DNA from: an uncultured Clostridia bacterium
GTDB lineage: Bacteria; Bacillota; Clostridia; Oscillospirales; Ruminococcaceae
NCBI GenBank assembly: GCA_947625375.1
Contig: CANQOC010000005.1
Span: forward strand, 45,630-109,629
Direction: 5' to 3'
Length of the DNA: 64,000 bases
Part shown: positions 1-64,000 of the stretch, piece after piece
Layout: each line of letters starts with the position of its first letter
Numbering within the stretch: the stretch's first letter is position 1
The notes under the pieces: generated by a model
What the model saw: only the letters and a program-made list of their open reading frames with translations
Database searches by the model: none
Told to the model about the DNA's origin: nothing
Made by a program: the position numbers and the translations under genes

Positions 1-8339: not shown

Positions 8340-9220
8340 TCGATTTCGCTGTCGTCGGGTTCGCGGGTCGTGAGGCGCTGAATCCAGAGTCCGGGCGCGG
8401 AGATGATTTTTGTGAATATGTTGTCATATCTCCCCGCGAGCTTTATAAGCTCATAGGCGACCGAGACGATTACCGGGAGTATGCAGAGCTTAAGGACGAC
8501 GCGCAGCCAGAGGTTCCCCCACTGAATCCGGAACAGCGAGGTCACGACTATCGAGATAAAGAGGACGAGGAACATGAACGACGTCCCGCACCTCGGGTGG
8601 AAGCGGCGGTGCTTTCTGACGTTTTCGACGGTGAGCTCTTCGCCAGCCTCGTAACAGGCGATGGTCTTGTGCTCGGCGCCGTGATATTCATAAGTCCTGC
8701 GAATGTCCTTTAAAAGCGCCGTCAGCGCAATATAGACGATGAACACCGCCATCTTTATAAGTCCCTCGATGACGTTCTTCGCAAGGTCGGGAAGCTCGAC
8801 AAATTTTGATATAATCTTTGTGACCGTCGCGGGGACGAGGATAAAGAGTCCGAGCGCGAGCGCGATTCCGAGCACCGAGGCAATCACCATCACCACCGCC
8901 ATAAGCTTGTCGCCGAGCTTTTCGGTAATCCACTTTTCGGCCTTCGAGGGTTCCTCCTCGGGAAGACCCTGCATCGACTTGTCCGCCGACTTCGAGAGGC
9001 ACTTATAGCCGTCGACCATCGAGCTGACGAAGTTGAACGGTCCGCGGATAAACGGGACCTTTTTGTACCACCCCGCGGGTTTAAGCTCCCACTGCTCGAC
9101 GTCGATTTCTCCGTTCGGGAGCCTTACCGCCATCGCCTCGGTCTTCGGTCCTCTCATCATAACGCCCTCGATGAGCGCCTGTCCGCCTATCTGCGTCTTA
9201 AAAGGTTTTTTATCAGCCAA
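8279..9220 (-). CDS. DUF1385-family membrane protein (commonly linked to prmC)
   Basis: N-terminal IGGQALIEGVMMRGP, several TM helices and YHGAEHK motif. Immediately upstream of prmC, as is usual for this family. Confidence 0.85.
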   Translation of the reverse strand: MADKKPFKTQIGGQALIEGVMMRGPKTEAMAVRLPNGEIDVEQWELKPAGWYKKVPFIRGPFNFVSSMVDGYKCLSKSADKSMQGLPEEEPSKAEKWITEKLGDKLMAVVMVIASVLGIALALGLFILVPATVTKIISKFVELPDLAKNVIEGLIKMAVFIVYIALTALLKDIRRTYEYHGAEHKTIACYEAGEELTVENVRKHRRFHPRCGTSFMFLVLFISIVVTSLFRIQWGNLWLRVVLKLCILPVIVSVAYELIKLAGRYDNIFTKIISAPGLWIQRLTTREPDDSEIECAIAAFMPCIPEEKGSDRW

Positions 9221-9222
9221 TT

Positions 9223-10650
9223 TTACTTCTCCTTTCCGCCTCCGGCTTTCATTCCGGGGAGGGATATCCTTACGGTTGTTCCCTTTCCGAGCTCGCTGTT
9301 GATGAGGAGCTGTCCGCCGTGCATTTCGATTATTTCATCAGCGACCGCAAGCCCGATTCCCGAGCCGCGGCGCGTGTGATTCGCCTTATAAAACTTTGTC
9401 TTGACCTTCGGTAAATCCTCGGCGCTTATTCCGACGCCGGTGTCCGAGACAAGTACGACCGCGTCGCCGTGGTCCTCGAACGCCTCGATAGATACCGTCC
9501 CTCCCGGGTTTGAATACTTGACCGCGTTGTCGATAATATTGATGAACACCTGTCTTAATCGCTGCGCGTCGCCGTAGACGAACGGGAGCATCTCCGGCTC
9601 GAAGTATTCAATTCCGATTCCGAGCTCCTTCGCCCTCTCGGTATATATCAGGACCGCGTCGCCGAGCTCGGCCAGAATGTCGGTCTTCTCTTTCGTCAGG
9701 GTGAACCGCCCGTCTTCAATCCGAGAGAAGTCCAAAAGCTCCTCGACCATTCCCGAAAGACGCTCGGTCTCTCCGGTGATGACCCTCATTCCCTTTCGGA
9801 AGGTTTCGGGGTCGTTCCCGACCTCGCAAAGCGTCTCGCTCCAGCCTTTTATCGCGGTCAGCGGCGTCCTTAATTCGTGCGACACCGAGGAAATAAACTC
9901 GTTCTTCATCTTCTCGGTGTTCTCGAGGGCGCTCGCCATATAGTTTATCGAGTCACAGAGGTCGCCGAGCTCGTCGTCGGTCCGCTTTTCTATTCTTACG
10001 CTGAAATCGCCGTCGGCATATCCCCGCGCGGTCTCGCTTATCTGTCTCACCGGGAGGACGATTGACTTTACGAAATAAAGTCCCGACGCGAGCATCAGAA
10101 GAAATATCACCGCCGACACCGAGACAAGCACCGCGGCGATTCCCCCGAGCTGTCGGTCAACGGTGTCGAGCGAGGTCATTATGCTCATCGCGCTGTACTC
10201 TTTTAACGGACTCGGGAGGATTACGGTATAGCTCATAACGTGCTCCCCGCTCTGTAGCCTGCGCTCCGAGGAGGCGGTTCCGTCGTCCGAGACGAGCGCC
10301 GAGAAATAGTCGCCTGTGCCGAGCCAGTCGGCAGGCTGAAATCCCGAGCTCGTAAGGGTGACCTTTCCGGCGTCGTCGATAGCCATAAGCTCGAAGCGCT
10401 CTTTCTCCGAAAACTGCTCCACCGTGTTCCTGACCTCGGTGCGGTATGACGCCGAGCCGGAAAACCGGGACAGCGACCCGCTAACGGTCTCCATTCGGGA
10501 GACGAGGTACTGCCTCACCGTGCCGAGATAATAGTTCCGCGCCATAAACAGCGTCAGCACCGACACCGCCGTGAGCACAAGGAGAACAAGGCCGAGCGTA
10601 TTGAACGCCCAGCGTATCGTTATCGAATGCTTGAAGCCTTTTTTTCTCAT
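9223..10650 (-). CDS. Sensor histidine kinase (2 TM, HAMP, HisKA, HATPase)
   Basis: H-box SHELRTPLTAI, N-box IDNAVKYS, G-boxes DTGVGI and GSGIGL. Confidence 0.92.
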   Translation of the reverse strand: MRKKGFKHSITIRWAFNTLGLVLLVLTAVSVLTLFMARNYYLGTVRQYLVSRMETVSGSLSRFSGSASYRTEVRNTVEQFSEKERFELMAIDDAGKVTLTSSGFQPADWLGTGDYFSALVSDDGTASSERRLQSGEHVMSYTVILPSPLKEYSAMSIMTSLDTVDRQLGGIAAVLVSVSAVIFLLMLASGLYFVKSIVLPVRQISETARGYADGDFSVRIEKRTDDELGDLCDSINYMASALENTEKMKNEFISSVSHELRTPLTAIKGWSETLCEVGNDPETFRKGMRVITGETERLSGMVEELLDFSRIEDGRFTLTKEKTDILAELGDAVLIYTERAKELGIGIEYFEPEMLPFVYGDAQRLRQVFINIIDNAVKYSNPGGTVSIEAFEDHGDAVVLVSDTGVGISAEDLPKVKTKFYKANHTRRGSGIGLAVADEIIEMHGGQLLINSELGKGTTVRISLPGMKAGGGKEK

Positions 10651-10656
10651 GATTTA

Positions 10657-11364
10657 CTAAGCGTCCTGACTGCACCACTTATAGCCGTAGCCCCAGATTG
10701 TTGTGATATACTTCGGGTTGGTCGGCTCGTCCTCTATCTTCATTCTTATTCTTCTTATGTTCACGTCGACGATTTTCTCGCCGTAATAGTCGTCGCCCCA
10801 GATTGAGCGGAGTATGCTTGTGCGGTCGAGGGCGGTGTTCTGGTTCCTGAAGAAAAATTCGAGTATCTGATACTCAATCTGCGTCAAATCAATCGGGACG
10901 CCGTTCTTTCTCACCGTCCTGCTCTTTGTGTCGAGTATAAAGGGACCGGAGGAGATGACCGAGGGGTCGTCCGAGGTGCGGTCCGCGGTCATGCTGACCC
11001 TTCGGCAAACCGCGTCGACCCGCGCGACAAGCTCGGTGACCGAAAACGGCTTTGTGATGTAGTCGTCCGCGCCCATCATAAGCGAGCTGACCTTATCAAT
11101 CTCCTGAGACTTCGCCGAGAGCATTATTATTCCGACCTTGTCGGACATCTCGCGGAGCCGCTTGCAGACCTCGAAGCCGTCGATTCCCGGCATCATTATG
11201 TCGAGCAGGGCGACGTCGAATTCTCCCTTTTTTTCTTCAAAGACCTTAACGGCGTCTTCGCCGCAGCCGACGTCGGTGACTTCATAGCCGCTCCGGCTGA
11301 GGTTGAGGACAATAAACTCCCTTATCGATGCCTCGTCCTCGCAGACAATGATTCGCTTGCTCAT
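10657..11364 (-). CDS. OmpR/PhoB-family response regulator
   Basis: Receiver domain (DVALLDIMMPGIDG) plus a winged-helix output domain (ITTIWGYGYKW). Confidence 0.93.
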   Translation of the reverse strand: MSKRIIVCEDEASIREFIVLNLSRSGYEVTDVGCGEDAVKVFEEKKGEFDVALLDIMMPGIDGFEVCKRLREMSDKVGIIMLSAKSQEIDKVSSLMMGADDYITKPFSVTELVARVDAVCRRVSMTADRTSDDPSVISSGPFILDTKSRTVRKNGVPIDLTQIEYQILEFFFRNQNTALDRTSILRSIWGDDYYGEKIVDVNIRRIRMKIEDEPTNPKYITTIWGYGYKWCSQDA

Positions 11365-11379
11365 TAAAAATCATCTCCG

Positions 11380-12669
11380 TCAGTCTATAGTGTGGAAGTT
11401 GTCGCGGATTTCGTCGGACGTCAGCACAAGGGGCTCGTCCGGCTTTGCGCGCACAAGGAAATAATAATTCTTTGTCTCTTCGGCGAGAAGTATGTCATAT
11501 CCCGCGGCGGTATACGCGTCTCCGCCCGAGCTTTCGGCCGAGGCGAAGCTTATAATCGGGGTCATCAGCGAAATGTCCCCCTTTTCGGGTTCATAGCGGC
11601 AGAAGGTCACCTCGCCGGTGCTCTGGTTTCTTATCACGGTGACGACGTTGAGCCATCTGTTCGGGATTGTGAAGATATATCCGTCCCGGAGGTTGCAGTA
11701 TGCACTTGAACCGTATTCAAAAAGTCCGGTAGTAAAGTTGAATTTAAGGAAAGTCGCGAGATATTCCGCCTCGCCCCAAGACGCCGAGCCGTACCCCGTG
11801 AAGAGACCCACCGTCGGGATTTCGACCGTTCCGTCGCCGTCGTAGTCGCGGGAGAGATATCCCGCCGGGCGCTGTGTCGCGGAATACATTCCCCGCCCGA
11901 AGACAAGGCTCGTCAGACCCGCGCGTCCGAATGTGAATATATCGCTCGAAAGACCGCCGTTTTCCCCGGCGATGTCGAGATAAAGCGCGGTCCCGCCGTC
12001 AATCTTCCCAAAGGCAAACCCCGCGACCGACGACGCGCCGGTGTCGAGCTCGCAGACATAGCTCTCATATCCCGCTTCTCCGCCCGCCTTTAATACGCTG
12101 ACGGAGACGCCGAGCGCGCTTCGCTTTACAAGCGCGATTTCCTCGGTGCCGCAGCCGTCTAAGTCGGCGGTCTCGAGGAGGGAATAGGTGTCTTCATATA
12201 CCGATTCGAGGAGACCCGAGCCGTAGCGGTACATTCTGACCGAGTTTTCGTCATATTCCTGCGACGCGAAGCCGACGACGGTGTCGCTTCCGCTGAAAAT
12301 AACCTTGTCGACCGAGCTTCCCGCGCCGGCAAGCTCGCACATCGAATGCCAGTCGCCGTCGCCGTCGCGGTCGAGAACCGCTATCTTAACATTGGACTCG
12401 GCAACCGAGCTCAGCGAATAGAACGCGAGCGCCTCGTCCGAGCCGTCTCCGTCGACGTCGTTTAAAATGAAGGCCGAGCGGTAGTCGCCGTTTCGGGGAT
12501 ATTCAAGGGTGATGCCCCGCCCCGTGCTTTCAATCAGAGCCTGATAAATTGCGGACTGCTCGTCGGCAATGCTGGGTGCGCTGAGAAGACCGTCCACCGA
12601 GAACGTAATCGCCTGACATCCGCAAAGAAGCAGACAGGCAAGTATCATCAAAAGCTTTCTCACCGGCAC
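11380..12669 (-). CDS. Lipoprotein with FG-GAP/VCBS-like Asp-Gly repeats
   Basis: Signal peptide with lipobox LLLCGC. Repeated DVDGDGSDE, DRDGDGDW, DLDGCGTEE and DYDGDGTVE motifs. The start may be the GTG at 12663. Confidence 0.7.
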   Translation of the reverse strand: MPVRKLLMILACLLLCGCQAITFSVDGLLSAPSIADEQSAIYQALIESTGRGITLEYPRNGDYRSAFILNDVDGDGSDEALAFYSLSSVAESNVKIAVLDRDGDGDWHSMCELAGAGSSVDKVIFSGSDTVVGFASQEYDENSVRMYRYGSGLLESVYEDTYSLLETADLDGCGTEEIALVKRSALGVSVSVLKAGGEAGYESYVCELDTGASSVAGFAFGKIDGGTALYLDIAGENGGLSSDIFTFGRAGLTSLVFGRGMYSATQRPAGYLSRDYDGDGTVEIPTVGLFTGYGSASWGEAEYLATFLKFNFTTGLFEYGSSAYCNLRDGYIFTIPNRWLNVVTVIRNQSTGEVTFCRYEPEKGDISLMTPIISFASAESSGGDAYTAAGYDILLAEETKNYYFLVRAKPDEPLVLTSDEIRDNFHTID

Positions 12670-12682
12670 CCCTCTTTAACGC

Positions 12683-12720
12683 AAAAATGAGACAGGCAAA
12701 TTCCGCCTTATCTCATTTTA
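12683..12720 (-). terminator. Rho-independent terminator downstream of hicB
   Basis: On the minus strand aaaatgaga...tctcatttt forms a stem followed by a T-run. Confidence 0.55.
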
Positions 12721-12855
12721 GCACAAATTTATAAAAGTTGCAAGTAGTAGTTAGAGAATAGTAGTCAGTAGTTAGTTATTCTTTTAAAACCGCAAGCATG
12801 AGCGGTGACAAAGCTGCTGTTTACAAAATCCGGCATCTATCCTCTAATCATCTAA

Positions 12856-13245
12856 CTATCTATCCTCCAAATGCAGTCTCTTTTTCAGTCCCTCCTGCAA
12901 TACTCCGGAGAAGTTTATGTGTGCGGATTCGGCCGCTTCGTTGAGCCATGACGGAACGGTGAGCGTTTTCTTTACCGAGCGGGTGTCGTGCGCACGCTTA
13001 TAGGAAAGGTCGTCATAGTCGATTATCATCATGAAATCCGGCGCTTCGACCTTAATCTCCTCTGGACGGGACGGAGCGGGAACAGACTTAAGTCCGTCAA
13101 GATAGAGTCCGACGGCGTCGCGAATCATCTCCACCGCCTCGGCGACGGTTTCGCCCTGTGAAAAACAGCCGTCAAGGTCGGGCACGCTCACCGAATAACC
13201 CTCGGCTTCGGGGTGAAAAACTGCGGGATAATATAGCTTTTTCAT
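12856..13245 (-). CDS. hicB: HicB-family antitoxin
   Basis: N-terminal YPAVFHPEAEGYSVSVPDLDGCFSQGETVAEAVEMIRDA (HicB fold) and a C-terminal RHH-like DNA-binding part. Follows hicA. Confidence 0.88.
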   Translation of the reverse strand: MKKLYYPAVFHPEAEGYSVSVPDLDGCFSQGETVAEAVEMIRDAVGLYLDGLKSVPAPSRPEEIKVEAPDFMMIIDYDDLSYKRAHDTRSVKKTLTVPSWLNEAAESAHINFSGVLQEGLKKRLHLEDR

Positions 13246-13285
13246 TATAAATCACTCCTTAATTCGGTATGTTTAACGGCGCGGA

Positions 13286-13474
13286 TTATTTTATCCCCGC
13301 CTGTTTAAGAATACTCTGCTCGGTGCCTTTTTTAAGCTCCTTGGCGTGAAAGGGGACGATTGCGGTCTTGCCCGTTTCGGGATTGTAATATTTTCGGTGA
13401 GAGCCGTTCGAGCTTATGAACTCAAACCCGTTTTCTTCAAGCAGCTTTACTATCTCCCGAGGCGTCATCGGCAT
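13286..13474 (-). CDS. hicA: HicA-family mRNA interferase toxin
   Basis: 62 aa with REIVKLLEENGFEFISSNGSHRKY...VPFHAKELKKGT, typical of HicA/YcfA. Confidence 0.88.
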   Translation of the reverse strand: MPMTPREIVKLLEENGFEFISSNGSHRKYYNPETGKTAIVPFHAKELKKGTEQSILKQAGIK

Positions 13475-13675
13475 TTTATAATCCCCACCTTTCAGCGATT
13501 ATATTATAGCACGTATTATACGTACTGTCAAGCGATTTAGAGGTTAGATGATTAGAAGATAGATAGTTAGAGGATAGAAATCCTATCCTCCACTTTTATA
13601 AACTATAAACATTTTCGCGCTCTATCTTCTATCCTCTAACTCTCTAATCATCTGTCCTCTCAATTCTGCCAATCT

Positions 13676-13701
13676 AAAAGCCTTCCTTTCGGAAGGCTTT
13701 C
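13676..13701 (-). terminator. pspA terminator
   Basis: Stem aaagccttcc, loop, stem ggaaggcttt, with a T-run on the minus strand. Confidence 0.75.
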
Positions 13702-13719
13702 TTTACGAATATGTGTGAA

Positions 13720-14388
13720 TCAGAGGCCGAGCTCGGCTTTCATCTTCGCAAGCTCGTCGTCGACCGAGGCGTCGGTCTTGCTGTACTTGTCGACAAGGTC
13801 TTCGACGGTGTCCTTCTTGACGTTGAGCTCGGCTTCGGCCATCGCCTTGTCGAATGCCTCGTTTGCCTTTGCTTCCATTCTGTCAAAAGCCTCGAGGGAG
13901 GCGGTCGAATCCATGCCGGCGGTCATGTCGTTGATTTTGTCCTGTGCCTTGGCGGCGGCGCTCTTCGCCTTGATGTTCGCCTTTCTGTCCTCAAGCTCGC
14001 GGATGTCGTCTACAAGCTTGTCGTACATCTGACGCATCTTTTCGGCGTTGTCGTGCGCAAGAGCATAAGCCTTTTCACGGTCGGCGACAACGCTCTCGTA
14101 GCGCTGTTTCTCCGCGATAAGCTTTCTTGCGGCGTCTTCGTCTCCCGCCTTAAGGGCGTTCTGTGCGCTCTTGACGGCCTTGTCGACCTTCTCCTGAGCG
14201 TCGTCGAGGTCGCGCTTCGCCTTGTTTTCGGCGGCGATGACTCCGGCGGTCTCCTTTTTGACCTCGGCGAGATTCTCGCGCATGTCGAGCAGATACTGGT
14301 CTACCATCTTTGCGGGGTCCTCGGCCTTGTCAAGAAGGGCGTTGATATTAGATTTCATAATATCAGCGAATCTCGAAATAATACCCAT
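13720..14388 (-). CDS. pspA: PspA/IM30-family membrane stress protein
   Basis: MGIISRFADIMKSNINALLDKAEDPAKMVDQYL... Long coiled coil, 222 aa. Confidence 0.92.
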   Translation of the reverse strand: MGIISRFADIMKSNINALLDKAEDPAKMVDQYLLDMRENLAEVKKETAGVIAAENKAKRDLDDAQEKVDKAVKSAQNALKAGDEDAARKLIAEKQRYESVVADREKAYALAHDNAEKMRQMYDKLVDDIRELEDRKANIKAKSAAAKAQDKINDMTAGMDSTASLEAFDRMEAKANEAFDKAMAEAELNVKKDTVEDLVDKYSKTDASVDDELAKMKAELGL

Positions 14389-14408
14389 TTTAATCTTCCT
14401 TTCGGCTT

Positions 14409-15485
14409 TTATTCCAAAGGCGTTTCGAGAATCCTGCGCGTCTCTTCGTTGCGCTCTTTCTCTTGTTTACGCCGTTTGTTCATGATTATGATAATGATTA
14501 CCGCGACAACTATCACGAGCACGATTATAAGCACAATCTTCGCGATGTCGTTCCCCGTCGTCGTCTTGGTCATAATGCGCTCGGCGGTGCGGTTAAAGGT
14601 GTTTGCGATGGCGTCCTCGGTCGTTCCGTAGCCGTACCACTCCTGGTCGCAAATCGTCCAGAAGATGTCGACCGCCTCGGAGTCCATCACCCCGAGAGCG
14701 TCTGACCCGCCCTCGTAGTGCATATATCCGACGTCGTCGCTGTATTCCTCTTCAAAATAGAAGAACGCGAAGGTATAGCCGTTGCCGATTTCGGTTTCAT
14801 AGTATTCGCTCGCGAATTCCGCCTTTTCTGCGTCGGTTCTGAGCTCGGGGCGGTAGGCGACGAGGTAGACATAAGGCTGTACGCCGGTCATGTCGTAGAA
14901 CTCCCGAAGCTGACGCTCAAGGCCGGAGACCGAGCCATCCTCGCTTATCCAGCCGATTTCGTCGACGACGCAGTCGTTGGTCCACGACGTATTTTCGAGC
15001 TTTTCACGGTTATACGAGCTTGCGGGGACCGCCTCCGAGGAGGAGCCGCCGCCAGTGCCGCCGACCATCGACATTATCAGCATAAATATCACCGCAATGA
15101 TGACGATGACGACCAAGCCGGTTATGCACCCGGAGCAGCCGAAGAGGGAGCTTCGCCCGAACAAGCCTCCGCCGCCGTTGTTGTTTATGATGACGGGGCC
15201 GCTCTGCCGCCGCGATGTGTTATATGTATTCGGCATACCGAAACCTCCGATGCCACCCAAGCCGCCGAACGAGCCGGACGTTCCCGACGTCCTCTGTGCC
15301 GACGGTGACGACGACGGCCGGGACGCGCTTCTGCTGTTTGATGAACCCGCGCGCGACGAGCCGCCGAACGACGCGCGGTGCCCGCCGCCGCTGTGACTCG
15401 ACGAGCGGTGTCCTCCGCCGCTGCTGCTGTGAAAACCTCCGCCGCTGCTGTGGAAGCTTCCGCCTCCGCCGCCCGCTCTGCCCAT
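14409..15485 (-). CDS. Membrane protein with Gly/Ser/His-rich N-terminus and a possible TPM-like domain (PspA-associated)
   Basis: Low-complexity GGGFHSSSGGGHRSSSHSGGGH region, a TM helix, a globular domain of about 190 aa and a second C-terminal TM. The TPM assignment is tentative. Confidence 0.6.
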   Translation of the reverse strand: MGRAGGGGGSFHSSGGGFHSSSGGGHRSSSHSGGGHRASFGGSSRAGSSNSRSASRPSSSPSAQRTSGTSGSFGGLGGIGGFGMPNTYNTSRRQSGPVIINNNGGGGLFGRSSLFGCSGCITGLVVIVIIAVIFMLIMSMVGGTGGGSSSEAVPASSYNREKLENTSWTNDCVVDEIGWISEDGSVSGLERQLREFYDMTGVQPYVYLVAYRPELRTDAEKAEFASEYYETEIGNGYTFAFFYFEEEYSDDVGYMHYEGGSDALGVMDSEAVDIFWTICDQEWYGYGTTEDAIANTFNRTAERIMTKTTTGNDIAKIVLIIVLVIVVAVIIIIIMNKRRKQEKERNEETRRILETPLE

Positions 15486-15499
15486 TTCCGACCGCTCCT

Positions 15500-16393
15500 T
15501 TCCTTAAAAAGCATATTCCGATATAAGTGTAGCATATTTATCGAAAGTTGTCAACTTTTAGAGGGAAAAGGTATTCGCTTCGCTCATGCTATTTTCAGTC
15601 ACCCCTCCCCGACCCTCCCCTCGAGGGGAGGGGGTGTGGAGGAAACTTACACTAATATAATATAGCAAAGTGTACGTCTCACCTTTCTAAAAGGTATTCG
15701 CTGCGCTCATGCTATTATAGACTCCCTCCCCCTTCCCCTCCCACATGGGAGGGGGTTGTATTGCTCATACTTTACAGCGCCGCCTAACGGCGGGGAAAAT
15801 TTGCGTGATGTCATACTTCACTAAATGCGTTCACTTTGTGGCGGACGTAAATGTATCACCTTTGACAACTTCTCCGTCCATTTTCTTCCACACCCCCTGC
15901 CCCCTCTCCCTCAGTGAGAGAGAGGGGGTTCCACCCCACACCCGGCCGTTCACGTTCGTGAACGGCGCGACCACTCCCCTCGAGGGGAGTGGTACTTGGC
16001 ATGGAGGATACTTTGGCAGGTTTTAGAAAAGTTGCGTGCTGACGAACTGCCTTGCTATAAGGAGTCCGCCTGCGGCGGACGCTCCTCGCGTCACTCGGTC
16101 GTGACGCGTTTCGCTGGTTCCCCCACCCCCTATCCCCCTCCCCGACGGGGAGGGGGATACAACACCAAAGTTTGGCTTGCCGCCTATCGGCGGGGAAAAT
16201 TTGTACGACAACTTGACATGCTCAAGGCGGTTCCCCTGCTTCTGACATCTGACCTCTCACTTCTGTTCTCTGAAAGTGCGCAATCCGGCGCGCTTGCGCT
16301 CAGCGAATTCCTTTTACAAGTCCGTACTCCCCCTCTCCAATCGCTCACGCCCCCATCTCCACCCTCTATCCTCCAACTTTCCAATCATCTATC
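15500..16393. repeat. Mosaic intergenic block of hairpin modules
   Basis: Contains aaggtattcgcttcgctcatgct plus ccctcccctcgaggggaggg modules. 16061-16300 is colinear with 21171-21415. Pyrimidine tracts at 16229-16272 and 16345-16394. Confidence 0.9.
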
Positions 16394-16422
16394 TTGACAA
16401 CCTCGAAAAAGTCCGCTATAAT
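16394..16422 (+). promoter_or_regulatory. Sigma-A type promoter of the alaS leader
   Basis: TTGACA (16394-16399), 17 nt spacer, TATAAT (16417-16422). Confidence 0.75.
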
Positions 16423-16435
16423 TTTATCGGAAAAG

Positions 16436-16650
16436 CGTTGACGGGAATGACCGGGTGACTGCCCGAAGAGAGCGCGCGGACGGTGAAAGCGCGCGGCACG
16501 ACCCCCGGGTGCTACCCCCGAGCTCCGCGGAAAACCGCGGCGTCCGACCGGCGTTAGCGGTCGCTAAAGGCGGACTCTGTCCGCGAATTTGGGTGGTACA
16601 GCGAGCGACTTCGCCCCAATTTAAGGGGCGGGGTCTGTATTTTTTCGGAC
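16436..16650 (+). promoter_or_regulatory. T-box leader (Ala specifier) with terminator
   Basis: AGAGA box (gaagagagcg), candidate specifier GCU at 16511-16513 followed by A, T-box sequence aatttgggtggtacagcg at 16587-16604, terminator hairpin gccccaatttaaggggc followed by a T-run. Confidence 0.85.
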
Positions 16651-16687
16651 TGCCGCCGCTCGGAAATAATTTTTTGGAGGAATATAT

Positions 16688-19333
16688 ATGAAATGGACCG
16701 GACTTAACGACCTTCGCGAAAGCTTTCTGACCTTTATGGAGTCAAAGGGCTGCCTGAGGCATAAGAGCTATCCCCTTGTGCCGCAAAACGACAAGAGTGC
16801 CCTTCTCACAATCGCCGGAATGGCTCCGCTGAAGCCGTATTTCACCAAACAGGAGGTTCCGCCGAGGACCCGCATGACGACCTGTCAGAAGTGCATACGC
16901 ACGAACGACATCGAAAACGTCGGCAAGACCGCGCGTCACGGAACTTTCTTCGAGATGCTCGGAAACTTCTCCTTCGGCGATTACTTTAAAAAAGAGGCCA
17001 TCCCGTGGGCGTGGGAGTATTTCACAAAGGTGCTCGAAATCCCAGAGGAAAAGCTCTATGTGACCGTCTATGAGGACGACGACGAGGCCGCGAAAATCTG
17101 GCACGAGGACGTCGGTCTTCCCGAGGAAAAAATCTTCCGCTTCGGGCGGGTGGACAACTTCTGGGAGGCCGGAATCGACGGCCCCTGCGGACCCTGCTCC
17201 GAAATCTATTACGACCGTGGACCCGAATACGGCTGCGGCAAGCCGGACTGCGCCGTCGGGTGCGACTGCGACAGGTATATGGAGGTCTGGAACCTCGTTT
17301 TCACACAGTTTGAGAGGCACGAGGACGGGACCTATACCGAGCTTGAACAGAAGAACATCGACACCGGAATGGGACTCGAACGCCTTGCGACGGTGATGCA
17401 GGGGGTCGACTCAATCTTCGACGTCGACACCGTCAAGGCAATAAGGGACCACGTCTGCCGGATTGCCGGCTGTGAATACGGCGTCGACCACAAAAAGGAC
17501 GTCTCAATCCGCGTCATCACCGACCACATCAGGGCGGTCACCTTCCTCGCCTCCGACGGCGTCCTTCCGTCGAACGAGGGAAGAGGATATGTCATGAGAC
17601 GGCTTCTGAGAAGAGCCGTGCGGCACGGAAAGCTCCTCGGAATAAACGGTCTCTTCCTCAAAGACCTTGTACGGACGGTCGCAGACTGCTCGATGTCGGA
17701 ATACAGCGAGCTCGACGAAAAATACGACTACATCGTAAAGCTCCTCACAAACGAGGAGAAGAACTTCAACGACACAATCGACCGCGGAATGGTGATGCTC
17801 GGGGGATATATCGACGAGCTTACGGCGTCGGGCAAAAAGGTCCTCGACGGAAAGAAGTGCTTCTTCCTCTCCGACACATACGGCTTCCCGATTGACCTTA
17901 CCCGCGAAATTCTCGAGGAAAAGGGCCTTGAATGTGACGAGGAAGGCTTCAAGGAGGCATTGCAGGTCCAGAAGGACACCGCGAGGGCGGCGCGCGGCGA
18001 CTCGAAATACATGGGCGCCGACGAAACCGTCTTCCACCGAATCGACAGGGAGTATTCGACCGAATTCGTCGGATATGAGCGGCTCGAGGCCGAGTCGGTC
18101 ATCGACTTTATCGCGACCGAGGACGAGCTGATTGAAGCCGCCGGCGCTGGCGACGAGGTATATATCGTCTCAAAGTTGACCCCGTTCTATGCCGAGAGCG
18201 GCGGACAGGTCGGCGACCGCGGCGAAATCACCACAAAGACCGGTAAATGCGAGGTCGTCGACACCAAAAAGGCGGTCGGCGGAAAGACCGCTCACAAGGT
18301 CAGGGTTGTCGAGGGCGCAATCGAGGTCGGACAGACCGCCGAGTTCAGGGTCGACCGCGAATACAGGCTTGCGGTCATGAGGAACCACTCCTGCGCTCAC
18401 CTTCTCCAAGCGGCGCTCCGCTCGGTCCTCGGGGACCACGTCCACCAGGCCGGACAGCTCGTCGACAGCGAAAGGCTCCGCTTCGACTTCAACCACTTCA
18501 GCGCGATGACTCTCGACGAGATACAGCGCGTCGAAATGCTCGTCAACAGCTTTATTCTCCGCGCGCTCGACATCACCACACAGGTCCTGCCGATTGAAGA
18601 GGCGAGAAAGCTCGGCGCGATGGCGCTCTTCGGCGAAAAATACGGCGAGACAGTTAGGGTCGTCTCGATGGGAAACGCCTCGATGGAGTTCTGCGGCGGC
18701 ACTCATATGGACAACACCTCTAAAATAGGTCTGTTTAAGATAATCTCCGAAAGCTCGGTCGCCGCCGGCGTCAGAAGAATCGAGGCGGTCACCGGAAAGG
18801 GCGTCCTCGAGGTGATGGGTCACCAGATTGAAATGCTCAACGAAGCCTCGGGAATCCTTAAGCTCACCAACCAGAACGAGCTTGTCGGACGGGTCAAGGG
18901 GCTTATGGAGGAAATCCGTGCGCTCGAAAAGGACAAGTCCGAGCTTGCGGCGTCGATTGCCGAAATGCGCTCGAAGTCTTTGATGGACCACACCGTCGAC
19001 GTCAAGGGAATCAAGCTTATCACCGCGATGTTCAACCCGATGAAGCCGGACGAAATCAAGCTTATGGCCGAGAAGATAAGAGACAAGGTTCCCGAAATCG
19101 TCTGCGTAATCGCGGGGGTAAACGGCAAGGCCGCGAACATCGTCGTGACCGCCGGAAAGGAAGCCGTCGCGAAGGGTGTCCACGCCGGAAAGGCGGTCGG
19201 AAAAATCGCCGCGGTCACCGGTGGACGCGGGGGCGGACGCCCCGACACCGCGATGGCGGGCGTCGGAGACATCTTTAAGATAGACGAGGCGCTCGCCGCC
19301 GCCGAGGAAATCGTCGCAGAGTTTATATCATGA
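16688..19333 (+). CDS. alaS: Alanine--tRNA ligase
   Basis: 881 aa. Class II catalytic core, editing-domain zinc motifs HSCAHLL and CGGTHM, C-terminal DHHA1-like region. Confidence 0.98.
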   Translation: MKWTGLNDLRESFLTFMESKGCLRHKSYPLVPQNDKSALLTIAGMAPLKPYFTKQEVPPRTRMTTCQKCIRTNDIENVGKTARHGTFFEMLGNFSFGDYFKKEAIPWAWEYFTKVLEIPEEKLYVTVYEDDDEAAKIWHEDVGLPEEKIFRFGRVDNFWEAGIDGPCGPCSEIYYDRGPEYGCGKPDCAVGCDCDRYMEVWNLVFTQFERHEDGTYTELEQKNIDTGMGLERLATVMQGVDSIFDVDTVKAIRDHVCRIAGCEYGVDHKKDVSIRVITDHIRAVTFLASDGVLPSNEGRGYVMRRLLRRAVRHGKLLGINGLFLKDLVRTVADCSMSEYSELDEKYDYIVKLLTNEEKNFNDTIDRGMVMLGGYIDELTASGKKVLDGKKCFFLSDTYGFPIDLTREILEEKGLECDEEGFKEALQVQKDTARAARGDSKYMGADETVFHRIDREYSTEFVGYERLEAESVIDFIATEDELIEAAGAGDEVYIVSKLTPFYAESGGQVGDRGEITTKTGKCEVVDTKKAVGGKTAHKVRVVEGAIEVGQTAEFRVDREYRLAVMRNHSCAHLLQAALRSVLGDHVHQAGQLVDSERLRFDFNHFSAMTLDEIQRVEMLVNSFILRALDITTQVLPIEEARKLGAMALFGEKYGETVRVVSMGNASMEFCGGTHMDNTSKIGLFKIISESSVAAGVRRIEAVTGKGVLEVMGHQIEMLNEASGILKLTNQNELVGRVKGLMEEIRALEKDKSELAASIAEMRSKSLMDHTVDVKGIKLITAMFNPMKPDEIKLMAEKIRDKVPEIVCVIAGVNGKAANIVVTAGKEAVAKGVHAGKAVGKIAAVTGGRGGGRPDTAMAGVGDIFKIDEALAAAEEIVAEFIS

Positions 19334-19350
19334 TACGGGAGGATTTAAAA

Positions 19351-19704
19351 ATGAAAGACTGTTTATTCTGTAAAATAATCGGCGGGGAGATTCCGTCGAA
19401 AAAGGTCTATGAGGACGAATACTGCTATGCCTTCGAGGACATCGCGCCGGTCGCTCCGGTCCATATCCTCTTTGTCCCGAAGGAGCACATCGGCGGTGCG
19501 TGTGAAATCACCCCCGAGAATTCGGCGGTCGTCGGAAAGATTTATGAGGCAATCGCCAAGGTCGCGGCGGAAAAGGGTCTTAAGGACGGCTGGCGGGTCG
19601 TCTCGAACAACGGCCCCGACGCGGGACAGACCGTGTTTCACCTCCACTTCCACCTCATCGGCGGACGTCCGCTCGGAGTGATGGTGAGCGAGGAAAAAAA
19701 GTGA
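19351..19704 (+). CDS. HIT-family nucleotide hydrolase
   Basis: Histidine triad HLHFHLIGG. The ATG at 19351 follows SD gggagga. Confidence 0.9.
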   Translation: MKDCLFCKIIGGEIPSKKVYEDEYCYAFEDIAPVAPVHILFVPKEHIGGACEITPENSAVVGKIYEAIAKVAAEKGLKDGWRVVSNNGPDAGQTVFHLHFHLIGGRPLGVMVSEEKK

Positions 19705-20213
19705 TAGTCTGGATAAGCGGGGCATACGGCGTCGGGAAGTCGACACTTGCCGAGGCGCTCTCCCCGAAGATGAACGGCGCAATCATATTTGACGCCGAAG
19801 AGGTTGGAAACGCTGTGCGGGAAAACTATCCCGGCGAGCCGTTCGGCGTCGTCTTCGAGGACTATCCCCTCTGGGGCGAGTTCTGTATCCGCCTTTTAAA
19901 AGATATCGCCGAAAAGTATGACAAAGACATTCTTGTGCCGATGACGCTTGTCCGTAAAAAGTCGCAGAGGATTATCGACACCTTAAAAAAGGACGGCCTT
20001 GACACGCGGCTCGTGATTTTAGAGGCGTCGCACAAAACCGTCCGCGACAGGATTCTGATGCGCGGCGAGGACGAGGACTGTTGGTGCATCGAAAACATCG
20101 AGATGTCGCGGAACGGCTCGGGTCTTTTAGACGGCATAAAAATATCCGCCGACGGGAGGACACCTGAGGAAATCGCCGAAGAAGTATTATACAAATTGAA
20201 ATATAAATCTTGA
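19701..20213 (+). CDS. P-loop NTPase/kinase, TmrB-like
   Basis: N-terminal Walker A ISGAYGVGKST. The GTG start overlaps the HIT gene stop (GTGA). Confidence 0.7.
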   Translation: MIVWISGAYGVGKSTLAEALSPKMNGAIIFDAEEVGNAVRENYPGEPFGVVFEDYPLWGEFCIRLLKDIAEKYDKDILVPMTLVRKKSQRIIDTLKKDGLDTRLVILEASHKTVRDRILMRGEDEDCWCIENIEMSRNGSGLLDGIKISADGRTPEEIAEEVLYKLKYKS

Positions 20214-20236
20214 ATTATACCGAAAGGAGTCATTTT

Positions 20237-20782
20237 ATGGCAGATTATTACACCTTACACGTCGCGGGACTTGAGCGTCAGCTTGCAATCTGTCCGGTGA
20301 ACGAGCACCTTGATATCGCGGGGTTCATCATGTTTTCCGACGTTGAGCTTACGGTCGCGTGCGCGAGGGAGCTTTTAAAAAAGGTCCCGGAGTTCGACGT
20401 AATCGTCACCGCCGAGTCGAAGGGAATTCCGCTCGCTTATGAGATGGCGAGGCAGGCGGGAAACGGCATGAAATACATTGTCGCGAGGAAGATGCCGAAG
20501 CTCTATATGCGCGACCCGATTTCGGTCGACGTCCGCTCAATCACCACCGCCGCCGACCAAAAGCTTTGGCTCGACAGGAACGAGGCGGACTATATGAGCG
20601 GGAAGAGGATACTCATCGTCGACGACGTCGTCTCGACCGGAGAGAGCCTTGAAGCGCTTTTGAAGCTCATCTCGCACACCGGCGGCGCAGTCGCCGCACA
20701 GGCCGCTGTTCTCGCCGAGGGCGACGCCGCGAACCGCGACGACCTGATTTACCTCGAAAAGCTGCCGCTGTTCTTTAAGTAG
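20237..20782 (+). CDS. Phosphoribosyltransferase-family protein (purine/adenine PRTase-like)
   Basis: PRPP-binding loop ILIVDDVVSTGESL. SD aaaggag lies upstream of the ATG at 20237. Confidence 0.8.
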   Translation: MADYYTLHVAGLERQLAICPVNEHLDIAGFIMFSDVELTVACARELLKKVPEFDVIVTAESKGIPLAYEMARQAGNGMKYIVARKMPKLYMRDPISVDVRSITTAADQKLWLDRNEADYMSGKRILIVDDVVSTGESLEALLKLISHTGGAVAAQAAVLAEGDAANRDDLIYLEKLPLFFK

Positions 20783-20785
20783 AGC

Positions 20786-21797
20786 AAAAATAAAAGTTTT
20801 CGATTGAACCTTTTTCAAAAGGTTCACGAGAGTCCAGAGGCGAGCAGCCTCTGGTCGCGACCGCAGTCGCGAAATCCTATACGAAGTGCGCTCCGCAAGG
20901 GGTGAATTGAAAAAGCAGTCCGGTGGACTGTTTTTTCAAGAGGGGACGACCTGTAAGAGAGGGCGTCCCCTTTATATTTCCGTCATGCGACAGCATGGCG
21001 GCACCTTGCGTCAATGCGGCGTCTGCACAAACTTATCCCGCCGACAGGCGGCACTCTCGCCTTTAGCTATGCAGAGCCCCCTCCCATGTGGGAGGGGATT
21101 GCTTTGTCAAAGCTTAGTGAGCCGCCCGACTGCGGGAGAAATTTGTGACAGTACCGTACGCTGCTAAAAAGGAGTCCACCTAACGGCGGACGCTCCTCGC
21201 GTCACTCGGCCGTGACGCGTTTCGCCTGTTCCCCCACCCCCTACCCCCTCCCCGCCGGGGAGGGGGTTATGCGTCGCTAAGCTTTTGATTGCCACCTGAC
21301 GGCGGGGAAAAATTGAGCGGCAACAAGACTTGCTCAAGGCGGGTCTGTTGGCTCTGATATCTGACAATTTCAATTCTGCTCTCCGACCGGGCGCAGTCCG
21401 GCGCGCTTCGCGCGCAAACGAAAGGAGCAGGAAAACTCCCTCCGGAGTTTTCCTGCTCCTTTCGTTTCGGCAGCCTTCGGCTGCCGCGGACTGCGCCCTC
21501 ATGGGAGCTGAAGCCTAAGCTATGCGTTCCCCCTTCCCATGTGGGAAGGGGGACAGGGGGATAGGAGTTTATAAATAGCATGAGCGCAGCGAATTCCTTA
21601 TAGCAAGGTATGACACCGCGCTCATGTTTTATTTTACCTGCGCAAGTGTCCTCCCCGCCGGTACCACTCCCCTCGAGGGGAGAGCAGTCAGAATACAGAT
21701 ATCAGAAGTTAGAAATCAGATTCTATCCTCTATCTTCCATCATCTAATCTCTAACTTCTGACATCTGACTTTCTCACTTCTGTTCTCTGTCAGCGGC
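20786..21797. repeat. Mosaic intergenic block of hairpin modules (about 1 kb)
   Basis: Starts with aaaaataaaagttttcg plus palindrome 20805-20826. Shares ordered modules with 24262-24650 and 45165-45690. Carries nested hairpin 21391-21497 and ends in an inverted purine/pyrimidine tract pair at 21690-21795. Confidence 0.9.
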
Positions 21798-22193
21798 TCA
21801 ATACGTCTCCATCTGCCCGCTGAACATTCCGCGGAATCCGAAGCGCTCGTAAAACGGTCTGAGACTCTCTTCGTATATCACCGAAATCATGTAGATATGC
21901 CTCGACCTGAGATATTCAATCATTCTGTTCATCAGCTCGGTGCCGATGCCCCTGCCCTGACAGTCCGGCGAAACCGTCAAGTCCTGAATATATGCGTCGG
22001 TCACGCCGTTTGATACACAGTCGATATATCCGACAAGCCTTTCGCCGTCATAAGCCGCGATGTGGCAATACGACGTCATCAGCGGGTTCTTATATTCGTC
22101 TTCCATTCGGTTCCAGCCGACGGATTCGCGCAAATCCGCCAAATCCTTTGCCGACACTTTTTCATTTAATTTATATAACATATCTGCCTTCAC
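21798..22193 (-). CDS. GNAT-family N-acetyltransferase
   Basis: Acetyl-CoA binding motif QGRGIGTELMNRMIEY. 131 aa. Confidence 0.85.
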   Translation of the reverse strand: MKADMLYKLNEKVSAKDLADLRESVGWNRMEDEYKNPLMTSYCHIAAYDGERLVGYIDCVSNGVTDAYIQDLTVSPDCQGRGIGTELMNRMIEYLRSRHIYMISVIYEESLRPFYERFGFRGMFSGQMETY

Positions 22194-24220
22194 TCCTCCA
22201 CCCTCTCAAACAGCCTCTTCACCCTCTCCCTGAGCGGTTCGCAGCCGGGGAGGGATATCCTGCCGGTGTCGGTAAGGCTGTCGGCGGTGGACTGCGCCAG
22301 CGCGACAAGCTCGCTGTCCGAGGCGAGGTCGGCAATCTTCAGCGGCGGGAGACCGTGCTGCGCCGAGCCGAAGAAGTCGCCGGGGCCGCGTATCTCGAGG
22401 TCGGCCTCGGAAATCTCGAAGCCGTTGTTTGTGGAACACAGGATTTTCAGCCGCTTTCTGACGTCCTCCGATGGGTTGTCGGTGATGAGTATACAGGACG
22501 AAGCGCGCTCGCCCCTGCCGACGCGCCCCCTGAGCTGGTGGAGCTGAGACAACCCGAAGCGGTCGGCGTTTTCGACGGTCATGACCGACGCGTTCGGGAC
22601 ATCGACCCCGACCTCGACTACGGTCGTGCAGACCAAAAGGTCGTATTTCCCGTCCTTGAAGTCGCGCATGACCTCGTCCTTCTTTGCCGCGGGAAGCTGT
22701 CCGTGGAGGACGCCGACGCGGTATCCCGAAAATTCACCCTCGGAAAGCTCCTTCGCATAGTCGACGACGTTCTTCATCGCGCCGTCGCCCGCTTCGACCG
22801 CCGGACAGACGATATATGCCTGACCCCCGGCGTCGAGCTCCTTTCTGACAAAGGCCATCGCGCGGCTTCTGAGGCTTTTTCCGGTGACGGCGTAGGTCTT
22901 GATTTCCTTTCGACCCGCCGGAAGCTCGTCGAGCACCGAGATGTCGAGCTCGCCGTAAATCATAAGCGCGAGGGTCCGCGGAATCGGCGTCGCCGACATT
23001 ACGAGGCGGTGCGGGTTCTCCCCTTTTTGCGCAAGCGCGGACCTCTGTGCGACGCCGAAGCGGTGCTGTTCGTCGGTGATGACAAGCCCGAGGCGGGAGT
23101 ATTCAACCCCGGTCTGGAAGAGAGCGTGCGTCCCGACGATGACGTCGAGCTCGCCGTTTTTTGCCGCGTCGACGACCGCCGTCTTCTGCTTTTTCGTCAG
23201 CGACCCGGTAAGGAGACCGACGCGGACGCCGGAGGGTTCGAGAAATCCCCTGAGCGAATCGTAATGCTGTGACGCAAGAATTTCGGTCGGCGCCATCATG
23301 ACCGACTGCGCGCCGTTTTTCGCGGCAAAATAGCAGCACGCCGCCGCGACGGCGGTCTTGCCCGAGCCGACATCACCCAAGAGGAGGCGGTTCATCGGGG
23401 TCGGACAGGCCATGTCGCGCATACACTCGGAAATCGCGCGGAGCTGTGCGCCGGTGAGGCGGAACGGGAGGGCGGAGGTATACCCCGAAATGTCGACAGG
23501 CTTCATCGCGAAGGTCGTCGAGCGGCGGACGCGCTCTCTCATCTCGGTCATTCCGAGGCGGAGGGTGAGAAGCTCGTCGAAGGCAAGGCGCTTTCGGGCG
23601 GGTTCGGCCTCGCCGCGGGTCCTCGGGAAGTGGATTGCGCGGAGGGCGTCGTATTCCGGCATCAGCCCCGCTTTTTTAATGATGTCGGCGGGGAGGAATT
23701 CGAGCTCGTCGGGGCGGACGAGCGACAGCGCGTTTTTGACGGCGACGGTGACGGCGTTGCGGTTGAGTCCGGCGGTGAGCGGATAGACCGGAATGATTTT
23801 GTCGGCGGAGGTGCTCTTAATAACGGTCGGCGAGGACATCTCGCGGCGGGTGAGGTTTCCGGTGACTTTTCCGCAGAGGAGGTATTTTTCCCCGATTTTA
23901 AGGGAGTCAAAGAGATACTGGAGGTTGTATATAGTGACGGTGAGGTCGTCGGTGCCGTCGGTCGCGAGGAGGCGGAAGACGGTCATTCCCTTGCGAATTC
24001 GCGCCGGCGCCTGTTTCCTGACGATTTCGACCTCAACGACATTTACCCCGCCGAGCTCGGTCATCATAACCGGCACAGGCGAGGTGCAGTCGATATAGCT
24101 CCGCGGGAGGTGGTAGATGAGGTCGCGGACGGTTTTTATGCCGAGCTTAAGAAAAAGCGCGGCTTTTTTCTCGCCGACGCCCTTTACGCCGGTGATGCTT
24201 TCGTCAAGCCTTGAGGACAT
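22190..24220 (-). CDS. recG: ATP-dependent DNA helicase RecG
   Basis: Walker A GDVGSGKT, DEQH box (ITDEQHRFG) and motif VI QLRGRVGRG. The ATG at 24220 follows SD gaggag (the ORF track extends to 24286). Confidence 0.95.
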   Translation of the reverse strand: MSSRLDESITGVKGVGEKKAALFLKLGIKTVRDLIYHLPRSYIDCTSPVPVMMTELGGVNVVEVEIVRKQAPARIRKGMTVFRLLATDGTDDLTVTIYNLQYLFDSLKIGEKYLLCGKVTGNLTRREMSSPTVIKSTSADKIIPVYPLTAGLNRNAVTVAVKNALSLVRPDELEFLPADIIKKAGLMPEYDALRAIHFPRTRGEAEPARKRLAFDELLTLRLGMTEMRERVRRSTTFAMKPVDISGYTSALPFRLTGAQLRAISECMRDMACPTPMNRLLLGDVGSGKTAVAAACCYFAAKNGAQSVMMAPTEILASQHYDSLRGFLEPSGVRVGLLTGSLTKKQKTAVVDAAKNGELDVIVGTHALFQTGVEYSRLGLVITDEQHRFGVAQRSALAQKGENPHRLVMSATPIPRTLALMIYGELDISVLDELPAGRKEIKTYAVTGKSLRSRAMAFVRKELDAGGQAYIVCPAVEAGDGAMKNVVDYAKELSEGEFSGYRVGVLHGQLPAAKKDEVMRDFKDGKYDLLVCTTVVEVGVDVPNASVMTVENADRFGLSQLHQLRGRVGRGERASSCILITDNPSEDVRKRLKILCSTNNGFEISEADLEIRGPGDFFGSAQHGLPPLKIADLASDSELVALAQSTADSLTDTGRISLPGCEPLRERVKRLFERVEE

Positions 24221-24261
24221 GATACTCTCCTCACATAAAAATAAAGTTTGATTGACCTGTT

Positions 24262-24650
24262 GCAAAAATAAAAGTTTTCGGTCCACCCTTTTTCAAAAGG
24301 GTGGCGAGAGTCCAGAGGCGAGAAGCCTCTGGCCGCGACCGCAGTCGCGGAACACTTGCGAAGCGAAGCGCAGGAGGGTAGTCAAAACAATTCGGTGAAT
24401 TGTTTTGACGTAGGGAACCCTCGCCGGGGGTTCCCTACTTGCTGAGCGATGAGCGAAGCAAGCAAAAAGCACAGTTATGCTCAAATATCCCCCGCCGCAA
24501 GGCGGCACTGCAAGGGCGTCCCCTTATGATACCGTCATGCGTCAGCATGACGGCACCTCATGGGTACAAAGATTCCCCCGTTCTTCCCTCTCCCCTACCC
24601 GCTCAGATGTCGGAAGTCCAATTTCTATCTTCTATCCTCTAACCTCTATC
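24262..24650. repeat. Mosaic intergenic block of hairpin modules
   Basis: aaaaataaaagttttcg plus palindrome 24283-24304, ccagaggcgagaagcctctgg, ccgtcatgcgtcagcatgacgg, and a terminal pyrimidine tract at 24612-24650. Confidence 0.9.
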
Positions 24651-25263
24651 TCACAAAATTAGTAAACGTCATCTTCCCCTTTTCGGGCAGACCGAATTTC
24701 TCCTTGCCGAGAGCGATTGAGCGGATTAAAAAGCTCATGTTCTCGGCGAGCATCCTGACGGTTTCGATGCCCTCGGCGTCCTGCTCGGCCTCGCCCTTCG
24801 ACATTCCGTGGACCATGTTCCAATAGCGGCTCGAGGCGACCGGCATTCCGCTGATGGTGAAATACTTGTTGAGGACGTCGAACGTCGCGGTACAGCCGCC
24901 CCGCCTCGCGACGGCAACGGCGGCGCCGACCTTCATCGTCTTGTCGAAGGAGGTGCTGTAAAAAAGTCTGTCCAAAAAGCTGATGATATTGCCGTTCGGC
25001 GAGGCGTAATAGACCGGACTCGCGGCGACAAGTCCGTCCGCGCGTTCAAAAATCTCCGCGGCTCTGTTGACGGAGTCGTCGAAGACGCATTTTCCGGTCT
25101 GACCGCACTTCCCGCAGGCGATGCAGCCTCTGATATCCTCCCCGCCGATTTCGAGGATTTCGGTGTCAATCCCGTTTTTGGCGAAGACCTCGGCCATGTT
25201 TTTAAGCGCAATCGAGGTGTTCCCGCCGCGTCGCGGACTTCCGTTTATCATCAGAACATTCAT
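24646..25263 (-). CDS. NADPH-dependent FMN reductase / iron-sulfur flavoprotein-like
   Basis: MNVLMINGSPRRGGNTS and a Cys cluster CIACGKCGQTGKC. ATGA start/stop overlap with the upstream flavodoxin gene. Confidence 0.85.
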   Translation of the reverse strand: MNVLMINGSPRRGGNTSIALKNMAEVFAKNGIDTEILEIGGEDIRGCIACGKCGQTGKCVFDDSVNRAAEIFERADGLVAASPVYYASPNGNIISFLDRLFYSTSFDKTMKVGAAVAVARRGGCTATFDVLNKYFTISGMPVASSRYWNMVHGMSKGEAEQDAEGIETVRMLAENMSFLIRSIALGKEKFGLPEKGKMTFTNFVR

Positions 25264-25754
25264 GCGAGCACCTCTTTTTTGATGTCGGCAATCCAAGCGT
25301 CAATCTCCTTTTCGGGGGTGATGAGTCCGAGCTTTCCGAATTCAAGCCTCATTCCCGAGAAGAGCATCGCGCCCTTTGTCTCTTTTCTCATGTCCGAAAT
25401 GGCGTGCCCCGGCTGTCCGGCGTGGGTCTGGAACGGAATCACGGTCTTTCCGGCGAAGTCGGTCGACCTCATGAAGCTCAGCACCGCCGGCGCCATCGTG
25501 TACCACCATGTCGGGGTGCCGACGACGATGCAGTCATAGTCGGCGGGATTGTGCACAAGCGGCTTGAGTTCGGGACAGAACCCGCTTTCGGCCTCGCGCT
25601 TCCCCTGTTCGACGGCGGCGTCATAGTCCGCGGGATAGGGCACGGCGGTCTCGAGCCTCTCGACGTCCGCCCCGAGCTCCCCGGCGATTTTCAGCGCCGC
25701 GCTCTCGGTGTCCTTCCCCGACATCGAATAGTATACAACCAGTGTTTTTGACAT
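25260..25754 (-). CDS. Flavodoxin-family protein
   Basis: TLVVYYSMSGKDT FMN-binding loop. The ATG at 25754 follows SD aaggaagga. Confidence 0.85.
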   Translation of the reverse strand: MSKTLVVYYSMSGKDTESAALKIAGELGADVERLETAVPYPADYDAAVEQGKREAESGFCPELKPLVHNPADYDCIVVGTPTWWYTMAPAVLSFMRSTDFAGKTVIPFQTHAGQPGHAISDMRKETKGAMLFSGMRLEFGKLGLITPEKEIDAWIADIKKEVLA

Positions 25755-25989
25755 ACAAATCCTTCCTTTCGGCTTTTTATTTAATTGTATACTCTGCACG
25801 GGAGTTTGTCAAGTTAGAGGGTTGGAGGATAGATGATTAGAGGGTAGAAGATAGAGCGTTGGAGGATAGAAGTCCCCAAAAAATGACCAATCACAAAATA
25901 ATCCTGCAAATTGGACGGGGTTATGCAGGGTGTACACCTTAAAAGCGCGGTAATTATGAATATTTGGAGATTATGTTATTCATTTTCGG

Positions 25990-26018
25990 TTGACAACGGG
26001 ACTTTTATATGATAAAAT
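25990..26018 (+). promoter_or_regulatory. Sigma-A promoter upstream of citrate synthase
   Basis: TTGACA (25990-25995), 17 nt spacer, TGaTAAAAT extended -10 (26010-26018). Confidence 0.65.
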
Positions 26019-26059
26019 ATCATTATCACTCTTAAAAACTTCCGGAGAAAGGAAAGAAA

Positions 26060-27415
26060 ATGAAACTCAGGATTGACGAGCGCTACCGCAAGGCTTTGGG
26101 CAGCGCGATTACCCGCAACAACATCATCGACCCGAAATACTACGCCAAGTACGACGTTAAGCGCGGCCTCCGCAACGCCGACGGAACCGGCGTTATGGCG
26201 GGCATCACCAATATCTGCAACGTCCACGGATACATTATGAACGAGGGCGAAAAGCAGAACATCGAGGGCGAGCTTTTTTACCGCGGATACAGCATCAACG
26301 ACATCGTCGCCTCGGTCGAGGAGTCGGACAGATTCGGCTACGAAGAGGTCGTCTACCTCCTTCTGATGGGAAAGCTTCCCTCGGCCGACGAGCTCGGGAG
26401 GTTCAACAAGGCGATTTCCCTTAACCGCGAGCTTCCCGAAGGATTTTTTGAAGACATGATTCTAAAAGCGCCGTCGCGGGACATTATGAACAAAATCGCC
26501 CGCTCGATTCTCGCGCTGTATTCCTATGACGATTCGCCCGAGACGAAGGATCCCGAGGACGAGCTTATGACCGCGATTTCGATTATCTCAAAGCTTCCGG
26601 TTATCGTCGCTTCGGCGTATCAGGCAAAAAGGCGCTTCTATGATTCACAGACGATGTATATGCATCAGGTCAGACCGGAGGAGAGCACCGCCGAGACGAT
26701 TCTCTCGCTTTTAAGGTTCGACCGCAAATTCACCTTTGAGGAGGCAAAGCTCCTCGACGTCATGCTTATGCTTCACGCCGAGCATGGCGGCGGAAATAAC
26801 TCCGCATTTGCCTGCCGCGTTCTGACGTCGTCCGGGACCGACCCCTATTCGGCATATTCCGCGGCCATCGGCGCATTAAAAGGACCTCTTCACGGCGGCG
26901 CGAACCTTAAGATTCTCGAACAGCTCGACTATTTAAAGGGCAATATCCGCAACTGGCAGGACGAGGGCGAAATCCGCGACATGATTAAAAAAATCCTCTT
27001 AAAAGAGGCGGGAGACCGCTCCGGAAAGCTCTACGGAATGGGGCACGCGGTTTATACCCTCTCCGACCCGAGGGCGGTTATCCTTAAGCGCGAGGCGAAA
27101 AAGCTCGCCGAGGGGACGGAATACGAGGCCGAAATCGGTCTTTTGGAGGCTATCGAGCGGAACGCACAGGAGGTCTTCACCGAGGTCACCGGCAAGGAAA
27201 AGACCCTTTGCGCCAATGTCGACATGTACTCCGGAATGTGCTACCGTATGCTCGGAATACCCGACGAGCTCTGCACGCCGATGTTCGCGATTGCGCGAAT
27301 TGCCGGCTGGGCCGCCCACAGAATCGAGGAAAAGCTCACCGGCGGAAGAATAATCCGCCCGGCATATAAGGCGGTCAGCAGGCCGAGGACATATCTGAAG
27401 CCGGAAGAAAGATAA
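26060..27415 (+). CDS. Citrate (or 2-methylcitrate) synthase
   Basis: Signature GMGHAVYTLSDPR, catalytic His contexts LHAEHGGGNNS, 451 aa. Confidence 0.92.
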   Translation: MKLRIDERYRKALGSAITRNNIIDPKYYAKYDVKRGLRNADGTGVMAGITNICNVHGYIMNEGEKQNIEGELFYRGYSINDIVASVEESDRFGYEEVVYLLLMGKLPSADELGRFNKAISLNRELPEGFFEDMILKAPSRDIMNKIARSILALYSYDDSPETKDPEDELMTAISIISKLPVIVASAYQAKRRFYDSQTMYMHQVRPEESTAETILSLLRFDRKFTFEEAKLLDVMLMLHAEHGGGNNSAFACRVLTSSGTDPYSAYSAAIGALKGPLHGGANLKILEQLDYLKGNIRNWQDEGEIRDMIKKILLKEAGDRSGKLYGMGHAVYTLSDPRAVILKREAKKLAEGTEYEAEIGLLEAIERNAQEVFTEVTGKEKTLCANVDMYSGMCYRMLGIPDELCTPMFAIARIAGWAAHRIEEKLTGGRIIRPAYKAVSRPRTYLKPEER

Positions 27416-27433
27416 ACTGTACATTTAAAAAGC

Positions 27434-27462
27434 ATTGGCGGGAATGAGATTTTCCCGCCAAT
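27434..27462. terminator. Bidirectional terminator between citrate synthase and degV
   Basis: Stem ttggcggga / tcccgccaa with flanking A- and T-runs. Confidence 0.65.
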
Positions 27463-27495
27463 CTTTATTTTATTAAAGGAGGTCACTGTCAAGGG

Positions 27496-28344
27496 TTATC
27501 TGTCGGCCGCAAAGTATGCCGCGCCGATTGCGCCTGGCCCGACGTGTGTCCCGACAAGGCAGCCAATCTCGGCGATGTCGAGGCTGTCGGCATGGCCGGT
27601 CCAAAGGTGCGAGAAGTCCGAGATATAGCTTTTCAGCACCGAGTCGTCGGTGCCGGTATATCCGAGCAGCACCGGCATCGAGAAGTCGACGCCGCCGGAC
27701 TTGGCGATTTCCTGCTCAAGAAGGTTGTTGCTCTGCTTCGCGCCGCGCGCCTTTCCGAGAAGGACGACCTCGCCGCCCTCGACCGCTATGACCGGCTTGA
27801 AGGACAAAAGCTCGCCCGCGAAAGCGACGGTCCTTGAAATGCGTCCGCCGCGCTTCAGGTATTCAAGCGTTTCTACCCGCGCGACAATCCTCACCCGTCC
27901 TTTTTTCGCCTCGATTTCTTCGGCAGTCTCCTTCGCCGAAAGTCCCTCGCCGATGAGCTTTAGGGCATATGCCGAAAGGACGCCGGTCCCGATTGTGACG
28001 GTTTCGGAGTCGACGACGAAGATTTTCCCGGGATAGTCCCGCGCCGCGACCGAAGCGCTCTGATAAGTCCCCGAGAGCTTTTTCGACAGCGTTATAACGA
28101 CCGCCTCGTCCCCCGCTTCGACCGTCTCTTTATATACCTTTGAGTAGTCGAACGGCGTCGCCTGACTCGTCGTCGGCAGGACGCTCGATTCGGCGAGCAT
28201 TTTGTAAAATTCCGCGTGGGAAAGGTTTACGCCGTCCTCGTATCTCTTTTCGCCGAAAAACACCGGCAGCGGCACGAATTTAAAGTTCTTCTTTATCCCC
28301 TCGGCGACGTCCGCCGAAGAGTCGAGTATGATTCTTACAGACAT
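27496..28344 (-). CDS. DegV-family fatty-acid-binding protein
   Basis: 282 aa. N-terminal IILDSSADV and overall DegV pattern (TSQATP...). Confidence 0.9.
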   Translation of the reverse strand: MSVRIILDSSADVAEGIKKNFKFVPLPVFFGEKRYEDGVNLSHAEFYKMLAESSVLPTTSQATPFDYSKVYKETVEAGDEAVVITLSKKLSGTYQSASVAARDYPGKIFVVDSETVTIGTGVLSAYALKLIGEGLSAKETAEEIEAKKGRVRIVARVETLEYLKRGGRISRTVAFAGELLSFKPVIAVEGGEVVLLGKARGAKQSNNLLEQEIAKSGGVDFSMPVLLGYTGTDDSVLKSYISDFSHLWTGHADSLDIAEIGCLVGTHVGPGAIGAAYFAADR

Positions 28345-28356
28345 TATATACCTCCG

Positions 28357-28854
28357 TTAAGCCTCGGAAAGCTGTTCTTTTACGGGCGCCTCTTCGGGCG
28401 CAGGGTTCGGGATACCGGTACGGCAGAGCTCGCGAAGGTTTTCGCTGACCGTTTTAAGCGCCGAATAGAGCACCTCGCGCTGTTCCGCCGAAATCCCCTC
28501 TCCGGCGATTCTCTCGGCGGCCTCGGCCTTTCTCACGACGCTTTCGGTGATTGCGAGACCGTATTCGGTGAGGACGAGCCTTGCGCGGTAGAGGTTCCCC
28601 GAGCCGCTCTCTTTTTTAAGTATTCCCTGTGCCTCAAGGACCGCGACCGCCCGCGAGACGTCGGCTTTATCGCGCGAGCAAAGCTGTCCGAGCTGGGTCG
28701 CCGTGACCCCCTCGGGGCGGCGGTACATCGCTATAAGATAGACCGCGTATGCGCCCTTTAGGCCGTAAAACTCCATCTCCTCGGCGGCAATCCTGTTCCA
28801 GCAGCGCTGGATTTCGTAAACGGTGTTGGTGAATTTTTCAAATCTTTCTAACAT
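28357..28854 (-). CDS. MarR-family transcriptional regulator
   Basis: Winged-HTH region TATQLGQLCSRDKADVSRAVAVLEAQGIL. 165 aa. Confidence 0.88.
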   Translation of the reverse strand: MLERFEKFTNTVYEIQRCWNRIAAEEMEFYGLKGAYAVYLIAMYRRPEGVTATQLGQLCSRDKADVSRAVAVLEAQGILKKESGSGNLYRARLVLTEYGLAITESVVRKAEAAERIAGEGISAEQREVLYSALKTVSENLRELCRTGIPNPAPEEAPVKEQLSEA

Positions 28855-28881
28855 AGGTCATTCTCCTCCCGTACCTCAATC

Positions 28882-28915
28882 ATTATAGCCGAAAGATGTT
28901 GAATTGTCAACATCT
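28882..28915 (-). promoter_or_regulatory. marR promoter with overlapping palindromic operator candidate
   Basis: On the minus strand: TTGACA (28905-28910), 17 nt spacer, TATAAT (28882-28887). A 9-bp inverted repeat agatgttga-N4-tcaacatct (28894-28915) covers the -35 element. Confidence 0.6.
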
Positions 28916-29024
28916 ATTTTGCGGTTTCACCCAATTTTCATAATTCGCGGGGTCATATCCCGATTGCATTTTTTCCGCCGGTATGATATACTTGTGCCGA
29001 TGAAAGGATTTAGGAGGAGATATT

Positions 29025-30569
29025 ATGGCAGCATGGCTTGAAAACGCGATTTTTTACGAGATATATCCCCAGTCGTTCCGCGACAGCAACGCCGACGGCA
29101 TCGGCGACTTCAACGGAATTGCCGAAAAGCTTGACTATATCCGCAGCATCGGCTGCAACGCAATCTGGATGAATCCCTGTTTCGAGTCGCCGTTCGGCGA
29201 CGCGGGGTATGACGTGTCCGACTACTATAAGACCGCGCCGAGATACGGCACAAACGAGGACTTAAAGCGCCTCTTCGACGCCGTCCATCAGCGGGGGATG
29301 CACATACTTCTGGACCTCGTCCCGGGGCACACCTCGGTGGAGCACCCTTGGTTCCGGGAGTCGATGAAGCCGGAAAAGAACGAGTTCACCGACAGATACG
29401 TCTGGACCGATTCGGTCTGGACCGAGCCGGACGGAATGGCGAGCCTCCGCGGGATATCCGACCGCGACGGCTCCTGCGCCGTAAACTTCTTCTCGCACCA
29501 GCCGGCGCTCAACTACGGCTTCTATAAACCCGACCCGAAAAAGAGCTGGCAGCAGGCGACCGACGCCGAGGGTCCCCGCGCGACCCTCGAGGCGATGAAG
29601 GACGTGATGAGATTCTGGCTCGGACTCGGCGCCGACGGCTTCCGCGTCGACATGGCTGGGTCGCTCGTCAAGAACGACGAGGACGGGAAGGGGACGATTG
29701 CCCTCTGGCGGAATGTCCGCGAGTTTTTGGACAAAGAATTCCCCAACGCGGCGATGGTCTCGGAGTGGGGCGAGCCGGATAAATCCCTCCTCGGCGGCTT
29801 CCACATGGACTTCCTTCTTCACTTCGGCCCGTCACACTATAACGACCTCTTCCGCTGTGAAAATCCGTTCTTCTCGGACAGCGGAAAGGGCGACGCCTCG
29901 GAGTTTGTGAAAAAATATCTCGACAGCTATAATAAAGCGGGCGGAAAGGGACTTATCTGTATTCCGTCCGGAAATCACGACATGGACAGGCTTGCGCGGA
30001 CGATTCACGGCGACAACCTTAAGATTGCCTTTGCGTTTCTTTTGACGATGCCGGGCGCGCCGTTCATCTATTACGGCGACGAAATCGGAATGAGGTATGT
30101 CGAAGGACTCGTTTCGGTCGAGGGAGGGTTCGGGCGGACCGGCTCGCGCTCGCCGATGCAGTGGGACAGCTCGCCGAACGCCGGTTTCAGCTCTGCGCCG
30201 AAGAGCGCGCTCTATATCCCGATTGACGAATCGCCCGACCGCCCGACGGTTGAAAGACAGAATTCCGACCCCGGGTCGCTTTTGAACGAAATCCGCCGGC
30301 TAACCGCGGTGAGACAGGCTCATAAGGCGCTCGGCAGCAGCGGCGGAATCGAGTTTGTGTGCGTAAAAAAGAACGAGTGCCCGCTTGCGTATATCCGCAG
30401 CGACGGCGACAAGGACCTCCTTGTAATCCTGAACCCGTCGGCCCACGAGGTCGAGTTCGACTTCGGTAAAAAGCCGAAGTACAAGGTCTACAGCTTCGGC
30501 GGCGAGAGCTTTTTTGCCGCCGGAAAGGTGCGGGTTCCGGCGCGATTTGCGGGGATTTACGGAATATAA
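29025..30569 (+). CDS. GH13 alpha-amylase-family glycosidase (alpha-glucosidase-like), cytoplasmic
   Basis: GH13 regions DLVPGH, GFRVDMAG, VSEWGE and GNHDMDR. No signal peptide. Confidence 0.9.
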   Translation: MAAWLENAIFYEIYPQSFRDSNADGIGDFNGIAEKLDYIRSIGCNAIWMNPCFESPFGDAGYDVSDYYKTAPRYGTNEDLKRLFDAVHQRGMHILLDLVPGHTSVEHPWFRESMKPEKNEFTDRYVWTDSVWTEPDGMASLRGISDRDGSCAVNFFSHQPALNYGFYKPDPKKSWQQATDAEGPRATLEAMKDVMRFWLGLGADGFRVDMAGSLVKNDEDGKGTIALWRNVREFLDKEFPNAAMVSEWGEPDKSLLGGFHMDFLLHFGPSHYNDLFRCENPFFSDSGKGDASEFVKKYLDSYNKAGGKGLICIPSGNHDMDRLARTIHGDNLKIAFAFLLTMPGAPFIYYGDEIGMRYVEGLVSVEGGFGRTGSRSPMQWDSSPNAGFSSAPKSALYIPIDESPDRPTVERQNSDPGSLLNEIRRLTAVRQAHKALGSSGGIEFVCVKKNECPLAYIRSDGDKDLLVILNPSAHEVEFDFGKKPKYKVYSFGGESFFAAGKVRVPARFAGIYGI

Positions 30570-30584
30570 TTAAGGAGATTTATC

Positions 30585-31265
30585 ATGAACAGGATAAAGG
30601 TTTCGGAGGACACATATATTTTCGACGAAGGCGGGGTGCGGTTCTTTCTTCTGACGGGGACCGAGCGCGCGCTTCTGATTGACAGCGGCATGCAGACGAG
30701 GAACGCGAAGGAGCTTGCCGAAGAGCTTACGGCGCTGCCGATTGAGCTTCTGAACACCCACGCCGACTGCGACCACACCGCGAGCAACGGCGAATTTGCG
30801 CGGTTCTACATGAATCCGGCGGAATTCGGCAATTACTATCGGTCGGGCGGATTGGGGGAAGCGGTCCCGGTCTGGGAAGGCGACGTCATCGACCTCGGCT
30901 CGCGCCCGCTGAGGATAATCGCGATGCCGGGGCACACTCCGGGGAGCATCGCCGTTCTCGACGTCAACTCGCGGCGGCTCTTCAGCGGCGACCCGATACA
31001 GGACGGGCGGATATTCATGTTCGGCGTCTGGCGGGACCTCCGCGCATATATTTCGAGCCTCGACCGGCTGATGACAATGACCGGCGACTTCGACGCAATC
31101 TACCCCTCACACGGGAGCTGTCCGGTCGGCAAGGAGCTTATCCCCGCGCTTCGCTCCGCCGCGGCGGATATCCTCGTCGGAAAGCTTGCGGGCCGCCCCG
31201 AGGAGATGTTCGGCACCAAGGTTACGGCCTATGACGCCGGCGCCGCGGTGATACTCGGGGACTGA
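30585..31265 (+). CDS. MBL-fold metallo-hydrolase
   Basis: Variant metal motif NTHADCDHT and downstream MPGHTPGS. Confidence 0.8.
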   Translation: MNRIKVSEDTYIFDEGGVRFFLLTGTERALLIDSGMQTRNAKELAEELTALPIELLNTHADCDHTASNGEFARFYMNPAEFGNYYRSGGLGEAVPVWEGDVIDLGSRPLRIIAMPGHTPGSIAVLDVNSRRLFSGDPIQDGRIFMFGVWRDLRAYISSLDRLMTMTGDFDAIYPSHGSCPVGKELIPALRSAAADILVGKLAGRPEEMFGTKVTAYDAGAAVILGD

Positions 31266-31353
31266 GAAAAGGTGAAGCGGGACAACGCATGAGGGCGGGG
31301 TTCCGCTTTTTTGATTTCTAACTTCTATCCCCCAACCCTCTACCCCTCCATTA

Positions 31354-31382
31354 TTGACATTCCCTCCCCTTTGTGGTAAAAT
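31354..31382 (+). promoter_or_regulatory. Sigma-A promoter of metY-metA
   Basis: TTGACA (31354-31359), 17 nt spacer, TGgTAAAAT extended -10 (31374-31382). Confidence 0.65.
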
Positions 31383-31418
31383 TGTCAGAAAAGCCTGATA
31401 TGAAAGGATGCGCAAGAT

Positions 31419-32702
31419 ATGTCCGAAAAAAGAATAGAGACCGTTTGTGTACAGGGGGGATATGTCCCCGGGAACGGAGAGCCGCGGCAGGTGCCGATTA
31501 TTCAGTCCACAACCTTTAAATACGCCACCGGTGCCGAGATGGCGAAGCTTTTCGACCTCGAGGCCGAGGGATATTTCTATTCGAGACTTCAGAACCCGAC
31601 CTGCGACACCGTCGCCCGTAAAATCTGCGAATTGGAGGGCGGGACCGCCGCGATGCTGACCTCGTCGGGACAGGCGGCAAACTTCTTCGCCGTCTTCAAT
31701 ATCGCCTCCTGCGGGGACCACGTCGTCGCCGAGTCGTCAATCTATGGCGGGACCTTCAACCTCTTCGCCGTCACGATGAAGAAGATGGGCATCGACTTCA
31801 CCTTTGTCGCGCCCGACTGCTCCGAAAGCGAGCTCGAGGCCGCGTTCCGCCCGAACACAAAGGCCGTCTTCGGCGAGACCATCGCCAATCCCGCGCTCCG
31901 CGTCCTCGATATCGAGCGCTTCGCGAATGCCGCGCACCGCCATGGCGTCCCCCTTATCGTCGACAACACCTTCGCGACACCGATAAACTGCCGTCCGTTC
32001 GACTTCGGCGCCGACATCGTCACCCACTCGACCACCAAATACATGGACGGGCACGGCTCGGCGGTCGGCGGCGCAATCGTCGACGCGGGCCGATTCGACT
32101 GGTTCGCACACGCCGACAAGTTCCCCGGTCTCACCACCCCCGACGACAGCTATCACGGCATCACCTATGCCGAGCGCTTCGGGAAAGAGGGCGCTTTTAT
32201 CACCAAGGCCACCGCACAGCTTATGCGCGACTTCGGCTCGACCCCGTCGCCGTTCAGCGCCTATCTTCTCAGCCTCGGCCTCGAAAGCCTCCACGTCAGG
32301 GTCGCGCGGCACTGTGAAAACGCTCGGGCGGTCGCCGAATATCTTCTTACCGACGACAGAATCAGCTGGGTCTTCTATCCCGATTTAAAGGACAACGTCG
32401 ACCATAAGCTCTGCGAAAAATACCTCCCGAACGGCTCCTGCGGGGTCATCAGCTTCGGGGTAAAGGGCGGGCGCGAGGCCGCCGAGAGGTTCATGTCGAA
32501 CCTGAAGCTCTGCGCAATCGAGACACATGTCGCCGACGCGCGCACCTGCTGCCTCCACCCGGCAAGCACCACCCACCGTCAGATGAACGACGCCGAGCTC
32601 GAGGCTGCCGGGGTATCTCCCGACCTTATCCGCCTCTCCTGCGGCATCGAAAACGCCGACGATTTAATCGGAGACATAAAGCAGGCGCTTGACAATCTGT
32701 AA
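31419..32702 (+). CDS. metY: O-acetylhomoserine aminocarboxypropyltransferase/sulfhydrylase
   Basis: Cys/Met-metabolism PLP family. PLP-lysine context HSTTKYMDGHG. 427 aa. Confidence 0.92.
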   Translation: MSEKRIETVCVQGGYVPGNGEPRQVPIIQSTTFKYATGAEMAKLFDLEAEGYFYSRLQNPTCDTVARKICELEGGTAAMLTSSGQAANFFAVFNIASCGDHVVAESSIYGGTFNLFAVTMKKMGIDFTFVAPDCSESELEAAFRPNTKAVFGETIANPALRVLDIERFANAAHRHGVPLIVDNTFATPINCRPFDFGADIVTHSTTKYMDGHGSAVGGAIVDAGRFDWFAHADKFPGLTTPDDSYHGITYAERFGKEGAFITKATAQLMRDFGSTPSPFSAYLLSLGLESLHVRVARHCENARAVAEYLLTDDRISWVFYPDLKDNVDHKLCEKYLPNGSCGVISFGVKGGREAAERFMSNLKLCAIETHVADARTCCLHPASTTHRQMNDAELEAAGVSPDLIRLSCGIENADDLIGDIKQALDNL

Positions 32703-32758
32703 TATCACCGGCAGAATATACCGAAAGTTGACAAAATCGCGTATTTTAAGGAGTATTT

Positions 32759-33676
32759 ATGCCAATAAAGATACCGAATTCACTGCCCGCCGCGAAAACC
32801 CTCGCGGCGGAAAACATCTTTGTGATGGACGAATCCCGCGCCACGACGCAGGACATCCGCCCGCTGAGAATACTTATACTCAACCTCATGCCGACAAAAA
32901 TCGCGACCGAGACACAGCTTGCGCGGCTTCTGGGAAACACCCCGCTGCAGGTCGAGATGGAGCTTATCCGCACGGCGAGCCACGAGTCGAAGAACACCTC
33001 GGCGGAGCACCTTATTTCGTTCTACAAGACCTTTGACGACATAAAGAACGAGCGCTTCGACGGAATGATTATAACCGGCGCGCCGGTCGAGCACCTTGAA
33101 TTTGCCGAGGTCGAATACTGGGACGAGCTCTGCCGGATATTCGAGTGGTCGAAGAGCCATGTCCACTCGACGTTCCACATCTGCTGGGGCGCACAGGCGG
33201 GGCTCTATTATCACTTCGGCGTGAAGAAGATTCCGCTCGAAAAAAAGCTCTTCGGCGTCTTTGAGCACCGCGTGAGCTATAAGAACCCCATTCTGTTCCG
33301 CGGCTTCGACGACGTCTTTTATGCCCCTCATTCCCGAAATTCCGCCGTCGACGAGGCTGCCCTCCGCGCAGTTCCCGAGCTTAAAATCCTCGCCGAAAGC
33401 GACGAGGCGGGGATATATGCCTGTATGACCGAGGGCGGGAGACAGATTTTCATCACCGGTCACTCGGAATACGACCCCGACACTCTCGCGAAGGAATATT
33501 TCCGCGACCGCGGCAAGGGGATTGACATTGCGCCGCCGAAAAACTATTTTCCGAACGACGACCCGAACAATCCGCCCGAGGTCCGCTGGAGGGCGCACGC
33601 AAATCTTCTGTTCTCAAACTGGCTCAACTACTTCGTTTATCAGACGACGCCCTATGACGTCGGAGAAATACACTAA
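32759..33676 (+). CDS. metA: Homoserine O-acyltransferase MetA
   Basis: [11 protein letters not shown]...[15 protein letters not shown], a typical MetA N-terminus, plus the catalytic Cys context HICWGAQ. Confidence 0.93.
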
Positions 33677-33690
33677 GACCGGAGGAAGAC

Positions 33691-34707
33691 ATGACCGAAA
33701 ACAACAGCGGGGCGCTGTCCTGCGGCATCGAAAAACAGACCGAGAAGCTCGCCGAATCGGTTAAGGAGCTTCAGACCGAGCTTGAAGAGCTTTATTACGT
33801 CCCGCTGGCCGAGAATGCCGGAAAGAAAGAGGGGCGCGACGCCGAATGTCTTAAGGCGGCGGAGGAAGAGCTTGAATCGCTCAAAAGGACCGCGCGCGGG
33901 CTCTTTGCCGCGCATCAGTCGGTCTCGGCGATGGAGGACGAGCTTCGTTCGCGGACCCGCGACACAAAGCGGAGCATTAAGCGGCGGAAGCTCGGCGCGT
34001 TCAATCCCCCGCCGAACGGCGCGATTGACCTCGAGGAAGTCCGGAAGGACCACTTTGCGCGCGGACTCAACCTCTATAAGCTGCTCCTGCTCCTTATTGT
34101 CGGAAGCTTCGCCGGGGTCATCATCGAGATGATATGGTGCTATCTCTCGCGGGGATATCTCGAAAGCCGCCGCGGACTCGTCTACGGCCCGTTCAACCTC
34201 CTCTACGGCGCCGGCGCGGTGCTCCTGACTCTTGCGCTCTATCGGTTCCGCAACCGCGGATACTTCTGGTCCTTCGCGGGAGGATTCATCGTCGGAAGCG
34301 TCCTCGAATACGTCTGTTCATGGGGACAGGAGCTTGTGCTCGGCTCGCGCTCCTGGGACTACAGCGATATGCCGCTGAATATAAACGGGAGGATATGCTT
34401 TGTATACTCCGTCTTCTGGGGAGTCCTCGGCGTGCTTTGGATAAAAGACCTCTATCCCCGCGCGGCAAAGCTTATCCTGAAGATTCCGAACACCGCCGGG
34501 CGCGTAATCACGGTATCGGTCACGGTATTTCTCGTCCTTGACGCGGCGGTCACGGGAGTTGCGCTCGCAAGGTGGTCGCAGAGAATGTCGGACAAGGCCG
34601 CGCCGGACAGCGGCTTCTGGGAGTTCATCGACGAGCGCTTCCCCGACAGCCGAATGGAGCGGATTTTCGCGAATATGGAGTTCGGCAGCGGCGAGGCGGG
34701 GTCATAA
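33691..34707 (+). CDS. Membrane protein: N-terminal coiled coil plus PF06541-like (putative ABC-transporter type IV / DUF1113) domain
   Basis: About 110-aa charged helical N-terminus, then 5-6 TM helices with GLVYGPFNLLYGAGAV and SWDYS motifs. Confidence 0.65.
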   Translation: MTENNSGALSCGIEKQTEKLAESVKELQTELEELYYVPLAENAGKKEGRDAECLKAAEEELESLKRTARGLFAAHQSVSAMEDELRSRTRDTKRSIKRRKLGAFNPPPNGAIDLEEVRKDHFARGLNLYKLLLLLIVGSFAGVIIEMIWCYLSRGYLESRRGLVYGPFNLLYGAGAVLLTLALYRFRNRGYFWSFAGGFIVGSVLEYVCSWGQELVLGSRSWDYSDMPLNINGRICFVYSVFWGVLGVLWIKDLYPRAAKLILKIPNTAGRVITVSVTVFLVLDAAVTGVALARWSQRMSDKAAPDSGFWEFIDERFPDSRMERIFANMEFGSGEAGS

Positions 34708-34909
34708 AAATAATAAAATCCCTAAAGAAAATCTCAAAAAGGGGTTGCAAACGGCAAATCTTTGTGGTAGAATGGTAAAAGTGTATGACTTTACACCCGA
34801 AGAGATGCCGTTTTTGTAACCGAAATGTAATTGCTATTTTCGGGAAAACGTGATACAATAATAAAGCAAATTATTACAAGGGATTAACCCCGTATGGAGA
34901 TAGATATAT

Positions 34910-36190
34910 ATGGATAGATTCGTAATTCACGGCGGAAAGCCGCTTAAGGGCGAGGTCGCCATCAGCGGCGCAAAGAACGCCGCCGTCGCAATTATCGCCG
35001 CGACAATCCTCTCGGACGAGCCCTGCCTTTTGGAGAACGTCCCCGAGATTCAGGACATAAACGTATGCGTCAAGATTCTCTATGAGATGGGCGCAAGCAT
35101 TAAGATAATAGATAAAAACACCATCCGCGTTGACACCCGCGGGATTTCCGACCCCGTGGTTCCCTATGAGCTCGCAAGAGCCTGCCGCGCATCGAGCTAT
35201 TTCCTCGGTACGCTTCTGGGAAGATTTAACAAGGCGGATGTTCCTATGCCCGGGGGATGCGACCTCGGCGACCGCCCCATCGACCAGCACCTTAAGGCGT
35301 TCAACACCCTCGGTGCGCGTCACGCCATCGACGGCGGCGTCGTGAGCCTGCGCGCGGATAAGCTGATTGGGAGTCAGATTTATTTTGATATAGTCACCGT
35401 CGGCGGAACGATTAACGCAATCTTTGCAGCGGTAAAGGCCGAGGGTCTGACCGTCATCGAGAATGCCGCCAAGGAGCCTCAGATTGTCGACCTCGCGAAC
35501 TTTCTGAACTCGATGGGCGCGGACATCATGGGCGCGGGTACCGACGTCATCAAAATCCGCGGAGTCAAGCGCTTAAAGGGCGTGACCTACGGCGTTATCC
35601 CCGACCCGATTGAAGCGGGAACATATATGGTCGCGGCGGCCGCCACCAAAGGCGACGTCGTCATCACAAACATCATTCCGAAGCACCTTGAGTCCATCAC
35701 CGACAAGCTCCGCAAGGCGGGCGCTTTTGTCGAGGAATTCGACGAGAGTATTCACGTCAGGGCGGACGGTCCCCTTATGAAGACAAGCTTCAAGACTCTT
35801 CCGCACCCCGGCTTCCCGACCGACATGCAGCCGCAGTTTTCGACGATGCTCTCGACCGCCGAGGGGACAAGCGTTGTCACCGACAACATTTTCGACAACC
35901 GCTTCCGCTACGCCAACGAGCTTCGCCGCTTCGGCGCCGACATCACCGTCGAGGGCACTACCGCGGTGATACAGGGCGTTCCCGAGCTTTCGGGCGCAAC
36001 CGTCAAGGCGACCGACCTCCGTGCCGGCGCGGCGCTTATAATCGCGGGACTTATGGCGAACGGGACGACCGTCGTCGAGGACATATACCACATCGAGCGC
36101 GGCTATGAGAACATCGACGAAAAGCTCCGCGCGCTCGGCGCCGACATCGTCCGCGAGACCGATTACGACAGCACAAGAAGAGCCGGATGA
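34910..36190 (+). CDS. murA: UDP-N-acetylglucosamine 1-carboxyvinyltransferase
   Basis: Active-site loop [15 protein letters not shown]. 426 aa, full-length MurA pattern. Confidence 0.97.
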
Positions 36191-36298
36191 GCGGAATCGC
36201 GGTCTGCGGAATGAACGGCAAGGGCGCTTTTCGAGCTTGACGGCGAAAGACCGGCCGCGGAGAACGTCGGAATCATTCTCAACTATATAACGGAGCAT

Positions 36299-36326
36299 AA
36301 GCTGTCTCTCTGACAGCTTTCTTTTT
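36299..36326 (+). terminator. murA terminator
   Basis: Stem aagctgtc, loop tctc, stem tgacagctt, followed by a T-run. Confidence 0.7.
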
Positions 36327-36341
36327 GAAAGGAAGACGGAT

Positions 36342-37127
36342 TTGGCAAGATTTTACCCTCTTTTTTCGTCAAGCTCGGGCAACTGTCACTTTATCGGCTC
36401 GCCGTCGGGCGGAATACTGATTGACGCGGGCGCAAGCTGCAAAAAGACGGTGGCGGCGCTCAGGCAGAACGGAATCATGCCCGAGGCGGTGCACGCGGTG
36501 TTCATCACCCACGACCACTCGGACCATATAAACGGGTTAAAGGTTTTTCTCAAGTGCTTTAACGTCCCGGTGTTCGCCTCGGCGGGGACGGTTGGGTTTT
36601 TGGAGAGCGGCGGATATCTCCCCGATGGCGCTTTTGCGCACGACATCGGTAGCGGCGCCGAGGTCGGCGGGTTCTTCGTCACATCGTTCAAAACGCCGCA
36701 CGACGCCGTCGACAGCGTCGGATATAAGATACATACCCCGGACGGCAAGACCTGCTGTGTCTGCACCGACCTCGGGACCGTCACCAAAGAGGTTCACGGC
36801 GAGCTTTTAGGCTCGGACCTCGTCCTCCTGGAGTCGAACTATGACGAATCGATGCTCCGCAACGGCGGGTACCCGTTCTATCTCAAAAAGAGGATATCCT
36901 CGGAAAACGGGCATTTATCGAACGCGGACAGCTCAAAAGAGGTCAGGATTCTGATTGAAAACGGAACGCGGCGGATTATCCTCGGGCACCTCAGCCGCGA
37001 GAACAACACCCCGCGAATCGCCGAGAATACGCTTTTGAGGACGCTCGGCGCGGATTTCGTCCGCAACCGCGACTATATGCTTATGATAGCGCCGGTCGAG
37101 ACGCCGGGAATGGAGGCGGTGTTCTGA
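36342..37127 (+). CDS. MBL-fold hydrolase (YycJ/WalJ-like)
   Basis: HxHxDH motif ITHDHSDH. TTG start with SD aaaggaag. Confidence 0.8.
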   Translation: MARFYPLFSSSSGNCHFIGSPSGGILIDAGASCKKTVAALRQNGIMPEAVHAVFITHDHSDHINGLKVFLKCFNVPVFASAGTVGFLESGGYLPDGAFAHDIGSGAEVGGFFVTSFKTPHDAVDSVGYKIHTPDGKTCCVCTDLGTVTKEVHGELLGSDLVLLESNYDESMLRNGGYPFYLKKRISSENGHLSNADSSKEVRILIENGTRRIILGHLSRENNTPRIAENTLLRTLGADFVRNRDYMLMIAPVETPGMEAVF

Positions 37128-37612
37128 TGCTCGGGGTAAATGTCGTCTGTGTCGGAAAGCTTAAGGAGCAGTATTGGCGCGACGCCTGTGCAGAATACAT
37201 CAAACGTCTCGGGGCGTACTGCCGCCTGTCGGTGATTGAGCTGAGCGAGTCGAGACTGCCGCAAAAGCCGTCCGACGCCGAAATAAACGCGGCGCTCTCA
37301 GCCGAAGGGAAGCTGATGGACGCTTATTTATCGCAGAAGGGCGCTTTTAACATCGCGCTCTGTGTCGAGGCGGAACAGATGACCAGCGAGGAGCTTTCAA
37401 AGCGCATAGATGCGATGTCCGTCTCGGGTTTCGGGTCGGTCAATATCTTTATCGGAAGCTCGTTCGGACTCGACCAAGGGGTCAAATCCGCCTGTGATTT
37501 AAGGCTCGGAATGTCAAAATTTACCCTGCCGCATCAGCTGGCGCGGGTCGTGATTCTGGAACAGCTTTACCGCGCGTTCGGCATATCGGCAGGGTCGAAG
37601 TATCACAAATGA
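37127..37612 (+). CDS. rlmH: 23S rRNA (pseudouridine1915-N3)-methyltransferase
   Basis: SPOUT-family RlmH pattern: CVGKLKEQYW...FIGSSFGL...LPHQLARVVILEQLYRA. Confidence 0.92.
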   Translation: MLGVNVVCVGKLKEQYWRDACAEYIKRLGAYCRLSVIELSESRLPQKPSDAEINAALSAEGKLMDAYLSQKGAFNIALCVEAEQMTSEELSKRIDAMSVSGFGSVNIFIGSSFGLDQGVKSACDLRLGMSKFTLPHQLARVVILEQLYRAFGISAGSKYHK

Positions 37613-37623
37613 CAGGTGAGGAT

Positions 37624-38061
37624 ATGTTAAAGATAAGAAAAATGGAAAGCCGCGACACCGAGGCCGTCATCGGCATGATGGAGACGTTTTATGCCTCCCC
37701 TGCGGTGATGACAAACGGTTCGCGGCAGATTTTTATGAACGACGCCGCCGAATGTGTCGGCGAAAGTCCGTTTCTCGACGGAATAATTTTCGAGGAGGAC
37801 GGCGAAATCGCGGGGTACGCGATGATTGCGCACAGCTTTTCGACCGAGTTCGGGCGGCGCTGCGTCTGGGTCGAGGACCTCTATATCCTCCCGGAATACC
37901 GCCGGCGCGGCATCGGGAGCGAATTCTTCGCGTGGCTCGAAAAGAGCTTTCCGGGGCAGGCCGTCAGGCTCGAGGCCGAGCGCGAAAACTCGGCGGCAAT
38001 AGCGCTCTATGAAAAGTGCGGCCTGCGGGAGCTCGGCTATCTCGAGATGATAAAGCTTTAA
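37624..38061 (+). CDS. GNAT-family N-acetyltransferase
   Basis: Motif A RRRGIGSEFFAWLE. SD ggtgagga lies upstream of the ATG at 37624. Confidence 0.8.
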   Translation: MLKIRKMESRDTEAVIGMMETFYASPAVMTNGSRQIFMNDAAECVGESPFLDGIIFEEDGEIAGYAMIAHSFSTEFGRRCVWVEDLYILPEYRRRGIGSEFFAWLEKSFPGQAVRLEAERENSAAIALYEKCGLRELGYLEMIKL

Positions 38062-39071
38062 AGTCCCGCGCCTTTAAGAAGTCCCTCGAAGACCGGCTTC
38101 GCGTCGTCATAGATACAGAGGCGCCTGCGGTCGAAGAGGCGGAAGTCGCGGCCCCCGTTGTCCCACCAGACCGGCACCATTCCGTATCTTATTGCACCTC
38201 CGACGAAGCACTCGCCCCAGCGGCGGCGGTCGTCGGGGTTGTTTTTGTTTATGATTCCCATTTCGCCGATTACGACCGGTATCCCCTTTGAGACAAAGCA
38301 CTCGTTAAGCTTCTTAAAGGTAAAGTCGAGCTCGCGTTCGCCCGCCTCGCCGAAGCGGTTGACGGCGGGGTCCTCCAAAAGACAGAGCGGCACCGGCTGG
38401 TATGAATGTACCGAGACGATAATCCTGTCCGACGGGTCGGAGGGGACGCGGAACGCGGGGACAAAGGTGTGATGCGGGGCGGCGGCGTATGACGGGGTCA
38501 TTAAAAACCGCTCGGAATTGTTCCCGCCCGACGCCCTCACCGTCTCGACAAAGACCTCGTTATAGCGGTTGATGTATTCAATCGCGTCGAGACAGAGGCG
38601 GTCGGAGAGGTCGAGGTTCCATTCGTATTTGTGCCGCAGCATTCTCGGCTCGTTCATCGACTCGAAAATCAGCTTCTGACCGAAGCCGCCGAAGCGCTCG
38701 GAAAGCTGTTCCCAGATTCGGCGGATATATACCTTTCCGCTCTCGAAGCCCTCGGCGGTCGGTTGGAAGAGGTGGTTGTCGTGATGAATGTTGACGATTG
38801 TGTAAAGTCCGGCGTCGAGGGAATACCCCGCGGCCTCGGCGACGCGCTCCAGAAACGCGGGGTCGATGTTATACTCCGCGTCGACATGGCGGCTCCACGA
38901 CACCGGCAGACGCAGCGTTTTAAAGCCGTATGACGCGATTTTTTCGAGCATCGCGCGCTCGGTTCGCGGGTTGCCCCATGAGGTTTCGTCCGGGGCGGCG
39001 TCGAAGGTGTTGCCGAGGTTCCATCCGATTCCCATGTCGGTCATAAGCCTTTCGGCGAGACGTTTCTCCAT
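38058..39071 (-). CDS. GH5 glycoside hydrolase (cellulase family), no signal peptide
   Basis: GWNLGNTFDA, acid/base ESMNEPR and nucleophile context VIGEMG. Confidence 0.88.
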   Translation of the reverse strand: MEKRLAERLMTDMGIGWNLGNTFDAAPDETSWGNPRTERAMLEKIASYGFKTLRLPVSWSRHVDAEYNIDPAFLERVAEAAGYSLDAGLYTIVNIHHDNHLFQPTAEGFESGKVYIRRIWEQLSERFGGFGQKLIFESMNEPRMLRHKYEWNLDLSDRLCLDAIEYINRYNEVFVETVRASGGNNSERFLMTPSYAAAPHHTFVPAFRVPSDPSDRIIVSVHSYQPVPLCLLEDPAVNRFGEAGERELDFTFKKLNECFVSKGIPVVIGEMGIINKNNPDDRRRWGECFVGGAIRYGMVPVWWDNGGRDFRLFDRRRLCIYDDAKPVFEGLLKGAGL

Positions 39072-39089
39072 CTGACAGTCCTTTCGGGA

Positions 39090-40271
39090 TTACTCGGGTC
39101 TCGATGACTTGATTTCGTCGAGCGGGGTGACAAGTCCTGCCATAAGCCCGTCATATGCCGACTTGCTCTCTCCGTATACCTCGAGGTTTACGCGGTCGAA
39201 GAGACCGAACGCCTCGCTTCCGGGGGCGACGTTTCCGTTGTCCCACCAAACACAAACCTGTCCGCGGCTCTTCGCCTTCGCGACAAAATAGGTCGCCCAA
39301 TCCTGACGGTCATAGGGGTTGCTCTTGTTCGTGATTCCCATTTCGTCGATGATGACGCCGACGCCGTTTTTGCCGAATTTCTCGTAGTTTTTATCGATGA
39401 CGTCGTCAATCGAGCCGCGCGCCGCGGCGTCAAAGGTCTTTATATCCATTCTGTCGCCGTTCATCGCGAGGTCATAGGGGGTATAGGCGTGGACCGAAAT
39501 CAAAAGCTTTCCCTCGGCCGAGTCGGTCGGGAGCTTATAGGGGTCTTGGAGCGCATAGTACCCCGAGCCGCAGTATACCCCGAGGAGAAGATATCTCTCG
39601 GGATTCCTTCCGCCGGCGGCGCGGACGATGTCGACAAACCTCTGGTTGCAGTTGCTGATGATTTTTAAGGCGTCGAGGCAGTCGGTGTTGTTATAGTCGA
39701 CCCACCACTCATACTGCGTATTCGTAAGGCGCGGCTCGTTCATCGACTGGAAGATAAGGTGCTGGTCATAGTCCTTGAACCTCTCCGCAATCTGTGCCCA
39801 GATTTTTTCGATATAGTTATAGGTCTCGTCCTCGTGGGACTTCGAGGGATAATAGAAATCGTTGTCGTGATGAGAATTGAGGATTACGAACATGTCGTTG
39901 TCGAGAGCATAGTTCACAACCTCTTCGACGCGGTCCATCCAGTCTTCGTCGATGACGTAGTCCGGGGCGCCGGAGGTATGAAGTCCCCAAGAGGTCGGAA
40001 TCCTTATCGTGTTGAACCCGAGCTCGTGGATTTTATCTATCATCTCGTGGGTCGTGACCGGCTGGTACCAAGCGGTTTCGCCCTCGGGCGCGTCAAGGGT
40101 ATTTCCGAGGTTCCACCCCACGCCCATCTCGGACAAAAGCTCGTCCATCGAATATTCCTCGGCATTTACGGCCGCGTCGCCGTGGGTGTTGCCGACAGAA
40201 TCGCCGTTCCCGCAGGAGACGAGCGACAGCGCAATCAGCGCCGCAAGCATCAGAGTAAGAAATCTTTTCAT
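39090..40271 (-). CDS. GH5 glycoside hydrolase (cellulase family), lipoprotein
   Basis: Signal peptide with lipobox LVSCG, then GWNLGNTLDA, QSMNEPR and IIDEMG. Confidence 0.88.
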   Translation of the reverse strand: MKRFLTLMLAALIALSLVSCGNGDSVGNTHGDAAVNAEEYSMDELLSEMGVGWNLGNTLDAPEGETAWYQPVTTHEMIDKIHELGFNTIRIPTSWGLHTSGAPDYVIDEDWMDRVEEVVNYALDNDMFVILNSHHDNDFYYPSKSHEDETYNYIEKIWAQIAERFKDYDQHLIFQSMNEPRLTNTQYEWWVDYNNTDCLDALKIISNCNQRFVDIVRAAGGRNPERYLLLGVYCGSGYYALQDPYKLPTDSAEGKLLISVHAYTPYDLAMNGDRMDIKTFDAAARGSIDDVIDKNYEKFGKNGVGVIIDEMGITNKSNPYDRQDWATYFVAKAKSRGQVCVWWDNGNVAPGSEAFGLFDRVNLEVYGESKSAYDGLMAGLVTPLDEIKSSRPE

Positions 40272-40447
40272 ATCAAATCCTCCTTTAAATCAAAAAACTC
40301 CGGACTTATTATAATCCAACCCGCCGCTGTTGTCAACCGGATTAGAGGTTAGAAATTAGAGATTAGAAATTAGAAGTCAGAAAAATGCCCGCACGGTTAG
40401 ATGCGGGCGATTTTAAGGAAAAAGCTGTTATGCCGTTGTCGGTTAAA

Positions 40448-40708
40448 TCAGTCTCCCGAGCCGACCGGGCCGTTATATCCGCACCAGTCGCAGACAAGGC
40501 TGTTTCCGCCGTCGTACAGATAGATATACGACCCGCCGGACTTCTTGCACATCGGGCAGCAGGGCGCCGGGCGCGTCTTCTGCTCCGCGCCGTCGGATTT
40601 TTTCAGCATCGCGCCGACGCTCTTAATCACGTCGCCGACAATTCCGCCCCCGACAGCTCCCGAGAGCTCGCCGTCTTTAAGCTCGCAATCCTCTTTTCTG
40701 TTGGACAT
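40448..40708 (-). CDS. Array A member A10: double-glycine-leader peptide with zinc-ribbon-like core
   Basis: Leader ...ELKDGELSGAVGG. Core GIVGDVIKSVGAMLKK, a linker, then CCPMCKK...CDWCGYNGP. Confidence 0.75.
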   Translation of the reverse strand: MSNRKEDCELKDGELSGAVGGGIVGDVIKSVGAMLKKSDGAEQKTRPAPCCPMCKKSGGSYIYLYDGGNSLVCDWCGYNGPVGSGD

Positions 40709-40751
40709 TCCGTCAGCCTCCTTTCGTCCTCGGCCGGTCGGCCTTGGGTTA

Positions 40752-41069
40752 TCATCTCATCGTGACAAAGCCGAATTCGTCTTTTCCGATAGAGTCAGGC
40801 TTCGGGGGTTCTTTTTCCTCATGCTTTGGGCGGAACATGGACAGCCAAAAGTCTCCGCACGCTTCCAAAAAATCGTCAAGGATTTCAATTCCTCCGGCGG
40901 CGCCTTCGATTTCCTCGTCAGAAATCTCTCCGCTCCTCGCGTTTATCTTAGAGAAAAACTTCTCGGCGTCTTCCGGCGCGAGGTCCTTGCCGTTTTCCTT
41001 TGCAAGCTCGATAAGCTCGCCGGCGGACTTTGCCGCCCTTGCCCTTTTAATGAATTCTTCTTGTGTCAT
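40752..41069 (-). CDS. Array A member A9: Nif11-type-leader precursor
   Basis: Leader MTQEEFIKRARAAKSAGELIELAKENG...SGEISDEEIEGAAGG. 45-aa core IEILDDFLEACGDFWLSMFRPKHEEKEPPKPDS... Confidence 0.8.
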   Translation of the reverse strand: MTQEEFIKRARAAKSAGELIELAKENGKDLAPEDAEKFFSKINARSGEISDEEIEGAAGGIEILDDFLEACGDFWLSMFRPKHEEKEPPKPDSIGKDEFGFVTMR

Positions 41070-41092
41070 AATATTATCTCCTTTCGGTATTT

Positions 41093-41410
41093 TTATCTCA
41101 TCGTGACAAAGCCGAATTCGTCTTTTCCGATAGAGTCGGGCTTCGGGGGTTCTTTTTCCTCATGCTTTGGGCGGAACATGGACAGCCAAAAGTCTCCGCA
41201 CGCTTCCAAAAAATCGTCAAGGATTTCAATTCCTCCGGCGGCGCCTTCGATTTCCTCGTCAGAAATCTCTCCGCTCCTCGCGTTTATCTTGGAGAAAAGC
41301 TTCTCGGCGTCTTCCAACGCGAGGTTATTGCCGTTTTCCTTTGCAAGCTCGATAAGCTCGCCGGCGGACTTTGCCGCCTTTAATGTTTTAATAATTTCTT
41401 CGTTAGCCAT
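41093..41410 (-). CDS. Array A member A8: Nif11-type-leader precursor (paralog of A9, identical core)
   Basis: The C-terminal two thirds are identical in protein to A9, while the N-terminal leader is diverged. 341-bp tandem duplication. Confidence 0.8.
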   Translation of the reverse strand: MANEEIIKTLKAAKSAGELIELAKENGNNLALEDAEKLFSKINARSGEISDEEIEGAAGGIEILDDFLEACGDFWLSMFRPKHEEKEPPKPDSIGKDEFGFVTMR

Positions 41411-41458
41411 AATAATATCCTCCTGTAAATAAGTATCGGCTTTACTGTCCGAAGATTC

Positions 41459-41782
41459 TCAGTTCTTAATGATAACCTTCTTATTACGCGGATCCAACAG
41501 CTGGCAGAGCAGCATATCGGGTTCATGACCCAGATGTCTGCAGGTTCCGCAGCACCCCTGAAGAATAACCTTGGCTTCGCCGTTGGTAATGCCCTTTTGG
41601 CGCGCGTAAAGGGAAATATTCATTTCGCTCGGAGTGCTGTCGCCCGGCTGATACTGTCCGATAATACACTTGGTGTCAAGCTTAATGACGGGATAGTCGA
41701 GAGAGCCTTCGCCCCCGCCCGCCGCGGCGCTGAGCTTAACGTCGTTAATTTCGCTGTGCTTAATAATCTCTTCATCTGCCAT
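41459..41782 (-). CDS. Array A member A7: short GG-leader precursor with 84-aa core
   Basis: Leader MADEEIIKHSEINDVKLSAAAGG. The core ends ...LQGCCGTCRHLGHEPDMLLCQLL... Confidence 0.72.
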   Translation of the reverse strand: MADEEIIKHSEINDVKLSAAAGGGEGSLDYPVIKLDTKCIIGQYQPGDSTPSEMNISLYARQKGITNGEAKVILQGCCGTCRHLGHEPDMLLCQLLDPRNKKVIIKN

Positions 41783-41823
41783 AATATCGCCTTCTTTCTT
41801 AACGATTAAATTAACCCGGGTTA

Positions 41824-42159
41824 TTAGTTTAGATATAACGGTCCTTCATATCCGCAGTCGTCACAGTAAATCATCTTTGTGCCGTCGGGAGCGTCGTGAA
41901 TAAAAATCCATGCCGACGACGTCTGACCGCAAATCGGGCATTTTTCGGGAGTCCAAGGCGGCGCCGCGGGAGTGGGAGCTTTCGGCTCTTTCTGCTTTTT
42001 CGGCTTAGAGTCCTTTCCACCGTAAAACAAACCGCCGATAGATTCCTTGACCCAGTCAACTACTCCCCCGCCGGCGACATTGTCGAGATTGTCGTCCGAG
42101 ATTTCGTGCGGCTCGGCGGCCTCGATTTTTTCTTCTTTTTTGATTTCCTTTTCAGACAT
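41824..42159 (-). CDS. Array A member A6: GG-leader peptide with zinc-ribbon-like core
   Basis: Leader ...HEISDDNLDNVAGG. Core GVVDWVKESIGG, a Lys/Pro-rich linker, then CPICGQ...CDDCGYEGP. Confidence 0.75.
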   Translation of the reverse strand: MSEKEIKKEEKIEAAEPHEISDDNLDNVAGGGVVDWVKESIGGLFYGGKDSKPKKQKEPKAPTPAAPPWTPEKCPICGQTSSAWIFIHDAPDGTKMIYCDDCGYEGPLYLN

Positions 42160-42205
42160 AATATTATCTCCTTTAAATAAATTTCGTCAGTCGGATATGC
42201 GGTCA

Positions 42206-42451
42206 TCAGACCGAGGACAAGGGCCCCTCATATCCGCACAGCAAGCATTTAATCATAACCGTGCCGTCATCGGCCGCGGTGCCGAAAACAAAAACATTGT
42301 CCACAGGCTTATGGCAAAAGGGGCAGAGGTCGGGTTCCTTCGGCTTCTCCCAAGGATAATGCAAATCCGCCTTAATCCAATCATCGATTGCTCCCCCTCC
42401 CGACGCCTTTTCGAGAGCGCCGTCCGAGAGCTCGCTGTTAAGCCTTTTCAT
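42206..42451 (-). CDS. Array A member A5: GG-leader peptide with zinc-ribbon-like core
   Basis: The ATG at 42451 follows SD aaggagga. Leader MKRLNSELSDGALEKASGG. Core GAIDDWIKADL...CPFCHK...CLLCGYEGP. Confidence 0.75.
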   Translation of the reverse strand: MKRLNSELSDGALEKASGGGAIDDWIKADLHYPWEKPKEPDLCPFCHKPVDNVFVFGTAADDGTVMIKCLLCGYEGPLSSV

Positions 42452-42474
42452 TGCAGCTCCTCCTTCGCGGGTCA

Positions 42475-42657
42475 TCAAAGCCTGCACATGCCGTTGCCGC
42501 AATATTGTCTGCAGTTGTCACAGGACTTATCTTTACTGCCATACTTCCCATTAAAAAGGTCGCAGTAATGCTCGGGCGGGCAGTCGTGACCCCCGTCGAC
42601 CCCGACGCTCTTTCCGCCGGTAACCTTCTCGGTTTCAATGTCTTTAGATTCTTTCAT
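42475..42657 (-). CDS. Array A member A4: bacteriocin-type GG-leader, 6-Cys core
   Basis: MKESKDIETEKVTGG then KSVGVDGGHDCPPEHYC...SCDNCRQYCGNGMCRL. Confidence 0.8.
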   Translation of the reverse strand: MKESKDIETEKVTGGKSVGVDGGHDCPPEHYCDLFNGKYGSKDKSCDNCRQYCGNGMCRL

Positions 42658-42682
42658 TGTAAAGTCCCCTTTCTTCAGTCAA

Positions 42683-42868
42683 TCAAAGTCTGCACCTGTT
42701 GTTGCCGGAATACGCCTGACAGTTGTCACAGGACGTATCCTTCTTCCACTTATCCTTCGCGCAAAATCCTCCGCAGGTATGCGCGGGCGGGCAGTCGTGA
42801 CCCCCGTCGACTCCGACGCTCTTTCCGCCGGTTGCTTCCTCAATCTCGAAATCATTAAGCTCTTTCAT
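42683..42868 (-). CDS. Array A member A3: bacteriocin-type GG-leader, 6-Cys core
   Basis: MKELNDFEIEEATGG then KSVGVDGGHDCPPAHTCGGFC...SCDNCQAYSGNNRCRL. Confidence 0.8.
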   Translation of the reverse strand: MKELNDFEIEEATGGKSVGVDGGHDCPPAHTCGGFCAKDKWKKDTSCDNCQAYSGNNRCRL

Positions 42869-42891
42869 TGTAAATCCTCCTTAAAATAATG

Positions 42892-43110
42892 TTATCGTGC
42901 ATGGTTGCACAGGTCTTTTCCGTCGTTGTTTTTTCCGCAATGGTGACGGCAGTTGTAACAGGAATCCGGGTCTCCCGGAAGTCTTCCGCTGCCCTCTTTC
43001 TCGTGATAATACTTGCATATCTTGCTTTCGGGACAGGTCCAATAGCCGTAGACGTTGACGGTTCTTCCGCCGGTGACTTCCTCAATCTCGAAATCATTAA
43101 GCTCTTTCAT
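42892..43110 (-). CDS. Array A member A2: bacteriocin-type GG-leader, 6-Cys core
   Basis: MKELNDFEIEEVTGG then RTVNVYGYWTCPESKIC...GDPDSCYNCRHHCGKNNDGKDLC. Confidence 0.8.
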   Translation of the reverse strand: MKELNDFEIEEVTGGRTVNVYGYWTCPESKICKYYHEKEGSGRLPGDPDSCYNCRHHCGKNNDGKDLCNHAR

Positions 43111-43127
43111 TGTAATTCCTCCTTAAA

Positions 43128-43355
43128 TTACGGTTCCCACCAAGCTAATGTGCACAGGTTTTCTCCCTTTTGATTATATCCGCAGAAGAAGCGGCAGTAG
43201 ATGCAGGAATCAGGGTCTCCCGGCTGTTTGACCATGCCATCCTTAAATAAATAATGCTTACACATACGGCTTTCGGGACCAACCCAATAACCTATCGGGT
43301 TGACACTTCTTCCTCCGGCGGCCGTCTCGAGTTCCTTGTCGTTAATTTCTTTCAT
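43128..43355 (-). CDS. Array A member A1: bacteriocin-type GG-leader, 5-Cys core
   Basis: MKEINDKELETAAGG then RSVNPIGYWVGPESRMC...GDPDSCIYCRFFCGYNQKGENLC. Confidence 0.8.
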   Translation of the reverse strand: MKEINDKELETAAGGRSVNPIGYWVGPESRMCKHYLFKDGMVKQPGDPDSCIYCRFFCGYNQKGENLCTLAWWEP

Positions 43356-43405
43356 TGTAATTTCTCCTTTCAGCGATTTAGCTCGCGTTGTTTTCTTGTA
43401 CTTCC

Positions 43406-43469
43406 ATTATACCACTATTTTTTGATTTTGGCGTGTCGTTTACGTCACATTTCGTGTCGTTTACGTCAC
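43406..43469 (-). promoter_or_regulatory. Array A promoter: two phased 16-bp direct repeats plus an extended -10
   Basis: On the minus strand: GTGACGTAAACGACAC, gaaat, GTGACGTAAACGACAC, 21 nt, TGgTATAAT. The -35 is weak (ACGCCA). Confidence 0.7.
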
Positions 43470-44245
43470 TTTTGCGCGTCAACCGAAACCGCGAACAGCC
43501 TTTCGGCATTTTCCCGCGCCGAAAATAGGATTGAATCGGGGTCGGTGCCGCGAAGCTCGGCGGCCTTTGCGGCGGTATATTTTATCATCGAGCTGTCGCT
43601 GGTCTTCCCGCGGAAGGGTTCGGGCGCCATATAGGGGCAGTCGGTCTCGAGGAGAAGCCTGTCCCCCGGCATTTTTTGGACGACCTCCTGTGCCTTCTTC
43701 GAGTTTTTGAAGGTGAGTGCGCCGGTGAAGCCGAGATACATTCCGAGCGAGAGAATCTCCTTCGCAGTCTCCCATGAGCCGGAGAAGCAGTGCATCACCC
43801 CGCGTGGTCTAAGCTCGCGGAGGATTTCGACACAGTCCCCGGTGGCGTCGCGCGAGTGGACGATTATCGGGAGTCCGAGTGAATTCGCCATCTCAATCTG
43901 TGCGCGGAAAAGCTCAATCTGCGCCGCGCGGTCGTATCCCTCATAGTGATAGTCGAGGCCGATTTCGCCGACGGCGACGACCTTTTTCGAGCCGAGAGCA
44001 ATATCCCTGAGCCGCGAGAGGCTGTCCGAGGAATACTCCGAGGCATATTCGGGGTGAATTCCGACAGAGGTATAATACCGCGGGTATTTTTCCGACATCA
44101 TTAAGCCGAATTCCGCCGACTTCGGGTCGGTCGAAGCGTGAATAATCCCGCAGACATCGCCCGAAAATAGCGACGAAACAAGGGCGTCGGGGTCGGGAAA
44201 ACGCGGGTCGTCGTAGTGGGAATGAGTGTCGAAAATAAGTGACAT
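43466..44245 (-). CDS. tatD: TatD-family metal-dependent hydrolase/DNase
   Basis: FDTHSHYDD and further conserved His/Asp positions (VHSRD, MHCFSG, ETDCPY). The ATG at 44245 follows SD aaaggcgg. Confidence 0.9.
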   Translation of the reverse strand: MSLIFDTHSHYDDPRFPDPDALVSSLFSGDVCGIIHASTDPKSAEFGLMMSEKYPRYYTSVGIHPEYASEYSSDSLSRLRDIALGSKKVVAVGEIGLDYHYEGYDRAAQIELFRAQIEMANSLGLPIIVHSRDATGDCVEILRELRPRGVMHCFSGSWETAKEILSLGMYLGFTGALTFKNSKKAQEVVQKMPGDRLLLETDCPYMAPEPFRGKTSDSSMIKYTAAKAAELRGTDPDSILFSARENAERLFAVSVDAQK

Positions 44246-44334
44246 AATAAAACCGCCTTTCGGAAAATATTGACTTGAAAAAAATGTATGATATAATAAA
44301 GACACCGAAGATTTTACTAAGAGGAGCTGTAAAT

Positions 44335-45162
44335 ATGTTAAAAACGCTTTTCCCGAACGGACTGAAAAAGGCGTTCACGCTTAGCTATGACGACGGCTGT
44401 TATGATGATATCAGACTTTTGGGCATGATGTCAAGCCGCGGGATTCGCGGGACGTTCAACATTAGCTCGGGAATAACCCGTCCCGAGGGGCAGGAATTTA
44501 TCGGCGCTTGGGAGAGAATGACGCCGTCGGAGCTTGAAAACTATGACCGCGAGGGAATCGAGGTCGCGGTTCACGGCGTCCGCCACCGCGATTTTACGAA
44601 AATTTCGGAGTCCGAGCTTATCTATGAGATTATGGCGGACAAGAGCGCGATTGAGCGCCGGTTTTCGAGGGTCATACGCGGCGCGGCGTACCCCTATGGC
44701 AGCTTTGACGACCGCTCGGTCGAGGCGCTGAGGCGCTGCGGGATAAAATACTGCCGGACAGTCTGGTCCGACGATTCGTTAAAAATGCCGGCGGACTGGC
44801 TTCGGCTGCGCCCGAGCTGTCACCACAGCGACCCGAAGCTCGGCGAGATGACCGAAAGGCTTTTGGGCGAGGATGAGCCGGAGAGGAGAATGCTCTATGT
44901 CTGGGGGCATACGCCCGAGTTCCGGCGGGACAGCAACTGGGAGCTGATGGAGAGGCTGCTCGACCGCGTCGCGGGGCGGAAAGACGTCTGGTACGCGACG
45001 AACATCGAGATTTGCGAGTATGAGCTTGCGGCGCGTGCGCTCGAATACTCCGCCGACGGCGGGTACGTCTTTAATCCGACGTCGCTCGAAATCTGGCTCG
45101 AGCGCAACGGCGAGCCGATGAGCGTCAAGCCGAACGAGACCGCCGAAGCGTGGAGAGAATAA
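44335..45162 (+). CDS. Polysaccharide deacetylase-family protein
   Basis: NodB-like FTLSYDDG motif and HGVRH. The ATG at 44335 follows SD agaggag. Confidence 0.8.
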   Translation: MLKTLFPNGLKKAFTLSYDDGCYDDIRLLGMMSSRGIRGTFNISSGITRPEGQEFIGAWERMTPSELENYDREGIEVAVHGVRHRDFTKISESELIYEIMADKSAIERRFSRVIRGAAYPYGSFDDRSVEALRRCGIKYCRTVWSDDSLKMPADWLRLRPSCHHSDPKLGEMTERLLGEDEPERRMLYVWGHTPEFRRDSNWELMERLLDRVAGRKDVWYATNIEICEYELAARALEYSADGGYVFNPTSLEIWLERNGEPMSVKPNETAEAWRE

Positions 45163-45164
45163 AA

Positions 45165-45690
45165 ACTAAAAGTTTTCGCTCAAGCCTTTTTCAAAAGGCT
45201 TGCTGTGCAAGCCGGTTTTGTTCCTGCTCGACCGCCCTCGCGATACCGAACCGTTTCGGTTGTCTTGCAGACAAAACCGGCGTGCACCGGTCCAGAGGCG
45301 AGTAGCCTCTGGTCGCGCTCCGCAGAGCGCGAAATCCCCTACGAAGTGCGCTCCGCAAGGGGTGAATTGCAAAAAACTATCCTGTGGATAGTCGATTACG
45401 ACAAAATGAGGGCAAAGGCGAAGCCTTTGCTTAGGCGTCGCTGACGAAAGTACGACACTGTAGTCATTTGGGCGACGCCTTGAGGCCACTGCAAGAGAGG
45501 GCCTCCCCTTATGATTCCGCCGTGCGACAGCGCGGCGGCACCTCGTAGTCACTCGTGCGACGCCTTGGGACCCCTCGCCGGGGGTCCCCTGCTTGCCGAA
45601 CGATGAGTGAGGCAAGTGAAAAGTCCGGCGATGTGCAAGCCTTCCCCGTCATGCGACAGCATGACGGCACCATCGTCCCCACACAAAAAA
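45165..45690. repeat. Mosaic intergenic block of hairpin modules
   Basis: aaaaactaaaagttttcg plus palindrome 45181-45202, ccagaggcgagtagcctctgg, tgcgctccgcaaggggtgaattgc, ccgtcatgcgacagcatgacgg. Colinear with the 20.8 kb and 24.3 kb blocks. Confidence 0.9.
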
Positions 45691-45731
45691 CCGAGGAGCA
45701 AATGCCCCTCGGCTCTTTATTTATTCTGCTG

Positions 45732-46427
45732 TCATACGCCGTACTTGGCGGTGTTGCACTTGATTCCGACGCCCATGGTCGAAGAGATGACGATGGACTT
45801 GAGATACTGGCCCTTTGCGGCGGCAGGCTTTGCCTTTACGACCGCCTCGACAAGCGTCTCATAGTTCTCGGCGAGCTTTTCCTTGCCGAACGAAGCCTTT
45901 CCGATGGGGCAGTGAATGATGTTGGTCTTGTCGAGCCTGTATTCAATCTTACCGGCCTTGGCCTCGGTGACCGCCTTGGCGACGTCGGCGGCGACGGTGC
46001 CCGCCTTCGGGTTCGGCATCAGTCCGCGGGGACCGAGGACCTTACCGAGACGTCCGACAACGCCCATCATATCGGGCGAGGCGATTACAACGTCGAAGTC
46101 CATCCAGTTTTCCTTCATAATTTTGTCGACATATTCCATTCCGCCGACATAGTCCGCGCCGGCTTCCTTTGCGGCGTCATACTTATCTTCCTTGCAGAAT
46201 ACAAGGGTGCGGACGGTCTTGCCGGTGCCGTTCGGAAGGACGACGGCGCCGCGGACCTGCTGGTCTGCGTGACGCGAGTCGACGCCGAGGCGGATATGAA
46301 CCTCAATCGTCTCGTCAAACTTTGCCTTCGCGTTGGAAGCGGCGAGCTCGCAGGCTTCGAGGGAATCGTAGAATTTTGTTTTGTCGACAGTCTTTAAGCT
46401 GTCAGTATATTTCTTACCGTGTTTCAT
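45732..46427 (-). CDS. rplA: 50S ribosomal protein L1
   Basis: 231 aa, [20 protein letters not shown]... with conserved L1 core. Confidence 0.97.
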
Positions 46428-46507
46428 TATAGATAATCTCCTTTATAATCGTTGTGGTAAGCGGATAAGGAAAATCCTCCCACTGATACAGACAGGGCCA
46501 AAGCCGC

Positions 46508-46933
46508 TTATTCGGCGACGGTGACGCCCATCGAACGGGCAGTGCCCGCAATCATCGACATTGCGGCTTCGACGGAACCGGCGTTGAGGTCGGGAAGCTT
46601 TTGCTCAGCAATCGCCCTAAGCTGGTCCTTGGTGATGGTCGCAACCTTCTGTTTGTTCGGGACGCCCGAACCCGACTCGATGCCGCATGCCTTCTTGATG
46701 AGGACGGCAGCCGGCGGAGTTTTGGTGATAAAGGTGAACGAACGGTCCGCGTATACGGTGATGACAACGGGGATTATCAAACCGATGTCGTTTTTGGTTC
46801 TTTCGTTGAAGTCCTTGGTGAACGCCACGATGTTTACGCCGTGCTGACCGAGCGCGGGTCCGACCGGCGGCGCGGGGGTGGCTTTGCCCGCGGGAATCTG
46901 TAACTTAATGATGCCTGTTACTTTCTGTGCCAT
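46508..46933 (-). CDS. rplK: 50S ribosomal protein L11
   Basis: [35 protein letters not shown]. The ATG at 46933 follows SD ggagg (the ORF track extends to 46993). Confidence 0.97.
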
Positions 46934-47023
46934 AATAATCTTCCTCCAAAATTTGTGGTAAAGGCGGGCCGTTAAAAATTTCGGCTCTCCCACTCAGGCT
47001 TGCGGAAAATACCCGCAAGCCGC

Positions 47024-47566
47024 TTATTCTTCGGCTCTCGCGACCTGTGATACCGGCAGGGTTGCCGGGGTTTCGCGGCCGAACATTGATACAACGATGT
47101 CGACGGTCTGTTCCTCAAGATTGATTGACCGAACGGTTCCGACCCAGCCGTCGAACGGTCCGCCGAGAACGGTGACCTCGTCGCCGACCTTGTAGTTGAC
47201 GCTGGTCTGTACCTTTCTGACGTCGACTCCGAGCGCCGCGACCTCTTTATCGGTGAGCGGCACGGGCTTTGAGCCGGGTCCGACAAATCCGGTGACTCCG
47301 CGGGTGTTGCGGACGATATACCACGACTCGTCGGTCATGACCATCTTTACGAGAACATAGCTCGGGAAGAGCTTTGATTCCGCCTCTTTCTTGTTGCCGT
47401 TTGCGTCGGTCTGTTCAACAATCTCGACCGGCACCCTGACCTGTTGAATGGTGTCCTGAAGCTTTCGGTTTTCAACGACCTTTTCGATATTCTGGGCGAC
47501 CTTGTTTTCATAGCCCGAATATGTGTGGACGACGTACCACTTTGCGGTAAGCTCTGTATCCATCAT
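47024..47566 (-). CDS. nusG: Transcription termination/antitermination factor NusG
   Basis: NGN domain WYVVHTYSGYENKV and KOW motif GDEVTVLGGPFDGWVGTV. The ATG at 47566 is preferred over the TTG at 47572. Confidence 0.95.
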   Translation of the reverse strand: MMDTELTAKWYVVHTYSGYENKVAQNIEKVVENRKLQDTIQQVRVPVEIVEQTDANGNKKEAESKLFPSYVLVKMVMTDESWYIVRNTRGVTGFVGPGSKPVPLTDKEVAALGVDVRKVQTSVNYKVGDEVTVLGGPFDGWVGTVRSINLEEQTVDIVVSMFGRETPATLPVSQVARAEE

Positions 47567-47605
47567 AATCAATTCCTTTCGCTATCGGGCCGGACTTAAA
47601 CCGAA

Positions 47606-47833
47606 TCAGGCTCCTATCACAAGTCTCATCAGAAGCGCGAATACCGAGTCGACGGCAAAGAGCGCCGCGCCGCTGATAATGCAGACGACAAGAACAACGG
47701 CTGTGTTGTTCAGCACCTGTTTCTTACTGGGCCATACAACCTTTTTTACTTCGGCGACCGAGTCGCGGAAGAACTTTACGATTGCTTTCCAAATCCGAAC
47801 AAAGATGTTGGGGCCCTTCTTTTCGCTTGCCAT
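47606..47833 (-). CDS. secE: Preprotein translocase subunit SecE
   Basis: 75 aa with a single C-terminal TM and EVKKVVWPSKKQV motif. Lies between rpmG and nusG. Confidence 0.9.
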   Translation of the reverse strand: MASEKKGPNIFVRIWKAIVKFFRDSVAEVKKVVWPSKKQVLNNTAVVLVVCIISGAALFAVDSVFALLMRLVIGA

Positions 47834-47847
47834 TCCTGCTCCCCCTT

Positions 47848-47997
47848 TTACTTTGTCTCTCTGTGGAGAGTGTGCTTGCGGCAGAACTTGCAGTATTTGT
47901 TCATTTCAAGCCTGTCCGGATCGTTTTTCTTGTTCTTTTTTGAACAATAGTTTCTTTGCTTGCACTCTGTGCACGCCAGTGTAATCTTTACCCTCAT
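47848..47997 (-). CDS. rpmG: 50S ribosomal protein L33
   Basis: 49-aa ORF absent from the track: [49 protein letters not shown]. Confidence 0.9.
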
Positions 47998-48274
47998 TTT
48001 CGGCACCTCCTAAAGTATTTGCCCGCACGGGTGATGCGGACTTTGTTATTGCCTCCCTCCCTGACTCGGCGGAAAAGTCACCGCCGGTCTGCGGGCGCAC
48101 TAAAAAAGACCCCGCAAAGAGGTAAAGCTATTTTATCACGCCTCCTCCCGCTTGTCAAGCGTTTGGAGTAAAAATTTTTTAGATGATTAGATGATTAGAA
48201 GATAGAAGATGGTAATCTTGACGGTTGCGGGATGATATGATAAAATGATGAAAAAACAGAGAGAGGGTCGCGGA

Positions 48275-49069
48275 ATGAAGAAAAAACGGATTATTTGCGC
48301 GTGCGCGGCGGTGACGGCGGCGGTCGCGTATCTCACCTTTGAAAATACTGCCATCGGCGTGACGAGATACCGCTTCGACTCGGAAAAGGCGCCCGAGAGC
48401 GGTCTTCGGATATGTCTTCTTTCGGACATTCACGTCAAGGAGCACGGCGGGAATCACGGACGGCTTATCCGCCTTACCGCCGCACAGAAGCCGGACGTCA
48501 TCGCGATATCCGGCGACCTCGTCGACTCGCGCGACACCGACACCGACGCCGCAATCGCGCTCGCCGAAACGCTTTGCTCGATAGCGCCGGTATATTATGT
48601 CACCGGGAATCACGAGGAGCGCCTTCCGGTGGAGATGTACCTCCGGCTTTTGGACAGCCTTTCGGCGGCCGGGGTCCATGTCCTCGACGGCGAATCGGCG
48701 CTCATCGCGAAAAACGTCTTTATCTCGGGAATTCACGACTCGCCGTCCTTCGACGCGAAGTCCGCGGCGGCGCTCGTCCGCCCCGGCGCTTATAACATCA
48801 TTATAAATCACCGCCCGCAATTCGCGCCCGACTTTTCGTCGGCGGGGTTCGACCTCGCCCTCTGTGGGCACGCTCACGGCGGACAGGTGCGAATCCCCTT
48901 TATCGGCGGACTTATCGCGCCGGACCAGATGCTCTTTCCGAAGCTTTCCGAGGGCGTCCACCGCTACGGAGCCGGCGCAACCGTCATCAGCCGCGGAATC
49001 GGGAACAGCCTTATCCCGTTCAGAATCAACAACCGCCCCGAGATAGTCGTTATCGACATTAACGGTTGA
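48275..49069 (+). CDS. Metallophosphoesterase (calcineurin-like), membrane-anchored
   Basis: Motifs LSDIHV, GDLVD, GNHE and GHAHGG, with an N-terminal hydrophobic anchor. The ATG at 48275 has an SD. Confidence 0.85.
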   Translation: MKKKRIICACAAVTAAVAYLTFENTAIGVTRYRFDSEKAPESGLRICLLSDIHVKEHGGNHGRLIRLTAAQKPDVIAISGDLVDSRDTDTDAAIALAETLCSIAPVYYVTGNHEERLPVEMYLRLLDSLSAAGVHVLDGESALIAKNVFISGIHDSPSFDAKSAAALVRPGAYNIIINHRPQFAPDFSSAGFDLALCGHAHGGQVRIPFIGGLIAPDQMLFPKLSEGVHRYGAGATVISRGIGNSLIPFRINNRPEIVVIDING

Positions 49070-49221
49070 TTTTTTATCATCAAAGACCCCCGAATTTTTT
49101 GATATAATATACAAAACAAGCCGAAGATTATTGTAATAACTGTTAGTTGAAATGAGGTTGTTTCGGTGATATAATATATATGTTACATTCCGCCCGTCAG
49201 GCGGATGAATGGAGGTAAACT

Positions 49222-50721
49222 ATGTTGAAAAAAATCATATCGCTGCTCCTTGCGGTACTTATGATTGTCGCGCTTGTCGGCTGTGGAAAATCCGGGAGAG
49301 AGATTATTAAGCTCACCCTTTCCACCGAAGACTCCGCCGCAATCCTTGCCGCCGCGGGCATCAGACTCCCCGCGCCCGAAGAGGCCGCCGGAGCCGGCAC
49401 CACCGTCAAGTGGTTCAGCCACGACGACTGGTTCCACAACTATGACGAAGGCGAAGTCGTAAACACCGGATTCTTCACCTTCACCGAAATGTACGGCTGT
49501 GAGCTCGAATGGGTACAGACCGTTTGGGGACAGAGATTCGACGACCTTGCGAATCAGATTCTCGGCGGAACCCCCCCGGATTTCACCTCGGCCGAGACCT
49601 CGCTCTTCCCGATGAAGGTTATGAAGGGCATCATTCAGCCTGTTGAGGACTACATAGACTACGATTCTCCGCTCTTTGCCGAGATGAAGCCCTATGTCGA
49701 CACCTATTTCACCCTCAACGGACACCAGTATTACATGCTCACCGATATGGGATTCGGCTGTGTCTTCCCGTATAACAGAAGAGTCATCAACGACTTCGGC
49801 TATGACGACCCCGCCGACCTCTTCTATAACGACCAGTGGACCTGGGACGAATTCTCCGAAATGTGCCTCGACTTTACCGACCCCGACGCCGACAGATACG
49901 CGCTCGACGGCTGGTACTTCTCGAGAGCGATTATGCAGTCCACCGGCGTATCCGTTGTCGGATATAACGCCGATACCGGACGCTTCTTCTCGAACCTCGA
50001 CGATCCGAGACTCGAAAGAGCCGCGGACGCCCTCTATGAGCTTCAGAAGAACGAGACCTGCTATCCTTGGTGGAACGGTTGGGTCACAAGAAACGGCGGC
50101 GTCGAGGGCGGCGGCGTAAAGGACGGCCTCTGCCTGTTCTGGCCTGTCGGCTCTTGGGGATTCACCGGTCCTGTTGAGACGATTGCCGCCAACTGGGGCG
50201 ACGTAACCCAGAACGAGCTTATGTTCGTTCCTTCCCCGAGAGACCCGAACGGCGACGGCAACTATTACCTCGACTGTGAGCCGAACGGATACGTCCTCAT
50301 CAATCAGGCCGAGAACCCCGAGGGCGTTGCGCTTCTTGCGATGTGCGACCGCTTCAAGATTGTCGACCCGACCGTCGTGAACATCGACGAGTATCAGCTT
50401 AAGAACACCTATAAGTGGACCGACGAGATGCTCGACATGTATCACACCTGCTACGAGATGGCCAACTCGGGCGTCGGAAATATCCTCCTCACCTACGGCG
50501 TTGACGCCGACGCGGGATACGGCTCCGACATCGGCGGAATGCTCCGCAACTTCAACGACGACATCGGTCACCCGACCTCTGCCGGCGGTGCCGCGACTTG
50601 GGCACAGGCAAAGGCTTCGTATCAGGATACGCTTGAATACAACATCGACGAGCTCAACAAGAGACTCGACGAGTTTGAAGCAAGCGGCGGTGTCGCAGAG
50701 CCTTCTGCGGGCAACAGCTGA
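49222..50721 (+). CDS. Lipoprotein, extracellular solute-binding-protein-like (orphan)
   Basis: Signal peptide with lipobox LVGCG. About 470-aa SBP-like body, paralogous to 50922..52379. No permease or ATPase genes are adjacent. Confidence 0.75.
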   Translation: MLKKIISLLLAVLMIVALVGCGKSGREIIKLTLSTEDSAAILAAAGIRLPAPEEAAGAGTTVKWFSHDDWFHNYDEGEVVNTGFFTFTEMYGCELEWVQTVWGQRFDDLANQILGGTPPDFTSAETSLFPMKVMKGIIQPVEDYIDYDSPLFAEMKPYVDTYFTLNGHQYYMLTDMGFGCVFPYNRRVINDFGYDDPADLFYNDQWTWDEFSEMCLDFTDPDADRYALDGWYFSRAIMQSTGVSVVGYNADTGRFFSNLDDPRLERAADALYELQKNETCYPWWNGWVTRNGGVEGGGVKDGLCLFWPVGSWGFTGPVETIAANWGDVTQNELMFVPSPRDPNGDGNYYLDCEPNGYVLINQAENPEGVALLAMCDRFKIVDPTVVNIDEYQLKNTYKWTDEMLDMYHTCYEMANSGVGNILLTYGVDADAGYGSDIGGMLRNFNDDIGHPTSAGGAATWAQAKASYQDTLEYNIDELNKRLDEFEASGGVAEPSAGNS

Positions 50722-50921
50722 TAAATATCAACCTCAAGAGGGGCATTTCGCCCCTCTTTGTTATATCTCTCCGCGAAATTCCTTAAAGCAAGGTATTGTA
50801 TAACATGATAATAAATATAAGCAGTTTTTGTGTTTAATGCCTATTGCCAATATGCCGCGGGGTATGATAAAATTAAGAGACGGCTTTTACCGTAAAAACA
50901 TTATATTTAGGAGGACTGAAA

Positions 50922-52379
50922 ATGATAAAAAGGGTTCTGGCTCTCGGTCTTGCCCTTTTGGTGATTATCGCGCTGATGGGCTGCGGCGCCAATAAGAGAC
51001 AGATTATTGAGCTTACACTTTCGACCGAAGACGCAGAGGCGATTCTCGCCGCGGCGGGAATTCGGCTTCCCGACCCCGCGACCGCTCCGGGCGCGAATTC
51101 GACAATCGTCTGGTACAGCTGGTACGACGACTTCCACGCTTACAGCGAGGGCGAGGTTGTCAACACCGGTTACTTTACCTTCAAAAACTTCTACGGCTGC
51201 GAAATCGACTGGGTTGAGTGCACTTGGGACGAAAGGTTCACAAGAGTTGCGGCGCTCGTCCTCGGAGGCACCCCCCCGGACTTCTATAACGGCGAAACCG
51301 AAAACTTCCCTTATTACGCTATTCACAACGTATTCCAGCCGATTAACGACTATATCGACCTTGACGACCCGCTCTGGGACGGCATTTCGGACTATATGCG
51401 TAAATATTTCTCGCTCGGCGACGACGTATATCTCCTTTGCACCGACCTGTTCTTCGGAAGCGTTATGGCTTATAACCGAAGAGTCATCGAGGACTACGGC
51501 TTCGACGACCCCGCCGAGCTCTTCTATGACGGCGAGTGGACTTGGGACGCATTCGAGGAAATGGCGATGGACTTCTCGGACGAGGAGCTTGACCAATACG
51601 CTCTCGACGGCTGGTTCTATGCCGGCGCATTCCAGCGCGCAAGCGGCGCCCCGATAGTTACATATGACCTTGAGACCGAAAAGTTCGTCTCGAATATGGA
51701 CGACCCGAGACTCGAGCGCGCAAACGACTTTCTCTATAACCTCAACAAGAACGGCTGTATCTTCCCGTGGTTCAACAACGGGTATCAGGTCAGGAATCAG
51801 GGCGCTTCCTCTGCCGCCGACTACGGCGACGGCCTTAAGGAAGGACAGCTTCTCTTCAGCACCGGCGGTCCTTACTTCTTCACCGGACCCGTCGACGAAA
51901 TCTCGATGGAATATGCCGACGTAACCGCGGGCGAGCTTATGTTCGTCCCGATTCCGAGAGACCCGCAGGGCGACGGCATAAACTATGTCGAATCCGACCC
52001 GGCAGGCTACAGCATCATTCAGGACGCTCCCAACCCCGAGGGCGTTGCGCTCCTTGCGATGTGCGACCGCTTCAAGGTCATCGACCCGACCGTCATCAGC
52101 ATCGACAAGCTCCAGAAGATTGAAAAATACCTCTGGACCGACGAGATGCTCGAGATGTATGACTACTGCGTCGAGATGGCAAACAACTCCGACTCGGTTA
52201 TCCTCGCCTATGACGCGGCGGGATTCGGCGGAAACCTCTACTCGACCATCGACACCATCGAAAAGAACGGCATGCAGCTCAACACCAGCACTTGGGCACA
52301 GATTAAGGAAGCCAACAGCGATATGCTCCAGTATTATCTCGACGACATCAACGCCGAGATTGAAGGACTTTTAAGCTGA
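50922..52379 (+). CDS. Lipoprotein, extracellular solute-binding-protein-like (orphan paralog)
   Basis: Lipobox LMGCG. Shares LTLSTED..AILAAAGIRLP, GGTPPDF and ENPEGVALLAMCDRFK with the upstream paralog. Confidence 0.75.
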   Translation: MIKRVLALGLALLVIIALMGCGANKRQIIELTLSTEDAEAILAAAGIRLPDPATAPGANSTIVWYSWYDDFHAYSEGEVVNTGYFTFKNFYGCEIDWVECTWDERFTRVAALVLGGTPPDFYNGETENFPYYAIHNVFQPINDYIDLDDPLWDGISDYMRKYFSLGDDVYLLCTDLFFGSVMAYNRRVIEDYGFDDPAELFYDGEWTWDAFEEMAMDFSDEELDQYALDGWFYAGAFQRASGAPIVTYDLETEKFVSNMDDPRLERANDFLYNLNKNGCIFPWFNNGYQVRNQGASSAADYGDGLKEGQLLFSTGGPYFFTGPVDEISMEYADVTAGELMFVPIPRDPQGDGINYVESDPAGYSIIQDAPNPEGVALLAMCDRFKVIDPTVISIDKLQKIEKYLWTDEMLEMYDYCVEMANNSDSVILAYDAAGFGGNLYSTIDTIEKNGMQLNTSTWAQIKEANSDMLQYYLDDINAEIEGLLS

Positions 52380-52398
52380 TACGGCTCTGTTGAAAAAT

Positions 52399-52430
52399 AA
52401 AGCGGTGTACTTCGGTGCACCGCTTTTTTT
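52399..52430 (+). terminator. Terminator after the second SBP-like gene
   Basis: Stem agcggtgtac, loop ttcg, stem gtgcaccgct, followed by ttttttt. Confidence 0.8.
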
Positions 52431-52449
52431 ATATATTTTCACGCCGAAT

Positions 52450-52513
52450 TTGACGCAGATGACACCTTTTTCCCGCAAACGACAAGGCACAGAGGGAAAA
52501 GATGTGATATAAT
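52450..52513 (+). promoter_or_regulatory. Array B promoter: degenerate copies of the array A direct repeat plus an extended -10
   Basis: TTGACGCAGATGACAC (12/16 match to GTGACGTAAACGACAC), about 20 bp on TTCCCGCAAACGACAA (11/16), then 22 nt to TGaTATAAT (52505-52513). Confidence 0.6.
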
Positions 52514-52557
52514 CATAATGTAAAGTAATTTTTTATCCACCGAAAGGAGCTATTATC

Positions 52558-52989
52558 ATGAACGAAATCATTAAAAAAGCAAGAGCGGCAAAGTCGGCCG
52601 GAGAGCTCATCGAGCTTGCGAAAGCCAACGGCAAGGACCTCACCAAAGAACAGGCCGAGATGTTCTTCAAAAGCCTCAGCCAAGGCGGCGAGATATCCGA
52701 CGAGGAGCTTTCGAGCGCGGTCGGCGGGTGCGGCGGTTCGGAAATATCCTGGGAGAAGAGCCTCGGCTTCTCGAGAATCGATTGCCGAAAGGGCGACTTC
52801 GTCGGGGGACACACCTTTGCGGCGAAGACGTATTGGAAGTGCGCCATCTGCGGGGGACACATCTACTGCGACGGTCCTTTGACCGCATACACCAACTGCA
52901 CCCACCTCAAGCAGCATAAGGTCCTCGGCTGTAACAACTGCTTTTTCAACGAGAACGGAAAATGCAACTACTATGACGACAGCCTTTGA
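52558..52989 (+). CDS. Array B member B1: Nif11-type-leader precursor, 86-aa 9-Cys core
   Basis: Leader MNEIIKKARAAKSAGELIELAKANG...GEISDEELSSAVGG. The core starts CGGSE, contains WKCAIC and ends GCNNCFFNENGKCNYYDDSL. Confidence 0.8.
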   Translation: MNEIIKKARAAKSAGELIELAKANGKDLTKEQAEMFFKSLSQGGEISDEELSSAVGGCGGSEISWEKSLGFSRIDCRKGDFVGGHTFAAKTYWKCAICGGHIYCDGPLTAYTNCTHLKQHKVLGCNNCFFNENGKCNYYDDSL

Positions 52990-53019
52990 TTAAGGGCAGG
53001 GTTCTGAGGAGGTATTATC

Positions 53020-53445
53020 ATGAACGAGGAAATTTTAGCAAAGGCAAAGGCGGCAGGTTCGCCGGAGGAGCTTTTAAAGCTTGCTCACGAAAACGGCATG
53101 TCCTACTTTACCGAGGAGAACGCGAACGCTTATTTCAACGTCCTGCACCAGAGCGGCGAGATTACGGACGAAGAGCTTGAAAAAGCGGCGGGAGGCTGCA
53201 AGAGCAACAAGAGGCGTGTCGTTACGCTCGGATACATCTGCCCCGTAAACTACGGAGGCTGGAAGTGCAAGGACTGCCTTGCGCCGAACAACGTCTGCAA
53301 GTGCTGGCTACAGCCGCCGGAGCTTTCGCGCAAGTTCCACGCGTCAATCTTCGCGTGGTGCGCCGATACATGCAGCACCTGCGCGTGGTGTTCATATGAA
53401 AGCGGCATATGGTACTGCAACAACCCCGAAGCAAACGAACTGTAA
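53020..53445 (+). CDS. Array B member B2: Nif11-type-leader precursor, 82-aa 11-Cys core
   Basis: Leader ...AAGSPEELLKLAHENG...SGEITDEELEKAAGG. The core starts CKSNK, contains WKCKDC and CSTCAWCSYESGIWYCNNP. Confidence 0.8.
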   Translation: MNEEILAKAKAAGSPEELLKLAHENGMSYFTEENANAYFNVLHQSGEITDEELEKAAGGCKSNKRRVVTLGYICPVNYGGWKCKDCLAPNNVCKCWLQPPELSRKFHASIFAWCADTCSTCAWCSYESGIWYCNNPEANEL

Positions 53446-53465
53446 TCCCGAAGGGAGAATTTAAC

Positions 53466-53891
53466 ATGTTTAACGAAGAAATGATTAAAAAAATCCGCGG
53501 ACTCGGCTCGCCCGAGGAGCTTATTGAGTTCGGAAAGGAAAACGGCGTCGCAATCAGCAAGGAGACGGCGGAGAAGTATTTTAACTCGCTTCACGGCAGC
53601 GGCGAAATCTCGGACGAGGAGCTTGAGAACACCGCCGGCGGCTGCGGCGGAGGCTATTCGCCGTCGATATATAAGCAATGCCCCGAATGCGGGACAAATA
53701 TCGCGATGAAGGACTTCCGCGACGTCAAGGTTATCGTCAGCGACGAGGTTCTCCACCAGTGGGGATATCCGACCGGCGTATGCCCGAAATGCAACGTCCG
53801 CTATGCTTATGTCCGCGCGCTGAATATGCTCTATCCCGTATCGGTTGACGAAAAGGGCACTTGGGTCATAAGACCGCCGCACAGATATTAA
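53466..53891 (+). CDS. Array B member B3: Nif11-type-leader precursor, 82-aa core with two CxxC pairs
   Basis: The ATG at 53466 follows SD aagggaga. Leader ...SGEISDEELENTAGG. Core CGGGYSPSIYKQCPEC...GVCPKC. Confidence 0.8.
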   Translation: MFNEEMIKKIRGLGSPEELIEFGKENGVAISKETAEKYFNSLHGSGEISDEELENTAGGCGGGYSPSIYKQCPECGTNIAMKDFRDVKVIVSDEVLHQWGYPTGVCPKCNVRYAYVRALNMLYPVSVDEKGTWVIRPPHRY

Positions 53892-53903
53892 AGGAGCTTT
53901 ATC

Positions 53904-54398
53904 ATGAACGACGAAATTTTAGCAAAGGCAAAGGCGGCGGGGTCGCCGGAGGAGCTTTTGAAGCTGGCTCACGAAAACGGCATGTCCTACTTTACCGAGG
54001 AGAACGCAAGGGCGTATTACAGCCTTATGCACCAAAGCGGTGAGATATCCGACGAGGAGCTTGAAAACGCGGCGGGAGGCTGTCGGAAGGGCGGGTATAG
54101 GGTTGTCTCGCGCGGAAATGTATGCGGCTTGGGGCAGTCGGTGGCAATCAACGGCTTCTATGCGTTCACTGAGTGGAAATGCAAGACCTGTAAAGAAATG
54201 CCGGGAGCCGGACTTAGCTTTGAAGACTGGTATAATGTTCACAGGTCATGCAGCTGCAACCGCAGCATATTAGACTCTGTTGCATTTTCGCTCGGCGTAT
54301 CCGTCAACTTCGGGGCGGTCGGAGTCTGCGGCTCCTGCGATTGGTGCAATTACGTCGACGGCGTTTGGATTTGCACAAACCCGCGTGATGCCGAGTGA
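53904..54398 (+). CDS. Array B member B4: Nif11-type-leader precursor, 105-aa 10-Cys core
   Basis: The leader is nearly identical to that of B2. The core starts CRKGG, contains WKCKTC and CGSCDWCNYVDGVWICTNP. Confidence 0.8.
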   Translation: MNDEILAKAKAAGSPEELLKLAHENGMSYFTEENARAYYSLMHQSGEISDEELENAAGGCRKGGYRVVSRGNVCGLGQSVAINGFYAFTEWKCKTCKEMPGAGLSFEDWYNVHRSCSCNRSILDSVAFSLGVSVNFGAVGVCGSCDWCNYVDGVWICTNPRDAE

Positions 54399-54415
54399 AC
54401 ATAACTGAGAAAGCC

Positions 54416-54547
54416 ATGAAAGAAGAAATCATTAAAAACGGCGAGATTTCAGACGACGAGCGTGAAAGCGCGGTCGGCGTCCTCGACTACAGGCGCTTCT
54501 CGGAGGTGCAGATTATCGAGGTCTATCACGCATACGGCGGCTTCTGA
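54416..54547 (+). CDS. Array B member B5: 43-aa ORF with a collapsed or decayed leader (remnant or possible signalling peptide)
   Basis: Not in the ORF track. MKEEIIKNGEISDDERESAVGVLDYRRFSEVQIIEVYHAYGGF. Retains the leader ends (EEIIK and GEISDDE..SAVG) but has GV in place of GG. Weak SD. Confidence 0.4.
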   Translation: MKEEIIKNGEISDDERESAVGVLDYRRFSEVQIIEVYHAYGGF

Positions 54548-54557
54548 TTAAAGAAAA

Positions 54558-54587
54558 GGCTTTCCGAATTTCGGTAAGTCCTTTTTT
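54558..54587 (+). terminator. Terminator closing array B
   Basis: Imperfect stem ggctttccga / tcggtaagtc followed by tttttt. Confidence 0.55.
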
Positions 54588-54660
54588 ATGACCCTTGCGG
54601 CGGACAACGCTTAAAAACTCCGTTTTCGCATATAATCATTATATACGAAGAAAGGGAGCG

Positions 54661-54852
54661 ATGAAGATGGCAGATTCAAAGTACACAAGCGTGAGATACT
54701 GTCCTCATCTCGGGCACAACGTGATTATCGAGCAAAGGATTCGCGGCGGGGTTATTTGTCTCGAGTGCCTCAACCGTGCGGACTGCGGGTATTCGGAGGA
54801 AGGCTGCCGGAATAGACTGATAGAGGATAGACGGTTAGAGGATAGAAGTTAG
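54661..54852 (+). CDS. Small leaderless Cys-rich protein (63 aa)
   Basis: SD aaagggag lies upstream of the ATG at 54661. MKMADSKYTSVRYCPHLGHNVIIEQRIRGGVICLECLNRADCGYSEEGC... The last ~10 codons and the stop lie in a purine tract. Confidence 0.5.
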   Translation: MKMADSKYTSVRYCPHLGHNVIIEQRIRGGVICLECLNRADCGYSEEGCRNRLIEDRRLEDRS

Positions 54853-55075
54853 AGAAGTGCGTCATGCGGGTTTGATGAGACATCGCACCCCGGGCGCAGC
54901 CGGCGCGCGGAGCGCGCGAGGGTATAAAAGGAAAACTCCTGCCGGAGTTTTTCTTTTTATACCCTCCGGCCGCCTTTCGGCGGCCGCGGGCTGCGCCCGT
55001 CGGAGAGCGAAGTCAGGAGGGTTGATGCAGGAACTCACTCCCCCGCCCCCGATTTTCTGACAATCTGTACTCTAA
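54815..55075. repeat. Purine tract plus nested-hairpin module (third copy)
   Basis: Purine tract gatagaggatagacggttagaggatagaagttagag. Nested hairpin at 54892-54998, homologous to 3521-3623 and 21391-21497. Confidence 0.85.
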
Positions 55076-55080
55076 ACGGC

Positions 55081-55109
55081 TTGACACCCGGGGAAAATGC
55101 GGGTATAAT
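55081..55109 (+). promoter_or_regulatory. Sigma-A promoter of greA-lysS
   Basis: TTGACA (55081-55086), 17 nt spacer, TATAAT (55104-55109). Confidence 0.7.
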
Positions 55110-55148
55110 TGTATCCGAATAGACCGAAATAAACGGAGGTATGTTATT

Positions 55149-55625
55149 ATGGCTATGAAACAGACAACTATGTCGCGCGAGGGATTCACAAGGCTCCAGG
55201 AAGAGCTCGAAAACCTTGTCACAATAAGAAGAAAGGAAGTCGCGGAAAAGCTTAAAGAGGCGCGGTCATACGGCGACCTTTCCGAAAACGCCGAATATGA
55301 CGAGGCGAAGAACGAGCAGGGTATGCTTGAGGCACAGATTGCGGACCTCGAAATGATTATCGCGAACGCGATTATCGTCGACGACGACAGCCTGAGCCTC
55401 GACGAGGTCGGAATCGGTTCCCTTGTAAAGCTCAAGGACTTCGACCTTGACGAGATTATTGAGTATCAGATTGTCGGCTCGACCGAATCCGACCCCGACG
55501 CAGGAAAAATCTCGGACGAGTCCCCTATCGGCAAGGCATGCCTTAAAAAGCGCGTCGGCGACGTATTCGAGGTCGACGTTCCGTCGGGTACGCTAAAGTT
55601 TGAAATCCTCGACATCAGCAGATAG
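55149..55625 (+). CDS. greA: Transcription elongation factor GreA
   Basis: 158 aa. Coiled-coil N-domain with DLSENAEYDEAK and the Gre C-terminal domain. Confidence 0.96.
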   Translation: MAMKQTTMSREGFTRLQEELENLVTIRRKEVAEKLKEARSYGDLSENAEYDEAKNEQGMLEAQIADLEMIIANAIIVDDDSLSLDEVGIGSLVKLKDFDLDEIIEYQIVGSTESDPDAGKISDESPIGKACLKKRVGDVFEVDVPSGTLKFEILDISR

Positions 55626-55639
55626 GATTGGAGAAAAGC

Positions 55640-57217
55640 ATGACAGAAGAAATCATCAACGCCGAGGAGCGCGAGCTTTCCGGCGAGGAAATCAACGAGC
55701 TGAAGAGAATAAGAATGGACAAGCTCGACGCCCTTAAGGCAGAGGGCCGAAATCCGTTCGTCATCACAAAATTCGACTGGAATATCCGCTGCACCGAGCT
55801 TAAGGAATATTATCTCAAGGAAGAAAACAAGGCCAAGGAAGCCGCGGGCGGCGACGAGGAAAAGCTTGCCGCCGAGCTTGAAAAAATCAAGGAGAAGAAG
55901 TGGCGCGTCGCCGGAAGAATACTCTCCCGCCGCGACATGGGCAAGGCAAATTTTATTGACGTACAGGATTCGACCGAGCGGCTTCAGGTCTATGTCCGCT
56001 CGAACGACATCGGCGACGGTGTATTTTCCGACTTCAAAAAGTGGGACATCGGCGACATCGTCGGCGTCGAAGGCTTTGTTTTCAGGACGAGAAGGGGCGA
56101 AATCTCGCTCCACGCGACGAGCATCGTCCTGCTCACAAAATCGCTCCTACCGCTCCCCGAGAAGTGGCACGGACTTAAGGACCGCGACCAGCGTTACCGC
56201 CAGAGGTATGTCGACCTTATCGTCAACCCGGACGTCAGAAAGACGTTCATCAACCGCTCGAAGATAATAAGCTCAATCCGCCGCTATCTTGATTCACAGG
56301 GATTTATCGAGGTCGAGACGCCGATGCTTGTGCACAACGCCGGCGGCGCCGCGGCGCGTCCTTTTAACACGCATTACAACGCGCTGAACGAGGACGTGAA
56401 ACTCAGAATCTCGCTCGAGCTTTACTTAAAGAGGCTTATTGTCGGCGGCATCGACAGGGTGTACGAAATCGGGCGGGTCTTCCGCAACGAGGGCGTCGAT
56501 ACCCAGCACAACCCCGAGTTCACGCTGATGGAGCTTTATCAGGCATACACCGACTATCACGGAATGATGGATTTGACCGAGAATCTCTACCGCCACGTCG
56601 CGAACGAAGTTCTCGGAACGACACAGGTCCCTTGGGGCGACGTTATAATCGACCTCGGAAAGCCTTTTGAGCGAATCACGATGGTCGACGCGGTGAAAAA
56701 ATACGCCGGAATCGACTGGAAGACCGTGAAGACCGACGAAGAGGCCTTCGCGATTGCCGACGAAAAGCATATTGAGTATGACAGAAAGCGTCACAAAAAG
56801 GGAGATATCCTTAATCTGCTCTTTGAGGAATATGTCGAGGAGCACCTTGTTCAGCCGACGTTCATCATGGACCACCCGGTCGAAATCAGTCCGCTGACAA
56901 AGCGCAAGCCGGACGACCCCGACTATGTCGAGCGGTTCGAGATGTATATCAACTGCGGCGAGATGTGCAACGCCTACAGCGAGCTGAACGACCCCGTCGA
57001 CCAGCGCGAGCGCTTCATGCGGCAGGAGGAGCTTTTGAAGCTCGGCGACGAGGAAGCCAACTCGATTGACGAGGACTTCATGCGCGCCCTCGAAATCGGA
57101 ATGCCCCCCACCGGCGGCATCGGCTTCGGCATCGACCGCATGATTATGCTCCTCACCAACTCTCCGGCGATAAGAGATGTCCTGCTGTTCCCGACGATGA
57201 AGTCAATCGACAAGTAA
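55640..57217 (+). CDS. lysS: Lysine--tRNA ligase (class II)
   Basis: OB-fold anticodon-binding domain, class II motifs (FRNEG, GGIGFGIDR). The ATG at 55640 with SD ggag is preferred over the TTG at 55628. Confidence 0.96.
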   Translation: MTEEIINAEERELSGEEINELKRIRMDKLDALKAEGRNPFVITKFDWNIRCTELKEYYLKEENKAKEAAGGDEEKLAAELEKIKEKKWRVAGRILSRRDMGKANFIDVQDSTERLQVYVRSNDIGDGVFSDFKKWDIGDIVGVEGFVFRTRRGEISLHATSIVLLTKSLLPLPEKWHGLKDRDQRYRQRYVDLIVNPDVRKTFINRSKIISSIRRYLDSQGFIEVETPMLVHNAGGAAARPFNTHYNALNEDVKLRISLELYLKRLIVGGIDRVYEIGRVFRNEGVDTQHNPEFTLMELYQAYTDYHGMMDLTENLYRHVANEVLGTTQVPWGDVIIDLGKPFERITMVDAVKKYAGIDWKTVKTDEEAFAIADEKHIEYDRKRHKKGDILNLLFEEYVEEHLVQPTFIMDHPVEISPLTKRKPDDPDYVERFEMYINCGEMCNAYSELNDPVDQRERFMRQEELLKLGDEEANSIDEDFMRALEIGMPPTGGIGFGIDRMIMLLTNSPAIRDVLLFPTMKSIDK

Positions 57218-57399
57218 AGGCCGCTGTTTATGCGCCTTCGCGAATATTTAAGCGCATTGAATACACCGGTGTATACATCATGAGGCGTTGAGCTATAGTA
57301 AATGATAAAGTGCCCCCGTTTCGTAAGAGACGGGGACGGATTTTTGTCTGTGACCAGTATATTTTTATATTTTTAAATATAAAGTTGTTCTTCACTACG

Positions 57400-57666
57400 C
57401 ACTGTGAAACTACCGATATCGATAATGATTTTGTCAGCGCAAACGATTTGTATACCGAGTATCTCGCATTTTGCAGAGAAAACAGCATGCAGGCGTTGAA
57501 CTCAATGCCGGGGTTCTCGCAAAGGCTGATGTACTTGTACGCTCCTGCTATTGAATCGGATAGAAAGGGCAGTCTCAACGGATACCGAAGGCTTAAACTA
57601 TACAAAGACCCTGTCGTGTTTGTAGGGTCGAAGTCAGCTACAAGCGAAAAAGCAGATCAAGAGTAA
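57400..57666 (+). pseudogene. C-terminal remnant of a phage/plasmid (P4-family-like) primase
   Basis: DFVSANDLYTEYLAFCRENSMQALNSMPGFSQRL resembles the primase C-terminal region. The N-terminal catalytic part is absent, and the upstream part of the ORF is AT-rich and unconvincing. Confidence 0.3.
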
Positions 57667-57755
57667 TAATAACCTAAAGACGATATTTTTAAATATTTAA
57701 ACTGTATAATATCCTTCTGAAACATCGTTTCAATTATATTTCAAGAGGATTTATT

Positions 57756-58127
57756 ATGTCTAAAATCACTATTTTGGTCGTCGAGCCCAGCAAAAAGCCC
57801 TATGTCAAAGAAATCGAAAACACCCTTAAATCACTTCAACATGAAGTCGAAGGTTACATTCAAGCCGTCTATCCTTGGAAGGAGCCAGCAGCTCTGATTT
57901 GCGACGAAGAATCAAAGCTAAAGAATAAGCCTTTCAACCGAGCAATGAGAGATGAGGACGGCAAAATCTACGATTATATCTCCGGCACTTTCCTGATCAC
58001 CGGTCTCGGCGAGGAAGACTTTGCTTCGCTGTCGCCGGAGCTGGTTACTCACTTCTCCGACCTATTCTCCGTTTCCGAAATGCTCGTCAGCATCGACGGG
58101 AAGCTGACCGTCCTGCCGATGAATTAA
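57756..58127 (+). CDS. DUF3846-domain protein
   Basis: ITILVVEPSKKPYVKEIENTLKSLQHEVEGYIQAVYP...ALICDEESKLKNKPFN, the pattern typical of DUF3846 found on Firmicutes mobile elements. Confidence 0.7.
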   Translation: MSKITILVVEPSKKPYVKEIENTLKSLQHEVEGYIQAVYPWKEPAALICDEESKLKNKPFNRAMRDEDGKIYDYISGTFLITGLGEEDFASLSPELVTHFSDLFSVSEMLVSIDGKLTVLPMN

Positions 58128-58168
58128 GAAGGCAGATTCAGTCCCACCTTCTATATAAGAGGAGAGAC

Positions 58169-60088
58169 TTAATTTTGAAAGTACTCCGATACCGCCTTAA
58201 CAAACTCATCTTTGGTAAGAGGCTGCTTGCCGGATTTACCGCTTACGGGCGCCTGTGACTGCCCCTGCGCAGGCGCAGCAGTTTCAGTCGAATTTTCGGA
58301 AAGCATTTCAGGATTAAGGTCAAAGAGAGTCATCTGACCTGAGTCTTCATTCTTTTCCTTCTTCTGTGTAGCCATGAAGTTCTTAACATATTCCTGATAA
58401 ATCTCAAGCTGCGTTTTCGGATTGCTGACTTCGGCAAACGACTTCACGCCGGACGCCGTAATTGCAAAATCAAGCAGAGAAAGCTGACCATCGTCCACAG
58501 TAGCCGATACACCTACGGACTCCGAAGGCTCAACAGCAGCCTTATCGAGATCACGATAACGGAAGATATCACTGCTCTTGATTTCATCTACAATTTCTCT
58601 GTAATGGTCATGTGCAACAATGTCAAGAGAGTCCAAGTCCTCATTGCCCGTCTGTTCTCCAAATGGGAGCCTCAAGCCGCGGCCAATAGTCTGCATAGCA
58701 AGAATTTCGCTTTTTGCCGCATTAAGCGGGATAATCGTAAAGAGGTTATTGACATCCCAGCCTTCCTTCAGCTTATAAACGTGCAAAACAATCTCAATCG
58801 GGTTGGAAGAACTCTCTATAGAGAGCAAAAGACGGATATTCTCTTCTGATTCTTCACCAGTCTGTTTTGAATGGATTTCTATAACCTTGCCCTTATACTT
58901 GCCGTTTTGGAAGTCATCGCTGTCGATAAGCACACGTATTTTCTTTGCATGGTCTGTATCTTTGCAGGCAATAAGAACAATCGGTTTCACATAGCCGAGA
59001 TCATTCTCATTGCAATAGTCTCCTTTTTCATCACAAAGTAACAGTACCGGGAAGAGAAGTTTTGAGGAATCGCAGAAGGCTCCTATAAACAGGATTCCGT
59101 GCGATCCGAGAACTTTTTCTCCCCAATTATCAACTTTCCAGTAGTGAAGTCCGCCGTCAACTTCCAGCTCATCAAATGCACTCCAGTATTCCACGTCGTG
59201 CAGGTACCTTGCAATGTCAGCCTTAGTCGCTTCGAGTGCCTGTTCCTTTGCACCGCTGCTTTCGGTGAGCAGAATGGAGCGGAGTTCTCTTGCTTTCTTG
59301 TCCCGATTTGCGTTCAGTTTGCGATCCAGCTTGTCAAAGGCTTTCTTAAACTCCGCTGTGGTGTTGCAGGTCTGGTAGTCCTGACCTTCGATGTAGCGTT
59401 TGATAAATACCTTTTCGCTTCCGAAAATACGCTGGTCAATAAATGATACCAGTCCGTGAAGATCTGTCAGCGAATTCTGAAGAGGTGTAGCAGTCAGCAA
59501 AATCTTCGGTATGCCCTTGGATAGTTCATACAGATTCTTTGCACGTTTCGTTCCGTGAAATACGTTTCTTAGGTTGTGCGCCTCATCGATAATGATGAAA
59601 TCCCACTTCACCTCCGGGAACCGTTTCATCAACTTTGATGAGTAGTCGTAGGTGGTAATGACAATTCTGACAGAATTATTGTCAGTAAGTCTCTTACGCC
59701 AGTCTGAACTATCTTTTTCTACTGTAATCCTGTCAAGTATCACTGACTCCAAATTGAACTTATCCTCAAGTTCCAGTTCCCACTGTTTTCTCAATGATGC
59801 CGGGAGTGCAATCAAGACACGCTTTGCGCCGGACTCAAGAACATATTTCAGTACAAGTCCGGCTTCGATGGTCTTTCCGAGTCCTACCTCATCGGCAAGT
59901 ACGATACCACCTGTTTTCAACGCTTGGATAGCAGCGCAGAAGGCATTTATCTGATGAGGATTCAATTCAATGTTCGCGTCCAAAAGGAAGTGGAACGGAG
60001 ATGCCTCAAGTTCCAGCTTTTTATATCTGCTGAATTGCTCAAGGAGCAGGTTACCTTCCATCTGTATCTCCTTTATACAGTTGCTCAA
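58169..60088 (-). CDS. Superfamily-2 helicase: SNF2-like N-terminal lobe, type III Res-like C-terminal lobe, no nuclease domain
   Basis: Motif I ADEVGLGKT, II IIIDEAHNL, III LLTATPLQN, then KLKEGWDVNNLFTIIPL...QTIGRGLRLPFG. The start (60088 or 60061) overlaps the MTase stop. Confidence 0.8.
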   Translation of the reverse strand: MSNCIKEIQMEGNLLLEQFSRYKKLELEASPFHFLLDANIELNPHQINAFCAAIQALKTGGIVLADEVGLGKTIEAGLVLKYVLESGAKRVLIALPASLRKQWELELEDKFNLESVILDRITVEKDSSDWRKRLTDNNSVRIVITTYDYSSKLMKRFPEVKWDFIIIDEAHNLRNVFHGTKRAKNLYELSKGIPKILLTATPLQNSLTDLHGLVSFIDQRIFGSEKVFIKRYIEGQDYQTCNTTAEFKKAFDKLDRKLNANRDKKARELRSILLTESSGAKEQALEATKADIARYLHDVEYWSAFDELEVDGGLHYWKVDNWGEKVLGSHGILFIGAFCDSSKLLFPVLLLCDEKGDYCNENDLGYVKPIVLIACKDTDHAKKIRVLIDSDDFQNGKYKGKVIEIHSKQTGEESEENIRLLLSIESSSNPIEIVLHVYKLKEGWDVNNLFTIIPLNAAKSEILAMQTIGRGLRLPFGEQTGNEDLDSLDIVAHDHYREIVDEIKSSDIFRYRDLDKAAVEPSESVGVSATVDDGQLSLLDFAITASGVKSFAEVSNPKTQLEIYQEYVKNFMATQKKEKNEDSGQMTLFDLNPEMLSENSTETAAPAQGQSQAPVSGKSGKQPLTKDEFVKAVSEYFQN

Positions 60089-61337
60089 AAATACCCATTG
60101 CTATCCCTTTGGCCATCATCGGAGGCACAGCATTTCCAATCTGAACAAATTGAGATGTGCGTGGTCCCTCAAAGAAATAGCTGTCCGGGAAGGACTGTAT
60201 TCTTGCTGCCTCGCGGACGGTAATTGATCTATTCTGTTCAATATCAGGATGAATGAAATAATGACCATCCTTTGAAAGGTGTGCCAGAATGGTATGGCAA
60301 CACGATTCATCACCTTCGACAACTTTGAACCTATCCGTGAACGAATGTCTGTTTTTATGCGTCTTCAATTCATCCGGGAGATTGTTGTAGTTGAGGCGTT
60401 TATGACCATCATTCCACAGTTCAACCGCTCTCCTGTAAATCTTGATATCCCGATCTATATTCGGTCGGCAATTATGGTGAGTCAGAACATCATCTTTCGT
60501 CCGTATTCCATATTCCGTGACATAACTGCTTGCTTTTGATTTAGCATATTTATCGGAGCTCTCGCCTGGATGCAGTTTAGGCAGATCAACAAAGAGATCA
60601 TTGACTATAGCGCCCGTTTTGATTTCAAGAAAATCGGGATACTTTAGACCGCTTTTCTTTAGCCACCCCACGATAATCATTCGGCGCCTGTTTTGGAGAA
60701 CGCCGAACGTGTGTGCGTTCTGCTCCCGACATTCAATTTCGTAACCCACTCGTTTTAAGTATTTCTGAATGTTCTTCCAAGTAGCTCCGCCGTTGGCCGA
60801 TTCAATACCCGTGACATTCTCGAAAACGAACATACGAGGCTGATAGCGTTTTAGGAAACGTGCGTACAGTTTGTATAAGTAGTTACGAGGGTCTTCTGCC
60901 ATTGGCACTTCCATGTGGCTGCTTTGCGCTCTGCCCACTAAGGAGTAAGCTTGGCAAGGAGGGCCTCCAACAATAACATCAATCTTAGTGATGCCTCGAA
61001 TTTTCATTATCCCATCAATGGTCTTGAAAATTGCCGGGAGCGTCTCGTCTGACATCGTTTCATTGATGATGGTTTTTGTTATGGAAGCAGGTATCTGCTT
61101 CATAAAATCGTCGCGGGAGATTTTCCCCAACACGTATTTTTTATATAAGCCGAGATTGTCAGTGCCTTTCAAATAATAATAGGCACTTCTCGTTTCAAGC
61201 GTTTTTGCTGCAAACTTATTCATTTCAACATGAGCTACAGGTTTGAACCCAGCCTGAAGAAACCCTTCTGAAAGACCACCTGCTCCTGCAAAAAGGTCAA
61301 TGAAATTGTAGCTATATTGCGCATCTATCTTTGGCAT
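60051..61337 (-). CDS. dcm: DNA (cytosine-5)-methyltransferase
   Basis: Motif I DLFAGAGGLSEGF, IV GGPPCQAYS, VI FVFENV, X QIGNAVPP. Confidence 0.93.
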   Translation of the reverse strand: MPKIDAQYSYNFIDLFAGAGGLSEGFLQAGFKPVAHVEMNKFAAKTLETRSAYYYLKGTDNLGLYKKYVLGKISRDDFMKQIPASITKTIINETMSDETLPAIFKTIDGIMKIRGITKIDVIVGGPPCQAYSLVGRAQSSHMEVPMAEDPRNYLYKLYARFLKRYQPRMFVFENVTGIESANGGATWKNIQKYLKRVGYEIECREQNAHTFGVLQNRRRMIIVGWLKKSGLKYPDFLEIKTGAIVNDLFVDLPKLHPGESSDKYAKSKASSYVTEYGIRTKDDVLTHHNCRPNIDRDIKIYRRAVELWNDGHKRLNYNNLPDELKTHKNRHSFTDRFKVVEGDESCCHTILAHLSKDGHYFIHPDIEQNRSITVREAARIQSFPDSYFFEGPRTSQFVQIGNAVPPMMAKGIAMGIFEQLYKGDTDGR

Positions 61338-61361
61338 ATAGTTTCCTCGTCACTCTTCGTT

Positions 61362-61619
61362 TTAATCGGAAGGCTCTTGTTCTTCCACACTGTTCTTGTC
61401 CGATTTCATTGGCGCCGAATCTGGGACGAATTCCATAATGTCAGCAACATCGCATTTTAGTTCCTGACAGATTTTTGAAAGAACCTCTGTGGTTACATTC
61501 TCATCTTTGGTGAGCTTAGCGAGTGAAGAAGAGCTGATACCTGCTTTTTTTCGCAGATCAGACTTTTTCATCTGCTTATCAATCAGTAACTTCCACAGCT
61601 TGTTATAACTCATCTTCAT
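61362..61619 (-). CDS. XRE-family HTH regulator (controller-protein-like, upstream of the MTase)
   Basis: 85 aa. HTH MKKSDLRKKAGISSSSLAKLTKDENVTTEVLSKICQEL. Confidence 0.85.
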   Translation of the reverse strand: MKMSYNKLWKLLIDKQMKKSDLRKKAGISSSSLAKLTKDENVTTEVLSKICQELKCDVADIMEFVPDSAPMKSDKNSVEEQEPSD

Positions 61620-62070
61620 TTTGTTTTATTCCTCCGTGTCCCATTGTCTTCAATATAGTTTACGATTATTTGTTGGCAGTTTCAATTATTTTATTATAAT
61701 GACATCAGTGCTGGAAAAGAAGCTACATTGAGACGTAAAATACGTTAAATTTATTATAGCATAAAAGTGTCCGTTTGTCAAATCAATCGTTCGCGTTGTG
61801 GATATTTTTCGGTCATTAAGGATGTATTTATGGCGATACCCCAATTATACACCAATCCGGCAGTTGACGCATTAGTTTACATTGATAAATAATCACCGGT
61901 AAATGTATAAAGTGCAACGGCAGCAAGTCCGATAAAATTTAGTCCCTTACTTATCCCGCAAAATATCCAAAAAACTGTTTACAAAACGGAAAAAGTGTGG
62001 TAAAATATACATAGGTCATATCAGCCGATTAAAGCGGCGGGTGACACTATTTTTGAGAAAAGGTGATTTT

Positions 62071-62451
62071 ATGGATTTCAAAACCGCGGTCACAAGCGTA
62101 CTGAAGACCAACTACGCCAACTTTAACGGAAGGGCAAGGCGCAGCGAATACTGGTACTACACCCTGTTTACCATCATCGTCGAGCTCGTCCTCACCGTCA
62201 TTCAGAAGCTGACGTCGGGCGTACCCGTTGTCGGCCTGATTGTGAACATTCTCATCGTGATAATCGGCCTTGCGCTCTTCATTCCCGGCCTCGCCCTCTG
62301 TTTCAGAAGGCTTCACGACACCGGCCGCAGCGGCATCTGGATTCTTATCGGACTGATTCCGCTCATCGGCGAGATTATTCTCATCGTCTTCTTCGTCCAG
62401 GACAGCCAGCCCGGCGACAACAAATACGGCGCCAACCCCAAAGGGGTATGA
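62071..62451 (+). CDS. DUF805-family inner-membrane protein
   Basis: GRARRSEYWYYTLF signature, TM helices and RRLHDTGRSGIW. The ATG at 62071 follows SD aaaggtga. Confidence 0.88.
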   Translation: MDFKTAVTSVLKTNYANFNGRARRSEYWYYTLFTIIVELVLTVIQKLTSGVPVVGLIVNILIVIIGLALFIPGLALCFRRLHDTGRSGIWILIGLIPLIGEIILIVFFVQDSQPGDNKYGANPKGV

Positions 62452-62498
62452 CGGAAAGCGCTCCGAGAGGAGCGCCCCGATAAAACAGATATGTTTTC

Positions 62499-62532
62499 CG
62501 AACCGATGTATCACTGCATCGGTTCGTTTTTT
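62499..62532 (+). terminator. DUF805 gene terminator
   Basis: 10-bp stem cgaaccgatg / catcggttcg followed by tttttt. Confidence 0.8.
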
Positions 62533-62762
62533 ATGACGGCGAAAGCGTATACATAAGCATTATTTCCTCCTACGCGCGGCGTGAGCGGTGATGCCCGAAA
62601 AAGGCATAAAAAGCGTCACAAGCGATACAAAGCTTGCGACAGGGGTCCCCGCAAAGCGAAGCTTTGTGGGGAAAAAGCCGGAGCGACGGAGCGAGTGAGA
62701 GGCGGCATTGAGTGCGTAAGCATGAAAATGCCGTCGCGAACGATACGAAGTCCGCGACGGCT

Positions 62763-62818
62763 TGGCGGAGAGGAAGGGATTCGAACCCTTGTGCCTTTTG
62801 GGCAAACGGTTTTCAAGA
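62763..62818 (-). pseudogene. Truncated tRNA-Ser(UGA) 3' fragment: putative att site of an integrated element
   Basis: The reverse complement CTTGAAAACCGTTTGCCCAAAAGGCACAAGGGTTCGAATCCCTTCCTCTCCGCCA covers the anticodon loop, long variable arm, T-arm, acceptor 3' strand and CCA. No matching 5' acceptor or D-arm is found upstream. Confidence 0.7.
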
Positions 62819-63070
62819 CTTTTCGGTTATTCGGAAGTTAAAGTAAGTTGACCGAAATCAGTTTAAGATAAGCAACCCGTAAAACCGCTTGTATAAGCGC
62901 TTTGCAAGGTCTGATTATCCGAAAAGCCTTTAAAATCGGGCGTTTGCAAGGTCGGCTCGAAAACAGCATTTTGGGGGAGAAAAATGCACGTTGGAGAGAA
63001 AAAGGAGAGAAAACAGGAGAGAAAAGTGATAACCTTGCCATGCTGATTTTAACGATAGGAGTTATCACTT

Positions 63071-63673
63071 ATGAGAGAAAATAAAAGGCTTTTCAATCAG
63101 CTCCGTTCTGAATATCCCAACGGACTGTCTAAGGAGCAATTTTACAAAATCGCGCATATCAGCAAGGCTACCGCCCGTTATCTTCTTCAAAGCGGCAAGG
63201 TTCCGTGCAAGGACACCGGCAAGAAAACGCGCTGCTATCTAATACAAGTCGAAGATGTGATTTTTTATCTGCAAGACCGCGAGGCACACCCGGACAAATA
63301 TTTGGCGATTGACGGTTGGTATTCCGCAAACTCTAAAGTTCGGAAAGACTTTATATCATACCGTCAAGAGCTTCGCAGGATCAGCAAGAAACAGGTCAAG
63401 AAGCTCAAAGAGCATATCGAAACTCAGACAGACGAAGTCGGCGACCTGCTGAACATCAAAATAATCAGCAAGGTCACCGGATACAGCTGCTCTTCAATTT
63501 GCAGATGGTGCGAAAGCGGGAGACTCCGCTCCTTCAGAATCTCAGGGGCATATAATGTACCGAAAGAATGGCTCGTTGAGTTTTTGATTTCGGAATACGC
63601 GAGCGAGATAGTGAGAAAGTCAAAGCGGCATCTTGAAATGATAAGGGAGTTTTTGGCGAAAGAAAACTGCTGA
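63071..63673 (+). CDS. Helix-turn-helix (excisionase-family-like) DNA-binding protein
   Basis: Two HTH-like segments (YKIAHISKATARYLLQSGKVPC; SKVTGYSCSSICRWCESGRLRSFRISGAYNVPKEWLVEFL). Confidence 0.55.
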   Translation: MRENKRLFNQLRSEYPNGLSKEQFYKIAHISKATARYLLQSGKVPCKDTGKKTRCYLIQVEDVIFYLQDREAHPDKYLAIDGWYSANSKVRKDFISYRQELRRISKKQVKKLKEHIETQTDEVGDLLNIKIISKVTGYSCSSICRWCESGRLRSFRISGAYNVPKEWLVEFLISEYASEIVRKSKRHLEMIREFLAKENC

Positions 63674-63836
63674 AATCGGACAGGATTTTGTCAATGATGA
63701 TACTGTAATCTAACAAAAAATCAAGACACGTGCCACAAATAGCCTTGACAAGTTCAGAAAAATGTGATATAATAACCCCGCTTACGATTGTATCGCGCAC
63801 GGATGTTTATATATTTCATTTGGAGGCTTTTCAATA

Positions 63837-64000
63837 TGGCAAATGACAGAACAAGTAGATTTAAAATCGGGGACATTGTAGTCTTAACACACTCCACATG
63901 TGGATTGCTTGAAAATATGAAAGTGGTTGTCAAAAAAGCTACGAAGGATAACGATGAAAAAATTGAAGTTGAGACATTTTGCGGACCTGAAGTTGAGGCA
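63837..64000 (+). CDS. Hypothetical protein, N-terminal part (3' end outside window)
   Basis: SD ggagg lies 8 nt upstream of the ATG. MANDRTSRFKIGDIVVLTHSTCGLLENMKVVVKK... is open to the window end. Confidence 0.4.

What the first reader, a model, noticed from the sequence alone, without database searches (positions are those of the whole stretch)
20786..21010. A composite multi-hairpin element recurs at three loci with conserved loops and compensatory stem changes
Blocks starting at 20786, 24262 and 45165 share the same module order. First comes aaaa[ac]taaaagttttcg and then a 22-nt palindrome whose centre ctttttcaaaag is constant. Its arms differ with perfect compensation: tgaacc/ggttca (20805-20826), ccaccc/gggtgg (24283-24304) and caagcc/ggcttg (45181-45202). 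The later modules behave the same way. One hairpin has a conserved GGTG/TGTG loop and unrelated stems (cagtcc-ggtg-ggactg at 20916-20930, actatcc-tgtg-gatagt at 45376-45392, gtcaaaacaattc-ggtg-aattgttttgac at 24381-24409). Others are cgcgac-cgca-gtcgcg versus cgcgct-ccgcag-agcgcg, and ccgtcatgc-gaca-gcatgacgg versus ccgccgtgc-gaca-gcgcggcgg. Covariation that preserves pairing across copies argues that the structure (RNA or single-stranded DNA hairpins) is what is maintained or recognised. The layout resembles REP/BIME or BOX mosaic elements, but I do not recognise the family.
Basis: seen in the sequence. Interest (0 to 1): 0.78.

Follow-up and report, generated by a model that had tools for sequence, protein, structure and literature searches.

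The report
Modular hairpin repeat of gut Clostridia
The three blocks are copies of an uncatalogued, roughly 200-base non-coding repeat built from a fixed series of hairpins; it is scattered between the genes of many gut Clostridia (order Oscillospirales) and is swapped piecemeal between copies, so hairpin stems differ yet always stay paired.

Summary
A covariance model finds exactly three copies in the window, all on the + strand: 20784-20973, 24262-24439 and 45160-45433. A pattern scan plus the model finds more than 150 further copies in Oscillospirales genomes. These include Ruminococcus, Angelakisella, Acutalibacter, Caccousia and the isolate Butyricicoccus pullicaecorum DSM 23266.

Six helices are about 94-96% paired, every modelled pair shows two-sided changes, and shuffled and slid controls fall far below. 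Loops, linkers and loop-proximal pairs are conserved, while a 3-4 bp stretch in each stem varies freely.

No Rfam family, phage, plasmid, viral contig or paper matches. I found no transposase, terminal inverted repeat or target duplication.

Strains of the window's own species show that the element is a dispensable cassette. One allele of locus 1 has only a classical terminator. Other alleles swap single hairpins, and the swapped versions are identical to those at other loci.

Best reading: a BOX/BIME-like mosaic repeat under selection for single-strand folding. It is reshuffled by short-patch exchange between copies and probably acts in cis as a structured 3'-end or spacer cassette. Whether the folded form is RNA or DNA, and how new copies arise, remain open.

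The parts
20784..20802 (+). Locus 1, M1: conserved A/T-rich head GCAAAAATAAAAGTTTTCG. It starts 2 nt after the stop codon (TAG, 20780-20782) of the phosphoribosyltransferase gene.
   Evidence: GTTTTCG is invariant in the family, although that is partly a consequence of the search pattern.
20805..20826 (+). Locus 1, M2: hairpin tgaa-CCTTTTTCAAAAGG-ttca.
20834..20854 (+). Locus 1, M3: hairpin CCAGAGGC-GAGCA-GCCTCTGG.
20855..20872 (+). Locus 1, M4: hairpin TCGCGAC-CGCA-GTCGCGA.
20873..20906 (+). Locus 1, M5: conserved linker with GCGCTCCGCAAGGGGTGAA. It has two possible short helices and a Shine-Dalgarno-like G-run.
20907..20939 (+). Locus 1, M6: long hairpin TTGAAAAAGCAGTCC-GGT-GGACTGTTTTTTCAA. 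It has the shape of a bidirectional intrinsic terminator.
20941..20971 (+). Locus 1, M7: hairpin AGGGGACGACCT-GTAAGAG-AGGGCGTCCCCT followed by TTTATATTT.
20980..21001 (+). Locus 1, M8: hairpin CCGTCATGC-GACA-GCATGGCGG, with one T.G wobble, followed by CACC.
24237..24257 (+). Locus 2: truncated remnant of an older M1 plus the 5' arm of M2 (aaaaataaagtttgattgacc). It is absent from allele L133.
24262..24439 (+). Locus 2: full copy, variant B. Modules are M1 24262-24280, M2 24283-24304, M3 24312-24332, M4 24333-24350, M5' 24351-24381, M6 24382-24408 and M7' 24410-24438. It lies antisense between two minus-strand genes: the FMN reductase-like gene ends at 24646 and recG starts at 24222.
24532..24553 (+). 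Locus 2, M8: hairpin CCGTCATGC-GTCA-GCATGACGG.
45160..45433 (+). Locus 3: copy whose M1 begins on the TAA stop codon (45160-45162) of the polysaccharide deacetylase gene. Modules are M1 45160-45178, M2 45181-45202, M3 45292-45312, M4 45313-45332, M5 45333-45366 and M6 45371-45392. M6 has lost its T-run. The model's alignment of its last modules beyond 45392 falls on the unrelated insert.
45205..45287 (+). Locus 3: 83-nt foldback of another repeat family, with 17-bp inverted ends GTGCAAGCCGGTTTTGT. It sits between M2 and M3. It is present in the window and L124 and absent in L123 and L125-L128.
45393..45481 (+). Locus 3: 89-nt insert of other hairpin modules between M6 and M7. It replaces the T-run of M6 and the outer part of the 5' arm of M7.
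45482..45538 (+). Locus 3: shortened M7 (GAGGCC-ACTGCAAGAGAG-GGCCTC, 45482-45505) and M8 (45517-45538).
45567..45667 (+). Locus 3: further modules shared with locus 2. These are the variant-B M7' hairpin at 45567-45589, ttgccgaacgatgagtgaggcaag at 45593-45616, and a second M8 at 45646-45667.

Best explanation
The blocks are copies of a non-coding, non-autonomous, modular intergenic repeat. It has a head (M1-M2-M3), an optional M4, and a tail (M5-M6-M7, plus M8 in this clade). The family is dispersed in many copies through genomes of gut Oscillospirales.

Each module is a hairpin. Its loop, loop-proximal pairs and flanking linkers are conserved, while a 3-4 bp stretch of stem may take any sequence as long as it stays complementary. 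What is maintained is therefore folding of one strand (shown).

The copies are dispensable cassettes and not individual genes. They sit with M1 against a gene end and can take the place of a native terminator. They are reshuffled by short-patch exchange between copies that carries both arms of a hairpin together, which explains the compensated differences between the three window copies (shown from strain alleles).

Inferred: when co-transcribed with a neighbouring gene, the element acts in cis as a highly structured 3'-end or spacer cassette. M6, and sometimes M7, would work as intrinsic terminators in either direction, and the other hairpins as barriers to exonucleases or read-through. On this view the family persists as selfish-to-domesticated DNA in the manner of pneumococcal BOX/SPRITE or enterobacterial BIMEs.

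The conserved loops and linkers imply a sequence-specific host factor that is not identified. How a new locus is first seeded is unknown.
For: Family and structure:
- Exactly three copies occur in the window.
The model found 131 and 41 matches in its two searches; the 41 include the three window copies and same-locus strain alleles.
- Covariation is strong.
- Both strands fold far better than shuffles, with z-scores of -9.1 and -8.6 as RNA and -9.8 as DNA.

Not a gene-like or autonomous element:
- There is no Rfam hit.
- There is no sigma-70-like promoter at the three loci.
- Neighbouring genes are unrelated housekeeping genes with no recurrent protein family.
- No copy has an ORF between head and tail.

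Dispensable cassette:
- Alleles L144, L147 and L151 of locus 1 have a 141-nt spacer containing only a classical terminator (aaaaagcagacg-gaag-ccgtctgctttttt).
- The window allele has lost that terminator and carries about 555 nt starting at the stop codon.
- Spacers at loci 2 and 3 vary from 315 to 425 nt and from 288 to 576 nt, between flanking genes that are 96-99.7% identical.

Exchange between copies:
- Allele L123 of locus 3 carries an M2 segment identical to the M2 of window locus 1.
- L125, L127 and L128 carry the arms seen at locus 2.
- L126 is a chimera of the two arm types.
- L133 has variant A where the window has variant B.

Terminator-like M6: an A-run, a GC core and a T-run are flagged by the scan and conserved across the family.

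Position and orientation:
- The M1 end lies nearer a gene boundary than the other end, with median distances of 87 and 282 nt.
- There is a mild bias to follow a co-oriented gene, 57 cases against 34. This is similar to the roughly 61% reported for BOX, RUP and SPRITE (PMC3049150).
Against: - Loops and linkers are conserved across several bacterial families. A mere terminator or spacer role does not require this.
- Variant B lacks a T-run after M6 and M7', and the locus 3 copy has lost its T-run. Termination therefore cannot be the universal function.
- About a third of copies lie antisense to local transcription.
- G.T mismatches outnumber A.C about 2:1 on the element's + strand, and this holds whatever the direction of neighbouring genes (33:15, 26:13, 24:9 and 24:17). 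That points to an intrinsic strand-specific intermediate, which a passive cis role does not explain.
- There is no expression data.
- The seeding mechanism is unknown. The one empty/filled comparison shows a replacement, with 52 nt lost, rather than a clean insertion.
Confidence: 0.5

Rival explanations
1. The family consists of strand-specific structured RNAs, either 3'UTR-derived or independently made small RNAs, or a cis-regulatory RNA. The conserved loops and linkers would be read by a conserved RNA-binding protein or by the ribosome. On this view the DNA-level shuffling is incidental.
For: - G.U-compatible mismatches exceed A.C 2:1 on the + strand in every context.
- The + strand RNA fold is 11 kcal/mol more stable than the - strand fold.
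- M5 can form CGCUCC-GCAA-GGGGUG, which has a GNRA-type loop and two invariant G.U pairs; three one-sided changes keep the pairing.
- M1 UUUUCG can pair with the purine-rich linker after M2 in about 90% of cells, mostly through U.G pairs.
- M5 carries AGGAGG or AAGGGGTGA, which resemble a ribosome-binding site.
- 63% of copies follow a co-oriented gene.
Against: - No promoter is conserved upstream of M1, and in stop-adjacent copies the upstream sequence is coding.
- About a third of copies can only be read antisense by neighbouring transcription.
- In allele L133, recG must be transcribed through the element in antisense, because only 25 nt separate M1 from the ATG.
- G.U makes up only about 2% of pairs, no more than other mismatches. 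That is low for a selected RNA.
- The G.U-dependent helices show no two-sided covariation.
- The element is dispensable at a locus within one species.
Confidence: 0.22
2. The element is a single-stranded-DNA hairpin element that is moved or recombined by a structure-specific enzyme encoded elsewhere in the genome. Candidates are a REP/RAYT-like HUH tyrosine transposase or an attC/integrase-like recombinase that recognises loops and unpaired linkers on one strand.
For: - Conserved loops and linkers with sequence-free but complementary stems are the signature of folded-strand recognition, as in attC sites. This rests on established knowledge of integrons, not on a test here.
- The + strand preference is independent of transcription.
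- Stems are 97% Watson-Crick.
- There are many 3-nt loops and GCGAAGC-type mini-hairpins. From my own knowledge these are unusually stable in DNA; this was not tested here.
- Single hairpins are replaced as units, and the chimera L126 has its junction inside the M2 core.
- Other repeat families insert right after M2 in several species.
Against: - There is no orientation bias relative to GC skew (44:46) or to the majority gene strand (42:48). IS200/IS605-type single-strand transposition produces such a bias.
- There is no GTAG/CGTC tag and no R/L boxes.
- No Y1 transposase-like ORF appears in about 0.95 Mb around more than 130 copies. That query was a remembered IS200 TnpA sequence, so the test is weak.
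- There is no match in plasmids, phages or viral contigs.
- Whole genomes could not be searched.
Confidence: 0.2
3. The palindromes are functionless and are kept perfect by a mutational mechanism, namely template switching within quasi-palindromes during replication, combined with ectopic gene conversion. The compensation would then carry no information about selection.
For: - Both arms are co-converted.
- G.T is tolerated no better than other mismatches.
- Within a species the element diverges at 5-13% in stems and 5-7% elsewhere, while flanking genes are 96-99.7% identical (about 0.3-4% divergent).
- Template-switch correction of quasi-palindromes is an established bacterial mutation pathway (my own knowledge).
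Against: - Such a mechanism does not explain exact conservation of the 14-nt core, the loops and the 20-nt M5 linker across several bacterial families.
- It does not explain the fixed order and orientation of six different hairpins.
- It does not explain the G.T over A.C asymmetry.
Confidence: 0.06

Closest known systems
BOX elements (boxA-boxBn-boxC) and SPRITE of Streptococcus pneumoniae (Croucher et al. 2011, PMC3049150)
   Same: - The host is also a Firmicute.
- These are short non-coding intergenic repeats in many copies.
- They are built from modules in a fixed order, some of which are optional.
- They are predicted to fold tightly.
- No transposase is encoded.
- They vary between strains.
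- There is a mild bias to lie downstream of co-oriented genes.
- SPRITE looks like a terminator, as M6 does.
   Different: - There is no sequence relationship, and the host order is different.
- BOX modules are conserved in sequence, stems included, and boxA and boxC pair with each other like terminal inverted repeats.
- Here six separate local hairpins lie in series, loops are conserved, and stems are hypervariable but compensated.
- There is no complementarity between the two ends.
REP elements, BIMEs and REPINs with their RAYT transposases (Enterobacteria, Pseudomonas)
   Same: - Both are extragenic palindromes clustered into mosaic intergenic arrays.
- Both are highly polymorphic between strains.
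- Copies occur in both orientations.
- Proposed roles include termination, mRNA stabilisation and protein binding.
   Different: - REPs carry a GTAG or CGTC tag and alternate in orientation.
- REPs have conserved stems within a genome and are specific to a species group.
- Here there is no tag, all modules are co-oriented, stems vary, and a 21-nt motif is identical across several families.
- A RAYT gene could not be looked for genome-wide.
attC sites of integrons
   Same: Short conserved motifs combine with a stem whose sequence is free but whose pairing is kept. Recognition is of one folded strand.
   Different: There are no R''/L''/L'/R' boxes, no adjacent gene cassettes and no integrase. 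The elements lie between ordinary housekeeping genes.
Rho-independent (intrinsic) terminators
   Same: M6 has an A-run, a GC-core hairpin and a T-run. The element stands where a classical terminator stands in the empty allele.
   Different: Terminators have no conserved loops or linkers and do not come as an ordered set of six hairpins. Variant B and the locus 3 copy lack the T-run.

Membership tests
REP/BIME (RAYT-associated) | Short extragenic imperfect palindromes in high copy number | tested here: met
   There are three copies in 64 kb. Single MAGs have at least 10-13 exact-pattern hits even in the truncated scan. All copies are intergenic.
REP/BIME (RAYT-associated) | Conserved GTAG or CGTC tetranucleotide at one foot of the hairpin | tested here: not met
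   No module has GTAG. Only an inconsistent NGTC precedes M4 (CGTC, GGTC, TGTC or AGTC). The feature definition is taken from PMC3733652.
REP/BIME (RAYT-associated) | Copies of one palindrome in alternating orientation (BIME or REPIN doublets), with stem sequence conserved within a genome | tested here: not met
   Six different hairpins lie in one orientation. Stems differ between the three window copies and between alleles.
REP/BIME (RAYT-associated) | A cognate single-copy RAYT (Y1/HUH) gene in the genome | not testable with these tools
   Whole genomes could not be fetched. A tblastn search with a remembered IS200 TnpA sequence found nothing below E = 0.38 in about 0.95 Mb, which is a weak test.
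MITE | Terminal inverted repeats and a target-site duplication | tested here: not met
   The ends AAAAGTTTTCG... and ...AGGGCGTCCCCT are not inverted repeats. The empty versus filled alleles of locus 1 show replacement of 52 nt and no duplication.
IS200/IS605-derived element (PATE) | Orientation bias with respect to replication, and a related TnpA/TnpB-bearing master copy | tested here: not met
   Orientation against GC skew is 44:46 and against the gene strand 42:48. No head...ORF...tail arrangement was found, and there was no TnpA-like hit.
BOX (pneumococcal) | boxA and boxC ends that pair with each other around tandem boxB units | tested here: not met
   Predicted and covarying helices are all local hairpins. 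No tandem unit is present.
Integron attC | R''-L''...L'-R' boxes next to a gene cassette, with an integrase nearby | tested here: not met
   The arms of M2 are variable 4-mers and no RYYYAAC/GTTRRRY boxes were seen by eye. Neighbouring genes are housekeeping genes.
Intrinsic terminator | GC-rich hairpin immediately followed by a T-run | tested here: inconclusive
   The feature is met by M6 at locus 1 and in most variant-A copies. It is not met at locus 2 or locus 3.
Any Rfam 15 RNA family | Score at or above the family's gathering threshold | tested here: not met
   Only two tRNAs were found in the window. With permissive thresholds nothing credible overlapped the element.

The most novel reading that the evidence does not exclude
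The element may be the substrate of an undescribed structure-reading system conserved across Oscillospirales. One possibility is a chromosomal, cassette-exchanging hairpin array handled on one strand by an unknown nuclease or recombinase. That would be a mobile-DNA mechanism with no inverted repeats, no target duplication and no replication-strand bias. The other possibility is a very abundant new class of multi-hairpin RNA read by a conserved RNA-binding protein. The 3-4 bp variable windows in each stem would then be tolerated or address-like positions.
Probability: 0.25. Interest if true: 0.85.

Novelty: new variant of a known kind. Interest (0 to 1): 0.62.

Why it matters
Oscillospirales are among the most abundant and least tractable gut bacteria. 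This repeat occupies a visible share of their intergenic DNA, breaks metagenome assemblies, and makes spacers between nearly identical genes differ by hundreds of bases between strains. That gives three practical uses:

- It is a strain-typing marker.
- It is a source of assembly and annotation errors, including spurious ORFs inside the elements.
- It probably modifies the expression of neighbouring genes.

Conceptually, it combines exact conservation of loops and linkers across several bacterial families, freely varying compensated stems, and hairpin-by-hairpin exchange between copies. This combination is not how REP, BIME or BOX elements behave. It implies a conserved factor that reads a folded strand. 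The model built here would let anyone take a census of the family and search for that factor by co-occurrence.

Tried and rejected
- **Known RNA family.** Rfam at gathering and at permissive thresholds gave nothing.
- **Phage, plasmid or viral origin.** There was no match.
- **Literature.** Searches with six core strings found no paper. Keyword searches found only REP and BOX papers and nothing on Clostridia.
- **Associated transposase.** Clustering 399 neighbouring ORFs gave no recurrent family; the largest cluster was spurious ORFs inside the elements. A tblastn search with a remembered IS200 TnpA found nothing, and no head-ORF-tail master copy was found.
- **Own promoter.** There is no sigma-70-like site. 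By eye, the reverse strand of M2-M1 reads TTGAAA-N17-TTT(T/A)AT, which lacks the A at position 2 of the -10 hexamer and would be pointless in stop-adjacent copies. I left this as a remark only.
- **Known operator sites.** I compared CodY, CcpA, Spo0A, LexA, IHF and parS consensus sequences from memory and none fits the M2 core. This is not a formal test.
- **Protein coding.** An ORF of 93 codons runs across M5-M8 at locus 1. Module indels and compensated stem changes rule out a conserved reading frame.
- **Replication-strand bias.** None was found.
- **GCGAAGC mini-hairpin enrichment.** It is not significant over the whole window: 29 matches observed against 22 expected.
- **Look-ups that failed.** Two protein look-ups failed because of the wrong start codon, and one malformed structure string was rejected.
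Full report

- Each block begins with A-rich M1 (GCAAAAATAAAAGTTTTCG or TAAAAACTAAAAGTTTTCG).
- M2 follows after 2 nt. It is a 22-nt palindrome with a constant 14-nt centre, CCTTTTTCAAAAGG, and 4-nt arms: tgaa/ttca, ccac/gtgg and caag/cttg.
- Then come M3 (CCAGAGGC-GAGNA-GCCTCTGG) and M4 (a CGCA-loop hairpin).
- M5 is a conserved linker containing GCGCTCCGCAAGGGGTGAA.
- M6 is a long hairpin with a GGT or TGT loop and A/T-run feet.
- M7 is a hairpin with a GCAAGAG-type loop, and M8 is a hairpin with a GNCA loop.

The centre of M2 and the M3 pattern occur only at these three places, far above shuffle expectations. A self-comparison shows the same mosaic of shared segments.

The flanks are as follows.

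- Locus 1 follows the stop codon of a phosphoribosyltransferase gene. It opens a 1-kb non-coding stretch that ends at a convergent acetyltransferase gene.
- Locus 2 lies between two minus-strand genes, an FMN reductase-like gene and recG, so it is antisense to local transcription.
- Locus 3 starts on the stop codon of a polysaccharide deacetylase gene and faces the convergent rplA.

**2. The family outside the window**

Almost all are gut or rumen MAGs of Oscillospirales: Ruminococcus, Ruminiclostridium, Angelakisella, Acutalibacter, Caccousia, Gallacutalibacter and Butyricicoccus. They include the isolate B. pullicaecorum DSM 23266. There are also two contigs of one Cloacimonadota MAG, one Rikenellaceae MAG and one probably misbinned archaeal MAG.

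Downstream of the searched motif, the same modules recur in the same order, with visibly different stems. Many copies have only the head (M1-M3). Others lack M4, or carry a variant tail (variant B, as at window locus 2), or have other hairpin modules inserted.

In several MAGs, two copies face each other 440-640 bp apart, at the two edges of one intergenic region.

**3. Structure and covariation**

I aligned 17 full copies with MAFFT and wrote six helices by hand. On that alignment 95.6% of cells pair. Twenty-eight of 57 pairs change on both sides, no shuffle out of 500 reaches this, and sliding the partner by 1-3 columns drops pairing to 38-59%. RNAalifold on its own recovers M2, M6 and M7.

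A covariance model built from this alignment (R1) finds exactly the three window copies. It also finds 131 matches in L001-L100 and 41 more in the remaining sources, the latter including the three window copies and same-locus strain alleles. On the 131 matches, 94.2% of cells pair against 69.4% in shuffles, and all 56 pairs show two-sided changes. That alignment is fitted to the model, which favours pairing.

For M2 I counted pairs directly without any alignment. The four variable pairs are all Watson-Crick in about 125 of 131 copies, across at least 14 arm types. Pairing stops abruptly at the fifth position.

Variation is confined to a 3-4 bp window in each stem. Loops, loop-proximal pairs, outer pairs such as TCGC...GCGA in M4, and the linkers are nearly invariant.

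**4. What it is not**

- No Rfam family matches at curated or permissive thresholds.
- Nothing similar is found in 2.9 million viral contigs, 72,556 plasmids or 50,697 phages.
- No paper in the library contains any of six core strings.
- Neighbouring genes are unrelated housekeeping genes, and no protein family recurs next to the element.
- No Y1 transposase-like ORF appears in about 0.95 Mb around the copies. That query sequence came from my memory, so the test is weak.
- No copy has an ORF between head and tail.
- There are no terminal inverted repeats.
- The three loci have no sigma-70-like promoter.

**5. Strain alleles show what the element does in evolution**

Exact-protein look-ups retrieved the same three loci from other strains of the window's species. 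Flanking genes in these strains are 96-99.7% identical.

*Locus 1.* Three assemblies (L144, L147, L151) have a 141-nt spacer that contains only a textbook bidirectional terminator after the stop codon. L143 has that terminator plus about 370 nt of other repeats. The window allele has lost the terminator (52 nt) and instead carries about 555 nt that begin at the stop codon with M1-M8. Even the stop codon differs: TAG in the window against TAA. There is no target duplication. The element is therefore dispensable, and it stands where a terminator stood.

*Locus 3.* The spacer ranges from 288 to 576 nt. The M2 arms are caag, tgaa, tgag or ccac in different strains. M6 and M7 stems differ at 2-3 positions per arm, always compensated, while the linkers between them are identical. 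Whole modules come and go.

*Locus 2.* One strain (L133) has a variant-A tail where the window has variant B. The window allele also keeps a truncated older M1-M2 remnant in front of the full copy.

The swapped pieces are identical to the versions at other loci of the window. L123 at locus 3 carries a 54-nt stretch identical to locus 1. L125, L127 and L128 carry the locus 2 arms. L126 has the 5' arm of the locus 2 type and the 3' arm of the locus 1 type, with the junction inside the conserved core.

The compensated differences between copies are therefore moved around by short-patch exchange between copies, and both arms travel together. The large pool of complementary variants must have arisen earlier.

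**6. Strand, orientation, RNA or DNA**

Orientation is unrelated to GC skew (44:46) or to the majority gene strand (42:48).

Relative to neighbouring genes, all four arrangements occur. With cleaner gene calls, 57 copies follow a co-oriented gene and 34 lie upstream of a divergent one. The M1 end is nearer a gene boundary than the other end, with medians of 87 and 282 nt.

Stems are about 97% Watson-Crick. G.T mismatches (56) equal other mismatches (64) but exceed A.C (21). This 2:1 excess on the element's + strand holds whichever way local transcription runs.

Both strands fold far better than shuffles. The + strand RNA fold is 11 kcal/mol more stable than the - strand fold.

Two further + strand-only helices depend on G.U pairs. 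They are M5 (CGCUCC-GCAA-GGGGUG) and the pairing of M1 UUUUCG with the linker after M2. Both are possible in 90-100% of cells but show no two-sided covariation.

I conclude that one strand, the + strand, is the one that must fold. These data do not decide whether it folds as RNA or as DNA.

**7. Most likely mechanism**

*Shown:*
- This is a multi-copy modular repeat under constraint for single-strand hairpins.
- It is dispensable at a given locus.
- It is reshuffled by exchange between copies.
- It can occupy the position of a native terminator.

*Inferred:*
- It acts in cis on transcripts that run into it. M6, and sometimes M7, would act as a terminator in either direction, and the other hairpins as barriers.
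- It persists like BOX/SPRITE or BIMEs, somewhere between selfish and domesticated.
- The conserved loops and linkers imply a host factor that reads them.

The main weaknesses are listed under evidence against. Variant B has no T-run, loops are conserved for no known reason, the strand asymmetry is unexplained, and the seeding mechanism is unknown.

The rivals and my weights are:
- strand-specific RNA family, 0.22;
- single-stranded-DNA element handled by a HUH or recombinase enzyme, 0.20;
- purely mutational palindrome maintenance, 0.06.

**8. Comparison and novelty**

In kind, the element is closest to pneumococcal BOX/SPRITE (PMC3049150) and to BIMEs. It fails the defining features of REP/BIME, MITE, IS200/IS605 derivatives, BOX and attC (see the membership table).

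What sets it apart is an ordered, co-oriented series of six different local hairpins. A 21-nt motif is identical across several bacterial families. Loops are conserved while stems are hypervariable and compensated, and hairpins are exchanged one at a time. I class it as a new variant of a known kind, namely mosaic intergenic hairpin repeats, apparently undescribed.

Noticed in passing
window 21392-21497, 3521-3626, about 54900-55000: This is another structured repeat family of about 110 nt. An outer stem, GGCGCAGTCCG...CGGACTGCGCC, encloses three hairpins (gcgcgc-ttcg-gcgcgc; aggagcaggaaaactcc...ggagttttcctgctcct; cggcagcc-ttcg-gctgccg), which resembles a four-way junction. Stems differ between copies with compensation.
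   Followed up: partly
window about 21345-21725: A block of about 380 nt made of other repeat modules is absent from alleles L144, L147 and L151. It is flanked by the direct repeat TTCTATCCT, which occurs once in the empty allele. This looks like a MITE-like insertion with a 9-bp target duplication.
   Followed up: partly
window 25814-25874, 16365-16409, 31324-31360, 21722-21790, 24617-24653, 3644-3694, 12836-12872, 13529-13664, 48179-48225, 54812-54853: Pyrimidine-rich repeats with a period of about 7 nt (TCTATCC/TCTAACC, purine-rich on the other strand) lie at the edges of intergenic regions. In at least three cases they sit immediately upstream of a TTGACA box. The same repeats follow the hairpin element in other genomes.
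   Followed up: no
window 2949-3369 and 15566-15742: Tandem repeats of 122 nt occur as four copies and two copies in two intergenic regions. Part of the unit also occurs inverted at 21529-21609.
   Followed up: no
window 45205-45287; L007, L112, L124: An 83-nt foldback with 17-bp inverted ends (GTGCAAGCCGGTTTTGT) is inserted directly after M2 in the window. Related foldbacks lie after M2 in L124 (same species) and in two loci (L007, L112) of another MAG. In the window's species it is present in some strains and absent in others.
   Followed up: partly
window 41046-43371 (minus strand) and 52685-54489: There are two sets of tandem small paralogous ORFs. The second set repeats a GEISDEEL..A.GGCGG-like motif about every 440 nt, which is reminiscent of precursor peptides of ribosomally made natural products.
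   Followed up: no
L120-L122 (contigs carrying window gene 20237-20782): Three independent short-read contigs end exactly 38 nt after the stop codon, which is inside M2. The repeat therefore breaks assemblies. Spurious ORFs of more than 100 codons also run through the elements.
   Followed up: no
window 20907-20939 compared with L144 810-950: M6 of the locus 1 copy shares GAAAAAGCAG...CTG(C)TTTTTTCA with the native terminator found in the empty allele. This could be chance or a trace of how the cassette was joined.
   Followed up: no

What the first reader, a model, noticed from the sequence alone, without database searches (positions are those of the whole stretch)
25805..25868. A dispersed family of purine-rich TAGAGG/ATAGAAG/GATTAGA tracts marks at least 15 intergenic sites
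Tracts such as gttagagggttggaggatagatgattagagggtagaagatagag occur on the purine strand at 2792-2856, 12740-12785 (variant), 13538-13582, 21690-21733, 25805-25868, 40333-40383, 48178-48213 and 54815-54856. As the complement they occur at 3641-3692, 12836-12868, 13619-13662, 16229-16272, 16345-16394, 21734-21795, 24612-24650 and 31305-31350. All are at gene boundaries. The purine strand carries TAG in all three frames and many SD-like GAGG/GGAGG strings, whereas the complement is stop-free. Three genes end inside a tract: hicB (...LEDR-TAG), the flavoprotein at 24646 (its TAG stop lies in gatagagg) and the small ORF at 54661 (...IEDRRLEDRS-TAG). pgsA stops 1 nt before a tract. I do not know of a described element like this. 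Possible roles include all-frame translation stops, ribosome or protein binding, or recombination boundaries.
Basis: seen in the sequence. Interest (0 to 1): 0.65.

Follow-up and report, generated by a model that had tools for sequence, protein, structure and literature searches.

The report
Degenerate heptamer repeat arrays flanking operons
The purine-rich tracts are short tandem arrays of a degenerate 7-base unit (GATAGAG, GTTAGAA, GTCAGAA), a gut-Clostridia counterpart of the heptanucleotide repeats known from cyanobacteria and Beggiatoaceae, and in this genome they sit at the edges of transcription units in a fixed orientation.

Summary
The tracts are real and far above chance: 46 YAGA-N3-YAGA hits against 2 expected, and 14 chained arrays against 0.1 in null sequences. 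The consensus is G-W-Y-A-G-A-D, with a near-invariant AGA core and variable linker positions. That places them with dispersed intergenic heptanucleotide repeats (STRR, TAACTGA, LSSR), here in an uncultured Ruminococcus-like Clostridium.

All 17 arrays are non-coding or overlap only a gene's last codons. Eight lie 0-20 nt upstream of a sigma-70-like -35 box, seven of them next to near-consensus promoters. All eight have the pyrimidine strand running in the direction of transcription. The alaS promoter is confirmed by a T-box leader that begins 7 nt after its -10. Four to six arrays start at or just after a stop codon or terminator with the purine strand as sense. Five pairs are convergent, and two of them fold into long hairpins.

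A 98%-identical strain differs by exactly one unit. Several close relatives lack arrays altogether, so they are labile and not essential.

Function is unproven. My best reading is a slippage-driven repeat family kept as a polar spacer at unit boundaries. An insulator role or a binding-site role remains open.

The parts
2792..2865 (+). Heptamer array with the purine strand on +. It follows the rplL terminator hairpin (2760-2777) and its T-run. Outer arm of a convergent pair with 3641-3692.
   Evidence: rplL identified by homology to L126. Terminator. The inner part is lost in strain L132.
3641..3692 (-). Heptamer array (GGTAGAG ATTAGAT GATAGAG x3 GATAGAA) that starts right after the pgsA stop codon (3693-3695). 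It is followed by a 15-bp terminator hairpin at 3587-3554.
   Evidence: Strain L132 has exactly one GATAGAG unit fewer and two substitutions.
12740..12785 (+). Variant array with units like GTYAGTA. Its purine-strand 5' end overlaps a predicted promoter, (-)12743-12715, TTGCAA-17-TAAAAT with TG, for the nine-gene operon 12669 to 3693.
12835..12868 (-). Heptamer array that contains the TAG stop of hicB (12856-12858).
   Evidence: Gene table of L002.
13536..13582 (+). Heptamer array that ends 5 nt from the -35 of the hicA promoter. Forms a hairpin with 13619-13678.
13503..13531 (-). Predicted hicA promoter, TTGACA-17-TATAAT (12/12, TG-extended).
13619..13678 (-). Heptamer array that begins in the T-run of the pspA terminator hairpin (13679-13705).
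16229..16274 (-). Heptamer array of CAGA-type units, about 125 nt upstream of the alaS -35. It shares a 35-nt block (94% identity) with 21722-21795.
16345..16394 (-). Heptamer array whose last unit abuts or overlaps the -35 of the alaS promoter.
   Evidence: Homology with relatives begins at 16392.
16394..16422 (+). alaS promoter, TTGACA-17-TATAAT (12/12). A T-box leader at 16429-16621 starts 7 nt after the -10.
   Evidence: T-box at 77 bits, E 1.2e-16.
21687..21721 (+). Heptamer array, left arm of an abutting inverted pair between the convergent alaS and recG operons.
21722..21795 (-). Heptamer array (about 10 units) that starts 2 nt after the stop of the GNAT acetyltransferase gene (21798). 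With 21687-21721 it folds into a 26-bp stem.
   Evidence: Fold: dG -51.3, z -5.9.
24612..24650 (-). Heptamer array that contains the TAG stop of the FMN reductase gene (24646-24648). It lies between that gene and recG.
   Evidence: Gene table of L001.
25813..25872 (+). Units: GTTAGAG GGTTGGAG GATAGAT GATTAGAG GGTAGAA GATAGAG CGTTGGAG GATAGAA. It directly abuts the -35 of the flavodoxin/FMN-reductase operon promoter.
25784..25812 (-). Predicted flavodoxin operon promoter, TTGACA-17-TACAAT (11/12). The real start codon is ATG 25754.
   Evidence: Gene table of L001.
31305..31350 (-). Heptamer array that fills the gap between the terminator of the upstream gene (31291-31310) and the promoter at 31354-31382 (TTGACA-17-TAAAAT) of the Cys/Met PLP enzyme and metA operon.
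40341..40383 (+). Heptamer array (ATTAGAG GTTAGAA ...) between the terminator (-)40408-40387 and the promoter (-)40336-40308 (12/12) of a GH5 cellulase gene.
48178..48213 (+). Heptamer array 20 nt upstream of the promoter (-)48158-48130 of rpmG-secE-nusG-rplKA. A weaker promoter-like site, (+)48218, lies on its other side and is a possible exception to the polarity.
54811..54856 (+). Heptamer array downstream of the 52558-54547 peptide gene cluster. Convergent pair with 55055-55076, enclosing a hairpin module at 54929-54997.
55055..55076 (-). Weak three-unit array 4 nt upstream of the greA-lysS promoter (+)55081-55109 (12/12).

Best explanation
The tracts are tandem arrays of 3-10 copies of a degenerate heptanucleotide, G-W-Y-A-G-A-D (GATAGAG, GATAGAA, GTTAGAG, GTCAGAA and others). 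About 30% of units are 6 or 8 nt long.

They are a lineage-specific microsatellite-like repeat family. They are the same kind of thing as cyanobacterial STRRs, the TAACTGA repeats of Beggiatoaceae, and the heptanucleotide 'long simple sequence repeats' found in many prokaryotes.

Shown:
- Arrays gain and lose whole units between strains.
- They turn over quickly between relatives.
- They are confined to the spacers at the edges of transcription units.
- Promoter-side and stop-codon-side arrays have a consistent orientation: the C-poor purine strand reads 5' to 3' away from the adjacent unit. That means pyrimidine strand towards a promoter's -35, and purine strand as sense after a stop codon. 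Arrays that only follow a terminator are mixed.

Inferred:
- Arrays arise by replication slippage and local copying. They may be seeded by unit-like sequences such as TAG-A or TGA-G stop codons and the reverse complement of the -35 (TGTCAAG).
- They survive only where they are harmless, in the harmless orientation. A ribosome or ORF leaving a gene meets stops within three units or fewer. The stretch upstream of a promoter is G-free in the sense direction, so it has no start codons or Shine-Dalgarno strings and no self-structure.
- They therefore act at most as passive, polar spacer DNA between a terminator and the next promoter, not as an essential cis-element.
For: - Period-7 tandem structure.
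- Strong enrichment.
- Whole-unit indel plus substitutions in a 98%-identical strain, with no change in 100%-identical contigs.
- Patchy distribution. Relatives with 87-91% identical AlaRS have arrays only in L126, L130, L131 and L120. L125, L127, L128 and L129 have none, including upstream of the conserved alaS promoter.
- At orthologous spots the arrays differ in content (alaS upstream in L120 and L131) or in orientation (after rplL in L126), which indicates independent gain.
- No conserved flanks.
- All 17 arrays are non-coding; none lies in the roughly 15 kb low-GC mobile island.
- Polarity. 8 of 8 promoter-adjacent arrays are pyrimidine-sense. 7 of 17 arrays have a promoter scoring at least 11/12 firing away from the purine 5' end, against 0 of 17 at the 3' end and 0.7% of random windows. 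4 of 4 arrays within 5 nt of a stop codon are purine-sense. 5 of 5 pairs are convergent.
- Literature on the known kind: PMC4679880, bioRxiv 10.1101/2022.06.06.494920.
Against: - Passive tolerance does not readily explain why arrays sit 0-5 nt from the -35 in six promoters even where hundreds of bases of spacer are free, for example 16345-16394 and 25813-25872.
- The AGA core is nearly invariant (A 94%, G 100%, A 98%) while the neighbouring positions vary freely among A, G and T but avoid C (4-9%). Selection for a recognised motif would produce that pattern; random decay of a microsatellite would not.
- Orientation should not matter for DNA that is never transcribed.
- The seeding idea is untested.
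- The sample is one 64-kb window plus a few relatives.
Confidence: 0.45

Rival explanations
1. Polar transcription insulators. Each transcription unit is guarded at its ends by arrays oriented so that an RNA polymerase entering from outside makes a G-poor, C/U-rich, unstructured RNA. That polymerase could be reading through from an upstream operon or running antisense from a convergent one. Such RNA would load Rho. Where two arrays face each other, the read-through RNA instead folds into a long hairpin. Polymerases and ribosomes leaving the unit meet purine-rich RNA with stops in all frames.
For: - The symmetric layout of pyrimidine array, promoter, operon, stop, purine array fits several units. 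Examples are the nine-gene operon 12669 to 3693 between arrays 12740-12785 and 3641-3692, hicAB, and the flavodoxin/FMN-reductase operon.
- The complement strand has 0-8% G in most arrays and 11-23 YC dimers.
- Inverted pairs fold at dG -41 to -51 with z -4 to -6.
- In relatives the array sits in a composite with a GC hairpin plus T5 that points towards the downstream promoter.
- That Rho suppresses antisense and read-through transcription in Firmicutes is from my own knowledge, not tested here.
Against: - Presence of rho in this organism is unknown.
- A-rich arrays such as 40341-40383 give only about 23% C.
- A rut site would not need an invariant UCU core.
- In hairpin-forming pairs the C-rich arm would be sequestered.
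- After terminators the orientation is mixed: two purine-sense, two pyrimidine-sense.
- Close relatives do without arrays.
Confidence: 0.2
2. Binding arrays on double-stranded DNA for a sequence-specific protein that polymerises head to tail on YAGA heptads next to the -35. This would be an UP-element-like or activator or nucleoid-protein site, as ToxR and H-NS use the TTTTGAT heptads upstream of the ctxAB promoter.
For: - Seven or eight of the 18-19 best sigma-70-type promoters in the window have an array at about -36 to -100, always in one orientation.
- The core is invariant while the linkers vary.
- Heptad repeats upstream of a -35 with a regulatory role have precedent (bioRxiv 10.1101/2021.05.14.444153; 10.1101/2022.06.06.494920).
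Against: - Units are 7 or 8 nt and the gaps to the -35 vary (0-20 nt), so there is no fixed helical phasing.
- Half the arrays lie at gene ends, not at promoters.
- Orthologous promoters in relatives work without arrays.
- Genes downstream share no functional theme.
- No candidate protein was identified.
Confidence: 0.15
3. REPIN- or MITE-like mobile DNA. Convergent array pairs would be the inverted arms, with subterminal binding repeats, of small non-autonomous elements that carry variable cores and are moved by a transposase encoded elsewhere. Solo arrays would be remnants.
For: - Five of five neighbouring pairs are convergent, and they enclose other dispersed modules. The pair 2792/3641 encloses the 122-nt repeats and a hairpin module. 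The pair 54811/55055 encloses module 54929-54997.
- Two pairs form long hairpins.
- A 35-nt block is shared by arrays 16229 and 21722.
- In an Oscillospiraceae contig (L009) an array, 45-nt spacer, array unit recurs three times.
Against: - There are no conserved termini, cores or target-site duplications around the window's arrays.
- Arms of three pairs resemble each other only at the family level.
- No transposase or RAYT gene lies in the window.
- The whole-unit indel between strains is slippage-like.
Confidence: 0.12
4. An RNA-level element on the purine strand. It could be an all-frame stop and ribosome trap. It could instead be a periodic UAG-N4 binding site for an oligomeric RNA-binding protein of the HutP or TRAP type.
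For: - 13 of 17 arrays carry stops in all three frames, and there are many GAGG or AGGA strings.
- Two genes use an array's TAG as their stop codon.
- The UAG-N4 spacing equals the HutP site spacing as I recall it. This is from memory and was not tested.
Against: - Eight arrays lie upstream of promoters in the opposite orientation, so they would not be in sense RNA.
- Two arrays lie after terminators.
- CAGA and TGGA units lack UAG.
- 7- and 8-nt units are mixed.
- No hutP-like gene was examined.
Confidence: 0.08

Closest known systems
Cyanobacterial STRR and other heptamer repeats (STRR1-3; TTTTGAA heptamers near Nostoc promoters and start codons)
   Same: Dispersed, mostly intergenic tandem arrays of a 7-nt unit, present at many loci in a genome. 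They occur near promoters or start codons. Function is unresolved, and an unidentified binding partner is suspected.
   Different: The phylum (Clostridia) and the unit differ. Here the units within one array are heterogeneous around a fixed AGA core. The arrays lie upstream of the -35 or after stop codons, with a fixed polarity.
TAACTGA direct repeats of Beggiatoaceae, cyanobacteria and Bacteroidetes (PMC4679880)
   Same: A heptamer with stop codons in all frames, 2-6 copies per set, sometimes 'split' by related heptamers. It is strongly orientation-biased relative to genes, patchy among relatives, and of unknown mechanism.
   Different: TAACTGA sets mostly end 1 nt upstream of start codons in the forward orientation, overlapping the ribosome-binding-site position. 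The arrays here avoid the 5' UTR. They lie upstream of the -35 in the reverse orientation, or downstream of stops.
Heptanucleotide long simple sequence repeats (Mrazek et al. 2007, as summarised in PMC4679880)
   Same: The 7-nt unit class is the commonest long simple sequence repeat in prokaryotes. A slippage origin is proposed. The one-unit indel between strains seen here fits that.
   Different: Typical long simple sequence repeats are near-perfect copies of one unit. These arrays are short and internally degenerate, yet they keep a core.
REP / BIME / REPIN elements
   Same: Extragenic, at operon ends and between operons, often in inverted pairs that form hairpins. They are embedded in mosaics with other small repeats and differ between strains.
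   Different: REPs are 20-40 nt imperfect palindromes with a conserved tag, moved by RAYT transposases. These are tandem heptads with no palindromic unit, no conserved ends, and no RAYT in view.
TTTTGAT heptad repeats upstream of the Vibrio cholerae ctxAB promoter
   Same: Tandem heptads placed immediately upstream of a -35 in one orientation.
   Different: That is a single locus with a perfect AT-rich unit and known binders (ToxR, H-NS), and its copy number tunes expression. Here there are many loci and no known binder, and half the arrays are at gene ends.

Membership tests
Dispersed heptanucleotide tandem repeats (LSSR / STRR-type) | Head-to-tail copies of a 7-nt unit | tested here: met
   TRF reports periods of 7, 14 and 21. 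There is a lag-7 excess. On segmentation, 66 of 96 units are exactly 7 nt and the rest are 6 or 8 nt.
Dispersed heptanucleotide tandem repeats (LSSR / STRR-type) | The same unit family recurs at many separate, mainly intergenic loci of one genome | tested here: met
   17 arrays in 64 kb, all non-coding or overlapping only gene ends.
Dispersed heptanucleotide tandem repeats (LSSR / STRR-type) | Copy number changes by whole units (slippage) | tested here: met
   Strain L132 lacks exactly one GATAGAG unit in the array next to pgsA. This is a single observed case.
Dispersed heptanucleotide tandem repeats (LSSR / STRR-type) | Near-perfect identity of the units within an array | tested here: not met
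   Arrays mix 3-6 different units. Only the AGA core is constant.
Cyanobacterial STRR sensu stricto | Cyanobacterial host and STRR1-3 unit sequences | tested here: not met
   The host is a Ruminococcus-like Clostridium. The unit is GWYAGAD.
TAACTGA repeats | Unit TAACTGA, forward orientation, ending a few nt before the start codon | tested here: not met
   The unit is different. Promoter-side arrays are 58-72 nt from start codons, upstream of the -35, in the reverse orientation.
REP / REPIN | Imperfect palindromic unit of 20-40 nt with a conserved terminal tag | tested here: not met
   Single arrays are direct repeats with no conserved ends.
REP / REPIN | Inverted doublets able to form a hairpin | tested here: inconclusive
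   5 of 5 pairs are convergent. Only two pairs (13536/13619 and 21687/21722) fold into long stems.
REP / REPIN | A cognate RAYT transposase in the genome | not testable with these tools
   None lies in the window. The rest of the genome is not available.
MITE | Conserved terminal inverted repeats, a conserved core and target-site duplications | tested here: not met
   Similarity between copies stops at the array edges. The hairpin motifs that flank arrays in relatives are absent from the window.
Promoter-upstream heptad operator (ctxAB type) | Tandem heptads directly upstream of the -35 | tested here: met
   Eight arrays lie 0-20 nt from a -35. The alaS promoter is validated by the T-box leader.
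Promoter-upstream heptad operator (ctxAB type) | A regulator that binds the heptads and changes transcription | not testable with these tools
   This needs binding and reporter experiments.
HutP/TRAP-type RNA operator | NAG triplets at regular short spacing in a transcribed leader that overlaps a terminator | tested here: not met
   The spacing fits UAG-N4. However, about half of the arrays lie upstream of promoters in the antisense orientation, and none lies in a leader.
Rfam RNA families | Match to any curated covariance model | tested here: not met
   The window yields only two tRNAs at gathering scores. In 15480-16700 only the T-box matches.

The most novel reading that the evidence does not exclude
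The arrays are dedicated, polar boundary elements that bracket operons. A heptad-reading factor would use them to shield each transcription unit from polymerases entering from outside and to set the upstream edge of its promoter. That factor could be Rho loading on the G-free incoming RNA, or a sequence-specific protein reading YAGA every 7-8 nt. This would be a sequence-encoded operon insulator system not described in bacteria.
Probability: 0.2. Interest if true: 0.75.

Novelty: new variant of a known kind. Interest (0 to 1): 0.45.

Why it matters
Intergenic heptanucleotide repeats have been known for decades in cyanobacteria, and since 2015 in Beggiatoaceae, without a mechanism.

This family adds a gut Firmicute lineage and an unusually clean positional rule. 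Arrays abut -35 boxes and stop codons with a fixed polarity, pair convergently, and keep an invariant AGA core while their linkers drift.

If that rule holds genome-wide, it gives a concrete handle for testing whether such repeats insulate transcription units or recruit a protein. The tests would be orientation swaps in reporters, Term-seq, and pull-downs. If the rule does not hold, the family is one more fast-evolving microsatellite, useful mainly as a strain marker in metagenomes.

Tried and rejected
1. The single genome-contig scan used TAGADRW x4 + TAGA. It returned more than 120 hits across many phyla, and about half are perfect single-unit microsatellites. The pattern itself dictates where variation may fall. 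The scan therefore says nothing about homology or about selection on the core. It did identify the rabbit-gut Clostridia relatives.

2. Orientation statistics in the about 120 unrelated loci used my own ORF calls. I rejected them. ORFs are mechanically extended up to the stops inside arrays, which inflates both 'purine-sense at gene ends' and 'pyrimidine-sense at starts'. Outside the 0-20 nt bin the trend disappears.

3. Promoter adjacency in unrelated taxa gave 4 against 1 of 126 arrays. There is no general rule. The -35 abutment is a property of this genome.

4. The composite seen in relatives (hairpin, array, hairpin plus T5) is absent from the window.

5. There is no flank conservation and no MITE signature.

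6. Extending beyond both ends of the window added about 17 kb but no new arrays. These were the rpoBC region and a low-GC integrative element. No out-of-sample test of the polarity was therefore possible.

7. A replication-oriented polar motif of the KOPS or Chi type is rejected, because both orientations are about equally frequent within 64 kb.

8. CRISPR is rejected: the period is 7 nt and there are no spacers.

9. H-DNA or triplex formation is unlikely. The tracts are not pure purine-pyrimidine and are not mirror repeats.

10. The HutP idea rests only on remembered spacing, and the array positions do not fit it.
Full report
**Observation.** The index tract at 25805-25868 and the fifteen other listed sites are there as described. 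Three tests put the family well above chance.
- The signature YAGA-N3-YAGA occurs 46 times on the two strands, against 2.0 +/- 1.3 in second-order Markov shuffles.
- Chaining a position weight matrix gives 14 arrays of at least three units, against 0.1 in null sequences.
- A motif-free autocorrelation scan finds 13 regions at lag 7. Lags 5, 10, 11 and 13 give one each and lag 8 gives four. Lags that are multiples of three are populated by coding periodicity.

**Anatomy.** Tandem Repeats Finder reports periods of 7, 14, 15 and 21 at the same places. The tracts are therefore tandem repeats. I segmented fifteen arrays end to end. This gave 96 units, of which 66 are exactly 7 nt and the rest 6 or 8 nt (typically GATTAGAG). 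The consensus is G(77%)-A/T-T/C-A(94%)-G(100%)-A(98%)-A/G/T. Information is concentrated in the AGA core and is lowest at positions 7 and 2. C is rare on this strand, at 0-8% in most arrays. At the three variable positions C is at 4-9%, although A, G and T all occur freely there.

- The complement is not stop-free. 16 of 17 arrays carry stops there, because TTAGA units read TCTAA.
- 13 of 17 arrays have stops in all three frames on the purine strand.
- hicB and the FMN reductase end inside an array. pgsA ends immediately before one, and a GNAT acetyltransferase gene ends 2 nt before one.
- The ORF ending at 54852 is not called as a gene, either by my codon model or in the gene table of the identical contig L136.

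**Organism.**
- Contigs from ENA rabbit-gut assemblies carry identical or 98-99% identical sequence.
- The alaS gene is about 80% identical in nucleotides to an 'uncultured Clostridia bacterium' rabbit MAG (L120).
- The AlaRS protein is 72-73% identical to Ruminococcus spp..
- The window is ordinary chromosome carrying rplJL, pgsA, recA, hicAB, pspA, alaS, recG, citrate synthase, nusG-rplKA and greA-lysS. From about 57 kb onward it is a low-GC integrative element.

**Where the arrays sit.** All 17 are non-coding or overlap only the last 4-12 nt of a gene, in a window that is about 81% coding. None lies in the roughly 15 kb mobile island. They fall into two positional classes.

*Promoter class, eight arrays.* The pyrimidine strand runs in the direction of transcription and ends 0-20 nt before a sigma-70-type -35.

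| Gene or operon | Promoter | Match |
|---|---|---|
| alaS | 16394-16422 | 12/12 |
| hicA | (-)13531 | 12/12 |
| GH5 cellulase | (-)40336 | 12/12 |
| greA | 55081 | 12/12 |
| flavodoxin operon | (-)25812 | 11/12 |
| Cys/Met enzyme and metA operon | 31354 | 11/12 |
| rpmG-secE-nusG | (-)48158 | 11/12 |
| nine-gene operon ending in pgsA | (-)12743 | 9/12 |

- Seven of 17 arrays have a promoter scoring at least 11/12 firing away from the purine-strand 5' end within 75 nt. None has one at the 3' end, and only 0.7% of random windows do.
- These seven are among the 18 best promoter-like sites in the window.
- The alaS promoter is independently validated. A full-length T-box leader (E 1.2e-16) starts 7 nt after its -10. 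Sequence homology with relatives begins exactly at the -35.
- The strand upstream of these promoters is almost G-free, at 2-7% G in seven of the eight. Promoters without arrays have 11-29% G there.
- One possible exception exists: a 10/12 site at (+)48218 on the other side of array 48178-48213.

*Gene-end class.* The purine strand is the sense strand. The array starts at or within 2 nt of the stop codon in four cases (pgsA, hicB, the GNAT gene, FMN reductase). In two cases it starts in the T-run of the terminator hairpin (rplL, pspA). Arrays that merely follow a terminator show both orientations: 2792 and 13619 are purine-sense, 31305 and 40341 pyrimidine-sense. The robust rules are therefore 'pyrimidine towards the -35' (8 of 8, P about 0.004) and 'purine after an abutting stop' (4 of 4).

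*Pairs.* Ten arrays form five neighbouring pairs: 2792/3641, 12740/12835, 13536/13619, 21687/21722 and 54811/55055. All five are convergent, with the purine 3' ends facing each other. Several enclose other dispersed repeat modules. Two pairs fold into long hairpins, for example a 26-bp stem with dG -51.3 and z -5.9 for 21675-21810 on the minus strand. As a result, several units are bracketed by inverted arrays at their promoter and their stop codon. These include the nine-gene operon 12669 to 3693, hicAB and the flavodoxin/FMN-reductase operon.

**Evolution.**
- Contigs that are 100% identical show no change in any array.
- A strain at about 98% identity (L132) lacks exactly one GATAGAG unit in the array next to pgsA and has two substitutions at variable positions. 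It has lost the inner half of the array next to rplL. It has about one copy of the neighbouring 122-nt repeat instead of 3.4. Strain L133 has three substitutions in the rplL-side array.
- Another strain (L004) has different sequence immediately upstream of the alaS array.
- Among relatives with 79-91% identical AlaRS, arrays are present in L126, L130, L131 and L120 (locus GC 0.53-0.55). They are absent from about 85 kb of L125, L127, L128 and L129 (GC 0.46-0.52), including upstream of the conserved alaS promoter.
- Upstream of alaS, L120 and L131 have arrays in the same orientation but with different units and copy number.
- After rplL, L126 has an array in the opposite orientation to the window's, and there it precedes a co-directional gene.
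- In those relatives the array lies inside a composite of hairpin, array, then GC hairpin plus T5. That composite is absent from the window.
- In the window, similarity between arrays never extends into the flanks.

The arrays are thus labile, repeatedly gained, and dispensable for the promoters they adjoin.

**What it is.** The defining features of dispersed heptanucleotide tandem repeats are met: a 7-nt unit, many intergenic loci, and whole-unit polymorphism. Unit homogeneity is not met. The family resembles cyanobacterial STRRs and the Nostoc promoter-proximal heptamers (bioRxiv 10.1101/2022.06.06.494920). It also resembles the TAACTGA repeats (PMC4679880). Those are likewise orientation-biased, 'split' by related heptamers, patchy among relatives and unexplained. 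It differs from them in host, in unit and in position, being upstream of the -35 or after stops rather than on the ribosome-binding site. It also differs in internal degeneracy around a fixed core. It is not a REP, REPIN or MITE by the tests available, and no Rfam family matches.

**How it works.** Shown: the tandem structure, slippage-type change, rapid turnover, confinement to the spacers at unit edges, and the polarity.

Inferred, as my preferred reading (0.45): this is a slippage-driven repeat family. It may be seeded by unit-like motifs such as TAG-A or TGA-G stops and TGTCAAG, the reverse complement of the -35. It survives only where harmless and in the harmless orientation. At most it acts as a passive polar spacer.

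Three features argue against this reading, in favour of some recognition or function: the tight abutment to the -35 where free spacer is available, the invariant core with C-avoiding linkers, and the orientation of DNA that should not be transcribed. The rivals are:
- a polar insulator, through Rho loading on G-poor incoming RNA or hairpins in read-through RNA (0.2);
- a heptad-binding DNA protein, as at the ctxAB promoter (0.15);
- REPIN-like mobile arms (0.12);
- a purine-strand RNA element (0.08).

None of these can be decided without the whole genome, transcript-end maps or binding assays.

**What led nowhere.**
- The broad pattern scan cannot speak to homology.
- ORF-based orientation statistics in unrelated taxa are confounded by the arrays' own stops.
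- Promoter abutment is not seen in other taxa.
- Extending the window gave no new arrays.

**Verdict.** This is a real and statistically solid feature, and a new variant of a known kind. It is moderately interesting because of its unusually clean boundary polarity. Its function is unproven.

Noticed in passing
window 2946-3369 and 15566-15742; also L004 1-120: A 122-nt repeat (AAAGGTATTCGCTTCGC..GCTAT..AGTCACCC..CCCCGACCCTCCC). It is tandem x3.4 between rplL and pgsA and x2 upstream of alaS. Copy number differs between strains: 3.4 copies here against about 1 in L132.
   Followed up: partly
window 3521-3626, 21392-21497, 54929-54997: A dispersed module of about 105 nt that contains a 15-bp terminator-like hairpin (AGGAAAACTCC....GGAGTTTTCCT) and a second GC hairpin. 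It is always close to heptamer arrays, and once lies between a convergent pair.
   Followed up: partly
window 20784-21018, 24262-24559, 45159-45648; L054 579-754, L065 522-677, L132 19612-20280: Another dispersed intergenic element family of about 170-300 nt with several hairpins. It lies after the alaS operon, upstream of recG, near rplA, and after rpoC in a sister strain. It is shared with related MAGs.
   Followed up: no
window 16073-16155 and 21184-21266: An 83-nt repeat (86% identity) that ends in a C-rich/G-rich palindrome (CCCCTCCCCG.CGGGGAGGGG).
   Followed up: no
window 40448-43355 (-) and 52558-54547 (+): About 14 paralogous small genes (50-164 aa). They encode a leader-like N-terminus (...GEISDEELE.AAGG or ...EE.TGG) followed by Cys-rich cores. 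They include a 341-nt tandem duplication (40749-41430, 95% identity). They look like a large family of RiPP or bacteriocin-type precursor peptides with double-glycine leaders. None has a Pfam hit.
   Followed up: partly
window 16429-16621 (+): A full-length T-box leader lies upstream of alaS. It scores 77 bits, below Rfam's gathering score of 93, so the default scan missed it.
   Followed up: yes
window ~57200-64000 and beyond (L136 10604-18065): A low-GC (41-47%) integrative element with an SNF2 helicase, a C5 cytosine methylase, HTH proteins, RelB, DUF3801, a large serine recombinase and TnpW. It contains no heptamer arrays.
   Followed up: partly
window promoters at 1556, 1620, 13531, 16394, 28910, 40336, 55081, 61781, 63745: There is an unusually high number of perfect 12/12 TTGACA-17-TATAAT matches: nine in 64 kb. 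Across the four segments scanned, promoter-like matches run at 2-4 times the shuffled expectation.
   Followed up: no
L009 (Oscillospiraceae MAG contig, 4 kb, coverage 329x) 131-939: Three copies of a unit made of GC hairpin, five-heptad array, conserved 45-nt spacer, inverted array and GC hairpin. This suggests that in other Oscillospirales the same heptads form the arms of a multicopy inverted-repeat element.
   Followed up: no

What the first reader, a model, noticed from the sequence alone, without database searches (positions are those of the whole stretch)
40448..43355. Array A: ten tandem genes for double-glycine-leader peptides with long, diverse, Cys-rich cores and no cognate machinery nearby
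Ten same-strand ORFs of 60-111 aa lie 17-48 nt apart, each with its own GGAG-type SD. Every product starts with a charged leader ending in Gly-Gly. A1-A4 have textbook class-II bacteriocin/ComC-type leaders (MKEINDKELETAAGG, MKELNDFEIEEVTGG, MKELNDFEIEEATGG, MKESKDIETEKVTGG). A5, A6, A7 and A10 end in ..LEKASGG, ..LDNVAGG, ..LSAAAGG and ..LSGAVGG. A8 and A9 carry a ~60-aa Nif11-type leader (AKSAGELIELAKENG...SGEISDEEIEGAAGG). The predicted cores (45-85 aa) are much longer than typical RiPP or class-II bacteriocin cores and fall into at least four unrelated sequence classes. No C39-peptidase ABC exporter, immunity protein, lanthipeptide synthetase, radical-SAM enzyme or cyclodehydratase is encoded anywhere in the 64 kb, and the flanks are housekeeping genes (tatD, GH5). 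This looks like a combinatorial secreted-miniprotein locus served in trans, comparable in logic to prochlorosin-type precursor families but with different cores.
Basis: partly seen in the sequence, partly recalled or inferred. Interest (0 to 1): 0.9.

Follow-up and report, generated by a model that had tools for sequence, protein, structure and literature searches.

The report
Co-regulated arrays of exported Cys-rich peptide precursors
Ten back-to-back small genes in an uncultured gut Clostridia bacterium encode fast-evolving, cysteine-rich peptides with cleavable export leaders, and a shared promoter element ties them to a second array and to an uncharacterised radical-SAM enzyme elsewhere in what is very probably the same genome.

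Summary
Ten minus-strand genes (43355 to 40448) form one operon with an extended -10 promoter, an AGGAG site per gene and a terminator. All ten products carry acidic double-glycine leaders. The cores fall into four classes.

The 64 kb holds no peptidase-ABC exporter and no peptide-type radical-SAM (rSAM) enzyme. The "orphan" picture changes once relatives are examined.

- A second array (52558-54398, four Nif11-leader genes) lies in the same window.
- Both arrays sit behind the same composite operator: two 11-bp direct repeats 20-21 bp apart, then about 20 nt, then TGnTATAAT. It occurs 16 times in 422 kb of window and related loci, and 0 times in 50 controls. One copy lies directly upstream of an rSAM/SPASM gene.
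- In 15 of 23 related Clostridia loci the same leader families lie within 10 kb of that uncurated rSAM/SPASM family. In 7 of 23 they lie near NHLP-type exporter genes.
- An rSAM locus with eight more short-leader peptides co-occurs with the window's strain in the same three metagenomes at similar coverage.

Best reading: precursors of a dispersed, co-regulated, leader-guided system, probably rSAM-modified and PCAT-exported. Modification and export are inferred, not shown. This is a new variant of a known kind. Array-A cores are species-restricted and diversify between strains.

The parts
43406..43465 (-). Composite operator/promoter of array A. It has two perfect ACGTAAACGACACG direct repeats 21 bp apart, then 20 nt, then the extended -10 TGGTATAAT. 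There is no -35.
   Evidence: The same architecture occurs at 16 sites in 422 kb against 0 in 50 Markov controls.
43128..43355 (-). A1, 75 aa. Leader MKEINDKELETAAGG, core with the C-x18-CxxC-x13-C framework.
   Evidence: The allele is only 57% identical in the sister strain while the leader is kept.
42892..43110 (-). A2, 72 aa. Short GG leader, same 4-Cys framework.
42683..42868 (-). A3, 61 aa. Short GG leader, shortened framework.
   Evidence: Mosaic with A4 in the sister strain.
42475..42657 (-). A4, 60 aa. Short GG leader with degenerate -7/-12 positions.
42206..42451 (-). A5, 81 aa. GG leader, then a DDWIK segment, then a CPxC...CxxCGYEGP zinc-ribbon-like core.
   Evidence: (TIGR03655 18.5 bits, sub-threshold)
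41824..42159 (-). A6, 111 aa. 31-aa GG leader, Lys/Pro-rich linker, zinc-ribbon-like C-terminus.
   Evidence: (TIGR03655 27.1 bits, E 3.8e-6, cut-off 39.6)
41459..41782 (-). A7, 107 aa. GG leader and a unique 84-aa core with five Cys (CCGTC motif).
   Evidence: Identical protein in the sister strain. Found in 47 blocks of the assembly collection.
41093..41410 (-). A8, 105 aa. 60-aa Nif11-type leader and a 45-aa core with a single Cys.
40752..41069 (-). A9, 105 aa. Paralogue of A8 with an identical core and a diverged leader.
40448..40708 (-). A10, 86 aa. GG leader and zinc-ribbon-like core. Absent from the sister strain through a clean indel between short repeats.
40387..40408 (-). Intrinsic terminator closing the array-A operon (GCCCGC..GCGGGC followed by a T-run).
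   Evidence: Conserved in the sister strain.
52454..52513 (+). Composite operator/promoter of array B, with the same architecture as array A.
52558..54398 (+). Array B: four genes (52558-52989, 53020-53445, 53466-53891, 53904-54398). Each has a Nif11-type leader ending GG|C and a core of 82-105 aa with 5-11 Cys. B2, B3 and B4 resemble, in the same order, peptides of an array in L011 that lies beside an rSAM/SPASM gene (by eye, no alignment run).

Best explanation
Array A is a single regulated operon of ten precursor genes. It belongs to a genome-dispersed, co-regulated system for leader-guided, cysteine-rich exported peptides.

Shown:
- The operon anatomy.
- Conserved GG-type leaders. The short 15-aa leader is essentially the last 15 residues of the Nif11-type leader.
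- Four core classes, and diversification between strains.
- A composite direct-repeat operator plus extended -10. It is shared with array B and, on other contigs, with the promoter of an rSAM/SPASM gene and its adjacent peptide arrays.

Inferred:
- An activator that binds direct repeats in 21-bp phase switches on all units together. It may be LytTR-type.
- A promiscuous rSAM/SPASM maturase encoded elsewhere recognises the shared leader segment and cross-links core cysteines, probably as thioethers. The C-x(n)-CxxC-x(n)-C cores of A1-A4 are the most likely substrates.
- An NHLP-type peptidase-ABC exporter (TIGR03796/TIGR03797 type in relatives) cleaves after Gly-Gly and exports the 45-85 aa products.
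- The products probably act in interbacterial competition or signalling. This would explain allele replacement, gene conversion and gene gain or loss between strains that are 96-98% identical in the flanks.
For: - Operon anatomy.
- Leader consensus.
- Leaders are better conserved than cores: 8 of 15 leader positions are invariant against 9-10 of about 60 core positions.
- The ORFs are real and constrained. All are intact in the sister strain, with A1 dN/dS 0.46 and flanks 0.05-0.14. They are called as genes in 6 contigs.
- The operator occurs at 16 sites in 422 kb against 0 in 50 controls. The sites lie upstream of arrays A and B, of arrays in L011, L012, L015, L020, L021, L030 and L040, and directly upstream of the rSAM gene in L037/L053.
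- rSAM/SPASM orthologues (44-83% identical to each other) lie in 15 of 23 loci found through the leader alone. Their domains are PF04055, PF13353 and PF13186.
- Exporter genes lie in 7 of the 23 loci by tblastn, with both subunits visible in five (L018, L025, L027, L031, L033). The L025 pair scores above the curated cut-offs: TIGR03796 949 bits (cut-off 853) and TIGR03797 751 bits (cut-off 709).
- The rSAM locus L053/54/55 lies in the same three samples as the window-identical contigs, at coverage 4.7-5.1 against 5.8-6.3. The sister allele L037 has a tetranucleotide correlation of 0.965-0.976 with the window; known same-species contigs score 0.94-0.98 and other species 0.90 or less.
- All 29 short-leader peptides examined, including A1-A4 and the eight beside the rSAM gene in L053, share the C..CxxC..C framework.
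- A LytTR-domain gene lies in locus L020.
- Haft 2010 links Nif11 leaders to the TIGR03794/6/7 exporters and to hypervariable cores.
Against: - No exporter, peptide-type rSAM or regulator lies in the 64 kb or in about 10 kb further left.
- The PCAT of this genome was not found.
- Assigning the rSAM contig to the same genome rests on co-occurrence, coverage and composition, not on a closed assembly.
- Array-A cores have no detectable sequence homologues outside this species. Their link to rSAM-adjacent peptides is therefore through the leader, the Cys framework and the operator, not through homology.
- A8/A9 cores have a single Cys.
- Zinc-ribbon-type cores in L013 sit beside an exporter gene with no rSAM in the fetched DNA. 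Some classes may therefore be exported unmodified.
- No chemistry, expression or secretion data exist.
- The structure predictions were uninformative.
- The cores are hydrophilic and near-neutral, unlike typical pore-forming bacteriocins.
- No immunity gene lies in the array.
Confidence: 0.6

Rival explanations
1. The products are unmodified secreted miniproteins of the class II bacteriocin or class II microcin type. The GG leaders are cleaved and the cores exported by a PCAT. The cores then fold on their own around Zn or disulfides. The rSAM enzyme serves only the peptides encoded next to it.
For: - A5/A6/A10 have a classical CPxC...CxxC zinc-ribbon signature, with sub-threshold Lar-family and Zn-ribbon hits.
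- The AF2 model shows three strands at pLDDT 66-70 over that part.
- In L013, zinc-ribbon cores with Nif11 leaders sit beside an exporter subunit with no rSAM in 18 kb.
- A8/A9 have only one Cys.
- Core sizes match class II microcins and the PCAT1 cargo CtA (general knowledge; PMC6959990 listed).
Against: - The array-A promoter carries the same operator as the rSAM gene.
- A1-A4 share the Cys framework of the peptides encoded next to the rSAM gene.
- 15 of 23 leader-defined loci contain the rSAM gene.
- From general knowledge, disulfides are unlikely to be stable for a strict gut anaerobe.
Confidence: 0.25
2. One or more of the peptides are quorum-sensing pheromones that feed back on the direct-repeat-binding regulator. 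The array would then be mainly a signalling locus rather than an effector locus.
For: - From general knowledge, GG-leader pheromones processed by PCATs (ComC, BlpC, plantaricin A) control LytTR regulators that bind direct repeats with a 21-bp period.
- The operator has that geometry.
- A LytTR gene lies near one related array.
Against: - From general knowledge, known pheromones have cores of 17-30 aa, whereas these have 45-85 aa.
- Ten to fourteen different peptides per genome is excessive for signalling.
- No histidine kinase of the peptide-sensing type and no LytTR gene was found in the window.
Confidence: 0.1
3. These are intracellular small Nif11-domain or zinc-ribbon proteins. The Gly-Gly is only a linker, and the proteins are neither cleaved nor exported.
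For: - From general knowledge, the Nif11 domain also occurs in non-secreted proteins.
- No exporter lies in the window.
- The cores are hydrophilic, like cytoplasmic zinc-ribbon proteins.
Against: - The -4/-7/-12 hydrophobic pattern and acidic character are conserved across unrelated cores.
- The same leaders are physically linked to C39-peptidase ABC exporters in several species.
- Cores are hypervariable behind conserved leaders.
Confidence: 0.04
4. The ORFs are chance or non-coding.
For: None beyond the lack of database homologues.
Against: - Ten of ten genes have a Shine-Dalgarno site.
- The ORFs stay intact across diverged alleles.
- The operon has its own promoter and terminator.
- The leader is conserved.
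Confidence: 0.01

Closest known systems
Nif11-/NHLP-leader precursor families with the TIGR03794/TIGR03796/TIGR03797 export system (Haft, Basu & Mitchell 2010, PMC2887384)
   Same: - Long Nif11-type leaders ending in GG.
- Many paralogous precursors per genome with hypervariable cores.
- Precursors sometimes far from the enzymes.
- In relatives, the exporter matches the same curated models above cut-off.
   Different: - The leaders here score below the TIGR03798 cut-off (23.5-26.3 bits against 32.3; one of the six gave no hit).
- The associated enzyme is an uncurated rSAM/SPASM family, not a cyclodehydratase or LanM.
- Cores are 45-105 aa.
- A truncated 15-aa leader version coexists with the long one.
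- No HlyD-like TIGR03794 component was seen; from general knowledge this fits a Gram-positive host.
Prochlorosins (ProcA precursors and ProcM in marine cyanobacteria)
   Same: - One leader logic and dozens of unrelated cores.
- Precursor genes scattered in the genome and served in trans.
   Different: - No LanM is present: the window has no ORF above 881 aa, and the largest is AlaRS.
- The enzyme is probably rSAM/SPASM.
- The cores are 2-4 times longer.
- The host is an anaerobic gut Clostridia bacterium.
- A dedicated shared operator is present.
rSAM/SPASM thioether RiPPs: sactipeptides and ranthipeptides (e.g. SkfA/SkfB, ruminococcin C, SCIFF/CteB, freyrasin/PapB)
   Same: - Cys-rich cores.
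- An rSAM/SPASM enzyme with an N-terminal extension.
- Tandem precursor paralogues, as in rumC.
- The closest solved structure by sequence is SkfB (E 2.4e-12).
   Different: - The enzyme reaches 66-125 bits against every curated rSAM model shown, whose cut-offs are 180-725 bits.
- Cores are longer than any characterised sactipeptide or ranthipeptide that I know of.
- The chemistry is unknown.
Double-glycine class II bacteriocins and class II microcins, and the PCAT1-CtA pair of Clostridium thermocellum (PMC6959990, PMC8794836)
   Same: - A 15-aa acidic GG leader with hydrophobic -4/-7/-12 positions.
- Cargo of 45-90 aa.
- Multi-gene cocktails.
   Different: - The cores are hydrophilic and Cys-rich, not amphiphilic or cationic.
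- No adjacent immunity gene or exporter.
- TIGR01847 gave no hit at E<=1.
ComE/BlpR/PlnC/AgrA-type LytTR regulons of bacteriocin loci
   Same: - Direct repeats in about 21-bp phase just upstream of a promoter that lacks a -35.
- Several dispersed peptide operons under one operator.
   Different: - The half-site (CGYARAYNRCA) is unlike the known boxes.
- The regulator is not identified in this genome.
- Partner-switching modules (SpoIIE, STAS, HATPase_c_2) and an ECF sigma factor also recur near related arrays.

Membership tests
Double-glycine leader peptides (class II bacteriocin / ComC type) | N-terminal leader ending in Gly-Gly, with hydrophobic residues at -4, -7 and -12 (and -15) and acidic character | tested here: met
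   Ten of ten end in GG. Position -4 is A or V. Positions -7 and -12 are L or I, except in A4. Leader net charge is -0.5 to -6.5.
Double-glycine leader peptides (class II bacteriocin / ComC type) | Match to the curated leader model TIGR01847 | tested here: not met
   The NCBIfam scan at E<=1 returned no TIGR01847 hit for any of the ten. The only leader-region hits were weak ones to plantaricin C, at 13.5-14.5 bits.
Double-glycine leader peptides (class II bacteriocin / ComC type) | A cognate C39-peptidase ABC exporter in the same genome | not testable with these tools
   None lies in the window or in about 10 kb to its left. Exporter genes lie beside homologous leader families in 7 of 23 related loci.
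Nif11-like leader peptide RiPP precursors (TIGR03798) | Match to TIGR03798 above the curated cut-off of 32.3 bits | tested here: inconclusive
   A8 and A9 score 24.2-24.3 bits, E about 3e-5, aligned to model positions 15-68 of 68. Array B proteins B2-B4 score 23.5-26.3 bits; B1 gave no hit at E<=0.01. The hits are significant but below the cut-off. Pfam Nif11 scores only 12.7 bits.
Nif11-like leader peptide RiPP precursors (TIGR03798) | Association with the NHLP-type export ABC pair TIGR03796 and TIGR03797 | tested here: inconclusive
   Met in relatives: the L025 pair scores 949 and 751 bits, above the cut-offs. Exporter homologues lie in L013, L018, L024, L025, L027, L031 and L033. Not demonstrable for this genome.
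rSAM/SPASM-modified thioether RiPPs (sactipeptide / ranthipeptide-like) | An rSAM/SPASM maturase genetically linked to the precursors | tested here: inconclusive
   Not in the window. Linked in 15 of 23 related loci. An rSAM locus carries the same operator and co-occurs with this strain in 3 of 3 samples at similar coverage. Tetranucleotide correlation is 0.965-0.976.
rSAM/SPASM-modified thioether RiPPs (sactipeptide / ranthipeptide-like) | The maturase belongs to a characterised family (StsB, PapB, SkfB, CteB and others) | tested here: not met
   the best hits listed are 66-125 bits, against cut-offs of 180-725. SkfB matches only at E 2.4e-12.
rSAM/SPASM-modified thioether RiPPs (sactipeptide / ranthipeptide-like) | Cys-to-carbon thioether cross-links in the mature product | not testable with these tools
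   Requires mass spectrometry or NMR of products. The cores do hold 4-6 Cys, except A8/A9 with one.
Prochlorosin-type class II lanthipeptides | A LanM synthetase acting on Nif11-leader precursors | tested here: not met
   The window has no ORF above 881 aa, and the 881-aa ORF is AlaRS. No LanM-sized ORF stood out next to the arrays in the 23 related loci, though the large ORFs there were only motif-screened; the recurrent neighbour is the rSAM/SPASM gene.
Zinc-ribbon proteins (Lar-like, TIGR03655 / PF14354), for A5, A6 and A10 | Two CxxC knuckles on beta-hairpins, with a model match above cut-off | tested here: inconclusive
   CPxC...CxxC is invariant in the three proteins. TIGR03655 scores 27.1 bits against a cut-off of 39.6. 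The AF2 model has three strands but pLDDT of only 66-70.

The most novel reading that the evidence does not exclude
One promiscuous, so far uncharacterised rSAM/SPASM enzyme matures, in trans, a genome-wide library of at least 23 precursors in this species. These are the 14 in the window plus 9 at the rSAM locus. They fall into several unrelated scaffolds with cores of 45-105 aa. All units are switched on together through a dedicated direct-repeat operator.

This would be an anaerobe's counterpart of the prochlorosin strategy. It would make cross-linked miniproteins that would, to my knowledge, be among the longest RiPP cores known. The array-A scaffolds are species-private and turn over between strains.
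Probability: 0.35. Interest if true: 0.85.

Novelty: new variant of a known kind. Interest (0 to 1): 0.62.

Why it matters
If the model holds, three things follow.

- Gut Clostridia would have a large, untapped class of leader-guided, cross-linked miniproteins. The rSAM family alone has more than 1,000 clusters at 90% identity, all named only "radical SAM protein".
- The system would offer a substrate-tolerant enzyme and a short 15-residue recognition leader. Both are attractive for peptide engineering.
- The shared operator gives a practical handle. It predicts which dispersed small genes belong to the system, and it could be used to find the regulator and the inducing cue.

The strain-level turnover (allele replacement in A1, mosaic A3/A4, loss of A10) points to ongoing ecological conflict or signalling in the gut. 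It is directly testable with metagenomic time series.

Tried and rejected
1. Sequence homology for the cores led nowhere.
   - The word-index search with A6 found only self and sister-strain proteins.
   - The same search with the A1-A4 profile gave the same result.
   - An exhaustive HMMER search of the A1-A4 profile against 1.84 billion representatives gave 3 hits, all self.
   - phmmer of the nine distinct cores against 3,929 small ORFs of related loci gave nothing usable.
2. Pfam and NCBIfam gave only sub-threshold hits for the peptides.
3. AlphaFold2 was too uncertain to use. The A5/A6/A10 alignment gave pLDDT 51.5 and the A1-A4 family 43.7. No fold search was run.
4. The source species was not in the GTDB representative set: the best locus was 50% identical.
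5. Walking left of the window found only RadC, DUF4349, RpoB and RpoC.
8. Four literature searches found no description of this system.
9. I considered that the direct repeats might be an ECF-type -35/-10 pair (AAC...CGT). I rejected this for three reasons. The spacing is about 14 nt, against 16-17 from general knowledge. A strictly conserved extended -10 follows 20 nt downstream. The element is a true repeat.
10. I considered a lanthipeptide or TOMM reading and rejected it, because no LanM-sized ORF is present.

Full report
**Observation**

The minus strand between 43355 and 40448 holds ten consecutive, non-overlapping ORFs of 60-111 aa.
- Each starts with ATG and has an AGGAG/GGAGG site 6-9 nt upstream. 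The gaps are 17-48 nt.
- The 110-nt gap after tatD holds an extended -10 (TGGTATAAT).
- A strong hairpin followed by a T-run lies behind A10 (40408-40387).
- The next gene, a GH5 cellulase, has its own perfect TTGACA-17-TATAAT promoter.

Array A is therefore one transcription unit. Independent gene callers called all ten genes on six metagenome contigs.

All ten products begin with an acidic leader ending in Gly-Gly. Position -4 is A or V, and -7 and -12 are L or I; A4 is degenerate.

The cores fall into four classes.
- A1-A4 are alignable. They have four invariant Cys arranged C-x(n)-CxxC-x(n)-C.
- A5, A6 and A10 have an invariant CPxC...CxxCGYxGP. This zinc-ribbon-like signature gives only sub-threshold Lar-family hits.
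- A7 stands alone.
- A8 and A9 have 60-aa Nif11-type leaders (TIGR03798 24.2-24.3 bits, E about 3e-5, cut-off 32.3) and identical 45-aa cores.

The cores are hydrophilic, near-neutral or acidic, and have no membrane segment.

**The window**

The window is otherwise housekeeping. It encodes AlaRS, RecG, RecA, citrate synthase, LysRS, an OmpR-type two-component system, sugar-binding proteins, TatD and two GH5 cellulases.
- The three ORFs of 600 aa or more are AlaRS, RecG and an SNF2 helicase, so there is no PCAT or LanM.
- The single radical-SAM protein (4253-5611) has UPF0004+Radical_SAM+TRAM domains. From general knowledge this is the MiaB/RimO methylthiotransferase architecture.
- tblastn with the exporter, rSAM/SPASM and LytTR proteins of related loci finds nothing in the window.

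**A second array**

A motif scan found a second array on the plus strand: 52558-52989, 53020-53445, 53466-53891 and 53904-54398. It holds four proteins with Nif11-type leaders ending GG|C and cores of 82-105 aa with 5-11 Cys. Three of the four reach 23.5-26.3 bits on TIGR03798.

The short leader of A1 (KEINDKELETAAGG) is almost the last 14 residues of these long leaders (GEISDEELENAAGG). The two leader types thus share the cleavage-proximal recognition segment.

**Relatives**

Searches with the cores find nothing outside this species.
- Word-index searches with A6 and with the A1-A4 profile returned only near-identical proteins.
- An exhaustive HMMER search of the A1-A4 profile against 1.84 billion representatives gave three hits, all self or sister strain.

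A scan of 185,579 species genomes with the leader alignment gave 23 loci. All come from uncultured gut Clostridia: rabbit "Lapin" MAGs, Hadza MAGs, Candidatus Coproplasma, Oscillospiraceae and Ruminiclostridium. None is more than 50% identical, so the source species is not a GTDB representative.

These loci contain arrays of up to about 20 genes. The arrays mix the same two leader types, with Cys-rich cores of 45-105 aa.

Two kinds of neighbour recur.
1. A 465-506 aa protein is present in 15 of the 23 loci, 44-83% identical between loci.
   - It has Radical_SAM, Fer4_12 and SPASM domains.
   - In NCBIfam it reaches only 66-125 bits against every curated rSAM family listed, whose cut-offs are 180-725 bits.
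   - Its closest solved relative by sequence is the sactipeptide enzyme SkfB, at E 2.4e-12.
   - The family has 1,055 clusters at E<=1e-60, named only "radical SAM protein".
2. Exporter genes are present in 7 of the 23 loci by tblastn, with both subunits visible in five of them.
   - The L025 pair is a C39-peptidase ABC protein (TIGR03796, 949 bits, cut-off 853) followed by a second ABC protein (TIGR03797, 751 bits, cut-off 709).
   - This is the export system that Haft et al. linked to NHLP and Nif11 leaders (PMC2887384).

Some arrays in other species also sit among housekeeping genes with no machinery within 10 kb: L019, L022, L014 and L015. The arrangement in the window is therefore not unique.

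**A shared operator**

Upstream of array A lie two perfect 14-bp direct repeats (ACGTAAACGACACG) 21 bp apart. The extended -10 follows 20 nt after the second repeat, and there is no -35. Array B has the same layout.

I searched for the composite pattern: half-site CGYARAYNRCA twice at 20-21 bp, then about 20 nt, then TGnTATAAT. It finds 16 sites in 422 kb of window plus related loci, and none in 50 Markov-shuffled sets.
- The sites lie in front of arrays in L011, L012, L015, L020, L021, L030 and L040.
- In L037 one site lies directly in front of the rSAM gene. The same holds in L053-L055.

This is an activator-type promoter. Its geometry matches LytTR-regulated bacteriocin promoters (general knowledge). 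A LytTR-domain gene sits in locus L020. The regulator in this genome is unknown.

**Is the rSAM enzyme in the same genome?**

The rSAM allele P0146 is 96.6% identical to P0016 of L037. It lies on contigs from samples ERZ27249405, ERZ27249400 and ERZ27249685, at coverage 4.8, 5.1 and 4.7. The same three samples hold contigs with window-identical proteins:
- RecA at coverage 5.8;
- A7 at coverage 5.8;
- the ten-gene arrays L004 and L001 at coverage 6.3 and 6.0.

L037 has the window's GC content (0.54) and a tetranucleotide correlation of 0.965-0.976 with it. Known same-species contigs score 0.94-0.98 and other species 0.90 or less. Both the window's RecA and P0146 are also listed from NCBI on contigs of 112,570 and 63,178 bp.

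I therefore think it very likely, though not proven, that this genome carries the following locus:
- a GntR regulator;
- an ABC-2 transporter, which is a candidate immunity system;
- eight short-GG-leader peptides;
- the rSAM/SPASM gene;
- one more GG peptide;
- a PepSY protein;
- an ECF sigma factor;
- three operator copies.

Those eight peptides share the C-x(n)-CxxC-x(n)-C framework of A1-A4, as do all 29 short-leader peptides I examined.

**Evolution**

A sister strain (L007) is 96-98.5% identical in tatD and the GH5 genes, with dN/dS of 0.05-0.14. The array has changed much faster.
- A1 is only 57% identical at the protein level, yet its leader is conserved.
- A3 and A4 are mosaics of each other.
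- A10 is missing through a clean deletion between short repeats, while the terminator is kept.
- The other genes are 91-100% identical.

All ORFs stay intact. This pattern fits loci under diversifying or frequency-dependent selection, as in bacteriocin cocktails.

**Interpretation**

Steps shown:
- the operon anatomy;
- the leader features;
- the core classes;
- the shared operator;
- linkage of the leader families to the rSAM/SPASM and NHLP-type exporter genes in relatives;
- probable presence of the rSAM locus in the same genome;
- turnover between strains.

Steps inferred:
- co-activation by a repeat-binding regulator;
- leader-guided modification of Cys-rich cores by the rSAM enzyme, probably as thioethers by analogy with SkfB and CteB-type enzymes;
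- cleavage after GG and export by a PCAT;
- an extracellular role in competition or signalling.

The main rival is that some or all array-A products are exported unmodified and fold around zinc. This applies especially to A5/A6/A10 and to A8/A9. Zinc-ribbon cores in L013 lie next to an exporter gene with no rSAM gene in reach, which keeps this rival alive.

**Comparison and novelty**

The system works like the Nif11/NHLP precursor families and like prochlorosins: many cores, one leader logic, service in trans. It also works like rSAM thioether RiPPs. It does not meet membership tests for any curated enzyme family, and the leaders are sub-threshold for TIGR03798. Four literature searches found no description.

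I rate it a new variant of a known kind, of moderate to high interest. The dispersed regulon, the uncharacterised enzyme family and the miniprotein-sized, species-private cores are still worth following up.

Noticed in passing
window 52558-54398 (+), with a remnant at 54395-54547: A second array of four Nif11-leader genes, with cores of 82-105 aa and 5-11 Cys, all starting with Cys right after GG. B2, B3 and B4 resemble, in the same order, peptides of an array in L011 that lies next to an rSAM/SPASM gene (by eye). A 50-aa ORF after it looks like a decayed leader (..GEISDDERESAVGV..).
   Followed up: yes
window 43406-43465 (-) and 52454-52513 (+); L011, L012, L015, L020, L021, L030, L037, L040, L053-55: A conserved composite operator: two 11-bp direct repeats at a 20-21 bp period, then about 20 nt, then TGnTATAAT. 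It lies in front of peptide arrays and of the rSAM gene. It occurs at 16 sites against 0 in 50 controls.
   Followed up: yes
L053 (ERZ27249405 NODE_1331), L054, L055; sister allele L037: A probable same-genome locus with a GntR regulator, an ABC-2 transporter (candidate immunity system), eight short-GG-leader Cys peptides, an rSAM/SPASM gene, a 104-aa GG peptide with an internal repeat, a PepSY protein and an ECF sigma factor.
   Followed up: partly
window about 57500-64000: A low-GC segment (0.41-0.46 against 0.54). Its tetranucleotide correlation with the rest of the window is only 0.34. It encodes an SNF2-family helicase (58169-60088) and a C5 cytosine methyltransferase (60051-61337). It is probably a mobile or defence island.
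   Followed up: no
window 40340-40385 (-), between the array-A terminator and the GH5 promoter: A run of TCTAAT(T/C)-like heptamer repeats. The sister strain has about 100 extra bases inserted here.
   Followed up: no
window 40448-40751 compared with L007 12603-12909: A10 is a clean presence/absence polymorphism bounded by an AGGCCGACCGGC-like short repeat.
   Followed up: yes
L020 51-5590, L030, L013, L025, L040/L041: Regulatory genes recur beside related arrays: a LytTR-domain protein, a MatE-HATPase_c_2 fusion, a HAMP-SpoIIE phosphatase, a formyltransferase, and STAS, anti-sigma kinase and sigma factor genes. This suggests partner-switching control.
   Followed up: partly
L018 5235-7872, L027 9986-11241, L031 9569-15235: In Candidatus Coproplasma-type loci, many Nif11-leader cores have few or no Cys beyond the one at +1. 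They share a ..P(K/E)(Y/F).VGD.V.. motif and may be small non-Cys domains. They sit beside the PCAT pair and the rSAM gene. The conserved GG|C junction is unexplained.
   Followed up: no
window 54595-54852 (+): An 85-aa ORF (63 aa from MKMADSK) with seven Cys (CPHLGH...CLECLNRADCGYSEEGC) and no GG leader, directly after array B.
   Followed up: no
window 4253-5611 (-): A radical-SAM protein with UPF0004 and TRAM domains, the MiaB/RimO-type architecture.
   Followed up: yes
L013 4262-10378: Ruminiclostridium cores with the same architecture as A5/A6/A10: GG, an amphipathic segment such as ..TDFFKNL.., a linker, then CPxCG...CxxC. They lie downstream of a TIGR03797-like ABC gene, with no rSAM gene in the 18 kb fetched.
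   Followed up: partly

What the first reader, a model, noticed from the sequence alone, without database searches (positions are those of the whole stretch)
40448..42451. Three array A cores share a modular design: amphipathic helix, Lys/Pro-rich linker, then a CPxC...CxxCGYxGP zinc-ribbon-like module
After the GG site, A5, A6 and A10 read GAIDDWIKADL, GVVDWVKESIGG and GIVGDVIKSVGAMLKK, all short amphipathic segments. Charged Pro/Lys linkers follow (EKPKEPD; KPKKQKEPKAPTPAAPPWTPEK; AEQKTRPAP). The C-terminal modules are CPFCHK-x23-CLLCGYEGP, CPICGQ-x23-CDDCGYEGP and CCPMCKK-x19-CDWCGYNGP. A8 and A9 share the KEPPKPD-type linker but lack the ribbon. Zinc-ribbon-like folds are normally cytoplasmic nucleic-acid or protein binders, so finding them behind secretion-type leaders is unexpected. 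This suggests either a metal- or disulfide-stabilised exported miniprotein or a non-secretory role for the GG segment.
Basis: partly seen in the sequence, partly recalled or inferred. Interest (0 to 1): 0.65.

Follow-up and report, generated by a model that had tools for sequence, protein, structure and literature searches.

The report
Leader peptides carrying zinc-ribbon-like cores
Three small genes in an uncultured gut Clostridia bacterium join a classic "cleave-and-export" leader to a four-cysteine zinc-ribbon-like mini-domain; this pairing has not been described for bacteriocin-like peptides, and so far it is seen only in this one lineage and is untested experimentally.

Summary
A5 (42206-42451), A6 (41824-42159) and A10 (40448-40708), all on the minus strand, are real genes in a 10-gene operon. 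Each has a canonical double-glycine leader, a short conserved post-GG motif, a low-complexity Pro/Lys spacer and a C-terminal CPxC...CxxCGYxGP module.

- **Common ancestry:** the three modules are paralogs (pairwise E 3e-9 to 6e-6), so the shared design is inherited, not convergent.
- **Ribbon fold:** several weak but agreeing lines support it. These are a Lar-family HMM match (E 3.8e-6, below cutoff), two AlphaFold models with the same three-strand topology, and zinc ribbons as every top structural match.
- **Rarity:** 1.84 billion cluster representatives yield only this species' own variants.
- **Regulation:** the array varies between strains and sits behind a two-copy direct-repeat operator. 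The window has that operator only twice, upstream of this array and of a second leader-peptide array.
- **Missing partners:** no C39-ABC transporter or maturase lies within about 84 kb.
- **RiPP lead:** in a related species the same operator drives an operon that pairs a leader-ribbon peptide with a radical SAM/SPASM enzyme.

Best reading: exported miniproteins stabilised by metal or cross-links. An rSAM-modified RiPP is a serious rival.

The parts
43432..43469 (-). Operator-like direct repeat: two copies of GTGACGTAAACGACACG with a 21-bp period (core 11-mer CGTAAACGACA). It overlaps the 3' end of tatD.
   Evidence: No other match in the window at up to 3 mismatches (0.07 expected by chance). 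Identical in all same-species loci that cover this site.
43406..43414 (-). Extended -10 promoter element TGGTATAAT. TATAAT begins 22 nt after the proximal 11-mer, about 45 nt upstream of the A1 start codon.
   Evidence: read directly from the sequence. No transcript data.
42475..43355 (-). A1-A4 (43128-43355, 42892-43110, 42683-42868, 42475-42657): 15-residue GG leaders and Cys-rich cores with the pattern C...CxxC...C.
   Evidence: In the related species, a 62-aa peptide with the same Cys pattern is translationally coupled to the rSAM/SPASM gene.
42206..42451 (-). A5 precursor, 81 aa. Leader residues 1-19 (42395-42451), core residues 20-81 (42209-42394), ribbon residues 43-77 (42221-42325). 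Cys at 43, 46, 69 and 72.
   Evidence: TIGR03655 E 1.9e-3. AlphaFold core model has strands 36-40, 46-50 and 56-58.
41824..42159 (-). A6 precursor, 111 aa. Leader residues 1-31 (42067-42159), core residues 32-111 (41827-42066), ribbon residues 74-107 (41839-41940). Cys at 74, 77, 99 and 102. The Lys/Pro spacer is 30 residues.
   Evidence: TIGR03655 E 3.8e-6. AlphaFold strands 85-89, 95-99 and 105-107. Close relatives P0001 and P0002 and diverged relative P0005.
41459..41782 (-). A7, 107 aa: GG leader and a five-Cys core with a CCGTC motif. Other strains carry different members of this type here.
40752..41410 (-). A8 (41093-41410) and A9 (40752-41069): long Nif11-type leaders. The cores carry a KEPPKPD stretch but no ribbon.
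   Evidence: (TIGR03798 E 3e-5, below cutoff).
40448..40708 (-). A10 precursor, 86 aa. Leader residues 1-21 (40646-40708), core residues 22-86 (40451-40645), ribbon residues 51-81 (40466-40558). Cys at 51, 54, 73 and 76, plus an extra Cys at 50.
   Evidence: Absent from strain locus L001.
40387..40408 (-). Intrinsic-terminator-like hairpin (8-bp stem, 6 G-C pairs, T-rich tail) 40 nt after the A10 stop codon. It marks the end of the operon.
52454..52513 (+). Second copy of the operator (CGCAGATGACA, then CGCAAACGACA 20 bp later) followed by TGATATAAT, upstream of array B.
52558..54547 (+). Array B: five Nif11/GG-leader genes with Cys-rich cores. It includes B3 (53466-53891, CPECG...CPKC) and a truncated remnant, B5.

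Best explanation
A5, A6 and A10 are paralogous precursor peptides in a strain-variable, probably quorum-regulated operon of ten double-glycine-leader genes.

**Proposed mechanism**
1. A regulator binds the two-copy direct repeat and switches on the operon. It is probably a LytTR-type response regulator encoded elsewhere. (Inferred.)
2. A C39 peptidase domain reads the last ~13 leader residues, which place hydrophobic residues at -12, -7 and -4 before GG. It cuts after GG, and the PCAT-type ABC exporter it belongs to, encoded outside the ~84 kb examined, exports the cargo. (Inferred from the leader pattern.)
3. The released product is 62-80 residues long and is not enzymatically cross-linked. 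It has a short conserved hydrophobic/Asp/Lys motif at its new N-terminus, a flexible Pro/Lys (or Ser/Pro) spacer, and one folded part: a ~35-residue Cys4 zinc-ribbon-like knot related at profile level to Lar-type ribbons.
4. In an anoxic gut, the knot is more likely held by a metal ion than by disulfides. (Inferred.)

**Likely role:** a diffusible competition or signalling factor. A classical cationic pore-former is unlikely.

**Shown:** gene reality, paralogy, leader pattern, ribbon-like sequence and predicted topology, operator, lineage restriction, strain variability.
**Inferred:** cleavage, export, metal binding, biological role.
For: **Leader**
- All 14 leaders in arrays A and B fit E(-13), I/L(-12), D(-10), L/I(-7), A/V/T(-4), G, G.
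- PCAT1 selects substrates through the leader only. Its natural cargo is 66 residues, the same size class as these cores (PMC6959990).

**Ribbon**
- Lar-family match E 3.8e-6 for A6 and PHROG Lar-like matches.
- PDB profile best hits are Rpb9/A12 ribbons.
- Two AlphaFold models agree on the topology.
- Foldseek top hits are zinc ribbons.
- The Cys, Pro, DG and GYxGP positions are invariant across 11 alleles and paralogs, while the rest diverges to 35-50% identity.

**Coding and selection:** Shine-Dalgarno sites and pN/pS about 0.2-0.7.

**Bacteriocin-like population genetics**
- Gene content varies between strains at a fixed site.
- Alleles are mosaic.
- The array is absent from 80 syntenic loci of other species.
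- The family is confined to this lineage.

**Regulation**
- The operator occurs only upstream of the two arrays in the window.
- Its 20-21 bp period matches the 9 bp + 12 bp layout of LytTR sites at bacteriocin promoters (PMC6193735).
- A LytTR regulator and a histidine kinase lie near the homologous arrays in the related species.
Against: - No C39-ABC transporter lies in the window or 10 kb beyond either end, so export is unproven.
- No immunity-like gene is recognisable in the array.
- The cores are acidic to neutral (net -5, -1, +1), and the N-terminal segment is not convincingly amphipathic. Typical class II bacteriocins are cationic and amphiphilic.
- Every ribbon match is below its family cutoff or non-significant, and model confidence is only moderate.
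- In the related species a leader-ribbon peptide sits directly upstream of an rSAM/SPASM gene under the same operator. That favours enzymatic modification over a plain metal-bound peptide.
Confidence: 0.5

Rival explanations
1. RiPP reading. The peptides are precursors of radical SAM/SPASM-modified products. An unlinked maturase converts some or all of the four Cys into thioether (sactipeptide- or ranthipeptide-like) cross-links before the leader is removed and the peptide exported. The ribbon-like arrangement then serves to bring Cys and acceptor residues together rather than to bind zinc.
For: - In related species locus L091, a 117-aa Nif11-leader peptide has the core CPNCHG-x21-CNNCGS. It lies directly upstream of a 477-aa Radical_SAM + Fer4_12 + SPASM protein, which is translationally coupled to a 62-aa GG-leader Cys peptide.
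- That operon carries the same operator as the window's arrays.
- The L091 ribbon aligns weakly with the A5/A6/A10 profile (hhalign E 1.2e-4, probability 55%).
- A8, A9 and array B match the Nif11-like RiPP leader family, though below its cutoff.
- Precursors encoded far from their maturase are known, for example the prochlorosins (my own knowledge).
Against: - No rSAM/SPASM gene lies in the ~84 kb examined. The only radical SAM gene is a MiaB/RimO-type methylthiotransferase (UPF0004 + TRAM).
- The non-Cys positions (CP, DG, GYxGP, alternating hydrophobic strands) match zinc-ribbon profiles of cytoplasmic proteins. Thioether chemistry alone would not require that.
- The residue three positions after the last Cys varies through E, N, D, S and G, so it is not a fixed acceptor.
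- In L091 the tightly coupled partner of the enzyme is the 62-aa peptide, not the ribbon peptide.
Confidence: 0.27
2. Non-secretory reading. These are small cytoplasmic zinc-ribbon proteins, for example Lar-like modulators of restriction or other nucleic-acid-related functions. The GG-containing N-terminus is not cleaved.
For: - The closest profile matches are cytoplasmic or phage zinc ribbons of the Lar family.
- No transporter is nearby.
- The cores are acidic to neutral.
Against: - The N-termini match the C39 recognition pattern at every diagnostic position and share it with 11 other genes of unrelated core type.
- The genes sit in hypervariable arrays under a shared operator.
- The C-terminal part of the Lar profile is absent: only positions 3-39 of 55 are matched.
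- A disordered 11-30 residue Pro/Lys spacer and the lineage restriction are unusual for housekeeping zinc-ribbon proteins.
Confidence: 0.08
3. Exported metal-handling peptides. The secreted Cys4 modules act as extracellular chelators or buffers for Zn or Cu rather than as antagonistic or signalling molecules.
For: - Four invariant thiols in a knuckle geometry.
- Many other leader-bearing cores in the same species also carry CxxCG knuckles.
- The cores are non-cationic.
Against: - There is no metal-responsive regulator or metal transporter in the context.
- Strain-level presence/absence, mosaic alleles and a quorum-type operator fit conflict or signalling loci better than metal homeostasis.
Confidence: 0.07

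Closest known systems
Nif11/double-glycine leader precursor arrays processed by a C39-ABC transporter (LahA1-9 with LahT in Lachnospiraceae bacterium C6A11; prochlorosin ProcA peptides)
   Same: - Several tandem precursor genes have conserved GG-type leaders and very different cores.
- Recognition lies in the last ~13 leader residues, with hydrophobic residues at -4, -7 and -12 (PMC6363468).
- A8, A9 and array B have the long Nif11-type leader, and A5, A6 and A10 share its last 13 residues.
   Different: - No LanM, LahT or any transporter is linked here.
- The cores are 62-80 residues with a folded-looking Cys4 ribbon, not short Ser/Thr/Cys lanthipeptide cores.
- A5, A6 and A10 have short leaders of 19-31 residues.
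PCAT1 and its substrate CtA (Clostridium thermocellum)
   Same: CtA is a small protein with a 24-residue GG leader and a 66-residue cargo, chosen by the transporter through the leader only (PMC6959990). The leader and cargo sizes match A5, A6 and A10.
   Different: - CtA is encoded beside its transporter, whereas here no transporter is in view.
- CtA cargo appears unstructured inside the transporter cavity, so whether a zinc-bound ribbon would be exported folded is unknown.
Lar family restriction alleviation proteins (TIGR03655 / PF14354 / phrog_599)
   Same: The layout is an N-terminal CPxCG knuckle, a beta-hairpin and a CxxCG knuckle. It is the best-scoring family for A6 (E 3.8e-6), and it also matches A5 and P0005.
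   Different: - Scores are below the curated cutoffs (27.1 vs 39.6 bits; 16.9 vs 28.6).
- Only profile positions 3-39 of 55 are matched, so the C-terminal part is missing.
- Lar proteins have no leader and act in the cytoplasm.
- tblastn finds no match in phage or plasmid records.
Radical SAM/SPASM-modified Cys-rich RiPPs (sactipeptides, ranthipeptides)
   Same: - Both have GG-type leaders and Cys-rich cores.
- In a related species, a SPASM enzyme sits in an operon with a leader-ribbon peptide under the same operator.
   Different: - No maturase lies within ~84 kb here.
- The L091 enzyme reaches no NCBIfam equivalog cutoff.
- The cores are longer than typical and resemble a zinc-binding domain at non-Cys positions too.
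Quorum-regulated class II bacteriocin loci (Blp/Com/Pln type, with LytTR regulators)
   Same: - Tandem GG-leader peptide genes vary in content between strains.
- Promoters have two direct repeats at a ~21 bp period upstream of an often extended -10 (PMC6193735).
   Different: - The mature parts are acidic to neutral and carry a Cys4 ribbon, rather than being cationic with GxxxG-type helices.
- No immunity, transporter, kinase or LytTR regulator genes are in the locus.
- The repeat sequence (CGYARAYKACA) differs from the published LytTR consensus.

Membership tests
Double-glycine (C39/PCAT-type) leader peptides | Gly-Gly (or GA/GS) at positions -2/-1, just before the core | tested here: met
   GG is followed by a third G in A5, A6 and A10. 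All 14 leaders in both arrays end in GG.
Double-glycine (C39/PCAT-type) leader peptides | Hydrophobic residues at -4, -7 and -12 within the last ~13 leader residues (PMC6363468; PMC6959990) | tested here: met
   A5 has L-12, L-7 and A-4. A6 has I-12, L-7 and V-4. A10 has L-12, L-7 and A-4.
Double-glycine (C39/PCAT-type) leader peptides | A cognate C39 peptidase-ABC transporter in the locus or genome | tested here: inconclusive
   None was found among the window's larger ORFs or 10 kb beyond either end. The rest of the genome is not available.
Double-glycine (C39/PCAT-type) leader peptides | Cleavage after GG coupled to export | not testable with these tools
   Needs an in vitro C39 assay or detection of the mature peptide.
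Zinc ribbon fold / Lar family (TIGR03655, PF14354) | Two CxxC knuckles (CPxCG type) separated by a beta-hairpin | tested here: met
   The pattern is CP[FIVM]C, then 18-22 residues, then CxxCGY. It is invariant in 11 alleles and paralogs.
Zinc ribbon fold / Lar family (TIGR03655, PF14354) | Score at or above the family's curated cutoff | tested here: not met
   A6 scores 27.1 bits against 39.6 for TIGR03655, and 16.9 against 28.6 for PF14354. A5 scores 18.5 bits. A10 has no hit.
Zinc ribbon fold / Lar family (TIGR03655, PF14354) | Full-length Lar architecture, including the part after the ribbon | tested here: not met
   Only profile positions 3-39 of 55 align. The peptides end 3-5 residues after GP.
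Zinc ribbon fold / Lar family (TIGR03655, PF14354) | Three-stranded ribbon topology | tested here: inconclusive
   Two models agree on three strands, but pLDDT is only about 65-79. Foldseek top hits are zinc ribbons, but E is 0.02 or worse.
Zinc ribbon fold / Lar family (TIGR03655, PF14354) | One Zn bound by the four Cys | not testable with these tools
   Needs metal analysis of recombinant or native peptide.
Nif11-like leader RiPP precursors (TIGR03798) | A ~60-residue Nif11-derived leader scoring above cutoff | tested here: not met
   A5, A6 and A10 have 19-31-residue leaders and no TIGR03798 hit. A8 and A9 score 24.2-24.3 bits against a cutoff of 32.3.
Radical SAM/SPASM-modified RiPPs (sacti-/ranthipeptides) | An rSAM/SPASM maturase encoded with the precursor | tested here: not met
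   Absent from ~84 kb. It is present next to an analogous leader-ribbon peptide in related species locus L091.
Radical SAM/SPASM-modified RiPPs (sacti-/ranthipeptides) | Cys-derived thioether cross-links in the product | not testable with these tools
   Needs mass spectrometry.
Unmodified class II bacteriocins | A cationic, amphiphilic or hydrophobic mature peptide | tested here: not met
   Net charge is -5, -1 and +1. The hydrophobic moment is not above shuffles. No helix is predicted.
Unmodified class II bacteriocins | An adjacent immunity gene | tested here: not met
   All ten genes between the promoter and terminator carry GG leaders. There are no membrane-protein ORFs in the array.
Unmodified class II bacteriocins | A promoter with paired direct repeats typical of LytTR-regulated bacteriocin operons | tested here: met
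   There are two repeats at a 20-21 bp period, followed by an extended -10. They occur only at the two arrays, and the layout is as in PMC6193735. Which regulator binds is not shown.

The most novel reading that the evidence does not exclude
A zinc-ribbon fold, so far regarded as an intracellular nucleic-acid or protein-binding module, has been recruited as the cargo of a double-glycine leader export pathway. The organism would then secrete metal-stabilised ribbon miniproteins. These could act as targeted effectors that bind an intracellular partner in a competitor, as Lar- or YacG-type ribbons do in the cytoplasm, with the N-terminal motif and Pro/Lys spacer serving as an uptake module. They could instead act as extracellular ligands. 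Many other leader-bearing cores in this lineage also carry CxxCG knuckles, so this may be one branch of a wider, undescribed class of exported zinc-knuckle miniproteins in gut Oscillospiraceae.
Probability: 0.2. Interest if true: 0.7.

Novelty: new variant of a known kind. Interest (0 to 1): 0.5.

Why it matters
Double-glycine leader cargo is known mainly as short cationic bacteriocins, pheromones or RiPP cores. A folded Cys4 zinc-ribbon cargo would widen what this export route is known to carry. It would also be a rare case of a metal-knuckle domain working outside the cell in a strictly anaerobic gut bacterium, where disulfides are unlikely to form. The shared operator, the strain-variable arrays and the rSAM/SPASM link in a sister species define a compact, testable regulon in uncultured herbivore-gut Oscillospiraceae. 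The peptides are small enough for synthesis, metal analysis and activity tests.

Tried and rejected
**Homolog searches**
- The word-indexed search with A6 found only two close variants.
- The exhaustive profile search of 1.84 billion representatives found only the family's own clusters, including the diverged paralog P0005.
- The GTDB species-representative scan with the CxxCGYxGP pattern gave 33 pattern hits, none confirmed.
- IMG/VR gave none.
- JGI metagenomes gave one leaderless 149-aa soil protein that shares only the CDDCGYEGP knuckle. I rejected it as a relative.
- The ribbon-only query was too short for the word index and cost one search.
- tblastn of A6 against phage and plasmid records found no match even at E 10.

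**Context**
- I searched 80 TatD-syntenic loci from other Oscillospiraceae/Ruminococcus MAGs for GG-leader arrays and found none.
- Pfam annotation of the window's larger ORFs found only housekeeping genes: a MiaB-type rSAM, an OmpR-type two-component pair 30 kb away, and a mobile element at the right end.
- Extending 10 kb past each end added RNA polymerase genes and a serine-recombinase element.

**Other**
- Literature searches for exported or bacteriocin zinc ribbons found nothing relevant.
- I considered that the ORFs might be spurious. I rejected this because of the Shine-Dalgarno sites, conservation across samples and pN/pS below 1.
- I considered convergent modular design. I rejected it because the cores are demonstrably homologous.
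Full report
**1. What is there**

On the minus strand between tatD (43466-44305) and two GH5 cellulase-family genes (39090-40271 and 38058-39071) lie ten small ORFs, A1 to A10.
- Each ORF has a Shine-Dalgarno sequence 6-9 nt upstream of its ATG.
- A hairpin terminator follows the last gene at 40387-40408.

Two details are wrong.
- The residues between the quoted knuckle strings number 20, 19 and 16, not 23, 23 and 19. Cys2 to Cys3 is 22, 21 and 18 residues.
- The "amphipathic helix" is not supported. Helical hydrophobic moments of 0.41-0.59 are reached by 6-23% of shuffles. Both AlphaFold runs leave the segment unstructured at pLDDT below 50.

What is conserved after the GG site is a short motif: G, two hydrophobic residues, D or G, one variable residue, two hydrophobic residues, K.

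**2. The three peptides are paralogs**

With leaders removed, the cores align at E = 3e-9, 2e-8 and 6e-6. The shared design is therefore inherited, not independently assembled.

Across 11 distinct alleles and paralogs from the window and from related contigs:
- The four Cys, the Pro of CPxC, a DG turn and G-Y-x-G-P never change.
- The x position takes E, N, D, S or G.
- The spacer drifts from Lys/Pro-rich to Ser/Pro-rich in P0005.
- pN/pS is about 0.2-0.7, which indicates relaxed purifying selection.
- Alleles are mosaics. A6 alleles differ at 10-17 sites in the leader while 80 core codons are identical.

**3. Is the module a zinc ribbon?**

No single test is decisive, but all point the same way.
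- A6 matches the Lar zinc-ribbon family TIGR03655 at E 3.8e-6 (27.1 bits, cutoff 39.6, profile positions 3-39 of 55). A5 matches at E 1.9e-3.
- Pfam gives weak Lar, LysW, Elf1 and rubredoxin-like hits.
- PHROGs gives Lar-like and unnamed small phage families at E 3e-4 to 6e-2.
- A family profile finds Rpb9/A12 ribbons as the best PDB sequences, at E 0.03-0.08.
- AlphaFold on full A6 and on the A5 core gives the same three strands flanked by the two knuckles, at pLDDT about 65-79.
- Foldseek's top hits against the PDB, and several of those against viral models, are zinc ribbons, including Pol III C11, Rpb9, eIF2-beta, ZifS and a Lar-family phage protein. None has E below 0.02.

I accept "zinc-ribbon-like" as the best description. 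I do not file the peptides in the Lar family, because the cutoff and the full-length architecture both fail.

**4. The leaders**

All 14 leader-bearing genes of the window fit E(-13), I/L(-12), x, D(-10), x, x, L/I(-7), x, x, A/V/T(-4), x, G, G. These are array A plus a second array at 52558-54547.
- The LahT150 work locates recognition in the last 13 leader residues, with residues -4, -7 and -12 in a hydrophobic groove (PMC6363468).
- PCAT1 selects cargo by the leader alone. Its natural substrate has a 24-residue leader and a 66-residue cargo (PMC6959990). That is the same size class as the 62-80-residue cores here.
- A8, A9 and array B carry the long Nif11-type leader, sub-threshold for TIGR03798. 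A5, A6 and A10 carry only its terminal recognition part.

**5. Distribution**

The family is extraordinarily narrow.
- The exhaustive profile search of 1.84 billion cluster representatives returned only clusters representing A10, A5 and the A6 group.
- The word-indexed search found two A6 variants.
- The 185,579 species-representative genomes have no relative, and neither does IMG/VR.
- JGI metagenomes gave only an unrelated leaderless protein that shares one knuckle.

The organism is an uncultured member of the Oscillospiraceae/Ruminococcus group. Its TatD is at most 74% identical to that of rabbit-gut MAGs.

None of 80 syntenic loci from other species has a leader-peptide array next to tatD. 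Within the species, the array always sits at the same site but differs in content:
- A10 is missing in one strain.
- There are one to three A3/A4-type genes.
- Some strains carry an extra A6 paralog and different A7-type genes.

Array B behaves the same way, with 4-14 genes between an SBP gene and greA.

**6. Regulation**

Upstream of A1, two copies of GTGACGTAAACGACACG lie 21 bp apart and precede TGGTATAAT.
- A relaxed 11-mer pair (20-21 bp period, TATAAT 22-23 nt downstream) occurs exactly twice in the window, upstream of arrays A and B.
- It is conserved in the same-species loci that cover these sites.
- It occurs at both divergent promoters of the homologous cluster in a related species.
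- Only two other pairs occur in 1.49 Mb of fetched loci, and neither is followed by a -10 element.

The period matches the 9 bp + 12 bp layout of LytTR sites at bacteriocin promoters (PMC6193735). The related cluster has a LytTR regulator and an HATPase_c_5 kinase about 8 kb away. I infer a quorum-type regulon. The regulator for this species is not in view.

**7. What is missing, and the RiPP lead**

No C39-ABC transporter, immunity-like gene or peptide maturase lies in the window or 10 kb beyond either end.

A homolog of array-B gene B3 led to related species locus L091 (GCA_947630175.1). There, a 117-aa Nif11-leader peptide with the core CPNCHG-x21-CNNCGS lies directly upstream of a 477-aa Radical_SAM + Fer4_12 + SPASM protein. 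That protein is translationally coupled to a 62-aa GG-leader Cys peptide of the A1-A4 pattern. All three are under the shared operator.

The L091 ribbon resembles the A5/A6/A10 profile only weakly (E 1.2e-4, probability 55%). This makes enzymatic thioether formation on the Cys a real alternative.

**8. Weighing the readings**

Export through a GG-leader pathway is well supported by sequence logic, but it is unproven.

Between "unmodified, metal-stabilised miniprotein" and "rSAM-cross-linked RiPP", I favour the former, 0.5 against 0.27, for three reasons.
- The non-Cys positions also match zinc-ribbon profiles.
- The candidate acceptor position is variable.
- In L091 the tightly coupled partner of the enzyme is the other peptide.

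A cytoplasmic role (0.08) conflicts with the leader pattern shared with eleven unrelated cores. A classical cationic pore-forming bacteriocin is unlikely, given net charges of -5, -1 and +1 and the lack of a convincing amphipathic helix. The biological role is left open between competition, signalling and metal handling.

**9. Novelty and score**

GG-leader precursor arrays, Nif11 leaders, LytTR-type promoters and zinc ribbons are each well known. The combination of a zinc-ribbon-like core behind such a leader did not turn up in the literature searches, and it has no relatives outside this lineage.

I rate it a new variant of a known kind, interest 0.5. The features are real and unusual, and the question is experimentally tractable. 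However, export, metal binding and function are all still inference.

Noticed in passing
window 43432-43469 (-) and 52454-52513 (+); L091 8418 (-) and 8475 (+): A shared two-copy operator (CG[CT]A[AG]A[CT][GT]ACA, 20-21 bp period, TG-extended TATAAT 22-23 nt downstream) marks both peptide arrays. It also marks both divergent promoters of the rSAM/peptide cluster in a related species. A LytTR regulator and kinase lie about 8 kb from the latter.
   Followed up: yes
window 52558-54547 (+): Array B is a second array of Nif11-leader genes with 4-11 Cys cores. B3 (53466-53891) has its own CPECG...CPKC pair. Other strains hold up to 14 genes here, several with further CxxCG knuckles (for example L098:14336-14731 and L098:14751-15179).
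   Followed up: partly
window 54416-54547 (+): B5 is a truncated remnant. Its C-terminus (AVGVLDYRRFSEVQIIEVYHAYGGF) equals the end of an intact 142-aa leader peptide gene in other strains (L098:14751-15179, L095:11216-11644).
   Followed up: partly
window 54662-54853 (+); L098:15299-15484: A leaderless Cys-rich 61-63-aa ORF (CPHLGH...CLEC...CGY..EGC) has its own TATAAT and is conserved at the end of array B in other strains. Its function is unknown. It could be a regulator or an immunity candidate.
   Followed up: no
window 42475-43355 and 41459-41782 (-); L091:6170-6358: A1-A4, A7 and the short peptides of the related species share the pattern C-x(20-45)-CxxC-x(10-14)-C. The 62-aa member in L091 overlaps the stop codon of the rSAM/SPASM gene, so this type is the likeliest rSAM substrate.
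   Followed up: partly
window 41824-42159 compared with L001:10001-10336 and L007:1318-1650: A6 alleles are mosaics. The leader differs at 10-17 nucleotide sites while the 80 core codons are identical or nearly so. P0002 instead varies in the post-GG segment. This suggests recombination between paralogous leaders.
   Followed up: partly
window 58169-64000: G+C drops to 41-46%. The region holds a C5 DNA methylase, an SNF2-family helicase and an HTH protein. In L102 it continues into serine recombinase/TnpW genes, so it is an integrative mobile element next to lysS and greA.
   Followed up: partly
L091:1041-1241 (-): A 66-aa GG-leader Cys peptide is encoded immediately downstream of the LytTR regulator gene in the related species. 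It may be the inducing peptide or another cargo.
   Followed up: no
L090:744-1193: A leaderless 149-aa soil-metagenome protein carries the exact knuckle CDDCGYEGP after a CPCG motif. The second-knuckle sequence therefore also occurs in ordinary, non-leader contexts.
   Followed up: partly
window 9223-11364 (-): An OmpR-family response regulator and a HAMP/HisKA kinase pair lie about 30 kb from array A. Nothing links them to the arrays.
   Followed up: no
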